This document shows positions 1-43,791 of a DNA stretch of 43,791 nucleotides, piece after piece. The stretch is from Psammoneis japonica (taxonomy: Eukaryota): positions 359,516-403,306 of the forward strand of contig QPGO01000071.1 of NCBI GenBank assembly GCA_008632985.1, in the 5' to 3' direction. Position 1 is the stretch's first letter. Every line of letters begins with the position of its first letter. Position numbers and translations under genes: made by a program. The notes beneath the pieces were generated by a model that did no database searches, was not told where the DNA came from, and was given only the letters and a program-made list of their open reading frames with translations.

Positions 1-139
1 GGTCGCGAGCTTTCCTACTGTACAGTATGATACAATATTTTTTTGACGGCGACAGGACACAGGACGGCAAAGCAAGTTTATCACTGTCGTTAGTTGTTGA
101 CAACCATCACCCTCCGTTATAATACAAGCAGAAAGCATA

Positions 140-2030
140 ATGTATCGAGTCGCTCTGGGGTCTATAAACTCGAGGCGAGCTCACCTTGTCTCAAGACAAG
201 GTAGGTTAGCCTTGGCGGCAGCGTCCGCGACCGTTCTGCACGTGCGCTTCTCGTCCGACAGTAGCACAAAGACGACTCGTTTGGAAGCAAATAAGGAACC
301 CGAAGAAAATAATAACAAAAAGGGATCCACATCGTTGGATCTTACGAAGGAATTGGAACGCGCCAAGAGTGATTTTGAGGGTTATCTGCAAACATGGGGT
401 GTGTTTTCGGATGGTGACGGCGATGAACAGAAACAATCCGGCAAAGAATCAGAAAAGAGGACCGATGATGATTCGTTAGATGATTTAAAGGTTTCGTTGA
501 CGGATCGACTTGAGCGACTCTTTTCGGATCACAAGCAACAAGAGCAAGATGGTGAACATGAAGAAAAGGTCAATCCTACAGCTGCCGAGAAGGCCGACTT
601 TCTCACGAGCATGGTCAAGGACGTTTCTTCCGTTCTGTTTACCCGAAGCAATGAACGAAAAGAAAAGGCTGTTCAGAATCTCTTGGAAACCGCTCATCAA
701 ACAATTCAAACTGGAGATACGCACAAGGAAGGGAAAAATCTATTGGATATTTTAAATTTGCTTTCAAGCAGCCTCAGTCAAGCGCACGACATGTTGCAGA
801 AGAATTTCGGTCACATTGATCTTTCAGAAGTATCGTTGAATGCTCTGTATTACTATGTCGAAAAGGAAGACGAAAGAAAGAACCCAAGCTGGAAACGGAG
901 GAAACACCGCTTTCATCCTGGAATAGATTACGATAGAGTGCTCGATCTGAATGATGCTCTTTATCTTGCCGACCTTGCGTACTTGGATAGTGTCGAGGAA
1001 ATCAAAGAAGGACTGGACGATTACAAAGCGCCCGTTGAAATGATTTATTGTGACACGGAAAGTTTTCCTGGGCGACCAAGTCACTTTATATTGTTGAAAA
1101 AGGACCAGAGTGTCTTGAGCTCCAATCTTGAAGTTATAATGGTGGTCCGAGGTAGCAAAACTATCCCTGACATTATCACGGACTGTCTGCTAGACGCGGT
1201 GGATTATCAGGATGGAAAAGGGCACGCCGGTATTCTCGAGTCGGGTAGGTATCTTGTAAACAAGTATCTACCTCTGCTTCAAACACTCCGAAAGGGCGCG
1301 AAGAAGCGCAAGGTAAAACTGACTCTGATTGGTCACTCCCTCGGAGCCGGGGCAGCTTCAATTGCTGGCATGGAGTTTCAACAGGTGCCTGAGATAGGCG
1401 TAGAAGTAATCGGTTTTGGGTGCCCGGCATTGCTGTCAAAAGAGCTCTCGGAAAGTACAAGCTCGTACATTACAACAGTAATCAATGATTCTGATTTAAG
1501 TGAGTGCATTCAGTGGAGGAGATTTGCTCATGTTGATGGAAAATGGAGCATGTTCTAACCTCGTCAATTTCTTTCTCAAAGTACCACGCACAAGCGGTGC
1601 GACCGTGGCAAACGCACTCCTTGATATCATGGAGTATGATTGGACCGACAAGGCCCGCGCCGACACGGAACATGCTTTACAAGAACTCCAGCGTGTGGCG
1701 CCCAGCATCCTATCCGATGATGCCCGCGAGACGATGCTCTCCACGGTTGATGCGTCCATTGAACAATTCTTAAAGCCATCCATCAAGGAACGCACCACTA
1801 AACGAATGGCCCCGGTGCTGTATCCACCGGGTACTTGCATTCATTTTTATCACGACGGACAGGGAATCAGCGCAAGCAAAGCCCCTTGCACGTTCTTCAA
1901 TGAAATCGACATTACCAGACGAATGGTGGACGATCATGTCATCGAGAGCGGCTACAAACAGGTCTTTCTTGATCTAATGCGAATTCACAAACGCGACGTG
2001 AACTTTAGATTTGATGATGTCAAAAGATAA
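140..2030 (+). CDS. Class 3 (fungal-type) lipase / alpha-beta hydrolase with long acidic N-terminal region and possible mitochondrial presequence; 2 exons (140-1499, 1582-2030)
   Basis: Motifs VVRGS..IPDIITD, GKGHAGIL and nucleophile elbow LIGHSLGAG. Intron 1500-1581 (GTGAGT...TTCTAAC branch...AAG) joins the ORFs into VINDSDLIPR, the typical D-x-[VI]-P-R motif. C-terminal LYPPG and MVDDH motifs. Confidence 0.9.
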
Positions 2031-2094
2031 GAATTATTACAGGAAAGAGTTGTACCCTACTACAGTAACGTGTGTCCAGACAAAGCAAGCTCGG

Positions 2095-4339
2095 TCACAG
2101 ACGTGGGAAAGTGATTTGATGTATCGATCCTGCCCATGGTGGCGTGGGATCTTGACCGACACTTGTATTGCCGCATTTGAACCACAACCCAAATCTTTCT
2201 GGACATCGATACACAGCATCCCCTTCGTCTACTCTGCACGACTCTGGCTTCTCCATCTCAAACGCGTCTGTAGTCGTACTTGAAAGTTCACAGTATGGCA
2301 ACATGGTAGGATTTGTTCCAACGCTAGCGAGCTGCTTACATCCAACCATCCTTCCATTCAGGAGGGACCACATTCCAAAACATGGGCGGCTGTCTCTAGT
2401 GGCAAAAGGGGATACGACGACGCTCCCAGAAGGATCTAGTGCAGCTCCTGTGCAGGAAGTGCACATTGTTAGACTGTACGATGAAACTTCGGGTTGCATT
2501 TGTTGTCGTAAGGAAGATTCAGCCCAAGAGCTATCCTTCGATCCAATTTTCCGAATGTCGTAAAGACGTAACCCCCCGAACTGGTGTCTGCATAGAAAGG
2601 TATGGTCATCGTCAGGGCGAGACAGCATGTTTGTCACGCCACCCAAAATGTTGTTTGTGATTCCGGGCGTTCCGTGCTTCTTTTTCTTCCTTCTGTCAGG
2701 CTTCCTACCAAGAATTGCAGCACACGTCGTCCTCTGTGCACGAGTATCTACTATGGACGCTTGCCCATTTTGATGTCCGTAAAATACTGTTTTGTTTGAA
2801 GGACAGCTCAGCGAGTCTTCCACGCACAACACATCCGACTGAGGAAAATCGACGAAATCGCATTCCTTGAATCCGTCCATCAACTGACTCATGAATATTG
2901 GCGAGAGTCTCTGGTTGTGCTGCCGCTTCTTCGGTGCGAATGAAACCGGATAATCATCTTACGATTCAAATTAAAAGTGATGCGAGGCATACAATCAAAA
3001 AGATAAGCCTTATGTCGCTTCGGTATATGATCATGTACCGGAATAAACTTACTATTGCCTTCGTTGTGATAACTCCAACAGAAATCATTCACATCGCATG
3101 GCAGATCAACAGCAAATGTGTCGTCTTTCGAGAAAACGTAGAACCTTGAATGTACAAAGAAATTGCTTGTCGTGATTCCCGCAAAGAAGAAACTGTTGTT
3201 GGACATTGATTTGTCTTTACGAGCTAGAAATCGGATCGAATCAAAATCACTGACACAGCTGCGACGATCGCCACTTTTCGATCTGACGTGTTAAGAACAT
3301 AAAAGTCAAAGGCAGCTTCAGTCTACAGAGTCATTTCAAGGCATTCCTTGATGACAAGCACCCATGCATCAGTCCTCACCTTGTTGTCGGGAGCACCGTT
3401 TCCGCTGAATAAAAGAGCGAATGATGGTTGGTTGAAAACGGCGAATCTGGAATGGAATGCGGAGTTTGTTGTACATCCCAAAGATTTCGACGAGGATAGT
3501 CCTCCGAGAACCGTAGCATGCATCCGCCATCGACCAGCGTTACAAACAATGGCATCTTGCTACCCGATCCAGATGGGTCTACCGCCCTTGCCACGTCAAA
3601 TGTTCGTTCGGTAGGCAATAGAACGGATTTGCATGTCAAGTCCCAATGCTCTTGCGACCAGCTAGAGAGCACAAGTATGAATAGTGAGAAAGAAGAAAGA
3701 AAATGAAAAAGAAAAGAGTGAGACTTTAACCGACTCCACGTCAGAAACATAGTTAGCAACAAGTTTGAATTACGCTAAGCTCCACAGCCCAGAGCATCTT
3801 ACGTACCGGTACTCTTCCGCGTTTGTTCCTTCAAATATTTGACAATAGGGCGTCAGCATGGATTGCCATTTGTTGTTTCTTTTCACGCAAGACGGAATTA
3901 CTTTGGAACAATGCATCAAGTGCTTATAGGAACACCACGACCGAAGTTTGACATTCCTAGACACCGTCGTTGGGCAGAATTGAGATGCACAAAGGTTGAA
4001 TGGAATCGACCTTGATGTGTCAAAAACATGGTTTTGATGGAGCCACAGTGACTGCGTTCGCTTGGATCCTCTAAAGTTTCTTGCTTGTTGAGAGTCATCT
4101 TTGCCTTTTGTGTCCAGCGAACCTTTGGGAAAATATGTTTTACGAGCCGGATCGTAGACGTAATCACCCAACACCCGAGGTGGATCCTTTCTGCTCTCCT
4201 TTTGCTCATCGTTCTTCAATTTTTCGTCGCTTTTCTTCCTTCGTTGTCTTTTCAGTTGCTCTTCGACATCGTGAAAGGAGCTGGCATTCTCGTTCTGCGA
4301 GGCGTTCTTGTGTCGATGCCGTTTATTTCGCCTCGCCAT
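2095..4339 (-). CDS. DCAF4/WDR21-like WD40 protein (putative DDB1-CUL4 substrate receptor), about 635 aa; exons 4339-3807, 3661-3380, 3282-3053, 2957-2095
   Basis: N-terminal GDYVYDPARKTYF resembles the DCAF4 GFYYDPEKxRYF motif. WD-like segments SDVLCV, VFYGHQNGQASIVDTR and LRLYDIR. Three GT-AG introns (3662-3806, 3283-3379, 2958-3052) give a consistent phase and 1908 nt total. Lys/Arg-rich NLS-like N-terminus. Confidence 0.7.
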
Positions 4340-4565
4340 GGTGCAACAACATGTCAGGCATTTTTGTTCGTTAGTTCGTTGTTCCATAACGCGTCTGTTC
4401 TCTGTCCCTGTTTTTTGGCGGGAAAAGTGCCTGGTCGTCACCCGGAAAAATGTTAGATCACGCCTCTGCAACATCATCATCAACCATGAAGAGCAGGAAA
4501 AGAGCGTCGCAATAGGCTGTGGTGTTGTTCAGGTCGTACCGGTTTTGTATCGAGAGAAATTGAGC

Positions 4566-5645
4566 ATGTCTTGCAATACTTTCATACATCGGTTAGGTTG
4601 TAACGTGATTACACGTGGTACGCTACTAGAGCACATCATTCGAAAGCACCATCTTTTGCCGGCGGTGCTGTCAGGACAACGACTGTTTTATTCTTCGAAA
4701 GCACCCTCAGATGACAATGAAAAAGAGGAAACAAAAGTCAACAAAGAAACATGGTCAACTGCATGGGTCCCCCCTAATCGCCCTTTGTCGGGTGATCTGG
4801 GAGAGTCGTCTCACACGTACGATACGACTGCCGAGGAATCAACAAAAGTGGAGTCGGATGAAGACGAAGAATTAAGGCAGCTCTTAGAGGAGGACGAAGA
4901 GCTACGGCGTCTTTTGGAAGAGGAAGAATCGTTCATGGAAGATGAAAACGAAAGCGAAAGTGAAGAAGAAAATGAGGATGATGATACAGTCGTAGACTGG
5001 TTGCAGACTCGTCGTTCCAAACTAAAGGGACAAATGTTGGGTACCGCGTCACAAGACCAACTCGATGTTATCAAACACACGCTATTGTCGCGAAATGAAA
5101 TCATATCTCTTCTGGAAAGGATGGGCGGACAACATATTGTAGAGATGAATCAGTATCAACAACACATGGGTGCCATGATTTTGACGACTTGCCCTTCTCC
5201 AATGCACATCTCAACCATTGCGGATACTATAGTCGAGAACCTTAAGAAACGAGAATTGGCAGATATGGGGGTTGTGGGTGCCCAGTTTGGATCAGAAGGA
5301 TCGGTATCAAAGCAAGAAACTTGGAGAATTGTAGATTGCTCCAATTTTGTCGTGCATCTCATGACAGAATCAACCAGACAACACCTGCAACTGGAAAAGT
5401 TGTGGACGCAAGAGCAAGGGGATGACTTGCGAAAAATCAGTCTAACGGACGAAGACGCTATGGATGATTATGTGGCTGACAATCCAATTCCCGATGACTA
5501 CTTCAGTTCTCTTGAAAGTGATGCGCAATGGACAACGGAAGCTATAACGAAAAGCTTGCGGAGAAAGAGATGGGACGAACCCACCAAGTCAAGGAACAAG
5601 CAGTCGAAACGGAGTGGTCGGAAAATGCCGAGACGTAATCGTTAA
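4566..5645 (+). CDS. rsfS: Organellar (probably mitochondrial) ribosome silencing factor RsfS/Iojap/MALSU1 family protein
   Basis: C-terminal domain with WRIVDCSNFVVHLMTESTRQHLQLEKLW (RsfS signature W..VD....VVH.......R..Y.LE.LW). Presequence-like N-terminus (..QRLFYSS) followed by an acidic linker. ATG at 4566 lies divergent from the DCAF4-like gene. Confidence 0.85.
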   Translation: MSCNTFIHRLGCNVITRGTLLEHIIRKHHLLPAVLSGQRLFYSSKAPSDDNEKEETKVNKETWSTAWVPPNRPLSGDLGESSHTYDTTAEESTKVESDEDEELRQLLEEDEELRRLLEEEESFMEDENESESEEENEDDDTVVDWLQTRRSKLKGQMLGTASQDQLDVIKHTLLSRNEIISLLERMGGQHIVEMNQYQQHMGAMILTTCPSPMHISTIADTIVENLKKRELADMGVVGAQFGSEGSVSKQETWRIVDCSNFVVHLMTESTRQHLQLEKLWTQEQGDDLRKISLTDEDAMDDYVADNPIPDDYFSSLESDAQWTTEAITKSLRRKRWDEPTKSRNKQSKRSGRKMPRRNR

Positions 5646-5829
5646 AGTTGCTAAGATTCTAATTTAAGGAACAAAACCATAATAAGAAAGGATGTTTCTT
5701 GCATGCGTGCTCTATAGTTAGTGCGTGGATGCCTAGGAAGGAAAAAGGACCCCACGAGTAGCTTCTTAACAGCATTGCTTCCAGATCCGTCTTTGCGCAA
5801 AAATTGAACTTCCAAGGTGCACACAATGC

Positions 5830-7560
5830 AATTGAAGAGGCACGCGTGAAGCAAGCGTGCACGGGCAGCTTTTCGTGCCGAGTCTCCGAGGATTGTTGCA
5901 ATCCTCGTCATCAGTGCGTCACACGCACATCAATGATGCACTGGAAGGAGGGGCTTTGAATCAATGCACGGCACTGGCTGCACATCTGTCGATGACACAC
6001 CCAGGGCACAAAGGGAGAAGATGACTGCACTTGGGCACCCACCTTGCTTGCTTCATAACTTGCACATTGTAGCACCTTGCACATGCAGCAGCAAACATCT
6101 TGGAGCCAACACAAGATGCTTTTGTTGAGCTGTCCTCCTCATCACACAGTCATGATGTGCAGGACCAGCCCTCACAATCACCCACCTTTGACTTGTTCTG
6201 TGGTCTGCAACAAACCTCAGAGTGTGATGGTGGAAAATGAAGTGGCTCACATGACAGCTCACCACACCTTGGCCTTGAGATTGCAGCATCGCAGGTGCCT
6301 TGGGTTTTCTGCGGTTCAGCCTGTTTTAAGCTGTGCTTCTTTGTCCAACAAAGCCACAGGGTGGAGTTGTGATGATGTTGCAACACAACGTGAGAGACAC
6401 CTGTGCCTCACATTGTTTGCCCCGACACTTCCTCACCACACCATCACAGTGCGCAGAGCCATTTGCAACAAAGTGAAAACACCAAGACAGTTTTGCACGC
6501 ATGTGAAATTTGTGGGTTGTCATCTCCAACACAGCCATGACAGCAGGAGAAAACTTCAGGGAGCGGGGGGGGGGGGGGGGCACTGGTGCTGTTTCCCATG
6601 ACTGCTGCACTGTGCAGTGCCATCTTTTCACCAGCTGCGCAACTTGGTTTCCACGCACCCTCCTGCAAAAAAAAGAAGGTGGTGGCTGCTGTCAAGCTTG
6701 TTGGCACCTCCACCCTTGAGAAAGCCCAAAACAGCACTTCCATCTTGCAGCACATGTTGGTTGAAAAGGTTTGCCCCAAGTGCAGCAGAGGGGCAATTTT
6801 GTTGTTGTTGGCCAAGCCACTCACTCTTTTCTCTCTGTCATGGCTCTTGGCCATTTCTGGCTGACCTGGCAAATCCACACTCAACCAACTGCTCTGAAAG
6901 GAGGGATTGCCAAAAAATGCAGAGCAACATGTGGCGGGACAAGCTTCGCAATGGCAGAAATGTGTTTTGAATTTCTCCGGCTGCAGAAGCTGACACGAGT
7001 TGGCACATTTCTAGGCCTCCATTGCAAGTCACAGCTGCTGAGCACAAAAATCACCAGCTTCTCAGTGAAGGCCCACTCCAGCTCCAGATGAACCATGATT
7101 CATCACGCAAGGTGTCAGCTGAGGAGGGTCGCATTTGGCACAATGAACTCCTTCAATTTTGATCATTTCAAAAATCAAAAGATGAGTGTGCACAAAAAAC
7201 AAAACTTTTGTGCACACTCACCCTTTGATTTTGGAAAAAATTGAAATTGAAGGAGTTTGTAGTGCTAAATGCAGGAGTGAGTCAGTGATGGATCATGCCC
7301 GCCCCTTTTTTTTAAACACCTGGAGAGAGCCAGAACAGGCCTGCAGTGGGAAACAAGTTGTTGGCAACGTGGCTCATTGAATTTGTCAAACAAGTGCAGT
7401 GCAACCTGAAGTTGTCAATGTCAAACAAGAAAATCTGATTTCTCAAGACTGGGGGTGTGCCATCTGCCCTCCCTTGTTTCTCAAACATTTGCTGCTGTTT
7501 TTGACCTCTCTGCCAGCTGCAGTTGGTCTGCCAAGCACAGAAACATGATTTTCAGCACAG
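5830..7560. other. TpA/CpG-depleted, TpG/CpA-rich hypermutated domain 1 (degenerate repeat or dead-gene DNA)
   Basis: TA and CG almost absent and TG/CA abundant. Six-frame ORFs are Cys/His/Trp/Gln-rich and essentially Tyr-free. Contains a G16 run (6565-6580). Boundaries approximate. Confidence 0.85.
7171..7232. repeat. Inverted repeat / hairpin, 27-bp arms (25/27 matched), 8-nt spacer
   Basis: 7171-7197 AAAATCAAAAGATGAGTGTGCACAAAA versus the reverse complement of 7206-7232, AAAATCAAAGGGTGAGTGTGCACAAAA. Confidence 0.85.
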
Positions 7561-7937
7561 GGGCATGAGGGAGTATTTTCAATAAACCAAAACCACAGTC
7601 CCTTGTCGAACTTCCCATTTGACTCAGACGCATCGTCAGATCCACCTTGGCGATGATGCATGGACGACAGACATGACGCAAGACCGCCGTGGGAACGGGC
7701 AGGTGGACCGGATGGAGGTGGGGCAGCGCAGCGCGGTTTTTCGTCCCGTGCCTCTCTCCATCCGTATCGGTAATCTGCTTCGCTACCTGCCTCCAGTACA
7801 GCATCTGTCTCTTCATAGCATGGCATCCCACTACCGGCACATCCAAGAGAAGAGCGCAAAGAGAAAGACCTACGACGATATGTGTATGATGTTTATATGA
7901 CAACTCTAACGGAAGAATTGGTTGCGCCTGCAACAAG

Positions 7938-9095
7938 TTACCAGAAGTTCTCCATCCCAATGCTATTGAGAAGCTCCCGTCGCTCGTCCGACAAGACTTT
8001 CCGTCTCATTTTCTGAACCCTTACCCATTTACCAAGCTTTGGGTTTTCATCAAAATGCTTTGGGACATTGCAATGGCCGTTCTGAAGCTTGTACTGCTTC
8101 AGTTGCTCAAACATGCTCTCCCATGATTCCTGGACACGCCAAATGAATCCTACAGCGTCGAGGTGTTCGATTCTGTCGGCGGCGAGCTTATCAGACTTTT
8201 TGAGCGTTCTTTGCTTTTGAACCCCTATCAAAATGACAATCGAAGGAAGCAAATGTGAGTGTATATGAACGAATGAAAAATATCAATATGACCAAAGACA
8301 ACACGTACAGTTTCCTAGCTTGGGTATCTGTTTGTAATCCTGTGGGACAACACAATGGCCATGTTTTTGCTTATACTGAAGCAACCTTTCATACATTACA
8401 TCCCATGTTTCTCGCTTGTAAGGCTGAGAATAGGGTGCAGGTTTTTCTTCGTCTTCACCAGCAGGATCTTCGTCTGCATCTTCAGCTTCGGCAGCAGGAG
8501 GTACTATAGCCACACCATTCCGTTTTGCTTCTTCTCGCTCAGCAGCTTCTCGGTTAAGATCGTTTGCAGTCGCTTGTAGTAATGAAAGCTCGCCCGAAGT
8601 TCTCGGCTGTTGATTAAGAGAGGCCAACGCCATTGCTTCCTCTTGGAGCAGCACCGCAGCACCAGAGGGATGAGGATTCAAGTACTGTGGTATACCCGCA
8701 GAAACAGGATACAACAGAACGGGATGTGGAACAGGAGCTAGTGCAATAGAGTGCAAAGGAATGCCAAGTGTGTTGAGGGGCAATGACGCAGAAGCCATGT
8801 AACGGTTGTTCCGTTCGCGTTGTTGTTGTAGCAGCTGACTTCTCCGCTGTCTCAACTGGTGAAGTGATAAGAGCTGCTGATTCTCTCGACCAGGGGAAGT
8901 AAACGATGCCAACGGGTCTACAAAATGGCTTCGATCCTGCACTCCGGGCGACGTTAATCCGGAGTACTCCGTCAAATTTCGCCTTTGAATCGGGGCAATT
9001 GCATTTCCCGAAGGCTGAACCTTTGGCGAATCTTCACTTTTGCGGTGTGTTGATGACATGTTGCGGGAGTATTCTTCTCCTCGGTGGACTAGCAT
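7938..9095 (-). CDS. Helicase-associated (HA) domain protein with two HA repeats and a Gln-rich low-complexity N-terminus; exons 9095-8309, 8224-7938 (alternative start 9059)
   Basis: WDVMYERLLQYKQKHGHCVVPQDY...PKLGNWVQKQR...RIEHLDAVGFIW and WESMFEQLKQYKLQNGHCNVP...PKLGKWVRVQ...ERRELLNSIG are textbook HA repeats. Intron 8225-8308 (GTACGT...TAG) restores LGNWV. Confidence 0.9.
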
Positions 9096-9699
9096 TGCAA
9101 GTGTACGTTGTTTCTCTGAAGTTTCGTCGTTTCTCGGTCTTTGTCTTTGACCTTTAACTTCGTGACAGCAGCAACAATGAGGCCTCTCAAACAATTCAGT
9201 AGGGCCCTAGAGCCTCTTCTTTAGCGCGTTGTTTGTGGCAACTTCCGTTCTTTTGTGTCGAGATTGTCAGCCGAAAAGGGCTTTCTCATAAATAAAAATG
9301 TGCCACACGAATATCCGCTTTGTCGGTGTTCATTATCAAATTAAACAGATACGTTTAGAAGAGACGTGTCATATTCACGACTACGTACTATTAACGAAGA
9401 AGTTGTACTGAAATCTGCCTGCGAAAATGAGGGAAGATTGTCTTTCAATAGCCTTCCCAATGCAATTACTTAACGAGAAAAGCCTTGACAAATGAACATA
9501 AGGACATTTGATCTTGATGATTTCTGTATGTTTATCAACTCATTCTTGTAACGGCCTCTTCGCAAAAAAAGGCTATTTCCAGTTCACAACGCAGACGCGA
9601 GGCCAATTCTGGCCGCCACACCCTCTCTAGCTAGAGCTCCCTCACTCGACATGATGGCATTTCGTCGCGCCAAGTATTTTGTGATGTGGCTTCGACTGC

Positions 9700-11290
9700 A
9701 GCCTACTCGCGACAACATGCACTCTGGCTAGTGGGGGTTTGTGGGTGTGACGCCCATGAGAGTGCCCACATTTTCACGATGTTTTGTTTGTGAGCAGGGC
9801 GCGTGAGAAGCAAAGGGGGAACTTGCTGTTTGTCACTTGTTGTTGGAGATTTCTTGTTCTTTTCTCTTGCAGACTGCAAGTGCTTCAGCAAGAAGGTGCA
9901 ACATTTGACACATTTTCAGTTGTGCTTGGACATTTTTCAAAATGTTGGGTTTGACGACAGATCCAGAGGCAGCAGGTCAACAGAGGGAGAGAGGAGCTGC
10001 CACTCTCCTTGAGAGAAGCTGGATTTTTCATCGCACTGCACAAAGCACGTCAAAGCAGAAGAGCTCTTGTGGATCTGCTCCATGTCAGCATGGATGATGA
10101 TGGCAATGCAAAGTGTGCAATCTTCTCATTTGAGGAGGGTTTTCAAAAATTGCCAGTGACAAGTGGGGGCACGGCTGAGCGGCTTGATTTGACGCCAGAG
10201 CTTGCTCGCAACAAAGATTTGCACATGATCCTCTGTGCTTTTTTGTTGCCTTCAACACTGGTGCAGACAGGGAACTGCTGCTGTGGACCAAGAGAAAGGC
10301 CCAAGTTGTGCCCAGTTGCAGCAGGGGCAGGAGGGGGGAGCCACAGGGTCAACTTTTCCACAAACCTGGAGGGTTGCTTTCTTGCCTCCAAGGCTTCCAA
10401 GAGAGATGCTGGCTGTTGCAGCCAATGAAGAGCCACTGCTTTTGGCTTTTTTCAAAGCACATCTTTGAGATTGGTCAGATGGAAAGTTCACTGGCTTTGA
10501 TTTCCGGAGCACAGGAAGTGGCTGTGGCACACGCAGGTTCTTTTTTTGTTGGCCCTGAAAAAGCAACAAGAAATGGGGCAACAAAACTGTCAAGCTCGCA
10601 GCACTTGTTTGGAGTGTCCATGGTGGCATCAAGGTGCAAGAGGGTTGGACATCAACAATGATGGCAGCACAGGTTGGGCTTTTTCCACCTTTGGCATTTG
10701 ACAAAATGTGCTGGACACAAAAAAGCATGGGAGGCGGTGCTTTGACGACAGCGACCTTCCTTTTTTTTGAAGCATCAGCTTGTGTGGGAAATGTCTGCAT
10801 GCCCTGCAATTGCATTGGCAAGCATTGGTTTTTAGAAAGAGTTGCATGGCTTGCATCTGCAGAAATGCTCTTGCCAGCTGCCACAACAAAAGCTTCTGCA
10901 GTTGAGCGGCGGTGCATGATGCGCAGCAAGTTGTTGCGCCACTGCTTGGGGCATTTTTGGCAGGTCACATTGTGCCAGCCACGGATGACAACATTTCATT
11001 TTGATGCCAACTGTGTGTCTTCCATGACAAGCATGTTTCTCCACCAGTTGTTGCTGGCGTGCCAGAGTTTTTTTCGTGTTGTTGTGCCAGAACGACTGCA
11101 GATGACCTTTTCAGCTCCAACCACGCAAGGAGCCAGAGCCGACTCACTGGTTTGTGACACAGCACATCTCTCTGTTCTCATAATTCTCTCAAGTGTTTGG
11201 TTTTTTCTTAAAAGTGCAGCACTGGCTGTTGACCTTGATGTGCCAGCACAGCACTTCCTGTCATCCGAAGCGAGGAAGCGAGCAAGTCCT
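9700..11290. other. TpA/CpG-depleted hypermutated domain 2
   Basis: TA nearly absent. The 240-aa ORF 10634-11356 contains no Tyr. Boundaries approximate. Confidence 0.85.
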
Positions 11291-11322
11291 TCGCCAGTGA
11301 AGTGGCGCATCATTAGAAACAT
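10143..11322 (-). pseudogene. Possible decayed protein-coding gene of unknown family
   Basis: ORFs 10996-11322 and 10252-10968 share a frame and are separated by one TGA. The less-mutated 5' end lies about 200 bp divergent from the gene at 11527, a spacing like other head-to-head pairs here. Weak, because stop codons are generally depleted in these domains. Confidence 0.35.
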
Positions 11323-11526
11323 TAGAAGCTGTTCATTTCAATCTTGGGTATCTTGATTGAGTCGTGCCGAAGTTCTCGTGCGTTCTGCGTTCTGCTTTAT
11401 ATTATATTTCGGCACAACATGTTGCCGCTCGGTAGTCGGAACAGTTAACATTACAGCAGTTGTGTGTTGTTGCGTTAGTTCTTGTTTCGCTGTTGAAGAC
11501 AGGATTGAGGAAAGAGTCTCAAAGAC

Positions 11527-12246
11527 ATGGTGGAGAACAAGGCATCCCTTTTAGGTGCACCAAAGAACGACGGAGGTAGCTTGGGCGAAACGCAGGGCAC
11601 AATCATGGCAGAAGCGACTGCAGACGCGCCTGCAAGCAATCACGGTGACCCCTTGACGCTTGATGGGGTGGAGACTACAGCCAGCGACGATGATAATGCT
11701 GAGGCTCACACAGATGACCGCTTAATGGTGGGTGCTGGCGTAGCTGGCGGTGTTTGCGGTCTCTTGCTGGGCGGTCCCTTCCTTGCGACACTTGCAGGAT
11801 TCGGCGCAGCATGGGCTACTTCGAAGCAAGGTGCCGCTGGTGACGTCGCACGAGCCATGGGGGAGGTTGCTCTGACGGCTCGTAGCAAGGCTCAAGAACT
11901 GGACGCTAAGCATAAGTTCACTGAAACGACAAAGGAAGCTGCATCACAAGCCGTGGGTCGGTTGCAAGAGTATGAACGCCAACACGATGTTGTGGCAAAG
12001 ACGAAGGAATTCTTCGTTTTCTCGTGGACCAAAGTTTCCGATTTCAATCGCGAGCATCGCGTCGTGCAGCGGGCGTTTGAAACGGTGGGTCAAGCTATTA
12101 CGTTTGTGGTGAACAAAATCATTGATGCAGCAACATCAAGTAGTGAGGAAAACAACGAAGATTCACCGGAGCCGGAGTACACGTTTGTTCCCAGTGCACC
12201 CCCTGAATCGGAAGACAAGACCAAGTGCGATGCAAAGCCGTTCTAA
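11527..12246 (+). CDS. Hypothetical protein with Gly-rich hydrophobic hairpin (glycine-zipper-like) and amphipathic helical C-terminus
   Basis: 239-aa single-exon ORF with normal composition. GAGVAGGVCGLLLGGPFLATLAGFGAAWA hydrophobic segment, followed by GDVARAMGEVA. Confidence 0.8.
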   Translation: MVENKASLLGAPKNDGGSLGETQGTIMAEATADAPASNHGDPLTLDGVETTASDDDNAEAHTDDRLMVGAGVAGGVCGLLLGGPFLATLAGFGAAWATSKQGAAGDVARAMGEVALTARSKAQELDAKHKFTETTKEAASQAVGRLQEYERQHDVVAKTKEFFVFSWTKVSDFNREHRVVQRAFETVGQAITFVVNKIIDAATSSSEENNEDSPEPEYTFVPSAPPESEDKTKCDAKPF

Positions 12247-12281
12247 AACGAAGTAGTATCTGCTAGTATACCTAAGATATC

Positions 12282-14957
12282 CTAGAGTTTTCGAATTACG
12301 CTCAACCCATCTCTCATGGGGAGAACCATCACTTCCACACGGTCGTCCTTGACAATTGCAGAATTGAAGCGATGCATCTTCATTGCGAGCTTCCGTGCTC
12401 GTCGTCCCTTTTTCTTTTGCTGTTCACTCTCTCCATCAACCGCCGGCTCCTTACCCCCATTGTTGGCCTGCAAGACGAGTCCCTTCCACAACACATTATC
12501 TACAACAATCAAGCCTCCCTTTTTCAGGACAAAATCATTTGACACGCAAGCCTCTACGTAATCCAACAATCTCGTCTTGTCAGCATCGACAAACACCATA
12601 TCAAATGGTTCCGGTGGATTCTCCATTTCAATGCGTTCTGTTACCATTTCCTCAATTGTAGCCAAAGCATCAGTCACTCGAAGGACCTCACAGCCTACGA
12701 GATCTTGGTAAGTTAGAAAGATAGAATCTTCTTCGACTTGAGGGACGCCTAGACTCGGAGAACAAAGACAAGATGGAACGTGAGTTTGTAGAAAACGCAC
12801 TGCTACAGCATACACATGTAGCTAGTACACATACCTTGTCCGTCCTTACTTCGTAAGCTGCAAGCGGCTTTTGAAGCGTCTTGTCCCGTCGCGGTTCCCA
12901 AATCCGACATGACTTGTAAGTGAGCAACAGCCAGATTGATGGCACGCCCATCTCGTTCCATGGTTTGTACAAACGGACCAGCTTGCCGTCCACCAGCCAC
13001 AGCAGAACTACTAGCGGAAGCTACAGAAGCAGCGCCTTCGACCAAGCATGCAGTGGCATATCCTGTAAACGTCCCGATTTCTAAAATTCGACCATGTGTC
13101 GTCATGCTAGCTAGCAGCTTTAAAAATTGCCCTTGTGCTGCACCCGAAACCATGTGAGAGCCCGTGGGTAAATAGGCTCGCGTATTGTGTTCCATCTCCT
13201 CATAAAACGATGGCGTCGGTGTCGAATGCCCTGAACTGTAGTCTTCCAGTGTATGGTATTCCACCAACTTGTCTTCGGCAGATGCATCTTGTGGGTTTTG
13301 TTTTTGTTCGAGAACGCCTCGCTTGGACGACATGAAATTGTTCCTTCCCATGATGCGCTGCTTACAAGCATCAGAGCAAGTCCCATGATATGCGGTGCGA
13401 CAAGTTTCACATTGGATCATGCGCAAGTGACAGCTTGGGTTTTGACAGTTCGAAACCAAAGATGTTTTTGCGCCGCATGTGTGGCACTCACCCAATTCAT
13501 CCTTGGTGATTTGTCGAGACAAGCGTCCATCAAAGACAAAGTTGGTACCCTTGAACAAACTTTCGTCATTTTGCTTTTCTTGAGAAATCGTCCGGTCGTA
13601 TGCAATGATTCCTCCAGCGAGCCTGTTCACATTTGTGAAATTCATTTCTTGCTTGAGGTACGCACCAACCTTGACACAACGGATCCCACCCGTACAGTAG
13701 GTATAAATGGGAGCATCTTTGGGTGCATCCTTTAATCTCTCCTCAAGCACTTGCCACGAATCCCGAAAGTTCTCTGTATCCAATGGCTCTGCACCGACAA
13801 AGGTTCCCACCGAACTCTCGTACAAGTTGCGACAATCCAACAATATCGATTCGTCGTCTTGGTTCTTGAGAGATTCGTGCCATTCCAGGGGTGGCATGTC
13901 GTATCCTGCATCCGACCAATCCAATGCCTTGGGTAGTCCATCCGCAACAATTTGATTTCGAACACGCACGTGCAAATTGGTAAAGGGCGCTTCTTCTTGT
14001 ACAGAAAGCGGTTCGGGATCTACATTGATTCCGTTTTCCATCTTGCTTCCCAATTCTGGTATTTCTTCTTGACAATAGCGTATAAATTCCGGCAAAACAT
14101 TGGTGGGAACACTCATTTGAGCGTTAATGCCTTCAGTGGGTGACACATAGATGCGTCCCAGGGCGGAAAAGGGTTTGAATTTGCCCTTGAGAGAGTGTGC
14201 AAAATCGTGTGGTTTGGGAATCTCGCCAAAGGCATAAAAGGAAATCATGGTGATAGTGGATGAGTCGGATGGATTTGCCATGTTTTGAATGTAATCAGGA
14301 ACTTGTTCTGGTGGTGGGGCATTGGGGTCTTTGGATATGAACAGGTTTAGAGTTGGTCGTTTCAATTCTTGGTCATGTTGTTGATCATCAAAATAGTTGA
14401 GAGCCTTGAGAAAGGTATCCGTAACATCCTCATCGGTTTCAACTGTCCATGTTTCGTTCATATTACTCCCCGATGGTAAGGACGCCGACATGCAATAGGT
14501 TCCTTTTCGTAAACACCGAAAAAATGCGTGTAATTCTTGTTTCAGATCGGCAATTGTCTGTGTCTTGACCTGGCGATCGCTTAGAATGGGAACAAATAGC
14601 CGCCCCCGTCGTTCTCGTCCATTCAGCTTCAACTCCTTGCGCAACTCGGGACATACTGACACTCTCACGGCCACCAATTCTTGTTGTTGCTGTTGCACAA
14701 CCTGTTTCAGTTCCAAGTGACGCTGTACTACTGCAAGTGTCGATTTTTCCCGTGCCTGCCTTTTTGCTCGTGCGTTCTGTATTTCTTCTTGTACCAAATC
14801 TTGATTGGATTTTAAAAACGACGAAAACAGTGTGATCGTCTTCGAAAGGTCGTGATGAAGACAAGATTCGACTCGAGCGCGAAACAAAGCCTGAAACAAA
14901 CATTGTTCTTCGAAAAAGTACAGCTCCAACAAGTAATCGTATCCAGAATAGCGTCAT
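12282..14957 (-). CDS. trhO: Fusion protein: putative plastid-targeting leader + PB1-like region + TrhO/YceA (UPF0176) rhodanese-type tRNA U34 hydroxylase + C-terminal class I O-methyltransferase (Methyltransf_3, CCoAOMT/TrmR-like); intron 12749-12834; apparent +1 indel near 14850
   Basis: TrhO motifs: SFYAF, GRIYVSPTEGINAQ, LLDCRNLYESSVGTF, YCTGGIRC, LAGGIIAY, FKGTNFVFDGR and the Cys-rich CHTC..NCQNPSC..QCETC..CSDAC tail. O-MT motifs: QGQFLKLL, ILEIGTFTGYA, FDMVFVDADK, GGLIVVDNVLWKG, LPMRDGL. The leader MTLFWIRLLVGAVL...VSG-FVSRSSR is in another frame (ORF starting 14957). Confidence 0.88.
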
Positions 14958-15234
14958 GACGACGACGACGAGCTTTCTCTATCAGCCTCTTTTATATCAG
15001 TAACGTTTTAATCAGGCGAGCTTAGGGAAGCTTATGAGTAACGTGAATTCTTTTGTGGTTTCTGTTGTGTGTCCAAGCCGAAAGCTTTCACTGATAAAGA
15101 AAAGAATCCGAATTTTCGTTTTTAACGGCGTTGGAGGGAGTCTCGCGCAAAAAAAGATCGTGATTCCCTGTTGTGGTGAGAGACCGAGAAAATTTCTCCA
15201 GAACTGCTGACCAAGGGAATCTGGATGATTACTT

Positions 15235-15540
15235 CTAACTAACTAACTAACTAACTATCTATCTACCACTGCTCTCTACTACCCTAGCTAGAGTAGAGAG
15301 AGGTCACAGTAGAGTAGAGCTAGCCACTCTCTCTAGCTAGAGCTAGCTCTACTGGCCACTCTCTCTGCTCTAGAGAGAGCAGAGAGTGGGGGCTTCTTGC
15401 CCTGCCTGTCCGCCCGGCCAGTCGGAACCGCAGAAGAGCTGTGCCGGCATGGCACGGCAGGCCTCTCTAGAGAGTAGAGCCAGTTGGTCACCAAATCTTT
15501 TACTACCCAACATGTGTTCAAGATGCTGTTCCTCTAGTTT
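15235..15540. repeat. (CTAA)5/(CTAT)2 microsatellite followed by a CTAG/AGAG/CTCT-rich low-complexity patch with an 11-bp perfect hairpin (15361-15386)
   Basis: Read directly: ctaactaactaactaactaactatctatcta; repeated CTAGAG, GTAGAG and CTCTAG; stem CTCTCTGCTCT-agag-AGAGCAGAGAG. Confidence 0.8.
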
Positions 15541-15646
15541 TCAATGTTCCAATGAGCTCGTTTCGAGAATGAACCATCAATGATCTTTTCCAGCCAATGC
15601 ATCTTCCTCCTTGCATCCACAGCATCCCTGAAGAAACAAGACAAGT

Positions 15647-16330
15647 CTAACCACGGTTGCGCCTGCGCTTCCAGATGTCAGCTGCAGCATGAGAAAGCTC
15701 AAACGATTCCACAAACAAAACAACGCTGTCAAAACGATGGCGTCCACCAAAAAACTTCCTCGCTCGGAAATTGCGTTTCGAACTCAAACAAGACATCGCG
15801 CTTGCTTGCACAGTGCGACAACACATGTGCACTGCCAGTGGCGTTTCCGGAATTGCTGCAAATCATGAGATCATGGGCATTGCAAGACACCACATCACCA
15901 ACCAATTCATGGCAATCGCGTTCATGCTGTTGCGGTGCTTCCCTGTGAGACCGCCAGAACAGGTCAACAACTGGGGGGGCTGTGGCTTTTCCTTCCAAGT
16001 CATGATGATCAAAGAGTCTTGCTGACCACCGCTGTTGCCATGCTTTTCAGATGCAATGGCTTCAACCGCCTTGACCACAAGAAATTGACGGCATTCATTT
16101 GCTGCCAGTTCGGCGAAAACCTCGAAAGAACCACCATGCTCTTGCATTGCTGGCGAATGCCCAGCAAGTGAGGGGCGCTCTTCTTGCCAAATGGCTGCTG
16201 GAGAACAAGATGAGTGTGCCAGCAAAGTGTGAGCAAAAGCTGAGTCACCGGCACAGCTGCTGGCACGCAGCAGCTTGTCAGATTGTTTCCAAGCTGACAA
16301 ACAAGGCTTCAGCCACTCCATGAACAATGG
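15647..16330 (-). pseudogene. Degenerate paralog of the GRDP-like (DUF1399-type) domain of the gene at 23555-25182
   Basis: Fragments ECRQFLVVKAVEAIASEKHG, WKEKPQP, VDLFWRSHREAPQQHERDCHELVGD, CASKRDVLFEFETQF and FGGRH align with EYRQFLLVKAVETIASCKYG, WKEKCQP, VDLFWHAHMQAPQQYAIDCHCLIGD, YASKRDAVFAFEKQF and FGGRRH. Several frameshifts. Aligned Tyr residues are Cys or His. Confidence 0.88.
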
Positions 16331-16400
16331 CAGATGTGCTGCCCGTTGTTGTGTGCTGCTGGCGCGCACTTTGTTGAAGCACCCAGCCACAATGCACTGA

Positions 16401-16511
16401 CGATGATGACCCAATGGGCTGGGTGATGCTGGGGTGTGAGGACAGGCTTCTTGAGCGATGATGACCCAATGGGCTGGGTGATGCTGGGGTGTGAGGACAG
16501 GCTTCTTGAGC
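16401..16511. repeat. Perfect 55-bp tandem duplication (2 copies)
   Basis: CGATGATGACCCAATGGGCTGGGTGATGCTGGGGTGTGAGGACAGGCTTCTTGAG at 16401-16455 and 16456-16510. Confidence 0.92.
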
Positions 16512-19321
16512 ACTCAGAGAGTTGCGTCTCCAAGATGAAAATGGCGTTTCACTGACTTTGCTTTCCATTTTTGAAGTTCACAATGTTGTTTTTATTTTCA
16601 ACAACATTTTGTGGAGTTTTGGCGAGTTTTAAGTTTTTGCACCAGCCCTCATTTGTTCCGTGCACAAGTCAAAAAATGATCGCGACTCCGTTTTGTGGTG
16701 TGGAAAACAACGATGAGCTCAACAACAACCGCTTTTAGCAGGTGCCGCAGAGAGGAAGGAATCCAATGTTTGAATGCTGCAGTTTGTTTTCACAGCAGAA
16801 TTGGGACCCACCAGGCAGGACATTGATGGACCAGCTGCACTCTCATGGTTCGGCCACTTGAGTTGTTCACCTCCTCATGGGAAGGGGCCGGAGAGGTGTC
16901 TTGCAGTCACGTGAAAGGTGCATTTCAACCAAGTCTAATGTGCCATTCAGAGCCTCTCAGAAGACATTGTTTTTTGGAATTTTGAAAAAATGGGAGCTTG
17001 TTGTTGGTTGGCGAAAGGAGAAGCAAATGGAGAGTGATTTTTCAAACCGGCTGGATGGGTCTGATTTTCATGGACCAAGTCCAATGCATGAAGATGGACA
17101 AGGGATTGATGGTTTTGAGCTTGTGTTGATGTCATGACGCAGAGAACACTGATCATGAAGTTGAGACCAAATTTGAGAAAAAGACCTTGTGACATGCCAC
17201 ACGACTGCATGAAAGCAAAAACATTTCCAAAATGGTGATTTTGTTGCCATTCACTCATGTTGTGCAGCAGAGCAAAAGAGATGTTTTGGAGGGGAGTCAA
17301 TCTCGTTTTCAAGACAGAAGGCATCAAAGGTCACTTCCTGAAAAAGTGTTCTTTTTGACAACAATGCATGTGGGGAGTTGTGAGAATTGCTCGTGAATGC
17401 AGTGAAGTGTGATGATGTGATGCCAAGTTCCCAATCGTAATTTTGAAAGGCTGTGCGGCGGCATTGTGATGACCCACTCACAGATGAACAAAAATTGCCT
17501 TTGTTTTGACATGGCTCATTGCAACTTGTCATTGTGACAACCAAAAGAGCATTTCATTCATTCTTTTCCTTTGACAAAAATGTTGCAAATCACAGGAAGA
17601 GTTTTCTGATTGGCCAAAACCATTTTTAACCAGAATGCTCAATGACAAAAAAATGCTCAAGCCCCATGTGATGATCACTTGAGCCCCTAAAACTGACACC
17701 ACCACCCACCTGTGCATGTGTTGTGATTGTGATCAACACAGTCCCTGCCACTGTGTTCACACTGGCAAAAGACAAAACAGCGTCAGGCAACAGGATGCCT
17801 GCAGCCAATGGCACAAACATTGAAACCCTCATCACTTTGTCAAAAGCACAGCTCAAAAATGTGGCACATGGAAAAAGAGCTTTGTGCTTGCACGCCATGA
17901 GCATGCTTTGCAGTTTGATCCCCCACCAGTTTGTTCTGTCATGCTTTTCAGTGCCTCACTGTGATTCGTGACATCTGTGTGTGGTTTTAAATTGCACAGA
18001 AGGTTCCACTGCTCTGCATTGCCTGAAACTCCTTTATGATGTGGCCCACTTCCATGCGCACACTCCATGCTTGTGTTCCTTCAGCACCTTGTTCAAATCA
18101 TCAGCTTCTCCAATGCATGCCAAACTTTGATGACAAGCACAAGGCAGAACACAGCAACAACAAAACTCTTTTGCAGGGGTGCAGCTGGTGCATCTGGGGA
18201 GCAGGTGATGTGCTTTTCACAGTGCTCCTGTTCACTTGTTTCAAGATCATGCACATGACCCAGTTTGAGTCATCTCCAGTGATTTTGCTCACACCAGTTT
18301 GCAGCATGGCCCCTGCTTTCACTTGCAAAGCCAGCCCCGCCAGCGTGGAAATGAGCTCTCTTGTTGTTTTTCTTCATGAGCAAAAACAGCTCAGCAGCAG
18401 CTTTGCTTTGAGCAAGAGGTCTGCTTCTGGGAACTGCTGTCTGGCTTTGTTGGGTTGGTTGTGACTGCAGCTTTTCAAAGAGCAAGCTGGTGTGTCTGGG
18501 TTGCCACCTGGTGCTGCCCCCCAAGCTGCAGCTGCTGTCCACACAGCACCACAGCACAAACTGGGTGAAGGAAAGTCCTTGAGAAACTGGTCATTTCATG
18601 TCAAAATTGCACCTGGACTTTGCTTCTCTCAACTGCTTGGATGTCAAAATTGAGCCCTTTGCAAAACAAACAACCAGAGCTTGTTCCAGTGAGTGGACCA
18701 AGCCAGGGTTTCTCTTCTGACCCAGCAAGGCTCACCTCTTTGCTTTTCATTTCACATTTGGCTTTCAGCACAAGAATCTTTGTGGCTTGACTTCACCTCT
18801 TTTGACACTGTGTGACTTGCGTGGCTCTCAAACTTGACCTTCCTTCCACAAAACTTGCAGTTCATGCCAACCATGGAGCTGTCTGCGAATGCATTTCTTG
18901 CCCCCCCCTGACTTCAAGCTGCTCAGGTTGCACCAAATTGAAGGAATGTTCCAGACCTCCAGGAGGCACAATGCTGCAGCTGGCACTCGCCTGTTTTGGG
19001 CCCTTCTTTCTGAGTTTGTCAACAGCCAACCAGAGTGCCAGCAACACTCAACATTTGCCACACCACAGCAACATGCCTGTCACCTTGCTCTGCTGCCCCC
19101 CTCCTTGCCCACGTCATTCCATCACCTTTTTCCATCAATCGTGTGCCCACCCACCACCTTTCCTCTTTCTGTGGCCGCCGAAGTCTGCGCGCAACTTGTC
19201 AATGCTTCAATCACGAGCTCCACTGTTTGTAAATCTATCACTTTCTTTTTGCGCGCACCATGCCGCTCCTGCCTCCTGCGCTGCCAGCCTGCCAGCTCCA
19301 CATTCTGTTTTCGACCCAACC

Positions 19322-20901
19322 ATGACAAACACCGCCGCTGCAACGACCCCGCCGCCGCCATCCACCACACCGGCTTCTCCCGACGGTCCACCATTGGAAA
19401 TTGGTGATGTCTGTATGGTCATATGGAGAGACGGTCAAGAAGAATTGCTCGCCAGCATTGTCGAACGCCGATCCTTACGAAAAAACAAAAAGGAACTCTC
19501 CGACGAAACAGCGCAAGAGGTGGAATACTATGTTCACTATGTGCATCACGATCGACGTCTCGATGATTGGATTACTCTTGATAAGTTTCGATTGGAAACG
19601 CTTCGCCGAAAATCAGAACAGCCTGCTCCACCGACCAAGTCGTCGGGTCCTGGCAAACGTGGCACGAGACGAAGCAACAGCAGCGATAGCATCGGATCGA
19701 TATCACGTAAGCAAGCCAAACTCAGTCCGGAATCAGAAGATGGCGAGACGAATGCGCTTTCTATTGACACGTCGGCGGACTTTTTCTATCACGGCGGCAA
19801 TTGGCACGGCAGCAGCATGACCAATGATCCGACTCTGCAACAATTGGAAAAGGAGCACGAGGAAATCACCCGAGTCAAGAATATTCCTCGCATCGTTATG
19901 GGTTCGTACGAAGTGGAAGCGTGGTACTTTTCACCCTATCCCGCCGAATTTGCCACGGGCAAACGCTTGTACGTTTGTGACTATTGTTTGAAGTACATGC
20001 GTCACTCCAAAACGTACAAGCACCACATTGCGACGTGCCCCTGCCGTTGTCCACCCGGTAAAGAAATTTACCGCGAAGACACCACGTCGGTGTATGAAGT
20101 CAATGGCAAGGATCACCCTGTCTATTGTCAAAACTTGTGTCTGCTGGCCAAACTATTTTTGGATCACAAGACACTCTATTACGATGTGGATCCGTTCTAT
20201 TTTTACATTGTGACTCAAACCAACGAGTTGGGTGCTCATATTGTGGGATACTTTTCCAAAGAGAAAGTGAGTCGTTGTATGGAGGTGATTTGTTGTTATC
20301 GACATGTCTCTAGTGAATACTTATACTCATCTTATGCCTTTCCGTGTCGTTCTCAATTCTGCTCAGGTCTCTGCTGAGGACTACAATTTGGCATGCATCT
20401 TGACCTTTCCCCAGTACCAGAAGCTTGGCTATGGCAAATTCATCATCAGTCTGTCGTATGAATTGTCCAAGCGCCAAAACAAGGCGGGAAGTCCCGAAAA
20501 ACCGCTGAGTGATTTGGGCAAAATTTCCTATCGCAGCTACTGGACCCACGTCTTGTTGCATTTGCTGCACAAGGAAAATCTCGAAACGATTTCCGTCAAG
20601 GAAATATCTCAGAAAACAGCCATTAAACCAGAAGACATTATTAGCACGCTGCAGTCTCTAAACATGATCCAGTGCTGGAAGGGACAGCATGTGATTTATG
20701 TCAAGCAAGATATTTTGCAAGACTACATGAAGCAAAAGTGAGTAACAACACGAGGTGTCTCTTACGCAATACCAATCATCGAAACTTGACTCACGCCATT
20801 CCGTTTTGTTTTCTAATCATTGCAGCAAACGTATTCGCTTGTGTAATCCAAAATATCTCAAGTGGGAGCCGAATGGCGGCAAAATCAAGAGTGATTCTTG
20901 A
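19322..20901 (+). CDS. MYST-family histone acetyltransferase (Tip60/Esa1/MOF-like) with Tudor-knot chromo-barrel; exons 19322-20266, 20367-20737, 20826-20901
   Basis: [16 protein letters not shown] (Tudor-knot); [18 protein letters not shown]2HC zinc finger, [58 protein letters not shown]. Two GTGAGT...CAG introns keep the phase. Confidence 0.95.
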
Positions 20902-21134
20902 GGGTGGGAAACTACGGATGTACGTACGAGGAAAGCGCATGTTAGGGGCATTTTAGGCAAAGATGGCCGCAGAGTTAGCCACTTTACGAGTATGATATTA
21001 TGTAACGCGGCCCTACATGTACTTAAAGTGAAAGCGAAAACTATGTACTGTAGTGATCTGCTAGTGTTAACAGCGCATGCCTACGGTATTTCGTAAGAAT
21101 TTGTTAGAGACGGCTTTTAGTGTAGTATTCAAAT

Positions 21135-22554
21135 CTAGAGTGGCCGCTCGGGGCATTCCAGAAGCCCCCATTTTTCTCGATGTTTTCCAGTGCAATCGAT
21201 ACCACCGATTCGAATCGGAAACAACCCAAAGCCACCAATTCCTCTACTTATGCACTTGGCCTTGGACATTAACAGCAAGTCGACAAAGGAGGGATAATAC
21301 TCGGACACATTATGGCTGGGATCGTAGTAGTCGACATGAAGGGTGTCGTTGCTTCGGTTGGAAGCAACAATTGTCAAATCTTTATTTCTATGCTCTTGTT
21401 GTTGTTGGATCATGTATTGGACAGCATCGTTGGTGTCAGACACAACGTAGATTGGCAGTCCTGGTGCGAGGCTAGCAGCGCATTTCACAGCGTTTGTCAC
21501 AACCGACACTATGAATTCTTTCGCCTTGCCTTCAAACACCACCCCGCCTCTCAAGTCAACTAAATTGTTCCCGTATCCTTTACCGTAAACGCCGAGTTGA
21601 ACATCCTCGGGTACGCCGGTTGGTGCCTTGGCACGTACATGGGCAGCTACAAAGTTTCCTGGCGTAATATTCATTCTAGACATTTCCTTCGACATTTCAT
21701 TTGCAACCGCAGGGGAAGGTTCAAAGAAGAGTCGAAATATGTGCTGAAACAAATCGTAGTTGGAGGGCACAGTAACATTGGGCCTCTGAACAACGTTTCG
21801 GTTTGGAACAATTTCTGACAGTGCTACTCCATTATATGTGTGAAAGTGGTCATTCCACCGTTTTATTATAAAGCCTCCTCTTGCCAGAACGCTCTGAAAA
21901 ACAGCAAACAAAAAGAAAGAGAGTCCCGTTGTTTCAGTTGGAGGTATGAAAAAATTGTAGAGCTTCGCTCACGGCACTTACCAAAACCCGTTGATTATTC
22001 CATGAAGGGTGAGTCGCGACACATTCCAGGTAATCAGAGACCCCTTCTTGGTAGCAGAAACCATTGAAAAAGGTGTCTGGATCCTTTATTTCCTGTAGAG
22101 TCACATTTGTATTTGACACTCTCCAATCAACCCCCCCTACTGGTGGTAATAGAAATTCTTCCAAGTGCGCTGGCTTTTCCCAATAAATCAACAAGACACG
22201 GCGGGTGGCGTTGGCCAGCAAAAGGTAAAAGGGCAGGGGCTTGAGCCGATCAGAAACGCCACCACATTTTTCATTCGCCAAGCACCGAACCACGAGGTAT
22301 TTTGTTTCATTTGTAGGAAATCGACGCTGTTCTGCATGCCAATCTATGTAATCCTCCATCCAAACAGGGACAATAGATTTGGAATGTTTCAGTAGAAGTG
22401 CATTCTGATTTTCGATCAACGAAATTTCTTCGGTTTGGCTAATGAATTGTCGATTCATGTAAAAAGAGCCGAAGAGCAGCGACGTTATTCCTTGAAGTAG
22501 AACTACAACAATCACGAGGAAGGGGAACTTGGAAGAACATAAGAACTGCCTCAT
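21135..22554 (-). CDS. Type II membrane fucosyltransferase-like glycosyltransferase (O-FucT/GT23/NodZ-like GT-B fold); exons 22554-21982, 21893-21135
   Basis: N-terminal TM helix (FLVIVVVLLQGITSLLF); CGGVSDRL; VAAHVR; IYVVSD; FVDLLLMSKAKC..G.GGFG. Phase-0 intron 21894-21981 (GTAAGT...CAG). Confidence 0.78.
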
Positions 22555-23554
22555 GAATCTCACTTTCGTTCTGAATTAGTCTGTAGGCTGTAGAGGTGTG
22601 GCTCGAAAAAACACGTGATTTACGTTGGAGTCAGTGTCGCAATCTGAAAGCTTAGGCTCTCAACTCTTCATAAACATCTATCGCTTAATCCTGTGGACGG
22701 TTCGACCAGAAAAGGACGAACAAGCAATGTTACCGTACGGCATTCGGTTCGACGGGTGCGCCATTGTGATTTTCGCACGCGAGGAATCCAAATTTTCAAA
22801 TCCAACGGCATGCGTCCGTTGAGACGTGCATCCGGGTGCTTTTACTGGAATAATCCGGTGTTTGTTGATCACGTTTTCTTTTGCACAACGCATTAGGCTA
22901 CCGTACATACACATTACATTGCATGTTGCATTGGTTGTGTCTTGTATTCTTTCCTTCTTCATAAAGCAGGCATCTGAGAGGGCGGCCAGAAAACAATGAT
23001 CCGACGAGGCAGGGAGCTGCGCCCTCTCTAGTAGTCGCGCTCGATTCACGAAGTTCTCCTCAACAACCGCCCGAAGCGTGTTTACAAACTAGCGCCTGTA
23101 CCTAAGGCCACCTACGCATCGGTTTTTTGTCATGGTCAACAAGGTTCAGCAAAAAAATTCCGCAAAAGTACCGGACATGGCATGATGTGGCAATGGAACT
23201 TTCTCTTAGCTAGTCCCACCGTCCAATATTTTCAATAACGAGAAGTTCGTGTTTTGTAACATTTTTTCACTAGGAACGACGAGGTCGATAGGTAATAAAT
23301 AGTTCGTAAGTGAGATTCCTTAAATCCCTTGAAACCATCATTGCCTGCCGCTAAAAAAGGAATCGCGATCTTTTTTCGAACGGCGGAAGAAAATCTCTGT
23401 TCCTGTCATTTTTCCCGCGCAATGCTGCTCTTTGCTCTTGCTACACCGCATTGTCCATTCTGCTGCTCGTGAACTACAAACAGCAAGTGCAATCTTTGCC
23501 TCTACACTTTCCGTTTGCATTGAACACGGTTCAAGGAGAAGTCGACTGCCGAGA

Positions 23555-25182
23555 ATGACGAAGCCGCGTTCGAAAAAGGCGAGAAAGAGCTCCAGGGATC
23601 AAGACGTTTCTGGACGTAGTGCGGCCATGGTGGTCCAACCACAAGCACTTACAAATCATCAGAGCAGCTATGCGCTAGTTCAGGATCAGAATCGCATGGA
23701 ATACTTGCTATACCAGATGGAACAACAACAGTTGCACCTTTTTGTCCTACAGCAACAGCAAAAGGACTCCGCATTCATGTACTCGCTGTCGAGTCGTCAC
23801 CACGCTGAATTTCTGCGAGCGCTGTCTCTTCAGCAGCAATACGGAGGAGGAGGAGACTATTTGTCAGCATTAGCTCGACACCAACGTGATGAATATGATA
23901 GTTTCATAACTCAGCAGCGTCACTTTCGTCAGCACCTACATGTGTCAGGATTTGCTCAACAGCAGCAGTTTGCTCAACGTATTGGTATCGGTACGTTGGG
24001 TTATGGTGGCCAAGCGTCGCAACAGCCGCAGGTAGCTACTACGACTGCTACGACTCTACCAACCACTGGCAATGCCAGTATGGATCCCTTAGAGATTCTG
24101 GGTGAAGACATTCATCGTCATATTCTCAGTTTTCTCATGTGTCTCAGGGAAGGCCGTGCTTCGCCCGCAGTTTCGGCAGTTGACTTGTACATCCGTGCTA
24201 ACCAAATAGCCTACAAGGCCACGCACCCCAATCTACCACACTGGAAAGTCCGAGAAGGTCTTGAGAGGATTTTCAAGGTCTCTCGTCAACGCAAAAGACC
24301 AAGTGGGATAAGCTTGCAGACCAAGACCAGAAACGCTACGCCAAGGAGAAAGCTTCCTTTACGACTTCACGTCAGCTTGCCGAGATTTGTCGAGGTCTTT
24401 CGCTCGTTTCCAAACCCTGGCGTCTCGTCACGGGAGATTATATGAATTCAAATGCTCCTTCAGATATTCTTTCTCCGAGTGACCTGTTCGTTCTCAAACA
24501 CAGGGTTCGTTTGATTCAACTCTCGTCCATCTCGACGAACTTTATCAAGCTCGTCAAGGAGAAGTGGGGTGAAGAGACCTTCGAAGATGATGACCTTGAA
24601 GATGTTGGATTCCCGACTTTGGAAGGCCGGCCGTTGCTGGATCTCGTCATTCAAGAATTCGGTGGAACCTACAAGGGCTTTGCCAAATTGGTGGCCTGGG
24701 AGTATCGTCAGTTTCTCTTGGTCAAGGCGGTCGAAACCATTGCGTCTTGCAAGTACGGCAAGAATCGCCAACAGCAAGGCTCGTCGACCGTCTTGGCATG
24801 GAAGGAAAAGTGTCAACCCACGCAGTTGGTGGACTTGTTCTGGCATGCTCATATGCAAGCCCCCCAGCAGTATGCAATCGATTGTCATTGCTTGATTGGT
24901 GACATGGTTTCTTCTTCGAATGCTGGTGATTTTGCGATTGACAGCATCATCGATCATGACGCTGGATACGTCAGTAGCAACAAGTACAAGGAATCGGACT
25001 ATGCAAGCAAGCGTGATGCTGTGTTTGCATTTGAAAAGCAATTTTCGGTCCTGAACGTGTTTGGGGGCCGTCGCCACTTTGGCCTCATAGACGCAAGTGT
25101 TTTGTGTGATGAGGAATTCAATGTCCGTCATATTGCAGCTGAAATTTTGTCGAACATGCAGGAATGCAACGACTGTGGATAG
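23555..25182 (+). CDS. Gln-rich N-terminus + F-box-like motif interrupted by an HMG box + GRDP-like (DUF1399-type) C-terminal domain; apparent -1 indel at about 24277
   Basis: F-box-like DPLEILGEDIHRHILSFL ... LSLVSKPWR. Restoring one G at 24277-24278 gives the HMG box SAVDLYIRANQIAYKATHPNL...IFKGLSSTQKTKWDKLADQDQKRYAKEK, in frame with ORF 24442-25182. GRDP-like EYRQFL..K and P..LVDLFWHAHM..P..Y..DC. Confidence 0.75.
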
Positions 25183-25948
25183 AAATGGTATGGTGAGTGG
25201 CGGTGTTTTAGGCATGGGGTTGATGGTGAATTGTCACGGGATATTGGTGTTGTAGTCTTTGGGGGGATAGGGCCCACATCTAGAAAAGAAGCAAACGCAT
25301 TGGTGGTTCATTCTCGAGAAAAGAACATTGGAATATTGATTGGGATGAACGAAACTAACGTCTTGGATGCATACAGTACCTTAGAGGAAATAGTGACAGG
25401 AGGGTCTGGTAACTACCTTACAATATAGATAGTGCAGATTTATCTAGTCAGCCTCTGAGAACTAGTAGAGTCAATGAGCAACTACGGCTGGTCCTTATAA
25501 CGATCTTCTTCGGTCTGGTGCCACAATGATTGGCGTACCTATCACTTTTAGAAGAAACATCGCCTCTTGTATTTTGGCTCCACTTCTGTCTTTCACCTCG
25601 ACAGAATTCGTGATCTGTGAGTGGCATCAAAATTCGTTACTCTACTGCAGGTTTCGAGCCTGTCCAAAGTAAAGAGTCAGGAACGGATTGAAAAGAGCTT
25701 TTTTCGGGAATCTGCACGCTCCGTGGAGCCCTTCGTCCCATCGCAAGCAGTGGAAAATATAGTCCAACATTATGAAAAATTGACAGTACTACGATACTAG
25801 TGTCTAGTAGAGATGATGACCCATCTTGTCCTTGCATACCGCCTCCACCAAGTACTTAGAACGCGCACGAAATCAAACGACTATCTCGCCCTGTGGTCGC
25901 ATGGGAGCGGCAACAACCCCGATATTATTCAACGTGAGCGCGCATCTT

Positions 25949-28220
25949 TTATTTCTTTAACTCTTCCCACCACTTGTGCTTCTTCTGTTGCTTTTCTAGC
26001 TTTGCCTTTGCCAGCTTTTGTTCATATTTCGATGTACCAGTTTTAGCATGCGCTTTGACGGCTTCCTCTGGTGACATTATTGAGGTTGGTGCAATTTTGA
26101 CTGGTGTTCGCTCCGTCTCGGCAAGTCCATTGTCGAGTTCGTCCATGAGTACACTACGCATAACAACAAGCTTATCAGCCAATGACCTTGCCTGAACATT
26201 GGAAAAAAAGTGAAAAAATTCAAACATGCACAAGGAATGGTGAGTCATCGTCCATACAAGCTCACATTTACCGGCATACTTGACTGTTCCTGCATTCTTA
26301 CCTCCTCAGGGGTCAAATTACCTTTCAGCCCGAGATTTTCACCACCCTTGGCAGCCTGTAGTTCATCGTAAAGCTTCTGAAGAAGCTCAGTATTAGGACC
26401 GACCTGTGGCACTACTGGAGCTTCCACCTCAGGCTCAATAACTGCAACCGGCGGTTCATCTACAGGCTCGGGCAGCACATTGAACTCATCTGGGAAATCC
26501 ATCGATACGGCGGCGGGAGTAGCTGCATTGCCAACTTTGGCCTCATAGGCTTGTTTGTTTGCCACTTCATTTTCTGCAATCACCTTGTTACATGTATTGA
26601 CAGCCGCCATGAGAGCCGCACGCAAAGTCACCATGGCACCCTCTCGGAGCGCTTCCGGCGTTTGCTTGTAAGCTGCAATCGCACCCTCCACACAGGCAAT
26701 GGTTGCGCCCAAGGCATCCTCAAACGCAACCGACGGTGCTGCGGGTGTCGCCGCCACGGGAGGCTCATGAGCCACTACTGGCGGAGGTGTTACCACCGGC
26801 TCAGGTGTTACCGGTGCAGGTTCTGGTTCAACAGCAGCCTTAGTAACCGGCTCCGGAGCAGCAACCGGTGCTTTCGCAGCCGGCTCCATTCCTGCTTCAG
26901 CTCTCAACGTGTCTGAAACCTCCGCCAACAGGGATTGCATACGTTTTGCTTCCGCCTCCTTGAGGCGTCCAGACCCAAAGCCTGGTCCGCCACGATGTTT
27001 AAGAATGAGTCCCATGAGTGTTCGCAAATCCCGGCGCATTTCTTCATCCGTCTCACCTTGTGGTGCGGCTGCTACGGGCTTGGCGTTTCCATTTCTGGCA
27101 CCGCGGCTGCTGCTACGGGCTCTGGTGGCGTCTCCACAACAGGAGCAACGGGTTCCTTTTTCGGCATTGGCGCCACTGGCGCAGCCGCAACGGGTTCCTC
27201 TTTCGGCTTTGGCGCCGCAGGAGCTACCGCGACCGCTTTTGGAGCTTCAGCCTTGGGAGGAGGAGCAGCTTCACCAAAGCCACCCGCCTTTTTCCGTTTC
27301 ACCTCCTTTAACTTTTTGCGAAAGCTAACTCCGGTATACGTCTCGGGCTTGTCCGTCTTGTCCTTTTCCGGAACGACAACCAAGGACTCTTCCTGGGACG
27401 TGCCCTCGATAAACGATCGGCTTCGGGCTTCTTGCCTATAATATGACAGAAACAATCAATTTTGATCAGTACTTTGCAAGGAAAAATAATTCGTTGCTCG
27501 CAACCGTTTGCTTTTGTATTTCACTTACTCAGTCAAGTATGGATTTTTCCGAAGCTGTTCTTCAATTTCCTTAATGCTGGGATCTCCAAAGACTTGTTCC
27601 GCCTTATCTTGGTCACCACGCATGCGTGCTTGTGTCCGAATGCTGGAATCACGTTTGAGTTGCGCAAAGTACACATCGGACGAATTGGCAATCGAATCCG
27701 CATCGCGGTTGCGTCCAATCTTTCGACCCTGTGCATCCAAACCACCCCTCATTTGCTTGGCCGGAGGTGGAGGAACTTCGGCAGCGGCCTGTGGTTGCTG
27801 TTGTTTGGCAATAAATTCTCGAAACAAACGAGCCTGATCTTCAACCGATAAGTTCTCCAAACCACCCGGTGCCACGGCTTCTTGTGGTGGTGGTGGCGGC
27901 GGTTCCACATAGGGTTCATACTGAGGAGGAGCAGCAACAGGTGGTGTCTGTGATGTACGAGACTGTGCCTGTTGCATCATTTCCTTGAATCGAGACCCTC
28001 CCTGTCCTTCCTCGTCTCCTTCGCCGTCATCACCTTCGGAAGAAGAAGAAGAAGAAGAAGCACTGGAGCCTACAAGCGTATTCAGGAAATCGTCATTATC
28101 CCATCCGCTATTCACCCCAATTTTAATTGTTCGGCTTGGCAGAGGCGTCACAAAGCCTAAAGCCGTGTTGCTCAGAATGCCAAGAGCACATGCCACCTTA
28201 AAGGCAGTATCTAAACGCAT
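25949..28220 (-). CDS. Plastid-targeted Pro/Ala-rich hypothetical protein; exons 28220-27529, 27435-26302 (apparent -1 indel at about 27082), 26191-25949
   Basis: Signal peptide ending in TALG-FVTP (ASAFAP-like) and a transit-like segment, then GWDNDDFL. Ordered-looking blocks GRKIGRNRDAD..DVYFAQLKRDS and LMGLILKHRGGPGFGSGRL. Introns 27436-27528 (GTAAGT..TAG) and 26192-26301 (GTAAGA..CAG). Confidence 0.8.
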
Positions 28221-28741
28221 GTTCTTTTTAAAACGACTCTATGTGTGTGTCGTTAATCTCTTTGTTTCACTTTTCGAAAGAGCACCGATGATGATGATGA
28301 TGATGTCAATGGCGATGATGTTTATTGATGGCTGATGTGAGACAGCTGGATGTTCGTGTGTGTTTTCTTGTGCTCGCCGAATTTTGGATGGCGTGGGGCT
28401 GTTGGCGATCTTGGCAACGTACGATGTTTCCCATAATGACGTGTATTATAATTAAAATGCATGATTAGGATAAAAGCTGATTATTTAAAACGTCGTAATG
28501 GATTGTGCGAACACCAGATTAACGGTTTGGCCACCTTGAGCAGTTTCCCGGCAAAATCGCAGCGACGAACAGACGAGGAGGGGGAAAGAAATAAAAAAAA
28601 TCAAAAGCATCAACGATGCGAAAGTGCGATGATCGAAGATCCTGCGCTTCTCTCGCACTTCAGTTTCAGTTACCCCTTTGTAGTGCTGAGGTTTATGTTA
28701 AATTGAAAGGGACGTCTGGAACAAAGAAGTTGCAACTTTGA

Positions 28742-28770
28742 GTACTTCTAAGAAGCACACAGAGCATCAG
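28742..28770 (+). promoter_or_regulatory. Upstream element conserved between the two fucosyltransferase-like paralogs (second copy about 36560-36590)
   Basis: GTACTTCTAAGAAGCACACAGAGCATCAGA versus GTACTTCTAAGGATCACACGGAGCGTCAGA, each about 70-75 bp upstream of the ATG. Function is inferred. Confidence 0.45.
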
Positions 28771-28816
28771 ACAACAAGAAGATCAGCGTAGAAGCAAAAG
28801 CGTCGTAAAACATAAA

Positions 28817-30883
28817 ATGTATACCGGAAATCGTGCGCTAGTGTTGGTGGCGCGCTTCTCATCCTTCTGGGAGTTGTGGTGCGCTTCAATGTCGACAGCA
28901 ACGTTAACGGGGTTTCGGGTTTACTTAGCCTTCGATCTACTGCCGATGGACCCGGAAAAAAGACACGCATGCCTGTGAATTCAAACTGCGTTTACAGCGT
29001 TTCAGCGTTTGATCGGACGGCCAGGCGGCAGTCGGAACCCCGTTCCAACAGCTGTCTCGAGTCCAACGCCGACCTGTTGACACACCTCGTGTCGCAATCC
29101 GGTGCTGCCGTCAACGACCCGAACGTCACTGCCGTCATCGCGATCAGCGTCGTTGATCGTCAAAAAATTCAGATGATTGAATCACTAGCACTCGTCGCTG
29201 ACGAGTTTCTTACGCCACGTATGGACTGGCGCATCATGGCGGAGCGATTCTTAGTAGTCAAGGAGAAGGCCTCTGTCTCGGATGAAACTAGAAACACCAC
29301 GGGCAGTGATGCTACGGAGGCAAAACCTATCGCTGAACAGTCAAGACTCTTGTTGGACCCGGCTGCGTATGCGTCGGCTGAAAGCGGTACATTCGCAGAC
29401 CCTTTCGTCTCTGCGATTCACATCCTGCGTGACAAGGCAAGTGGCGGGACGTTGGACGAATCGATTCATGTCGATCTGATCCTTGTTCGAGTATTGGAGG
29501 AGAAACTGGCAGCGTTTGCCGATGCCTTGCGGCGCTTCCAGTTCCCCACAGGCACTCCCATTGATGAAGGCGAGGATAGTGAGTGTGACGCGGGTTTGGC
29601 AATAAACAAGGGGCGGACCTGGGTCAAATACGGCGGCTACAAGGACTTTCTTGGAGCGTGGACCGTAACGAGTGCCGGTTCGCTTGCCCAATCTATCGAA
29701 AGGGGCTTTCCCTTTATCCGCGTCTCACCTGTTCAGTGGGCTCGAACGTACCATTTTGATACCTGCAGCGCCGAAACGGTTGCTGCGATCGATCCTGAGC
29801 TTGGCATTGTGAATGGCCTGGACTGCGGCTTTCTCCCCATTCATGGCGGGACCTGCCTACACGACCGAGTCGATCCCTCGCTCAAGTGCATGAGCGAGTT
29901 TAGGATGGGGAGCCTTATGCATGTCATCCTTCCGAAGAATGGCATCCCTGAAGGGGTTTGTCTGTCGAGCCGCAAAGAAGCCCCACCATACAGTGCAACT
30001 AACCTTTATGGTGACCCTGCTCAGCCATTCATCGATTGGTGCCCATCGTGTCAACCATTTGGCTATATAAGCAACCGGACGATCACTCCAAAACTCTTGT
30101 CGGATCCGTCAGCACCAATGGGATTTGGCGAGATGGAAGAGGTGGACATGGCGTCCATCAACACGCACATGCCCACCTGCACTATGGAGCTCAAAAGCCT
30201 CACGTGCGGGGACGATGGCAGACCCTGCTGTTTGGAATGAAGTGAGCATTTCGCAAGATGTCCTTGGGAGCCACAACGGAACTGCTGAAAAGATACCACG
30301 GGCATTTTACCCCAGTATCTTCAACCTGTATCTTGTCCGTTTCAATCGGTCTAGTAGGAATCGCATCGCCCGCCTTTATCATCCACGCTTGTCAGCCATG
30401 ATTGCTCGCGGGGTTGGATGGGAGTCAGCCTTGGCAACCGGACGCTGCGCGACTCTGCACATTCGTCGAGGCGACAATATGGACCGGTGCAAGAGTGGAG
30501 AGAAATTCTTTTGTAGCATGAACCTAACGCTTGCGGACTACATGGAGAAGGCCGCACCAATGCTCGACCAGCTCGGTGATGCCAAGCACGTCTTTGTCAT
30601 GACGGACGATCCGGCCGTTGCCGATAAGAAGCGACAAGCACCCTTTCTGAACGATGGATATTTCATTGAGGTCATTTCTGGATATAATCAGTATAGCGAG
30701 GAGACCTACAATGACTGGGACCCGTTCATTGAGAGTCTCCACGGAGCCCAGTTTTGCCGAGCCTTTGTTGGGCACCACATTTCGACGGTTTCCGCGCTTG
30801 TCTTTAGAAGCATTTGCGTGAGATGGGGCGAGTGCCCCTTGACTGACGACTTTAGTGGCAGACGTGGCGTTGCCTGGCAGTGA
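28817..30883 (+). CDS. Fucosyltransferase-like (GT23/FUT8-NodZ-like motifs) type II membrane protein, copy 1; disrupted by a 2-nt TA insertion after ATG and an extra T at about 30231 (possible young pseudogene or assembly error)
   Basis: TM segment ALLILLGVVV. C-terminal CATLHIRRGD, HVFVMTDD and FVGHHISTVS match fucosyltransferase motifs I-III. Colinear with the paralog at 36631-38830, which has ATGTACCGG (here ATGTATACCGG) and TGCTGTTGG (here TGCTGTTTGG). Confidence 0.75.
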
Positions 30884-33646
30884 CAGAAATATGATCCCAC
30901 TCCTTCTGCACATCATGGAGATTTGCTTTGGTTTTCGTCAACAGTTTCCCTGCAATTGTTACGGTCACGGCACTGCCTCTGTGGTGTGACTTAGGGAGAG
31001 TGGAGGGCCAGTCACTCTCACAATTGCAAACTTGTGTGTTGCTAGCTAAAGAGGCCAACTCATTTAACAACGACGCAGTTTTGAATGTTGAGCATGACAC
31101 CATAGTTGCGTCGCTCACGTGCCGTCATTTATACGGACACGTGTCGATCCTCGTTTAGCTGACGGCAAACACGCGCCTTTTTCTCAGGCTGTCTGTTTAG
31201 GCCACAGTCCAATCTAAAAGGGATGATGCAGTGAGACAATGTGCCATCTGAGAGTTGACGGGGTTGCGTCAAAAGAGCAAAGCAGCATGGTGTGTCTGGG
31301 GTGAGGGGTCACCACTTGGCGGCTCCAAATGTGATGTTCGCGCCACTCCCATTGGCACCGCTGATCCACTCACCAAATTGTGGCCTGATGGTTTTCATCA
31401 TTGTCTTTGGATCAAGAATGCCACACCATCTGAATGCTGCCACTTGACTGCGGCAGCAATTGGACAAGTTGGTGGCTTCCGTGCATTGCCTGCACGCTTG
31501 GTCTTGTTTTGTTTGGGCATGAGCTTTTTTGGCTGACAAAAGCATGCCAAGTTTTGTTCAAATTCTTGCACTTGCATTTTTCGTGGGCACCTCTTCCTGA
31601 CACCACCAAGAATTTGCCATGGTTTGATCCCAAGACATCTCTCATGTCAAGATTTTCAAACACACGCAGCTCAACGAGGGTGCATGAATGACCAGCTTGT
31701 TGCACCCAAATGATGAACATTTGCAGTGCATGCAAAGTGACGAGCCAGTCCTGCCAAAGCTGAAGAAACAGCCGTTGACAAGTTTTGCTTTTTAGAGCCA
31801 ATCTTTGCAGCAACCATTTTGTTTTTGTGCTGTGAGGGGCACTCTTTTTTGGAGCCTTTGTCCCTGGCGCCAAACACAGCAGTTCTGCATTTTGATTTTT
31901 CTCTTCATTCAAGGCTGTTTGCAAAACAAGATCATGGGTGCACTGCACCCATGAGTGGCAGAGACATTCCCACTGCTCCAGCAGCTGCAACACAGGAGCT
32001 CAGTCAATTTCATGAGGTTGGTGCTTCCAACACCAAGGTTGCATTCATGCTCAAGTGCAAACTGGATTCTTGTCATGTGAGCACAGGCAGAGCAAGGCAC
32101 TTTTGCACCACCCCGCCCCCTGTCTCTGAAGAGGAGCATGTCCCTGATCTCACCACAGAGCACAATTGTGCTGTTGCCACCACTCATTCCCTCAGCATCA
32201 ATTTTTGGAGCACAGTGCATCTGATGAACAACCCCAAGCATCGGTCACAACAGCTGCATTTTCAGCTCTTTTGCAATTTTTTCCTGTGCTGTTGTTTGCA
32301 AGAAACAAGCTTTGAGTGCTCCTGCTTTGCACAGCTGCAAGCAGCCACCCACAAGGCCTCATCAGCATGGTGCTGGCAAATTCAAACAGCCGGGTCAGCT
32401 CTGCACTCTTGGTGTGTTTTTGTTGCACCAGTTGCCAGACCCCAAAGTGCGCCATTTTGTGCTGTGCCAGTGTGTCAGCACATTGTTTGCACTCAGCACA
32501 CCCATCACATCCTGCTTGTTTCTTTTTTGCAGCTTTTTGATTTGTTGCAAGGTGTGTGGTGGTGACACTCAAAAAGATGCTTGCACTCACTCTCTAAATC
32601 TGAAACCCACAAACCTTGTTTGTGGTTTGTGTTGCAATTGATGGCACACAGTGCAAGGCACAAACTTTGGCATCAACCTTGGTGCCAATCAGCAGTTTTC
32701 CCATTGGCCAGTGCATGTGTTCTTCCAAGGCCACCCAGAATCTGATGTCCTGTGGGAGAGCAGCATGTCAACAGTGTGTGGTCAGATGTGCAAAATTGCT
32801 GTTTCAGAACATGGCTCACAACAATGCCCTGTGCAACCTGCTGCAATCAAGATGTGTTTGAGCTGCTTGGCAAAGTGCTTCAAATGCTGCGATTCAAAGA
32901 CTGCCTCCTTTTAAGCACCTTGGTTTGTGTGCTGAATTTGATGGCAATCACATCTGCCAAGAGTGCAGCAGCTCAGCTGTGGTTGCATGCCACAGCTGTG
33001 TTGATCATGCACTTGCTTTGCACAGATGGAAACTCCTGCCACCAATGAATCCCTGCTCAAGATTACAAAGCTGCTTTGCTGCCCATTGACTTGGCATCTG
33101 CAAAGGACTCTGAAGTTGGTCCTGAACAGGGCTTGCCAGAACATGATGAGTTTGGCCAGGTCCTGTGGGCTCACCTGCTGCAACTCACTTGGTGAGATGT
33201 TGAGTGCTTGCTGTGTCATCATCTGCTGTTGCCTTGACATTGGCAATGCTGTCATGACCTTGTCTGGGTTTGTCTCTGCTCCTGCCCCAGTCCATTGCTC
33301 CACTTCAACTGAAAGGTGTTGCCCCAAGTGTCTTTCTTGTCTCAAGCATTGGAGTCAGCCAGCTGCTAGAAGCCAGCTTGCAATCTGAACTTGCCCTCAC
33401 ATCTGTTTCTTGGACACATTGTTGCTGATCTAATGTGCCTGCTCTTCCCATGTTGCCATTTGCTTGCGTGAACTGCTCACTCTCTTGGATGCAGCTCTGG
33501 GCCAGTCTTGGCAGAGATGGCTCACTCACAGCTGATGTGCAACACCCCATGCTCAACGGAATGCGCATGGTGAGTTTTGTGCACACACTCAAAATGTTGC
33601 TCATTTGTTTCATGCATCTTTGGGCACTTTTCATGCAAGGGAGATA
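29910..33646 (+). repeat. Segmental duplication, copy A (3' half of FucT-like copy 1 plus about 2.8 kb downstream); copy B is 39612-43791
   Basis: Continuous colinear similarity, for example GCCTGGCAGTGACAGAAAT, GATCCACTCACCAAATTGTGGCCTGATG and AAAATGTTGCTCATTTGTTTCATGCAT in both copies. The match runs to the window end. Confidence 0.92.
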
Positions 33647-36230
33647 ACATCACAAGCATCTGGCATGGTGTCTGGTGGCAGCCACAATTGGCACATCTGA
33701 GCCACCCTTTTGGGGCTGGCATGTGCAGCTGTTGCTCACAAAGCAAGCAAGCAGCAAAAGCAACTGCAGTGAAGTCAATGCATCAAGAAGAACACACTGC
33801 CTTGCTGCCTGTTTGCCAAGAAGGGCACACATTGAGTGTGTCATTGTCTCCTCCAACCTCATGGGAGTGTGGGGTTGGTTGTCACACAATGGTCACAAGC
33901 TTTCCTCTCTCACTCTCCTTTCTAGAAACTCAGCAGCAAGGAAAGATGCAAAAGCCAACCAAGGCAGCCCATTGCAAATCACATGGTTGACTTTGGCATG
34001 ACACCATGCTTGTCTTGGCACACAGAATGCTGACAGATGTCATCAACACTGCAGAAGACCTCATTGAGACCCCAACACAGGCAAGTCCTGGAAGCACAAC
34101 AAACAAACTAGAAATCAATTTTACTGCTGCCTTGCTGCTGCCCACACCAACACCAACCACAGTGGACCCATGTTCCCCAGTGCCCACAAAGGGCGGCAGG
34201 GACAATTTTGAACACTGTCAAACATTGTCAGAAAGACAATGTCATTGACACATTGTCCAAAGGCAATGCCACCAATGCATCATCAGAAAGAGGCTGTTTG
34301 TTTTAAGTCACAACAGCAACCAACTGGATGCTTCTTACATGGCAACCCCAGTTGCTGTGCCTCAAAGAATGGACAAGCCCAGCCACACCGCTTTGGAGAC
34401 ACCAAAATGAACACTGCAGAAAACCAAACACGTGTCCATCTCTGAAGACAACATGCTTGAAGAGATGTGAGAGAAATTCCTGGGATGAAAAACACCCAAG
34501 AAAGTCCAACATGGACCCCAACAAAGAAAAGGAAATGACAATTGGAATCATCAGATGGAATTTCCGTCATGCGCAGAATTGCACAGAAATTGTGCACTGA
34601 AGCTGCAACATCAAAGTGCAAGAGAAGCAACAGCGAGACTTGGAAATGCCAGCCACTTGGAAGACTTGTGATGACCCACTTTGGAGCACCATAGAACATC
34701 CATCTTGAACTGCAGCACATTGGAAAGAAAACTCAAAGGAAGTGCGTTGGTGAGAAGAACAAGAGAATGAACCTGACACAGTCGTTGACTCGAAATTCTG
34801 GCCAAACGCGTAGAATTGCACATGAAATTTGCACTGAAACAACTGACTTGGCAATTGCTGAATTGCGCAGAATTTAACGTAGAAAACATGCTGACTTCAG
34901 GAAAGAAAATGCAAAGAGACACAACACCATGGCGGTGCCACTCCCCTGAACGTAGACACAACAGAGTGTCCCCTCCGATGCCATTTGGTTTCTCTGTCAT
35001 TGGCGCAACTGCCTGACATCCCAAAGTGCCCGAGGAGGTTGGCATGCCACCACACTCTCACACAGGACAATCCTGCTGGCACTTGCACAGAATTGTGTCC
35101 TGGAAGCACAACAAATTGCCAACTGTCCCTCCCTTGGACAGCTGTTTGTCTTGGGTTGGGGGTGCTCAAGGCAGACCTCCAGAGCATCCACAAAACAGCC
35201 CCAAGTTTGCAGTTTCCAGAAAAAAAGGCAAGTGCCTTTTGTGCCTCAGTGCAAAACGCTCCTCTTTGACACCACACTGAGCCAGATTGTCTCTGCCACA
35301 GGTTGTGCTGCTCTGGTTTTGACACAAAGTCTGGGACAGGCTGCTGAGAAATTTGCGTTCCTTGTCCATCTGGGCAGGAGCCAACATCACAGCTTTTGTG
35401 AAAAATGATCTATGGTGTGCACCCCTTTTCCTGGCCACAACCTTTGTCATTGCGCGCACATCATGCCAAACAAGAGCAGAGCTTTCACAGTTTGAGCCCT
35501 GCAGCATGGGCTTTGCAAGCGCCCTTGCATGCGCAAAAAGAGCAGCCGTGTGCAGCACTTGACCAGCTTGTTTCTGGGTTTGCACCCTGCATCATTTCTT
35601 GGGATGCTGGCCTTTGCTGGCACAAAAATGAGGCAGGTGGCAACTGCCACAGAGGCAAGGTGAAAGAGGTTGGTTTTGAACATCATTCTTGGTGGTTGGA
35701 GCAAGCCTTGCCTCGCAGTGCAAAGAGAAGATGGGGGAGCTGTGCACGTGGCTCAGGAACACATCTTCTGGGTTTTTCTTTTGTGAGCATTTTTTGTTGT
35801 TTGGTGGAGAACTGCCCAGCGCATGTGTGTGAGCAAACCATGTGCTCCTGCACTGCCCAGTGGCACAGAGTGGATGGCAGAAAGCACTGCAGAGAGCAAA
35901 GCTCCTCTTGGGGCGGGCTGCAGTCGATGGAGCAGCAAGCCGAGCATGTGGTTTCACAGAGCAGCTGATGAGTTGGTCAGTGAGGGACTTTCTTGGCAAT
36001 GGTGAGCTGATGCTTTAAAAGCCTCATCGTGCTGGGGTGGCAGCATGGTGGGTGAGGCCAAAACGGGCAGAGATGTGGTGTGGTGCTGGTCTTGGTGGCG
36101 GCCATGGCACCAGCGGGTGGGAAGAGGCCGGGTGGGGAAAGCTGGGCATGGGCACAGGCAGAGTGCACAGATGGGTGTTGGAAGGAGGACTCTGATGTTC
36201 AGGGCAGAGCAGGCGGGGCGGGATGGGTGT
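31200..36230. other. TpA/CpG-depleted hypermutated domain 4, containing coding-like decayed sequence of unknown family on the minus strand (about 31300-33400)
   Basis: The 248-aa ORF 31819-32565 has no Tyr. Mutation grades in from about 30900. The right edge (35900-36230) keeps CpG but lacks TpA. Confidence 0.88.
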
Positions 36231-36630
36231 TCTTGGTTAGATCCGAAGAGGCGGTGAGCGAAGCAGGGGTGCGTTTCCTTCTCGTTTTTTACGTTCACGA
36301 TCAACCAAAAAGATTTATGATTTATCATGCCGGCATATATCCATAAAGTAGAAAGCACGACTAATGTTTAACGAAGAATTCCTGGACAGTGTTCTGAAGT
36401 AAGTACATTGGACAGTAAAATGACTTTCCGAGTGTGATGTTTTGTCCTCGCTGGTGTCGCCGGGCGCCGGTATTGAGTAAATCTATGAGAGCGGCGATCA
36501 CCGCTCGTGCTTGCCTCAGGTTTAAGGGCCTGCCTTTACCAGAACAAAGCGATTCCACCGTACTTCTAAGGATCACACGGAGCGTCAGAAGACGTTCGCC
36601 AGAATTGAAACAGCCAAGGAATCAAAAAGT

Positions 36631-38830
36631 ATGTACCGGTATGCCGCGAAACGTTCCTTGGCGGTGTGTTGCGCACTTCTCATCATCCTGGGAGTTGTGG
36701 TGCGCTTCAATGTCGACAGCGACGTTAACGAGGTTCGAGATGGACTGAGCAACCGGTCAACCGATAGGCCCACTAACCTTCAGCACCAGCAAGAAAGGGA
36801 GAAGAAGGAAGAAAAGGTCGATAGCTTTGAGTTGAATGAGGATGTGACTGTGAACTCAAACTGCGTTTACAGCGTTTCCGCTTTCGACCGGATGGGCCAA
36901 CTGCAGTCAGAACCACTTTCCAACAGTTGCCTCGAGTCAAACACTGACTTGCTGGCTCACCTCACTTCCCTTTCTAGCGCTGCCGTGGACAATTCACAGG
37001 CTACCGCCGTCATCGCGATCACCATCGTTGATCGCGAGAAAATTCAGATGATCGAATCACTGGGGCTGGTTGCGGACGAGTTTCTTACCCCCCGTATGGA
37101 CTGGCGCATAATGGCGGAGCGATTTGTAGTCAAGGAGGAGTCTTCTGGTGTTCACTCTGCTGCATCTGGGAACAAAACGAGCAGCGGTAACATTAGGAAG
37201 GCAAAGCCAGCTGAACTTTCTCAGTCACGACTCTTGTTGGACCCGTCAGCCTATGCACCGGGCGTAAGCGGAACATTCGCAGACCCTTTCATTGCAGCGA
37301 TCCGCACGCTGCGTGATAACGCGAGTGGTAGAGCGCTGTTAGGGAGCGGGAACAAGAACAGAAACGTTGCAAATGCCATGGACGGGAATTCAAACTTTAT
37401 TGACGCTTCGATTCATGTCGATTTGATTCTTGTTCGAGTCTTGGAGGAAAAACTAGCAGCATTCGCCGATGCCTTAAGGCGCTTTCAGTTCCCCAAAGGC
37501 ACTTCCATCGATGAAGGCGAGGATAGTGAGTGTGCCGCCGGTTTGGAAATAAACAAGGGGCGGACCTGGGTCAAGTACGGCGGCCAGCAGGACTTTCTTG
37601 GAGCGTGGACTGTAACCAGTGCCAGATCCCTTGCCCAATCCATCGCAAGGGGCTTTCCCTTTATCCGCGTCTCACCTGTTCAGTGGGCACGAACGTACCA
37701 TTTTGATACCTGCAGCGCCGAAACGGTTGCTGCGATTGATCCTGAGCTTGGCATTGTGAATGGCTTAGACTGCGGCTTCCTTCCCATTTACGGGCGGGAC
37801 CTGCCTACACGACCGAGTCGATCCCTCGCTCAAGTGCATGAGCGAATTTAAGATGGGGAGCCTAATGCATGTCGTCCTTCCGAAGAACGGCATCCCCAAA
37901 AAGGTCTGCCGATTGAGCCATGAGCAAGCCCCGCCATACAATGCAACTAACCTTTACGGTGGCCCTGCCCAGCCGTTCATCGATTGGTGCCCATCGTGTC
38001 AGCCATTTGGCTATGAAAGCAACCGGACGATCACGCCAAAGCTCTTGTCAAATCCGTCAGCACCAATGGGCTTTGGTGAGTTGAACAGAAGGGACATGAA
38101 GACGATAAACAAGAGGACGCCCACCTGCACGATGGAGCTCAAAGGCCTAAAGTGCGGAGACGATGGCAGACCCTGCTGTTGGGACGAAGTGAGTATTTCG
38201 CAAGACGTCCTTGGGAGCCACAACGGAACGGCTGAAAAGATGTCACGGGAGCTCTTCAACAGCGTCCTCAACAGCTATCTTGTCCGATTTAATCGGTCTA
38301 GCAGGGATCGCATCGCCCGCCTTTATTATCCACGTTTGTCGGCCATGATCGCCCGCGGGGTCGGATGGGAGAATGCCCTTGCAACAGGGCAGTGCGCTAC
38401 GTTGCACATTCGCCGCGGGGACAACATGGACCGATGCAAGAAAGGAGAGAAGCTGTTTTGTAGCATGGACCTCACGCTCGCAGACTACATGGAGAAGGCC
38501 GCCCCGATGCTTGCCCAGCTCGGTGGCGCCAAGCACGTCTTTGTCATGACCGACGATCCAGAGGTTGCCAATAAGAAGAAGCAGGTGCCCTGGCTACAAA
38601 AGGGTTATTTTATCGAAGTGATTTCTGGATATAACCAGTATAGCGAGGAGACCTATAGTGACTGGGACCCATTCATTGAGAGTCTCCACGGCGCTCAGTT
38701 CTGTCGAGCATTTGTTGGGCACCACATTTCGACTGTGTCCGCGCTTGTCTTTAGAAGTATCTGCACGAGATGGGGCGAGTGCCCCATTGCTGATGACTTC
38801 AGTGGTGAACGTGGCCTTGTCTGGCAATAA
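36631..38830 (+). CDS. Fucosyltransferase-like (GT23/FUT8-NodZ-like motifs) type II membrane protein, copy 2; apparent +1 G indel at about 37791
   Basis: MYRYAAKRSLAVCCALLIILGVVV (TM); CATLHIRRGD, HVFVMTDD, FVGHHISTVS. TACGGGCGGG here versus CATGGCGGG in copy 1 locates the frameshift between ORFs 36631-37851 and 37838-38830. Confidence 0.8.
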
Positions 38831-39611
38831 CAGATGTGTAACTTCCTAGTTTTAATGTAAATTATTGCGGTCATGGGAGTGCAGACAATGTAGAACGGGT
38901 TTTTGGATGGAAACCATTGGTGTCCCACAAAGGCATGACGCCAGAGAGTGGCACCTTGCATTGATTGGCTAAGACAAAAAGGTGACACTGTGACACCTTT
39001 TGCCCATGTGCTGGATGCTGGCACCTCCTGTTTGGCCTCAGGACAACAAGCCAGGTTTTTGTCCCAAGTCAGCCACAAGCAAGCCATTGAAAAAAGTCAA
39101 CGATGCATGGAAAGATGGCTTGCAGAGTGTCACTTGATTTCCTGGAGGGGCACAGACTCTCTTTGTGTCTCTTGCCTGAGGGCACACACACCACCAAACA
39201 GCCCTGTGACAGGTGCCCCCACAAAATGCACTTCTTTGCCATTGATTTGCAAGGCTGCAGCCCCCATGTTTTGTGACAGATTGCCTTGATCTTGGCCCTC
39301 CCACCCCGTTGACATGCTGAGGGAGTGTGAGCAACTGTCATGACATCACATTGCTCTCAGAAAATTCAACCTCTGGATCTGTCATGCCTGCCATTTTCAC
39401 AAACTCCCAAGAACTTGCTCTTGCGCCCTCATTGCAGCTTGCAAGAAAAATTGCAACAAAGACATCTTGCAAGAAAAAGCAGCAACAACAAGACATCTCA
39501 AAGAACCTCAACTGTCAAGCTCTCCCTTGGTTTCTCACTTTCCATGGACCCAGTGCACAAATTATGGTGTGAAGCAGGTGCAAGTGCAACATCATAATCA
39601 CACATCTCAAA

Positions 39612-40592
39612 AGCCCCTTGCACATGTCATCCTTCCAAAAAATTGCATCCCAGAAGTGGGGGTTGTCAGTCAAGCAGCAAATGAGCCCCACCATGCAGCA
39701 CAGCTGACCTTTGTGGTGGCCCTGCTGAGCCATTCATTGTTTGGTGCCCATCATGCTGTCAACCATTTGGGGCCATGTGAGCAACTGGATGGTCACTCCA
39801 AAACTCTTGCTGGATCTGTCAGCACCAATGGGATTTGGCAAGATGAAAGAGGTGGACATGACATCCATCAACACAAACATGTCCACCTGTGCTGTGGAGC
39901 TCAAAGGCCTCATGTGTGGGGAAGATGGTGGACCCTGCTGTTGGAATGAAGTGAGCATTTCACAAGATGTCCATGGGAGCCACAACAGAACAGGTGAAAG
40001 GATGTCACAGGTGTTTTGCCCCAGTGTCTTCAACCTGTGTCTTGTCCATTTCAATCAGTCTGGTGGGAATTGCAATGCCCCCCTTTGTCACCCATGCTTG
40101 TTGGCCACAATTGCTTGAGGGATGGGACAGCAGCCTGCCTTGGCAACAATGTGTGACTCTGCACATTCATCAAGGCAACAATGTGAGCAAGTGCAAGGAT
40201 GGAGAGAAGCTCTTTTGTGGCATGAACCTGATGCTGGTGGACTGCATGGAGTGGGCCGCCCCCCAATGCTTGGCCAGCTTGGTGATGCCAAGCACGTCTT
40301 TGTCATGATGGATGACCTGGCTGTTGCCAACAAGAAGCAACATGCACCCTTTCTGAAAGATGGGCATTTTGTTCAATTCATTTCTGGATGCAATCAGCAC
40401 AGCAAGGAGACCTGCAGTGACCAGGACCTGTTCATTGAGAGTCCACACAGAGCTCAGTTTTGCCAAACCTTTGTTGGGCACCACATTTCGATGGTTTCTG
40501 CGCTTGTCTGCTTTAGAAGCATCTGCATGAGATGGGGCAAGTGCCCATTGACTGATGACTTGAGTGGCAGATGTTGTGTTGCCTGGCAGTGA
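39612..40592 (+). pseudogene. Hypermutated 5'-truncated pseudogene of the FucT-like gene (copy 3, closest to copy 1)
   Basis: Translations VTPKLLLDLSAPMGFGKMKEVDMTSINT, CVTLHIHQGNN and LGDAKHVFVMMDD...FVGHHISMVSAL...GRCCVAWQ align with copy 1. Frameshifts, with systematic Tyr->Cys/His and Arg->His/Cys/Gln changes. Confidence 0.95.
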
Positions 40593-43500
40593 CAGAAATG
40601 TGAGCCCACTGCTTCTGCACATCATGGAGATTTGCTTTGGTTTTGTCAACCATTTCCCTGCAATTGCAGCAGTCACAGCAGCACTGCCTCAGTGGCAAGA
40701 TGATTCTTTGCAAGAATGGAAGCCAGACACTCTCACAATTGCAAACTTGTGTGTTGCCAGCCAAAGAGGCCAACTCATTTGACAATGGCGCAGCTTTGCA
40801 TGTTGAGCATGACACCACAGTTGTGTCACTCACGTGACATCATTTGCATGGACACATGTTGATTTTCATTTGGCTGACAGCAAACACACACCTTTTTCTT
40901 GGATGAGAGGGGTCTGTGTGGGCCACAGTCCAATCTAAAAAGGGGTGATGCAGTGAAACAATGTGCCATCTGAGAGTTGATGGGTTGCATCAAAAAAGCA
41001 GCATGGTGCATCTGGGGTGGGGGGTCACCACTTGGTGGCTCCAAATGTGTTGTTTGTGCCACTCCCATTGGCACCACTGATCCACTCACCAAATTGTGGC
41101 CTGATGATTTTCATCATTGTCTTTGGATCAAGAATGCCACACCATCTGAATGCTGCCCCTTGACTGTGGCAATTGGACAAGTTGGTGGTTTCCATGCATT
41201 GCGTGCACGCTTGGTCTTGTTTTGTTTGGGCGTGAGCTTTTTTGGCAGGCAAAAGCATGCCAAGCCTTGTTCAAATTCTTGCACAGGCATTTTTCTTGGG
41301 CACCTCTGCCTGACACAACCAAGAATTTGCCATGCTTTGTTGATCCCCCAAGACATCTCTCATGTCAAGATTTTCAAACACACACAGCTCAACAAGGGCA
41401 CATGAATGACCAGCTTGTTGCACCCAAATGATGAACATTTGCAGTGCATGCAAAGTGGCAAACCAGTCCCGCCAAAGCTGAAGAAACAGCCATTGACAAG
41501 TTTTGCTTTAAAGTCAATCCTTTTGCAGCAATGATTTTGTCTTTGTGCTGTGAAAGGTGCTCTTTTTTGGAGCCTTTGTCCCTGGTGCCAAACACAGCAG
41601 TTCTGCAATTTGACTTTTCTCTTCATTCAAGGCTGCTTGTAAAACAAGATCATGAGTGCACCCATTGCATCTGTGAGTGGCAGAGACATTTCTGCTGCTC
41701 CAGAAGCTGCAAAAGAGGAACTCAGTTGAATCCATGAGGTTGGTGCTGCTTCTGGCACCAAGGTTGCATTCATGCCCAAATGCCAACTGGGTTCTTGTTG
41801 TGTGAACTTTGGCAGAGCAAGGCAATTTTGCACCACCCCCTTTCTCTGAAGAGGAGCATGTCCCTGAACTTGCCACAGAGCACACTTGTGCTGTTGCCAC
41901 CAATCCTTTCCTTGGTGTTGATTTTTGGAGTGCATCACATCTGACAAATGGCCTCAAGCATCAAACATGACAATGACACACTTTCATCATGCTTGCAGTT
42001 TCTTCCCATGCCATTGTTCCTGAGCACAAGCTTTGAGTGCCCCACCTGCCATGGCTGCAAGAAGCTGTCCACAAGGCCTCAACAGCATGGCACTGGCAAG
42101 TTCAAACAGCTCAATCAGTGCTGCACCATTGGTTTGTTTGTTGCACCAGTTCCAAGCCACCAAGGAGGGGCACTTCATTTTCCATCTCCATTTTGGCATC
42201 ACAACATCCAACTGAGCACATTGTTTGCATTCAGCACATCTGTCATCTTGTGCTTGTTTCTCTTTTTGCAGCACTTTGATTTGTTGCAAGGCATGCAGTG
42301 GTGACACTCAAAAAGATGCTTTGGCACAGACAAGAGAAAACAGGAGATGGTGGTCTGTGCCCCCCCCCGGTGCAAGTGGGGGGTCTGGTCAGTGTTGCTG
42401 TTTTGGAGGCATTCTGTGTGCTGCAGAAGCAGCACTCATGGCTGCAAGCACCTGAGGAGCCACAGCAATCTTGCTCTTTTGTTTCATCATGTTGATGAGT
42501 CAAGAGCAAGTTTTTGTTTGCAGTCTGTGCCACCCACCCTTTGTGGATCTCTGGCAAGAGCTCCAATTCCGGGTTCCTAGAATTGCAAGCTCTGGCTCAA
42601 GGTCTGGTGCTTGTGACTTGTGCCACAGCCAACCAGAGTGCTCAGTTGGAGCATCAGCTGCCAGAAAAGAGAAGAGTCAGAGAATGACAGAGGGCAGTCA
42701 ACCATGAAACCCACAAAACCTGCAATTGACAAAGCACATCATGTGCTGCATGGCTCAAGGCACAAATTTTGGCATTGAACTTCAAGTTGGCGCCAATTGG
42801 CAGTTTTGCCAATGGAAGGTGCTCTCCAAGGCTGCCCAAAATCTGATGTCCTGTGGGAGCCGTGTCTCAACAGTGTTTGTCAGATGCAAAGTTGCTGTTT
42901 CAGAAAATGGCTTGCAACAAGGCAAATGTGTTTGCTCTTCTTTGATTTTCAAGAGCAAGAAGGAAGCTCTGGTTCTTCAACAGGCAAATGATTTTTTTGG
43001 TGGTTTAAACCTGCTGCAATTGAGATGTTTTTGAAGTGCTTGGGGAAGTGCAACAAAGACTTGCCTCTTTCAAGCACGTTTGCTTGTGTGCTGAATTTGA
43101 CAGTGGCCAAACATCTGTGCAAAGAATGCAGCCACACAATTGCAATTGCATGTCACAGTTTTGTCAATCATGTGCTTCTTGATTTGCACAGATGGGAGCC
43201 TCCTGCCACTGCTGACTCCCCACTCAAGATTGCAAAGCTGCGCTGCTGCCCATTGATTTGGCATCTTCAAAGCACTCTGAAGTTGGCCCTGAACAGGGCT
43301 TGCCAGAGCATGACAACTTGGCCAAGTTCTGTGGGTTCTCACCTGCTGCAACTCAGTGAGTTGTTGAGTGTGTGATCCATCTGTTGCCTTGACACTGGCC
43401 ATGCTGTCATGACTCCATCCAAGTTTGCCTCTGCTCCTGCCCCACTCCATTGCTCCACTTTGAAAGGTGTTGCCAAGCCATTTCTTGTCTCAAGCATGAT

Positions 43501-43791
43501 TGGAAATCAGCCAGCTGCAAGAAACCAATGTGCAATCTGAACTTGCACTCACATCTTTTTCTTAGATGGCTTGTCACTGATCTGAATGTGTGCTTCCTGC
43601 TCTTTCTGCCAACATTTGGTTGCAGCTGCTGCTGACTCTCCTGGATGCAGCCCTGGGCCAGTCTGGGAGGAGATGGCTCAATCACAGCTGATGTGTGCAA
43701 TGCCCCATGCTCAAAAGAATGAGTGTGAGTTTTGTGCACACATTCAAAATGTTGCTCATTTGTTTCATGCATTTTCTCATGCAAGAGATGA
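39612..43791 (+). repeat. Segmental duplication, copy B (of 29910-33646), with an extra segment of about 385 bp at about 42321-42704
   Basis: Colinear with copy A. Copy A joins AAAAAGATGCT to TGAAACCCACAAA with only about 20 bp between them. Confidence 0.9.

Follow-up and report, generated by a model that had tools for sequence, protein, structure and literature searches.

A diatom nuclear gene fusing a TrhO module to a Methyltransf_3 O-methyltransferase: a predicted route to 5-methoxyuridine at the wobble position of organellar tRNAs

Introduction

Could one eukaryotic polypeptide carry both steps that turn the wobble uridine of a tRNA into 5-methoxyuridine (mo5U34), and if so, in which compartment would it work? 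In bacteria these steps are performed by TrhO, which makes 5-hydroxyuridine at position 34 (ho5U34) using O2, and by TrmR, a Methyltransf_3 enzyme, which methylates ho5U34 (PMC6599085, PMC6158493). For organelles, it is widely held that an unmodified U34 reads the family boxes (PMC11571807). The nucleoside mo5U has been reported from Synechocystis total RNA (PMC12860351), and a survey of coconut tRNA lists ho5U together with a plant homologue of TrhO for which a chloroplast location is predicted (PMC10298058). Our literature search turned up no report of xo5U from plastids, red algae or diatoms. To our knowledge, a wobble modification of the xo5U type has yet to be demonstrated in any eukaryote.

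A link between the two enzymes in eukaryotes is already on record. Sakai et al. (2019, Nat Commun 10:2858, PMC6599085) list yceA-trmR as fused in Phytophthora sojae, P. ramorum and Phaeodactylum tricornutum, and give this fusion as a clue that led to TrhO. Here, we examine such a gene in the diatom Psammoneis japonica. The window analysed is a stretch of 43,791 nucleotides (GenBank assembly GCA_008632985.1, contig QPGO01000071.1, positions 359,516 to 403,306 of the forward strand), within which the gene lies on the minus strand between positions 14,957 and 12,282. A sequence-only reading of this DNA had proposed that it encodes a TrhO hydroxylase fused to a TrmR-like methyltransferase, acting in a plastid.

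Results

The locus is a diatom nuclear gene that fuses a TrhO module to a Methyltransf_3 O-methyltransferase. By frame analysis and Pfam, a minus-strand open reading frame (ORF) of 709 codons (14932-12803) encodes a complete TrhO module, including its CTGGIR loop, together with the start of Methyltransf_3. Because the junction between the two lies inside this single ORF, the fusion is independent of the gene model. The fusion proposed by the sequence-only reading is thus borne out, with UPF0176_N, Rhodanese, Rhodanese_C and the start of Methyltransf_3 in one ORF, and the positions it had given for the two modules (14255-13365 and 13250-12282) were roughly correct. Its description of one uninterrupted frame holds only in part: the frame is open across the TrhO/methyltransferase junction but does not reach 12282, as it meets a stop at 12805-12803, and profile positions 100-204 of Methyltransf_3 are found in a different frame (ORF 12815-12282, Pfam E = 2.4e-22), so that an 86-nt intron is required. 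This predicted phase-1 intron (12749..12834, minus strand; GTATGT...TCTAG) joins the two Methyltransf_3 halves, its donor GTATGT at 12834 and its acceptor ending at 12749 restoring the Methyltransf_3 frame. Out of ten in-phase acceptors, the one ending at 12749 gave the best fit in length and sequence to 10 diatom homologues. The predicted full protein has about 850 residues. Some 800 codons of its body are open and 58-63% identical to those of the best homologues, and the catalytic, SAM-binding and metal-binding motifs all read as intact.

Inside the ORF, the order UPF0176_N, Rhodanese, Rhodanese_C found by Pfam is the layout of TrhO. The acylphosphatase-like N-terminal domain of TrhO (UPF0176_N, PF17773; aa 228-328, 13949..14251, minus strand, E = 2.5e-14) contains the basic strand HVRVRNQIV and could be aligned, through the diatom homologue P0003, to the solved TrhO structures 9j5o_A and 4f67_A. 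It is followed by the Rhodanese domain (PF00581; aa 355-445, 13598..13870, minus strand, E = 2.7e-07), whose active-site loop CTGGIR (C413-R418, 13679..13696, minus strand) is identical to that of E. coli TrhO, where C200, T201, G203 and R205 are essential (PMC6599085). The Cys-rich C-terminal domain of TrhO, Rhodanese_C (PF12368; aa 461-524, 13361..13552, minus strand, E = 1.8e-18), is matched over profile positions 1-66 of 66. For the TrhO half of P0003, the best solved match was 9j5o_A, labelled 'tRNA uridine(34) hydroxylase' (E = 3.4e-28). Against the NCBIfam TrhO equivalog NF001133, the window ORF scored 171.7 bits, a marginal pass of the cut-off of 170, while the red-algal homologue P0156 reached 185.3 bits and P0003, at 162.8 bits, remained under the cut-off. 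The window protein therefore has in common with TrhO (YceA/YbfQ, UPF0176), the O2-dependent U34 hydroxylase of E. coli and B. subtilis, the three-domain layout, the CTGGIR loop and the basic strand. Unlike stand-alone TrhO, it is nuclear-encoded in a eukaryote, and its TrhO module sits between a PB1-like domain and a methyltransferase.

In a quick, unrooted TrhO tree of small sampling (24 bacterial rows), eukaryotic TrhO was separated from 5 cyanobacterial TrhOs (SH-aLRT 99 for the split), with 4 Bacteroidota rows on the eukaryote side, and the window TrhO was nearer to these 4 Bacteroidota than to the 5 cyanobacterial or to 7 SAR11 TrhOs. A cyanobacterial origin of the TrhO half is unsupported by this tree and, given the position of the TrhO half apart from the cyanobacterial TrhOs, so is a simple origin of both halves from the plastid ancestor. 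As the tree is small and unrooted, we claim no donor.

The methyltransferase half is encoded on both sides of the intron. Its exon-1 part (12835..13216, minus strand; PF01596, aa 573-627, profile 7-59 of 204, E = 5e-07) holds SAM motif I (LEIGTFTGY), the acidic residue of beta-2 (TMERD) and a diatom-specific insert. Its exon-2 part, which includes the stop codon (12282..12748, minus strand; PF01596, profile 100-204, E = 2.4e-22), contains, besides the metal/catalytic motifs DADK and DN, a conserved stretch of basic residues, KKKGRRARKLAMKMHRFN. Across an alignment of the methyltransferase domains of six fused proteins (profile A1), the D, D, K, D and N of DADK/DN are invariant, as is SAM motif I. 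To judge from its sequence, this half is a class I cation-dependent O-methyltransferase of the 3CBG/CCoAOMT type (PF01596).

The earlier label TrmR-like holds at the level of the family (PF01596) but not for the closest relative. In a search of solved structures with profile A1, 3CBG scored 148.4 bits, the best match, against 111.6 (rank 12) and 97.8 (rank 38) for the TrmR entries 8k1f and 5zw3, and a single-sequence search with P0003 gave E = 4.4e-15 for 3cbg versus 7.1e-09 for 5zw3. TrmR is thus not the closest characterised relative of the methyltransferase half. Above TrmR in the A1 ranking stand 3CBG, 3TR6, 4YMG/4QVK, 3R3H, 5LHM, 2HNK and 2AVD, all labelled O-methyltransferase or catechol type, and most entries that outscore TrmR are labelled small-molecule or putative O-methyltransferases. 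In NCBIfam, five methyltransferase-bearing queries returned no TrmR-named match at E ≤ 1, a result that is uninformative on TrmR orthology. The structure 3CBG, labelled only 'O-methyltransferase' in the PDB, is presumably SynOMT (slr0095), which acts on hydroxycinnamates in vitro and comes from Synechocystis, the genus in whose total RNA mo5U was reported. A stand-alone protein without known RNA substrate, it has Asp-Gln at the TrmR Glu-85/Arg-86 positions.

The comparison with TrmR itself (YrrM of Bacillus subtilis, the ho5U34 O-methyltransferase; 5ZW3/5ZW4, and 8K1F, 'tRNA 5-hydroxyuridine methyltransferase') shows PF01596, the Asp/Asp/Asn site and the Lys of DADK to be common to both, and each is genomically coupled to a U34 hydroxylase; unlike TrmR, the fused domain carries additional inserts. 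In TrmR the metal site consists of D133, D159 and N160 (PMC6158493). SAM motif I and the Asp/Asp/Asn site, both present here, are common to the whole family and so are not diagnostic of TrmR. The position of TrmR Arg-86, mapped via the beta-2 acidic residue only, is Arg in diatoms (the window reads ERDGRA), Porphyridium, Cyanidiococcus and Vitrella, and Met, Val, Tyr, Lys, Asn or Ile in other fused proteins. The basic stretch sits about where TrmR has R178 and R181, to which it may correspond. The 26 eukaryotic methyltransferase domains sampled and one cyanobacterial MAG row formed a single clade in a tree (SH-aLRT 95).

Bacterial relatives of this domain offer a second instance of coupling to trhO. 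Among the 80 closest bacterial methyltransferase relatives, in all 7 Pelagibacteraceae (SAR11) loci the methyltransferase gene is immediately followed, on the same strand, by trhO. Like the fusion, the SAR11 pair couples a 3CBG-like methyltransferase (3CBG is its best solved match as well, at 155.6 bits) to trhO. Unlike the fusion, it consists of two genes in the opposite order, methyltransferase first, and the SAR11 TrhO falls into the opposite part of the TrhO tree. When 30 bacterial genomes encoding a close relative of the methyltransferase were searched for the TrhO N-domain, 14 gave a match and 16 gave none; the methyltransferase subfamily is therefore not generally tied to TrhO.

Preceding TrhO, aa 83-207 of the ORF (14312..14686, minus strand) are predicted to form a PB1-like beta-grasp (ubiquitin-like) domain. 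A Pfam search of the ORF matched no family, PB1 included, to this region. Its AlphaFold2 model (pLDDT 91.4, pTM 0.72) was aligned by VIA-align to the PB1 domain of NBR1 (2g4s_A) with a Z of 10.1 and an rmsd of 2.2 Å over 83 of its 86 residues; 11 chains were found at a Z of at least 8, and the top 12 rows were all PB1 domains. The best Foldseek match was 6tgn (E = 1.5e-3, TMt 0.78). As modelled, the region has a beta-grasp fold with PB1 topology, the ubiquitin-like fold of the PB1 domains of NBR1, p62, MEK5 and Par6. Compared with PB1 domains, however, identity is only 8-19%, the region is part of a predicted RNA-modifying enzyme, and a common fold shows no function. Diatoms conserve this domain, and it could also be aligned in the fused proteins of red algae, of Phaeothamnion and of the other sources compared.

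At the 5' end, the first ATG after the upstream stops (14955..14957, minus strand) is the candidate start, and its frame is shifted by one base from that of the conserved body; a frame scan of the minus strand over 15450-14957 found no further ATG. The body frame has a TGA stop at 14956-14954 and its first in-frame ATG only at about aa 150. The 5' coding region (14810..14954, minus strand), a putative presequence, reads MTLFWIRLLVGAVLF..VSG-FVSRSS.. in the ATG frame, and the conserved body is in the +1 frame. To join ATG and body, either an indel of 1 nt or a short GT..AG intron with weak signals would be required, and in-phase GT..AG candidates of 31, 40, 46, 58, 82 and 91 nt exist in this region. 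By codon-usage log-ratio (15-codon windows), the body frame is preferred over the leader frame across most of 14942-14810. We consequently do not retain the leader that had been described as a signal peptide plus F-starting transit peptide: VSG-FVS occurs in the ATG frame only, which is shifted by one base relative to the body, and codon usage speaks for the body frame. A signal-peptide exon further upstream was also considered, and ORFs from ATGs at 15450-15690 did not resemble one, nor was another convincing exon found. Downstream of the putative presequence, a long N-terminal helix (aa 43-81 of the ORF, 14690..14806, minus strand) begins at SNQ[DE]LV, conserved in the alignment to 10 diatom homologues; residues 2-40 of its AlphaFold2 model are helical (mean pLDDT 91.4).

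The fusion is present in red algae and in lineages with red plastids, namely diatoms, bolidophytes, chrysophytes and Vitrella. Both halves were carried by 146 of the 267 proteins collected. Among the carriers that could be named are diatoms, Triparma, Ochromonadaceae, Phaeothamnion and Vitrella and, of the red algae, Chondrus, Gracilaria, Gracilariopsis, Agarophyton, Rhodosorus, Porphyridium, Pyropia and Cyanidiococcus. In other diatoms, MMETSP transcriptome ORFs marked 'complete' bear both halves. In the ESM Atlas, only a diatom cluster was matched, by both queries.

Import into plastids of the red type depends on Phe (PMC2222254; PMC4329603). Within the first 10 residues of complete N-termini from the red-algal clade, M-x(0-6)-F-[VIAL] occurred in 22 of 29 (1000 shuffles: mean 2.6, maximum 8), and F[VIAL]P was found in 17 of these 29 N-termini (shuffle mean 0.4). 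Complete diatom N-termini showed a hydrophobic run followed by [AGSC]F in 16 of 40 cases (500 shuffles: mean 6.0, maximum 14). Since the orthologues bear these red-lineage import signals, the plastid is the most likely compartment. The earlier placement in a plastid thus stands on orthologue motifs and red-lineage distribution; the leader in the window itself, being out of frame, lends it no support. The terms rhodanese, UPF0176, O-methyltransferase and sulfurtransferase had no occurrence in 12 of the 13 supplement files of the ASAFind paper.

Discussion

We propose, with a probability of about 0.5, that this gene encodes an organellar, probably plastid, bifunctional enzyme that takes U34 to ho5U and on to mo5U. 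In a single polypeptide, a targeting region at the N-terminus would be followed by the PB1-like beta-grasp domain, then by the whole of O2-dependent TrhO and lastly by a class I O-methyltransferase that depends on a cation. The TrhO half would hydroxylate C5 of the wobble uridine in organellar family-box tRNAs (U-purine-N anticodons), yielding ho5U, and the methyltransferase half, with SAM and a metal bound by Asp/Asp/Asn, would methylate the 5-hydroxyl to give mo5U34. In such an arrangement, the fusion may pass the intermediate between active sites on the same bound tRNA, most likely in the plastid. U34 hydroxylation followed by O-methylation is the most economical reading. The domain content, the intact motifs, the conserved fusion and the targeting motifs of the orthologues are observed here, and from these we infer what the enzyme acts on and makes, where this particular protein works and what, if anything, its PB1-like domain does.

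A broader proposal, tentative and to our mind somewhat short of even odds, is that red-lineage plastids (those of red algae, diatoms and other ochrophytes, and chromerids) install mo5U34 by means of one nuclear PB1-like/TrhO/O-methyltransferase enzyme instead of decoding their four-codon boxes with a bare U34, the textbook assumption for organelles, and that a 3CBG-type protein rather than TrmR would be the real ho5U34 methyltransferase in several groups. As the methyltransferase half is of the 3CBG 'catechol' type, it would then be this type, and not Bacillus TrmR, that serves cyanobacteria, SAR11 and red plastids.

The same affinity can be read differently. The substrate of the methyltransferase might be a catechol-type or hydroxycinnamate-type small molecule, or a different position in RNA, in which case the TrhO product would remain ho5U or go to another enzyme, and the fusion would represent co-regulation. 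We consider this improbable, even though the solved matches ranking above TrmR are all of the O-methyltransferase or catechol type, the Arg positions specific to TrmR are not uniformly retained, and no match to the TrhO N-domain was found in 16 of the 30 genomes that have a close relative of the methyltransferase. Against it, fusion to a tRNA hydroxylase has been kept from Cyanidiales to diatoms, the eukaryotic domains sampled form one clade with the single cyanobacterial MAG row, and the adjacent SAR11 pair independently ties such a methyltransferase to trhO. Moreover, the gene is without linked small-molecule pathway genes, and the 5-hydroxyl of ho5U, phenol-like and beside a carbonyl, is the type of substrate that this methyltransferase family uses.

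If the chemistry from U34 through ho5U to mo5U is accepted, the enzyme could still be mitochondrial or dual-targeted and not specific to the plastid. The fusion is reported in Phytophthora sojae and P. ramorum (PMC6599085), which are without plastids, some fused proteins (P0243, P0198 and P0216) have N-termini that are Arg-rich without acidic residues or that lack a leader, and the window's own leader is out of frame and not preferred by codon score. Yet the N-terminal Phe motif of red algae is far above shuffled expectation, diatom orthologues show a signal-peptide-like run and then [AGSC]F, and every lineage named from the homologue searches has red-type plastids, so that we regard a mitochondrial or dual location as unlikely, if the more serious of the rival readings. 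A different doubt concerns this copy alone, whose 5' end may be broken in the assembly by a frameshifted allele, a pseudogene or an assembly indel; if so, no statement can be made on its targeting. The ATG at 14957 one base off, the stop at 14956-14954, the lack of an in-frame ATG until about aa 150 and the upstream exon search without a convincing candidate would all fit such a break. However, the roughly 800 remaining codons are open and, at 58-63% identity to the best homologues, keep every catalytic motif, and several in-phase GT..AG candidates are available to bridge the offset; we therefore think a broken gene rather unlikely. A plastid enzyme carrying out both steps remains the reading that we prefer.

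The window may hold the Phaeodactylum-type fusion gene reported by Sakai et al. or its orthologue. Their yceA(trhO)-trmR fusions and the present gene are alike in having TrhO followed by Methyltransf_3 in one gene, and in the inference of one pathway drawn from it. The Rosetta-stone argument was published in 2019 and is not new here. In the portions of that paper available to us, the fusion is only mentioned, as one of 'bacterial species', without gene model, targeting, distribution or assay, and these portions hold nothing on red-algal distribution, Phe-type transit motifs, a PB1-like domain or a methyltransferase affinity other than TrmR (PMC6599085). What we add is the red-lineage distribution, the transit motifs of the orthologues, the affinity to 3CBG and the PB1-like domain. 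With the basic fusion argument already in print, the value of this study lies in these extensions and in the predictions that they allow. In genetically tractable diatoms and red algae, the gene family gives a handle on organellar decoding, and on whether a red-type plastid uses mo5U34. It further suggests a possible role for many 'catechol-type' O-methyltransferases of cyanobacteria and the abundant SAR11, whose structures are solved and which have no known substrate. The JGI names given to homologues of the gene, 'predicted sulfurtransferase/predicted O-methyltransferase YrrM', likewise record both halves.

Structure of the fusion gene

The minus strand from 14932 to 12803 holds an open frame of 709 codons with four Pfam domains: UPF0176_N (residues 228-328, E 2.5e-14), Rhodanese (residues 355-445, E 2.7e-07), Rhodanese_C (residues 461-524, E 1.8e-18) and the start of Methyltransf_3 (residues 573-627, profile positions 7-59 of 204, E 5e-07). 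Because all four lie in this frame, the point where TrhO meets the methyltransferase falls inside a single ORF, as the sequence-only reading had proposed. The ORF scores 171.7 bits against the NCBIfam TrhO equivalog NF001133 (cut-off 170), and its active-site loop CTGGIR (13696-13679, minus strand) is identical to that of E. coli TrhO, in which C200, T201, G203 and R205 are reported to be essential (PMC6599085). The fusion observation is thus genuine, subject to two corrections, one for an intron within the methyltransferase domain and one for a leader that is out of frame.

The frame had been described as uninterrupted to 12282, which holds across the junction but not to that end, since a stop lies at 12805-12803. 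The second half of Methyltransf_3 (profile positions 100-204, E 2.4e-22) is found in another frame, in a minus-strand ORF at 12815-12282. From a GTATGT donor at 12834, ten in-phase acceptors leave the reading frame open; with the acceptor ending at 12749 the intron would be 86 nt long and exon 2 would begin at 12748, and the predicted splice product, ...SKDGQ/G/VPQVEEDSIFLTYQD..., agrees in sequence and length with ten diatom homologues.

At the 5′ end, the only plausible start is the ATG at 14957, offset by one base from the frame of the body. That body frame meets a stop at 14956-14954 and has its first ATG at about residue 150; its conservation is clear from the SNQDLV motif (around 14806) onward. 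The signal and transit leader proposed earlier lies in the ATG frame and is at best tentative: a codon-usage log-ratio trained on the fusion gene and three Pfam-supported ORFs, correct about the frame in 86% of control windows, prefers the body frame over the ATG one in most of the 15-codon windows from 14942 to 14810. Upstream of 14957 we found no signal-peptide-like exon, and no ATG on the minus strand in about 490 bases. Near the 5′ end, in-phase GT..AG candidates of 31, 40, 46, 58, 82 and 91 nt have weak donors; alternatively, the two frames would be joined if the T5/A4 runs near 14815-14825 differed by one base.

No Pfam family matches residues 42-222 of the ORF. In the protein alignment these residues are 39-49% identical to diatom and bolidophyte homologues and, with weaker conservation, 19-30% identical to those of red algae. 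AlphaFold2, given a 37-row alignment, predicted a helix of 39 residues and, after it, a beta-grasp domain (mean pLDDT 91.4, pTM 0.72). Compared by VIA-align with 48,161 chains, this model matched the PB1 domain of NBR1 (Z 10.1, rmsd 2.2 Å over 83 residues), and the top twelve rows were PB1 domains throughout; the best Foldseek E-value was 1.5e-3. Assignment of a PB1-like fold to the predicted domain is sound; the domain might act in oligomerisation, in binding a partner or in binding RNA.

Prior knowledge and proposed function

In outline, the fusion has been known since 2019, when Sakai et al. reported a yceA-trmR fusion in Phaeodactylum and Phytophthora (PMC6599085). This fusion and the cmoA linkage seen in cyanobacteria led them to yceA as a second U34 hydroxylase, and they took eukaryotic trhO homologues to suggest xo5U-type modification in eukaryotes (PMC6599085). 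The Rosetta-stone inference drawn from this window is therefore sound but not new, already being present in that paper. JGI annotates homologues as 'predicted sulfurtransferase/predicted O-methyltransferase YrrM'. Our literature search found no paper testing the eukaryotic fusion protein and no report of xo5U in plastid or mitochondrial tRNA; four-way decoding by unmodified U34 is the view of mitochondria and chloroplasts given in PMC11571807. What goes beyond the 2019 mention, on the basis of sequence and predicted structure only, is the PB1-like domain, the red-lineage distribution, the putative Phe-type import signals of orthologues, and a methyltransferase half of 3CBG type rather than TrmR type, with its parallel in SAR11.

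We consider the likeliest function to be that of a bifunctional enzyme, with a probability of about 0.6 for this chemistry, in which the TrhO half would convert U34 to ho5U34 on organellar tRNAs and the methyltransferase half would then convert ho5U34 to mo5U34. Given that chemistry, the plastid is probably the site.

The methyltransferase half and its bacterial relatives

When a profile of the fused methyltransferase domain was scored against solved structures, the best match was 3CBG (148.4 bits), which we take to derive from the genus Synechocystis, with 3TR6 at 143.6 bits and 4YMG at 141.2 bits; the TrmR entries 8K1F ('tRNA 5-hydroxyuridine methyltransferase') and 5ZW3 (YrrM) came at ranks 12 (111.6 bits) and 38 (97.8 bits). 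A single-sequence search with the diatom homologue P0003 gave an identical ranking. The window's methyltransferase retains SAM motif I (LEIGTFTGY), the beta-2 acidic residue (TMERD), DADK and DN, and the residues D, D, K, D and N at those motifs are invariant across six fused proteins from five clades; the TrmR equivalents are the metal ligands D133, D159 and N160, plus K136 (PMC6158493). These SAM, DADK and DN features are common to the whole Methyltransf_3 family. Since 3CBG outscores the TrmR entries and the shared motifs are family-wide, the fused domain is a Methyltransf_3 enzyme of the 3CBG kind and not a demonstrable TrmR orthologue, so that the label "TrmR-like" fits its family but not its closest solved match. 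At the position of TrmR Arg-86, mapped via the beta-2 acidic residue only, Arg is found in diatoms, Porphyridium, Cyanidiococcus and Vitrella, whereas other fused proteins vary; where TrmR has a loop that becomes ordered on tRNA binding, the fused domain has, by location only, a conserved basic stretch (R-K/R-N-R-R-A-R-K-L-A in diatoms).

A bacterial search with the fused domain confirmed 598 of 600 candidate stretches, and the 80 best relatives were analysed. A TrhO ORF lies within the 3.5-kb flanks at seven of these loci, all from Pelagibacteraceae and comprising every locus of that family in the set (L049, L052, L055, L059, L065, L073 and L077; about 3500-4950 in each). At every one of them, trhO is on the same strand and begins at, or a few bases from, the end of the methyltransferase gene; the methyltransferase thus comes first, the reverse of the order in the eukaryotic fusion. 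The SAR11 enzyme also scores best with 3CBG (155.6 bits, vs 78.1 and 72.1 for the TrmR entries). This pairing would lend independent support to a tRNA role for a methyltransferase of the 3CBG kind, and mo5U has been reported in Synechocystis total RNA (PMC12860351). Counting against a general link, TrhO is absent from the 3.5-kb flanks of the other 73 loci, and among 30 genomes sampled from these loci (G006-G035, via L002-L074, some of them incomplete MAGs) the TrhO N-domain was matched in 14. No UPF0176_N match was found in the remaining 16, which include Sorangium, Streptomyces, Mycolicibacterium and Alistipes, so members of the methyltransferase subfamily need not be paired with TrhO. Three of the four cyanobacterial genomes have TrhO, on contigs other than the methyltransferase's.

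Distribution, phylogeny and compartment

A first homologue search with the window ORF returned 468 proteins at E <= 0.001, the best match being 63% identical. Among the best 120 of the 468 (400-1117 residues long), the named sources are diatoms, save one eukprot entry labelled Alexandrium tamarense, and several MMETSP transcript ORFs marked 'complete' contain all four Pfam domains, so that in relatives the fusion is on one mRNA. Among the homologues listed, no match is named Phaeodactylum, despite the fusion reported there (PMC6599085), and no Phytophthora sequence was seen. An exhaustive representative search gave 5768 matches at E <= 0.001, of which 431 reach E <= 1e-30; of 267 proteins examined by phmmer with three parts of P0003, 146 have both halves (TrhO span >240 residues, methyltransferase span >180 residues). 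Carriers comprise diatoms, Ochromonadaceae sp., Phaeothamnion confervicola, two Triparma species and Vitrella brassicaformis, together with the red algae Chondrus, Gracilaria, Gracilariopsis, Agarophyton, Rhodosorus, Porphyridium, Pyropia and Cyanidiococcus; all of these named carriers have red-type plastids. There are at least four further fused clades, including P0198/P0236, P0143/P0243, P0216/P0229 and P0266. The fused proteins P0216 and P0229, as well as P0243 and P0143, are Lys/Asn-rich, and their source organisms are apparently AT-rich.

Both trees were quick, unrooted IQ-TREE runs with SH-aLRT support only. The methyltransferase-domain tree (106 rows) unites the 26 fused rows from eukaryotes in one clade (SH-aLRT 95); rows from cyanobacteria, actinobacteria and SAR11 lie on the side next to it, and those from Bacteroidota lie farther off. 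Inside this clade, on a long branch (0.73), sits the O-methyltransferase of a Pseudanabaenaceae MAG, L041 (3264-4049, plus strand; 34% identity to the red-algal query; TrhO on another contig), a placement that may reflect a genuine cyanobacterial sister or may be artefactual. The TrhO-domain tree (64 rows) has a split (support 99) with 5 cyanobacterial, 7 SAR11 and 8 other bacterial rows on one side and 26 fused, 14 unfused and 4 Bacteroidota rows on the other; thinly sampled and unrooted, it gives no support to a cyanobacterial origin of the TrhO half. A single origin of the fusion before red-algal diversification would fit these trees.

Regarding the compartment, N-terminal motif rules served as crude stand-ins for ASAFind and SignalP. 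Of 46 red-algal-clade proteins, 29 begin with Met and have 20 or more residues ahead of the basic helix; M-x(0-6)-F-[VIAL] occurs within the first ten residues of 22 of these (e.g. MSSAFVPLRVFFG, MKFAFAPPTLFFG), vs a mean of 2.6 and a maximum of 8 in 1000 shuffles, and F[VIAL]P occurs in 17 (shuffle mean 0.4, maximum 3). Two of the seven exceptions, P0156 and P0296, have MAFAP or MAFVP behind a short upstream extension. Among the best 120 of the 468 window-ORF homologues, 40 have complete N-termini, and in 16 of them a hydrophobic run is followed within 14 residues by [AGSC]F (mean 6.0, maximum 14 in 500 shuffles), examples being VAS|FQP, AIA|FSF and ASA|FQQ. Cyanelles, red-derived complex plastids and probably also the plastids of red algae are described as needing this Phe for protein import (PMC2222254), and the ASAFAP motif is described in PMC4329603. 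These Phe-type motifs support plastid import of the orthologues; the proposed plastid location is favoured by orthologues but not by the window's own leader, which is out of frame with the body. The published fusions in Phytophthora (PMC6599085) suggest that the enzyme can act in another compartment as well. P0216 lacks any N-terminal leader, and P0243 has an Arg-rich one with no acidic residues; if the gene models are right, these would not be plastid proteins.

Neighbouring genes

The window (G+C about 0.48) looks like nuclear eukaryotic DNA, because it contains ORFs for a MYST histone acetyltransferase (18812-20377, plus strand; Tudor-knot and zf-MYST by Pfam), a class 3 lipase (140-1558, plus strand) and a helicase-associated (HA) domain protein (8283-9194, minus strand), the latter two by domain match. 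The MYST gene probably continues past an intron, since its ORF ends inside MOZ_SAS. No tRNA genes were found in the window. A 445-codon ORF (4308-5645, plus strand) carries an RsfS domain (ribosomal silencing factor, iojap-type; residues 264-366, E 1e-15) after a long N-terminal extension, and could likewise be a nuclear gene whose product is an organellar translation factor. Convergent with the fusion gene, and with 35 bases between the two stops, is a 239-codon ORF (11527-12246, plus strand) that had no match in a Pfam search and has a hydrophobic Gly/Ala-rich stretch, VGAGVAGGVCGLLLGGPFLATLAGFGAAW. On the 5′ side of the fusion gene, at about 15230-15400 in the minus-strand view, lies a (TAGT/TTAG)n microsatellite with CT/AG-rich, partly palindromic low-complexity DNA (CTCTCTAGAGCAGAGAGAG...).

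Follow-up and report, generated by a model that had tools for sequence, protein, structure and literature searches.

Hypermutation restricted to the TpA dinucleotide has been described in the rhizarian Bigelowiella natans, where 230 of the 231 mutations recorded in two silent viral inserts of mutation-accumulation lines are TpA to TpG or CpA changes (Mettrop et al., 2026 bioRxiv preprint, 10.64898/2026.01.13.699255). According to the same preprint, these two integrated viral regions mutate ~1000x faster than the remaining genome, and they are active in only some of the lines. TpA sites in the inserts mutate at about 6e-7 per site per generation, and the AT>GC and GC>AT rates are 6.85e-7 and 3.9e-9, respectively (10.64898/2026.01.13.699255). 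CpG is mentioned 0 times in the main text of the preprint. In the literature that was searched, TpA-only hypermutation was found solely in this source, and the available portions of two further papers (PMC4504042 and PMC2806351) contain nothing relevant.

In basidiomycetes, repeats undergo an RIP-like CpG hypermutation, which is a methylation-driven decay (Horns et al. 2012, PMC3318451). In dinoflagellates, 5-hydroxymethyluracil (5hmU) is enriched on silenced repeats together with 5-methylcytosine (5mC), and older work cited in these reports describes a preference of 5hmU for the T in TA and TC in Crypthecodinium; in Breviolum no motif was found (PMC11572971, PMC11071213).

The locus considered here lies in a single 44-kb stretch of DNA (the window), in which domains were delimited by a two-state HMM segmentation, run separately on the TA and CG positions, together with a 500-bp profile. 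Five TpA-low domains of 1.5-5 kb are present, each with a CpG-low core:

First domain: TpA-low 5768-7764, CpG-low core 5991-7606, margins of 223 and 158 bp (HMM).
Second domain: TpA-low 9730-11180, CpG-low core 9803-10906, margins of 73 and 274 bp (HMM).
Third domain: TpA-low 15536-19413, CpG-low core 16747-19111, with 12 TA in 3878 bp; it contains 15661-16200 (HMM, 500-bp profile).
Third domain, left margin or collar: 15536-16746, with 4 TA and 46 CG (CG o/e 0.62); it houses 15661-16200 (TA-low minus CG-low HMM segments).
Third domain, core: 16747-19111, with 6 TA and 21 CG (CG o/e 0.16; HMM on CG, counts).
Third domain, right margin: 19112-19413, with 2 TA and 21 CG (CG o/e 1.02).
Fourth domain: TpA-low 31216-36237, CpG-low 31360-35913, margins of 144 and 324 bp; a leaky stretch at 34300-34960 holds 7 TA and 14 CG.
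Fifth domain: TpA-low 38892-43791, running past the end of the window; CpG-low from 38811 to the end.

The right margin of the third domain spans the upstream region and the first codons of a gene for a MYST acetyltransferase, whose start codon is likely the ATG at 19322; the Pfam domains MOZ_SAS, zf-MYST and Tudor-knot match on 18806-20377. The left edge of the fifth domain adjoins the stop codon of an intact gene copy (copy B, see below) and has no margin (offset -81 bp). The genes of the window are intron-poor, with long exons and introns of 86-100 bp, and one of them encodes a helicase-associated (HA) domain protein.

Inside the domains only 51 TA are left in 17,248 bp, and the observed/expected ratios are 0.05 for TA, 1.83 for CA and 1.78 for TG, compared with 0.57, 1.17 and 1.14 outside. 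The base composition is nearly equal inside and outside the domains, because the TpA and CpG processes offset each other, and no TG/CA skew was found at the scale of the domains. A Pfam search of 150 domain ORFs returned noise only, with no transposable element (TE) or viral domain in any of the five domains, and the z ORF at 31741-32562 had 0 hits among 1.84 billion representatives. Two pseudogenes of host families lie inside the domains.

The first-pass annotation had singled out 15661-16200 as a segment with no TpA and about 26 CpG, and a recount gives precisely 0 TA and 26 CG (CG o/e 0.74), accompanied by 59 CA and 52 TG, both above expectation. The TA-free run around it extends over 944 bp (15649-16592) and contains 37 CG. 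Outside the depleted domains there are 1022 TA and 1508 CG per 26,543 bp; at this density 20.8 TA are expected per 540 bp (Poisson P(0) = 9e-10 for the segment), and the minimum among 1193 overlapping non-domain windows of 540 bp is 9. If the TA-poor intact paralog of the pseudogene described below is taken as the baseline (12 TA in 534 bp), the probability of 0 TA is 5e-6. The CpG count of the segment is statistically normal, with 26 observed against 30.7 expected (P(<=26) = 0.23) and 25% of the non-domain windows at or below 26, and there is no measurable CpG decay. Two other domain edges had been described in the same terms. The edge at 5830-5930 is indeed TA-free and CG-retaining (0 TA, 10 CG, o/e 1.29), whereas the one at 35900-36230 is nearly TA-free (1 TA, 10 CG) but retains CG only moderately (o/e 0.40).

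The relation between the two losses is a nested one. At the nine edges available in the single 44-kb window, the TA-low segment overshoots the CG-low segment by 223, 158, 73, 274, 1211, 302, 144, 324 and -81 bp, that is, the TpA-free zone is wider than the CpG-poor core at eight of nine edges, by 73-1211 bp, and 15661-16200 lies in the longest of these margins. When coincident edges are simulated, the offset has a mean of 10 bp and an SD of 81 bp, with a probability of 0.05 for at least 144 bp; offsets of at least 144 bp are seen at seven of the nine edges (P = 2.6e-8). All margins pooled hold 7 TpA and 124 CpG in 2709 bp (CG o/e 0.65). A plot of TpA against CpG, which the first-pass annotation had proposed and which was run within the 44-kb window only, agrees with this arrangement: of the 290 sub-windows (300 bp each), 82 are poor in both TA and CG and 20 combine low TA with mid or high CG, whereas the reverse combination, normal TA with low CG, occurs in 0.

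What the segment has lost can be read against a related gene in the same window:

15668-16147, minus strand: pseudogene remnant (tblastx against the intact paralog; tblastn of six homologs, E down to 8e-23; alignment, frames and counts).
24265-25182, plus strand: intact paralog of the pseudogene, with 12 TA and 27 CG in 24649-25182.

The remnant corresponds to the C-terminal ~160 codons of an HMG-box / 'DLFWHAH...NDCG' family and contains 0 TA and 23 CG. Its reading frame shifts at least once, near 15965-15971, and is interrupted by an in-frame stop; 4 of the 24 invariant residues other than Tyr are replaced. Public data contain six homologs of the family (35-55% identity), and an HMG box (PF00505) is present in two of these. 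The label 'GRDP-like' given to the family earlier draws on PF07173, which matches two of the six homologs (best E = 0.074) but neither the pseudogene ORFs nor the intact paralog, so that this putative name is weakly supported. A homolog search with the pseudogene ORF found none, and relatives in metagenomes comprise 19 distant loci (24-75% identity), none of them comparable in composition; the longest TA-free run among these measures 677 bp and lies in a contig of 67% GC.

Over 339 aligned coding nucleotides, the intact paralog has 6 TpA and the pseudogene 0, whereas the CpG counts are 16 and 17, respectively. The six TpA of the paralog are matched in the pseudogene by CA three times, TG twice and TT once, so five of the six changes are transitions, and the identity of the two sequences rises from 68% to 84% in purine/pyrimidine coding. 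The Tyr losses that had been noticed are borne out against the paralog: EYRQ>ECRQ (TAT>TGC), KYG>KHG (TAC>CAT), QQY>QQH (TAT>CAT) and YASKRD>CASKRD (TAT>TGT). At three of these four positions the Tyr is shared by 5-7 of 7 members of the family, and a fifth Tyr of the pseudogene has become Phe via a transversion. The intact paralog itself is TA-poor, but not equally TA-free.

A second set of natural duplicates gives the direction of the changes. A tandemly duplicated gene is present in three copies, A at 28.7-31.2 kb, B at 36.6-38.8 kb and C, truncated, from 39.6 kb inside the fifth domain:

29920-31215, plus strand: copy A, intact (3' part of the duplicated gene and downstream DNA), used as the ancestral proxy (self-blastn, translations).
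37868-38834, plus strand: copy B, intact, used as the outgroup for polarising changes in C.
39623-40930, plus strand: copy C, hypermutated duplicate of 29920-31215, with 34 TA>TG/CA and 62 CG>TG/CA changes.

Copies A and B are 85.7% identical over 1.4 kb and both are untouched. At the 17 sites where A and B share a TA, copy C has TG at 10 and CA at 6, and keeps 1; at the 36 sites with a shared CG, it has TG at 15 and CA at 13, keeps 4 and shows other states at 4. Over 29920-31215, 34 of 38 ancestral TA have turned into TG or CA, three are transversions or other changes, and one is kept. Per site, T>C reaches 13/30 at TpA versus 6/81 at TpC, 5/92 at TpG and 3/59 at TpT, and C>T reaches 23/62 at CpG versus 0.03-0.07 in other contexts, which, together with a CG>TG to CG>CA balance of 31:31, is the pattern expected of 5mC deamination. 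In purine/pyrimidine coding, the identity of A and C increases from 82% to 93%. As judged from the aligned copies, this is a real mutation process, TpA>TpG/CpA and CpG>TpG/CpA, polarised by the paralogs. Copy C reveals no difference in speed between TA and CG (kept 1/17 vs 4/36, p = 1.0), both being near saturation.

The two losses also differ in their preferences. Among the TA that survive inside the domains, 29 of 51 are in YTAR and 1 of 51 in RTAY, compared with 208 and 274 of 1022 outside (YTAR/RTAY comparison p = 7e-10). The CG surviving in the cores show the opposite bias, with 52 of 118 in RCGY and 14 of 118 in YCGR versus 343 and 382 of 1507 outside (RCGY/YCGR comparison p = 3e-7). The polarised data, in which TA is converted at 8 of 11 YTAR sites and at 26 of 27 sites in other contexts (p = 0.065), are weakly suggestive of a flank preference, and in mixed contexts 11 of 15 outcomes follow an R-T-A / T-A-Y rule. 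No strand coordination was found between neighbouring TA and CG events, which have the same outcome in 18 of 35 cases against 17.5 expected; the TG:CA balance in copy C is 24:10 for TA and 31:31 for CG (Fisher p = 0.056). Nesting, opposite flank preferences, the lack of strand coordination and the different TG:CA balances support the view that TpA loss and CpG decay can be separated. The claim that the former does not arise as a by-product of the latter is supported by the eight nested edges, by the CpG of the pseudogene (17 vs 16) and by the flanks, and it agrees with the B. natans experiment. The accompanying preference for a dedicated adenine-targeting activity is not established: since TA>TG and TA>CA are reverse complements, A or T as the target base would fit the sequence equally well.

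Independently built contigs from the same sample (X1) cover the first three domains, each contig showing 2-9 differences, and in 15598-16063 they bring back no more than 1 TA; this agreement argues against an assembly artefact. Among the differences listed between the window and X1, a few are of the kinds that the two processes would produce, namely TA|TG at 7013, CA|TA at 15712, CA|TG as a pair at 15700-1, and CG|TG at several sites; the TA|TG and CA|TA cases may be a hint of activity. The summed depth of X1 is ~57 over most of 5000-24999 and about 55 over 15672-16338, including the pseudogene; it climbs to 122-597 over 16339-19673, and the stretch 7001-7667 reaches 1515. X1 contig depth is not copy number and can serve only as a hint of repeats; as such it hints that part of the first domain is repeated, that the core of the third domain is probably a repeated element and that the left margin of the third domain is a single-copy flank. 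The second domain is poor in both dinucleotides yet has single-copy depth, hence the equation of core and repeat is not general. A further set of contigs (X2) is spliced and transcript-like and leaves 15672-19006, 6334-7667 and 9669-11002 without cover, a blank that is not evidence of silence.

We consider it fairly probable that two processes with nested footprints, a domain-wide TpA mutator and a core-limited CpG decay, have shaped the locus. The 540 bp would then belong to the single-copy margin of a silent domain that spans 3.9 kb and has been hypermutated. The first process would be a TpA-specific mutator that turns TpA into TpG or CpA, saturating across the whole domain, with sharp edges and the slowest action at YTAR. 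The second would be ordinary decay of CpG to TpG or CpA, presumably by 5mC deamination, which is strong only in the core and weaker toward the edges. The TpA-free, CpG-retaining margins would arise because the TpA process extends further out than the CpG process, by 0.1-1.2 kb. The CpG decay would reflect methylation confined to the core, and the TpA process would follow a chromatin domain rather than methylation. The TpA process could be an activity of the type that causes TpA-only hypermutation in B. natans, with A deamination or T oxidation as the candidate chemistries.

A different account keeps both losses but orders them in time: there would have been one silencing event followed by a much faster action of the TpA mutator, and 15661-16200 would be the youngest part of its domain. 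Such an order, which the first-pass annotation had also favoured when stating that TpA loss apparently precedes CpG decay, appears unlikely, although several observations fit it. TpA loss has reached saturation in each of the five domains, with CG o/e values between 0.07 and 0.39 per domain; none of the 290 sub-windows has lost CpG but not TpA; and across the third domain the CG o/e declines smoothly, from 0.76 down to 0.06, as expected from outward spreading. Moreover, AT>GC in the B. natans inserts is ~175x GC>AT (6.85e-7 vs 3.9e-9; 10.64898/2026.01.13.699255). The pertinent evidence comes from a margin for which age can be controlled:

31216-31981: TpA-free zone downstream of gene copy A, keeping 15 CpG (A-C alignment).

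Copy A with its downstream DNA (29920-31981) and its counterpart in C have one recent origin, given that the masked divergence, from which hypermutation-type sites are excluded, is 5-10% there versus 11-19% beyond 31982. In 31216-31981 both copies are TA-free, and TG/CA sites are concordant at 156 positions and discordant at 5, therefore most of the TpA loss is older than the duplication; the five discordant TG|CA sites permit up to about 10 TpA losses after it. From 17 inferred ancestral CpG, A has lost about 2 and C has lost 14 (12 of them clean TG/CA; Fisher p = 4e-4, computed with 13 losses in C). The gene-derived part of C has, since the duplication, gone from a normal state to saturated loss of both dinucleotides. 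The margin is no younger than C, and, with ~2/17 against 14/17 CpG lost at equal age, the CG-retaining, TpA-free state is therefore long-lived and position-dependent rather than just an early stage; the claim of temporal precedence is not supported by this comparison, the dating of which rests on the single margin 31216-31981, outside the segment 15661-16200. A time lag alone would have left this margin no less decayed than C. In addition, the TpA edges are sharp, and the zone of partial loss expected under steady outward growth is absent. The frameshift, the stop and the replaced invariant residues weakly suggest that the pseudogene is not young, and it shows no net CpG loss. The better-supported reading of these alignments is that margin and core would differ mainly in space, with a wider and sharper footprint of the TpA process than of the CpG decay. 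Higher speed and a wider footprint of the TpA process are compatible, and both may hold; a time lag is plausible a priori, since the TpA rate of B. natans is far above that of C>T, and it may add to the spatial effect.

It is very unlikely that the TpA losses are a by-product of 5mC repair, in which T:G mismatches in the core would provoke long-patch, error-prone resynthesis by a polymerase-eta-like enzyme (WA>WG) that mutates A:T pairs a patch away. TpA and CpG losses always occur in the same domains, and seven of the eight margins, at 73-324 bp, have plausible excision-tract lengths, but 15661-16200 stands 500-1200 bp from the CG-low core. The spectrum of polymerase eta has hotspots at TA and AA and a sizeable share of transversions. 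In copy C, T>C at TpT (equivalent to A>G at ApA) is at the background level of 3/59, compared with 13/30 at TpA, and 34 of 38 changes of ancestral TA are transitions to TG or CA; polymerase eta and non-canonical mismatch repair were rejected on these two counts. Furthermore, TpA hypermutation proceeds in B. natans with virtually no C>T (10.64898/2026.01.13.699255).

That the pattern did not arise by mutation in situ but reflects a TpA-free foreign composition, a selective disadvantage of TA, or errors of assembly or base calling at modified bases is hardly credible and, judging by the alignments, already largely refuted for the pseudogene and copy C, as paralogs and protein outgroups polarise TA>TG/CA within host-gene-derived sequence, non-domain intergenic DNA retains TA (for example, o/e 0.92 at 15001-15500) and the X1 contigs match the window across the first three domains, even though most of the domain sequence has no homologs or Pfam domains.

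If the two-process reading with nested footprints holds, it constrains the mechanism of TpA loss, for which local CpG mutation is unnecessary and local methylation probably so, whose footprint is broader and more sharply bounded than the one left by CpG decay, and which has a flank preference of its own. More tentatively, and with somewhat less conviction than doubt, one may imagine that a TpA-reading DNA-editing defence also exists in the diatom lineage and is widespread in SAR algae; it would be guided by a chromatin domain and not by DNA methylation, extend past the methylated repeat core, by one to several nucleosomes, into neighbouring promoters and genes, and read R-T-A on each strand, with YTAR refractory. 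If true, the R-T-A reading would point to a sequence-specific enzyme, for which T oxidation is as possible as A deamination. The erasure of TpA hits Tyr codons and TATA-like motifs beside active genes, including the upstream region of the MYST acetyltransferase gene, and the process may influence how genes arise and are lost, and how promoters are composed, in such genomes.

Among the known systems, ADAR hyperediting resembles the present pattern in changing A to G next to a 5' U/T neighbour. ADAR prefers a 3' G and acts on dsRNA. Here the 3' G preference is absent, TA followed by a pyrimidine is most readily lost and YTAR survives, on which grounds A-to-I editing by ADAR was rejected; contiguous genomic domains, including single-copy flanks, are affected instead. 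Fungal RIP is likewise a transition hypermutation with dinucleotide specificity, by which non-functional or duplicated DNA is inactivated. It converts C to T mainly at CpA, in both duplicates, hence it enriches TpA. In our case TpA is erased and CpA and TpG are enriched (o/e 1.83 and 1.78), CA is kept at 49 of 52 sites in copy C, and the duplicates A and B are intact, hence RIP was rejected as well. Methylation-driven CpG decay is matched by the equal numbers of CG>TG and CG>CA and by the confinement to silent, repeat-like cores, but it leaves the TpA loss unexplained and has a narrower footprint. For the 5hmU system, no mutational footprint is reported in the available portions of the papers concerned (PMC11572971, PMC11071213); as a precedent, it would keep T-targeting open as an alternative to A deamination.

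The closest counterpart is B. natans, with which the locus shares the nearly pure TpA>TpG/CpA change in discrete regions, independent of C>T, and also the long-term footprint described in the preprint, namely TpA depletion with a gain of CpA and TpG in clusters of a few kb, mostly in unannotated sequence. As in that alga, A>G/T>C is nearly exclusive, the changes are restricted to TpA, and CpA and TpG are gained in discrete regions. The two cases differ in several respects. The depletion is saturated here, whereas 3.3% of TpA remains in the NCLDV insert according to the preprint; CpG decay and nested margins accompany it, whereas the main text of the preprint is silent on CpG; and host-gene pseudogenes are affected, with neither viral nor TE domains detected among the 150 domain ORFs. 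In addition, the window is diatom-like: its MYST gene lacks any near-identical hit, and the named best hits are almost all diatoms (41-53% identity), whereas B. natans is a rhizarian. TpA-only hypermutation itself is thus already known from B. natans, and what the window adds is its nested relation to CpG decay, its flank preference and a new lineage: the same signature, brought to completion in a distant algal lineage, with internal duplicates as natural controls.

The process that removes TpA appears to extend into the regulatory DNA of a gene that is probably active, the MYST acetyltransferase gene. The stretch that spans this gene's upstream DNA and opening codons contains only 2 TA and is almost TpA-free, yet it is CpG-rich (o/e 1.02).

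19112-19413: region 5' of the MYST acetyltransferase gene plus the gene's initial codons (start codon probably the ATG at 19322)

Contigs of X2, one of three coded sequencing runs of one sample and listed as 'DNA?', skip 12748-12833, 20267-20366 and 20738-20825 (86, 100 and 88 bp), introns that belong to the rhodanese-like and MYST genes. All three stretches have GT..AG ends, and X2 therefore looks transcript-derived.

Low TA content with normal CpG is also found at 24251-25000, the region of the intact paralog of the decayed gene copy in the left margin of domain D3. Its TA o/e of about 0.28 is the lowest among non-domain 500-bp windows, 4001-4500 excepted, and may reflect codon usage or else mild exposure to the TpA process. 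Within D4, a TpA-low domain (31216-36237), both dinucleotides are intermediate at 34300-34960 (7 TA and 14 CG), and D4 may consist of a pair of domains, almost fused at this leaky stretch.

In the TpA-free margin of D3, the window differs from the contig of another of these runs, X1, at 9 sites and 3 gaps over 467 bp (15598-16063, ~1.9%), compared with 0.05-0.18% in the flanking genes. At least 4 of the 9 differences are transversions, which means that hypermutation at TpA or CpG is not by itself enough to account for this divergence, and a deep allele or a paralog could be its source. The same margin also carries two perfect tandem copies of a 56-bp unit (16401-16456 and 16456-16511), each starting with a CpG.

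The tandemly duplicated gene has two intact copies, A and B, and a third, C, that is truncated and hypermutated.

Tandem gene family, spans
28742-33621
36560-38859
39616-43776

In copy C (39623-40930), TA>TG changes exceed TA>CA changes (24:10), while CG>TG and CG>CA are balanced (31:31). Neighbouring CpG events have the same outcome in 29 of 44 cases, above expectation (p = 0.02), a hint of strand-wise patches. Divergence between A and C rises abruptly at ~31982, and this step suggests two events of duplication or gene conversion. A Pfam search with the gene returned no match; its 'HIRRGD' motif is similar to fucosyltransferase motifs.

Follow-up and report, generated by a model that had tools for sequence, protein, structure and literature searches.

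The closest described system is that of the rhizarian alga Bigelowiella natans, for which the available text of a preprint (Mettrop et al. 2026, bioRxiv 10.64898/2026.01.13.699255) reports that, in mutation-accumulation lines, two silent viral inserts collected 231 mutations, of which 230 were A to G or T to C changes, all of them at TpA. The hypermutation ran at ~ 1000 times the genome rate and in some lines only, the giant-virus and virophage inserts still contain 3.3% TpA, and 124 clusters in the genome combine low TpA with high CpA+TpG (10.64898/2026.01.13.699255). An ADAT2-like adenine deaminase is proposed there as a candidate, dual A and C deaminase activity is cited for the ADAT2 of amphioxus and trypanosomes, and neither CpG nor diatoms are mentioned in the accessible text of the preprint (10.64898/2026.01.13.699255). 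A full-text literature search, with most subscription journals outside its reach, returned no paper on the joint erasure of TA and CG, or on TpA hypermutation in diatoms.

Fungal RIP is triggered by duplication, mutates both copies of a repeat, and involves a RID-type DNA methyltransferase that acts before meiosis. Two further systems are marked by A to G changes in a preferred context, i.e. the A:T mutagenesis of Pol-eta in somatic hypermutation, which is directed at WA motifs, and the hyper-editing by ADAR, with its preference for a 5' U and a 3' G. The 5' U preference of ADAR is also stated in the accessible text of the B. natans preprint (10.64898/2026.01.13.699255). In RIP, CpA is changed into TpA, so that TpA rises, according to the part of the source that is available (PMC2621366). 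Diatom transposons carry CG methylation, and many diatoms possess DNMT4 enzymes related to fungal RID, as far as the accessible part of that article goes (Hoguin et al. 2023, PMC9998398); DNMT4 may offer a lead, though solely for the CG half of the effect described below.

The DNA analysed here (the window, i.e. the whole stretch of 43,791 nucleotides) comes from a diatom-like stramenopile, as opposed to the rhizarian lineage of B. natans. An earlier note had described a RIP-like erasure of TpA as well as CpG for the region 39612-40592; the effect is real, and it is more extensive than stated there. Composition in the window is bimodal: most of the DNA has a CpG observed/expected ratio (o/e) of ~ 1.0 and a TpA o/e of ~ 0.55, and five blocks have a TpA o/e of 0.01–0.07 and a CpG o/e of 0.07–0.21, with TG/CA at 1.75–2.0. 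These blocks are sharp-edged and non-genic, take up ~ 1/3 of the window and comprise every long non-genic stretch within it, while genes and their short flanks keep normal composition (TA 0.55, CG 1.0). The domains were called with a two-state HMM, run separately for TA and for CG with emission rates chosen from the two modes, and on TA alone their extent already goes well beyond the region first flagged.

Domain A (TA-poor 5768-7764, CG-poor 5991-7606, with 9 TA) is flanked by two genes that converge on it with their 3' ends; at 7131-7272 it contains an inverted repeat, the 67-nt arms of which are 84% complementary and separated by 8 nt. Domain B (TA-poor 9730-11180, CG-poor 9803-10906) contains a single TA. 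Domain C is TA-poor over 15536-19413 and CG-poor over 16747-19111 only, and its right edge is the onset of the conserved coding part of a MYST histone acetyltransferase gene. The remaining two domains flank the copies of a tandemly repeated gene (c1, c2 and c3). Domain D (TA-poor 31216-36237, CG-poor 31360-35913) starts ~ 330 nt past the stop of c1 and ends ~ 400 nt before the start of c2, its left part being a paralogue of 40645-43552. Domain E (TA-poor 38971-43790, CG-poor 38940-43790) starts ~ 140 nt past the stop of c2, contains both c3 and the copy of domain D, and reaches the end of the window with 9 TA and 19 CG in 4.8 kb. In general, domain edges lie 120–520 nt beyond stop codons and ~ 400–640 nt before start codons.

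The sum of the pyrimidine-purine steps (YpR) is 0.2404 in the mutated DNA (14,459 nt) versus 0.2396 in the normal DNA (26,300 nt). From normal to mutated DNA, CG goes from 0.057 to 0.008, TA from 0.038 to 0.003 and TG+CA from 0.145 to 0.230, i.e. a drop of 0.084 for CG+TA and a gain of 0.085 for TG+CA. As the YpR total is the same in both, CG and TA have been converted to TG/CA, rather than avoided. The thresholds of the B. natans footprint (TpA ≤ 0.43 and CpA+TpG ≥ 1.52 per 1-kb bin) are passed by 14 of the 43 1-kb bins of the window versus 0 of 553 control bins. The latter were taken from 80 environmental (metagenome) eukaryotic loci around MYST homologues, none of which comes from a close relative, and which serve as a control and not as a test of spread among diatoms; no comparable TA/CG-poor block was found in these 80 loci.

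How the mutated state arose can be followed in the tandem gene, of which c1 (28847-30887, + strand) is a parent-like copy of normal composition, c2 (36668-38834, + strand) is likewise normal in composition and serves as outgroup and as control for genic DNA, and c3 (39623-40600, + strand) is a dead duplicate of the 3' half of the gene, 5'-truncated and with stops in all three frames. Downstream of c3, 40645-43552 is a copy of the block 3' of c1. The gene belongs to no Pfam family and remains of unassigned family; in a collection of 5.8 billion proteins only 5 relatives of the c2 protein were found, all unnamed, and none was found in viral contigs. The reading frame of c1 is broken by one base near 30225 (30215-30240), where it has an extra T (TTT versus TT) relative to c2 and c3. 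Two ORFs, separated near 37840 (37838-37851), make up c2; as two public runs (X1 and X2), at full depth, lack one base at 37792, the assembly may have acquired this break through an indel error. Within the 5' part of c2 (36728-37006), 112–121 nt are absent from X1 and X2 contigs at three nearby places, most likely because the paralogues in this gene family vary in length. The word depth of X1 over c2 (150–370, versus ~ 55 in domain E) suggests that further copies of the c1/c2 gene exist elsewhere in the genome.

With c1 as a stand-in for the ancestor, alignment of its part 29920-30887 with c3 (39623-40600) gives 961 aligned letters at 83.8% identity, with 18 gap columns. Of the 27 TA of c1, 26 are altered in c3 (19 to TG, 6 to CA and 1 to GA), as are 55 of the 59 CG (27 to TG, 22 to CA and 6 to other dinucleotides), versus 61–88% unchanged for the remaining 14 dinucleotides; 82 of the 156 differences between c1 and c3 fall within a CG or TA of c1. 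The hand counts of the earlier note, made on the segment c1 30061-30359 versus 39771-40068, proved exact, all 10 TA reading TG (9) or CA (1) and 14 of 15 CG reading TG (6) or CA (8), with one AG, and the three examples that it quoted are seen in the alignment. c2 polarises only 17 TA and 36 CG sites, yet at these sites (where c1 equals c2) 16 of 17 TA and 32 of 36 CG were altered on the branch to c3, so that the polarised spectrum proposed as a check agrees with the note. Transitions per base reach 0.70 for the A and 0.22 for the T of TpA, and 0.47 for the C and 0.39 for the G of CpG, versus 0.04–0.09 elsewhere, and the loss per base in c3 amounts to 21 times (CG) and 25 times (TA) the background transition rate. 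The outcome is directional, as had been claimed for TA: 25 of the 26 altered TA sites and 49 of the 55 altered CG sites became TG or CA (P = 3e-4 and P = 9e-5, respectively, versus the local transversion share).

The two normal copies are in fact more diverged from each other (82% identity over 2037 letters) than c1 is from c3, and retention between them is 61–68% for CG and 58–61% for TA, compared to 59–76% for other dinucleotides. Since c1 and c2 show no excess loss of CG or TA, these steps are not hypermutable in genic DNA, which, together with the five sharp-edged blocks, bears out the earlier note in confining the effect to domains. On the former sense strand of c3, TA became TG 19 times versus CA 6 times (P = 0.015), and CG was unbiased (27 versus 22). 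c3 lies ~ 800 nt 3' of c2 on the same strand, and therefore read-through transcription from c2 could expose one strand.

The context of the changes is narrow for both steps. Counted on both strands between c1 and c3, A changed to G in 25 of 54 cases after T, versus 8 of 111 after A, 9 of 151 after C and 12 of 132 after G (a rate of 0.46 versus 0.06–0.09), so that the context specificity asserted from the short segment extends to the full alignment. C changed to T in 49 of 115 cases before G, versus rates of 0.04–0.06 in the other contexts of C (9 of 149 at CpA), and TCH is not elevated. TAY was altered more often than TAR (18 of 31 versus 7 of 23), a borderline difference (P = 0.057), and TAG is one of the contexts hit least often (4 of 13). 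The 43 TA left in the blocks are mostly YTAR, with TTAA 3.9 times and CTAG 2.2 times over-represented (chi-square P = 1e-5) and with ATAT and GTAC absent. For CpG the order in c3 is TCG (0.52) > ACG (0.48) > CCG > GCG (0.30), and among the 115 CG left in the blocks GCGC is 3.4 times over-represented and TCGA is rare. Along c3, TG and CA outcomes are clustered (24 runs versus 35.8 ± 4.0 expected, P = 0.0025), which stems from same-type neighbours at most 10 nt apart; concordance of neighbouring CG and TA sites in c3 is not significant (15 the same versus 12.6 expected, P = 0.21).

The TA-poor blocks extend 70–1200 nt past the CG-poor cores nested in them. The longest such extension, 15536-16746 (1.2 kb), has 4 TA versus 76.8 expected, compared to 46 CG versus 74.5 expected. 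Within it lies a second decayed duplicate (15765-16090, + strand), 68% identical to 24706-25047 on the opposite strand, a source-like copy (- strand) of normal composition within the ORF 24460-25215. Relative to this copy all 7 TA of the duplicate are gone (4 to TG, 2 to CA and 1 to TT), versus 7 of 19 CG kept. Because the loss of TA reaches beyond that of CG, two processes are likely, and the proposal of a second mutator beside 5mC deamination, made in the earlier note, is on this comparison of sequences likely to be correct. The same TA-poor, CG-retaining zone holds a perfect 55-nt tandem duplication (16401-16511; 2.0 copies, 100% match), which looks like a very recent event.

Compared to the described systems, the window fits the TpA hypermutation of the B. 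natans type, judging from sequence, in its signature and its confinement to domains, and differs from it in saturation, CpG erasure, targets and lineage. As in the available account of B. natans, TpA changes only to TpG/CpA, on both strands and within circumscribed parts of a nuclear genome that is normal elsewhere, and the long-term outcome is clusters with little TpA and much CpA+TpG; moreover, the two organisms are both marine algae of the SAR group. Thus, the statement in the earlier note that it knew of no previous description no longer holds, given this preprint (10.64898/2026.01.13.699255). In the part of it that is accessible, however, new mutations were measured in viral inserts and no CpG component is reported, whereas the window shows a footprint only, but a saturated one (TA o/e 0.01–0.07), with a nested erasure of CpG, and affects host gene fragments and every long non-genic stretch. 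Since host gene fragments are targeted, no viral remnant was found and a CpG component is present, it may be a different system from that of B. natans, with a convergent signature.

The comparison to RIP holds in part, since both are transition hypermutations that disable duplicated or non-functional DNA, with a dinucleotide footprint as the trace. In contrast to RIP, TpA is destroyed in the window and C to T changes are confined to CpG, and repeats as long and similar as c1 and c2 (2 kb, 82% identical) are untouched, while unique DNA is affected. A repeat-induced trigger, as implied by the earlier note's 'RIP-like', is contradicted by c1 and c2 being unmutated and by domains A, B and most of C having no repeat in the window; domain edges track gene boundaries, not repeat boundaries. 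The CG half of the footprint resembles the decay of methylated CpG in silenced repeats of vertebrates and plants, in that CG goes to TG/CA strand-symmetrically, in non-genic DNA and more slowly in GC-rich context (GCGC survives), but such decay predicts no loss of TA, which here exceeds the CG-poor zone, so that only the CG half is explained. With Pol-eta and ADAR the window shares A to G changes with a preference for a 5' T (U). Pol-eta mutagenesis at WA, one of the candidates put forward in the earlier note, can be rejected, AA being no hotspot (8/111 versus 25/54 for TA). ADAR does not fit either, TAG being a poor target (4/13, and over-represented among survivors) against the 3' G preference, and RNA editing of the ADAR type would in addition require reverse transcription back into place.

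The genes of the window encode a class-3 lipase, RsfS, a rhodanese/methyltransferase, an HA-domain protein and the MYST histone acetyltransferase, of which the best named relatives (~ 50% identity) are all from diatoms (Attheya, Nitzschia, Cylindrotheca, Cyclotella, Seminavis and Thalassiosira), which is the basis for terming the source diatom-like. Neither an Rfam match nor a tRNA gene was found in this DNA. Within the domains, none of the 138 stop-to-stop ORFs has a Pfam match, and no remains of viral or transposon proteins were seen; the targets identified are two fragments of host-like genes (c3 and 15765-16090). Heavy decay could mask a foreign origin of the domains other than these two fragments. 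ORFs in the domains are up to 274 aa long, because TAA and TAG are absent, and are not longer than in dinucleotide shuffles (P = 0.08–0.50). The ORF of the MYST gene (468 aa) begins inside domain C (18971-19413), and conservation with 13 relatives starts only at residue ~ 140–146; its first ~ 140 codons are probably a false upstream extension, enabled by the absent TAA/TAG stops.

The explanation that seems probable is that all long non-genic stretches of the window have been rewritten in place by two overlapping, context-specific transition processes, with decayed intergenic DNA and promoter-less gene fragments among the targets. The former would turn CpG into TpG/CpA by deamination of methylated cytosine in silenced DNA, methylation being presumed here. 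The latter would turn TpA into TpG/CpA, by an A:T to G:C transition at the TA step only that favours TAY over TAR, and its likeliest cause would be an enzyme acting on DNA at the adenine of TpA, possibly a deaminase of the ADAT2/TadA kind, with inosine as the product read as G. An adenine deaminase is the favoured candidate, the strand-symmetric footprint fitting A-directed and T-directed chemistry alike. Both processes spare genes plus a few hundred flanking bases and run at no less than 20 times the background transition rate; they would presumably be linked to silent chromatin, and may act beyond the 44-kb window as well. The result is DNA that has lost both self-complementary pyrimidine-purine steps and has twice the usual TG/CA.

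Both processes appear to be still running. TG/CA doublets make up 35 of the 87 double differences between two mutated paralogous blocks, which is expected if CG and TA decayed separately in each copy, or if new CG and TA are quickly resolved either way. Of 11 differences listed between X1 and the window in domain E, 5 are CG versus TG/CA and 3 are TG versus CA.

Could the missing CG and TA be a product of assembly or base calling on modified DNA, the true sequence still having both? Differences of one base between the window and X1, at 37093, 37792, 40981, 40992 and 42876 among those listed, are typical of long-read assemblies, and no library type is recorded for X1. The sequence of the window may indeed contain indel errors, but the TG/CA states are confirmed by X1, contigs of which, at a word depth of 52–62, cover domain E with 0–3 other letters per 375–1115-nt piece. 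As X1 reproduces domain E in this way, a consensus artefact, which the earlier note had named as what would undo its claim, is unlikely, although the check is not fully independent, X1 and the assembly possibly stemming from one organism or sample. Ordinary substitutions and indels are also present in c3 (see the gap columns above), the TG/CA doublets are not expected from a systematic miscall, and a miscall at symmetric sites should at times give TA from CG, of which there is none in the alignment of c1 and c3. All in all, an artefact is highly improbable. An equally slight chance is given to selection against TA and CG words in non-genic DNA (as cryptic promoters, nuclease sites or transposon targets). 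Short words are depleted by selection in phages, but any change removes a word and here nearly all outcomes are transitions, the YpR total is conserved, and a dead pseudogene is affected at every site, which selection per site cannot drive.

Alternatively, one strand-directed DNA deaminase with dual activity, on the A of TpA and the C of CpG in silent DNA, could have produced both without any methylation-driven decay of CG. The depletions are nested with nearly equal edges, saturation is about equal for the two steps, both prefer a 5' T or A (with the GCGC-rich, TCGA-poor survivors among CG) and TG/CA outcomes are clustered in c3. Yet the zone 15536-16746 and the second duplicate have lost TA and kept most CG, neighbouring CG and TA sites are not significantly concordant, only pairs at most 10 nt apart being so, and the spectrum in the accessible text on B. 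natans has no C to T component (10.64898/2026.01.13.699255), so that a single enzyme seems unlikely. The chemistry at TpA could also be directed at thymine instead of adenine, T being oxidised to 5-hydroxymethyl- or 5-formyluracil and changing to C. Both modified bases pair wrongly with G, which gives T to C changes, and dinoflagellates carry 5hmU at TpA. The signature, being strand-symmetric, is equally compatible with A to G at (T)A and with T to C at T(A), and in each of the two erased palindromic steps a purine follows a 5-methylpyrimidine (T or 5mC). On the other side, the literature search, as far as its sources were accessible, returned no paper that connects diatom DNA with 5hmU, and the excess of A to G over T to C on the sense strand of c3 (see above) is neutral unless the exposed strand is known. 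Attack on thymine is considered quite unlikely.

Returning to the two overlapping processes, a more far-reaching version is conceivable and is held here as rather doubtful, namely that diatoms in general, or this lineage at the least, run a standing, chromatin-guided editing of their DNA, by which all untranscribed nuclear DNA, be it host or foreign, is turned into an alphabet free of TA and CG. The editor would be a natural DNA adenine deaminase preferring T-A-Y, possibly also deaminating C at CpG, and B. natans would represent an early stage, or a weak version, of a defence common to SAR algae.

Whichever enzymes are involved, there are practical consequences for the annotation of such genomes. 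TA-free DNA is without TAA and TAG stops and therefore yields long false ORFs, real genes can be extended upstream by it (as has apparently happened at the MYST gene), and old transposons and pseudogenes escape similarity searches after such rewriting. The footprint itself is a marker for silent DNA in diatom genomes that is read from the sequence only. It would also indicate a natural mutator directed at the adenine (or thymine) of DNA, which is of interest for base editing; to our knowledge, no natural enzyme has been established as such a mutator. If the process is active in diatoms, TpA hypermutation, for which a single preprint on a single rhizarian alga is so far the source, would become a more widespread trait, shared by a major group of phytoplankton, and would be targeted at any non-genic DNA, not at viral inserts alone.
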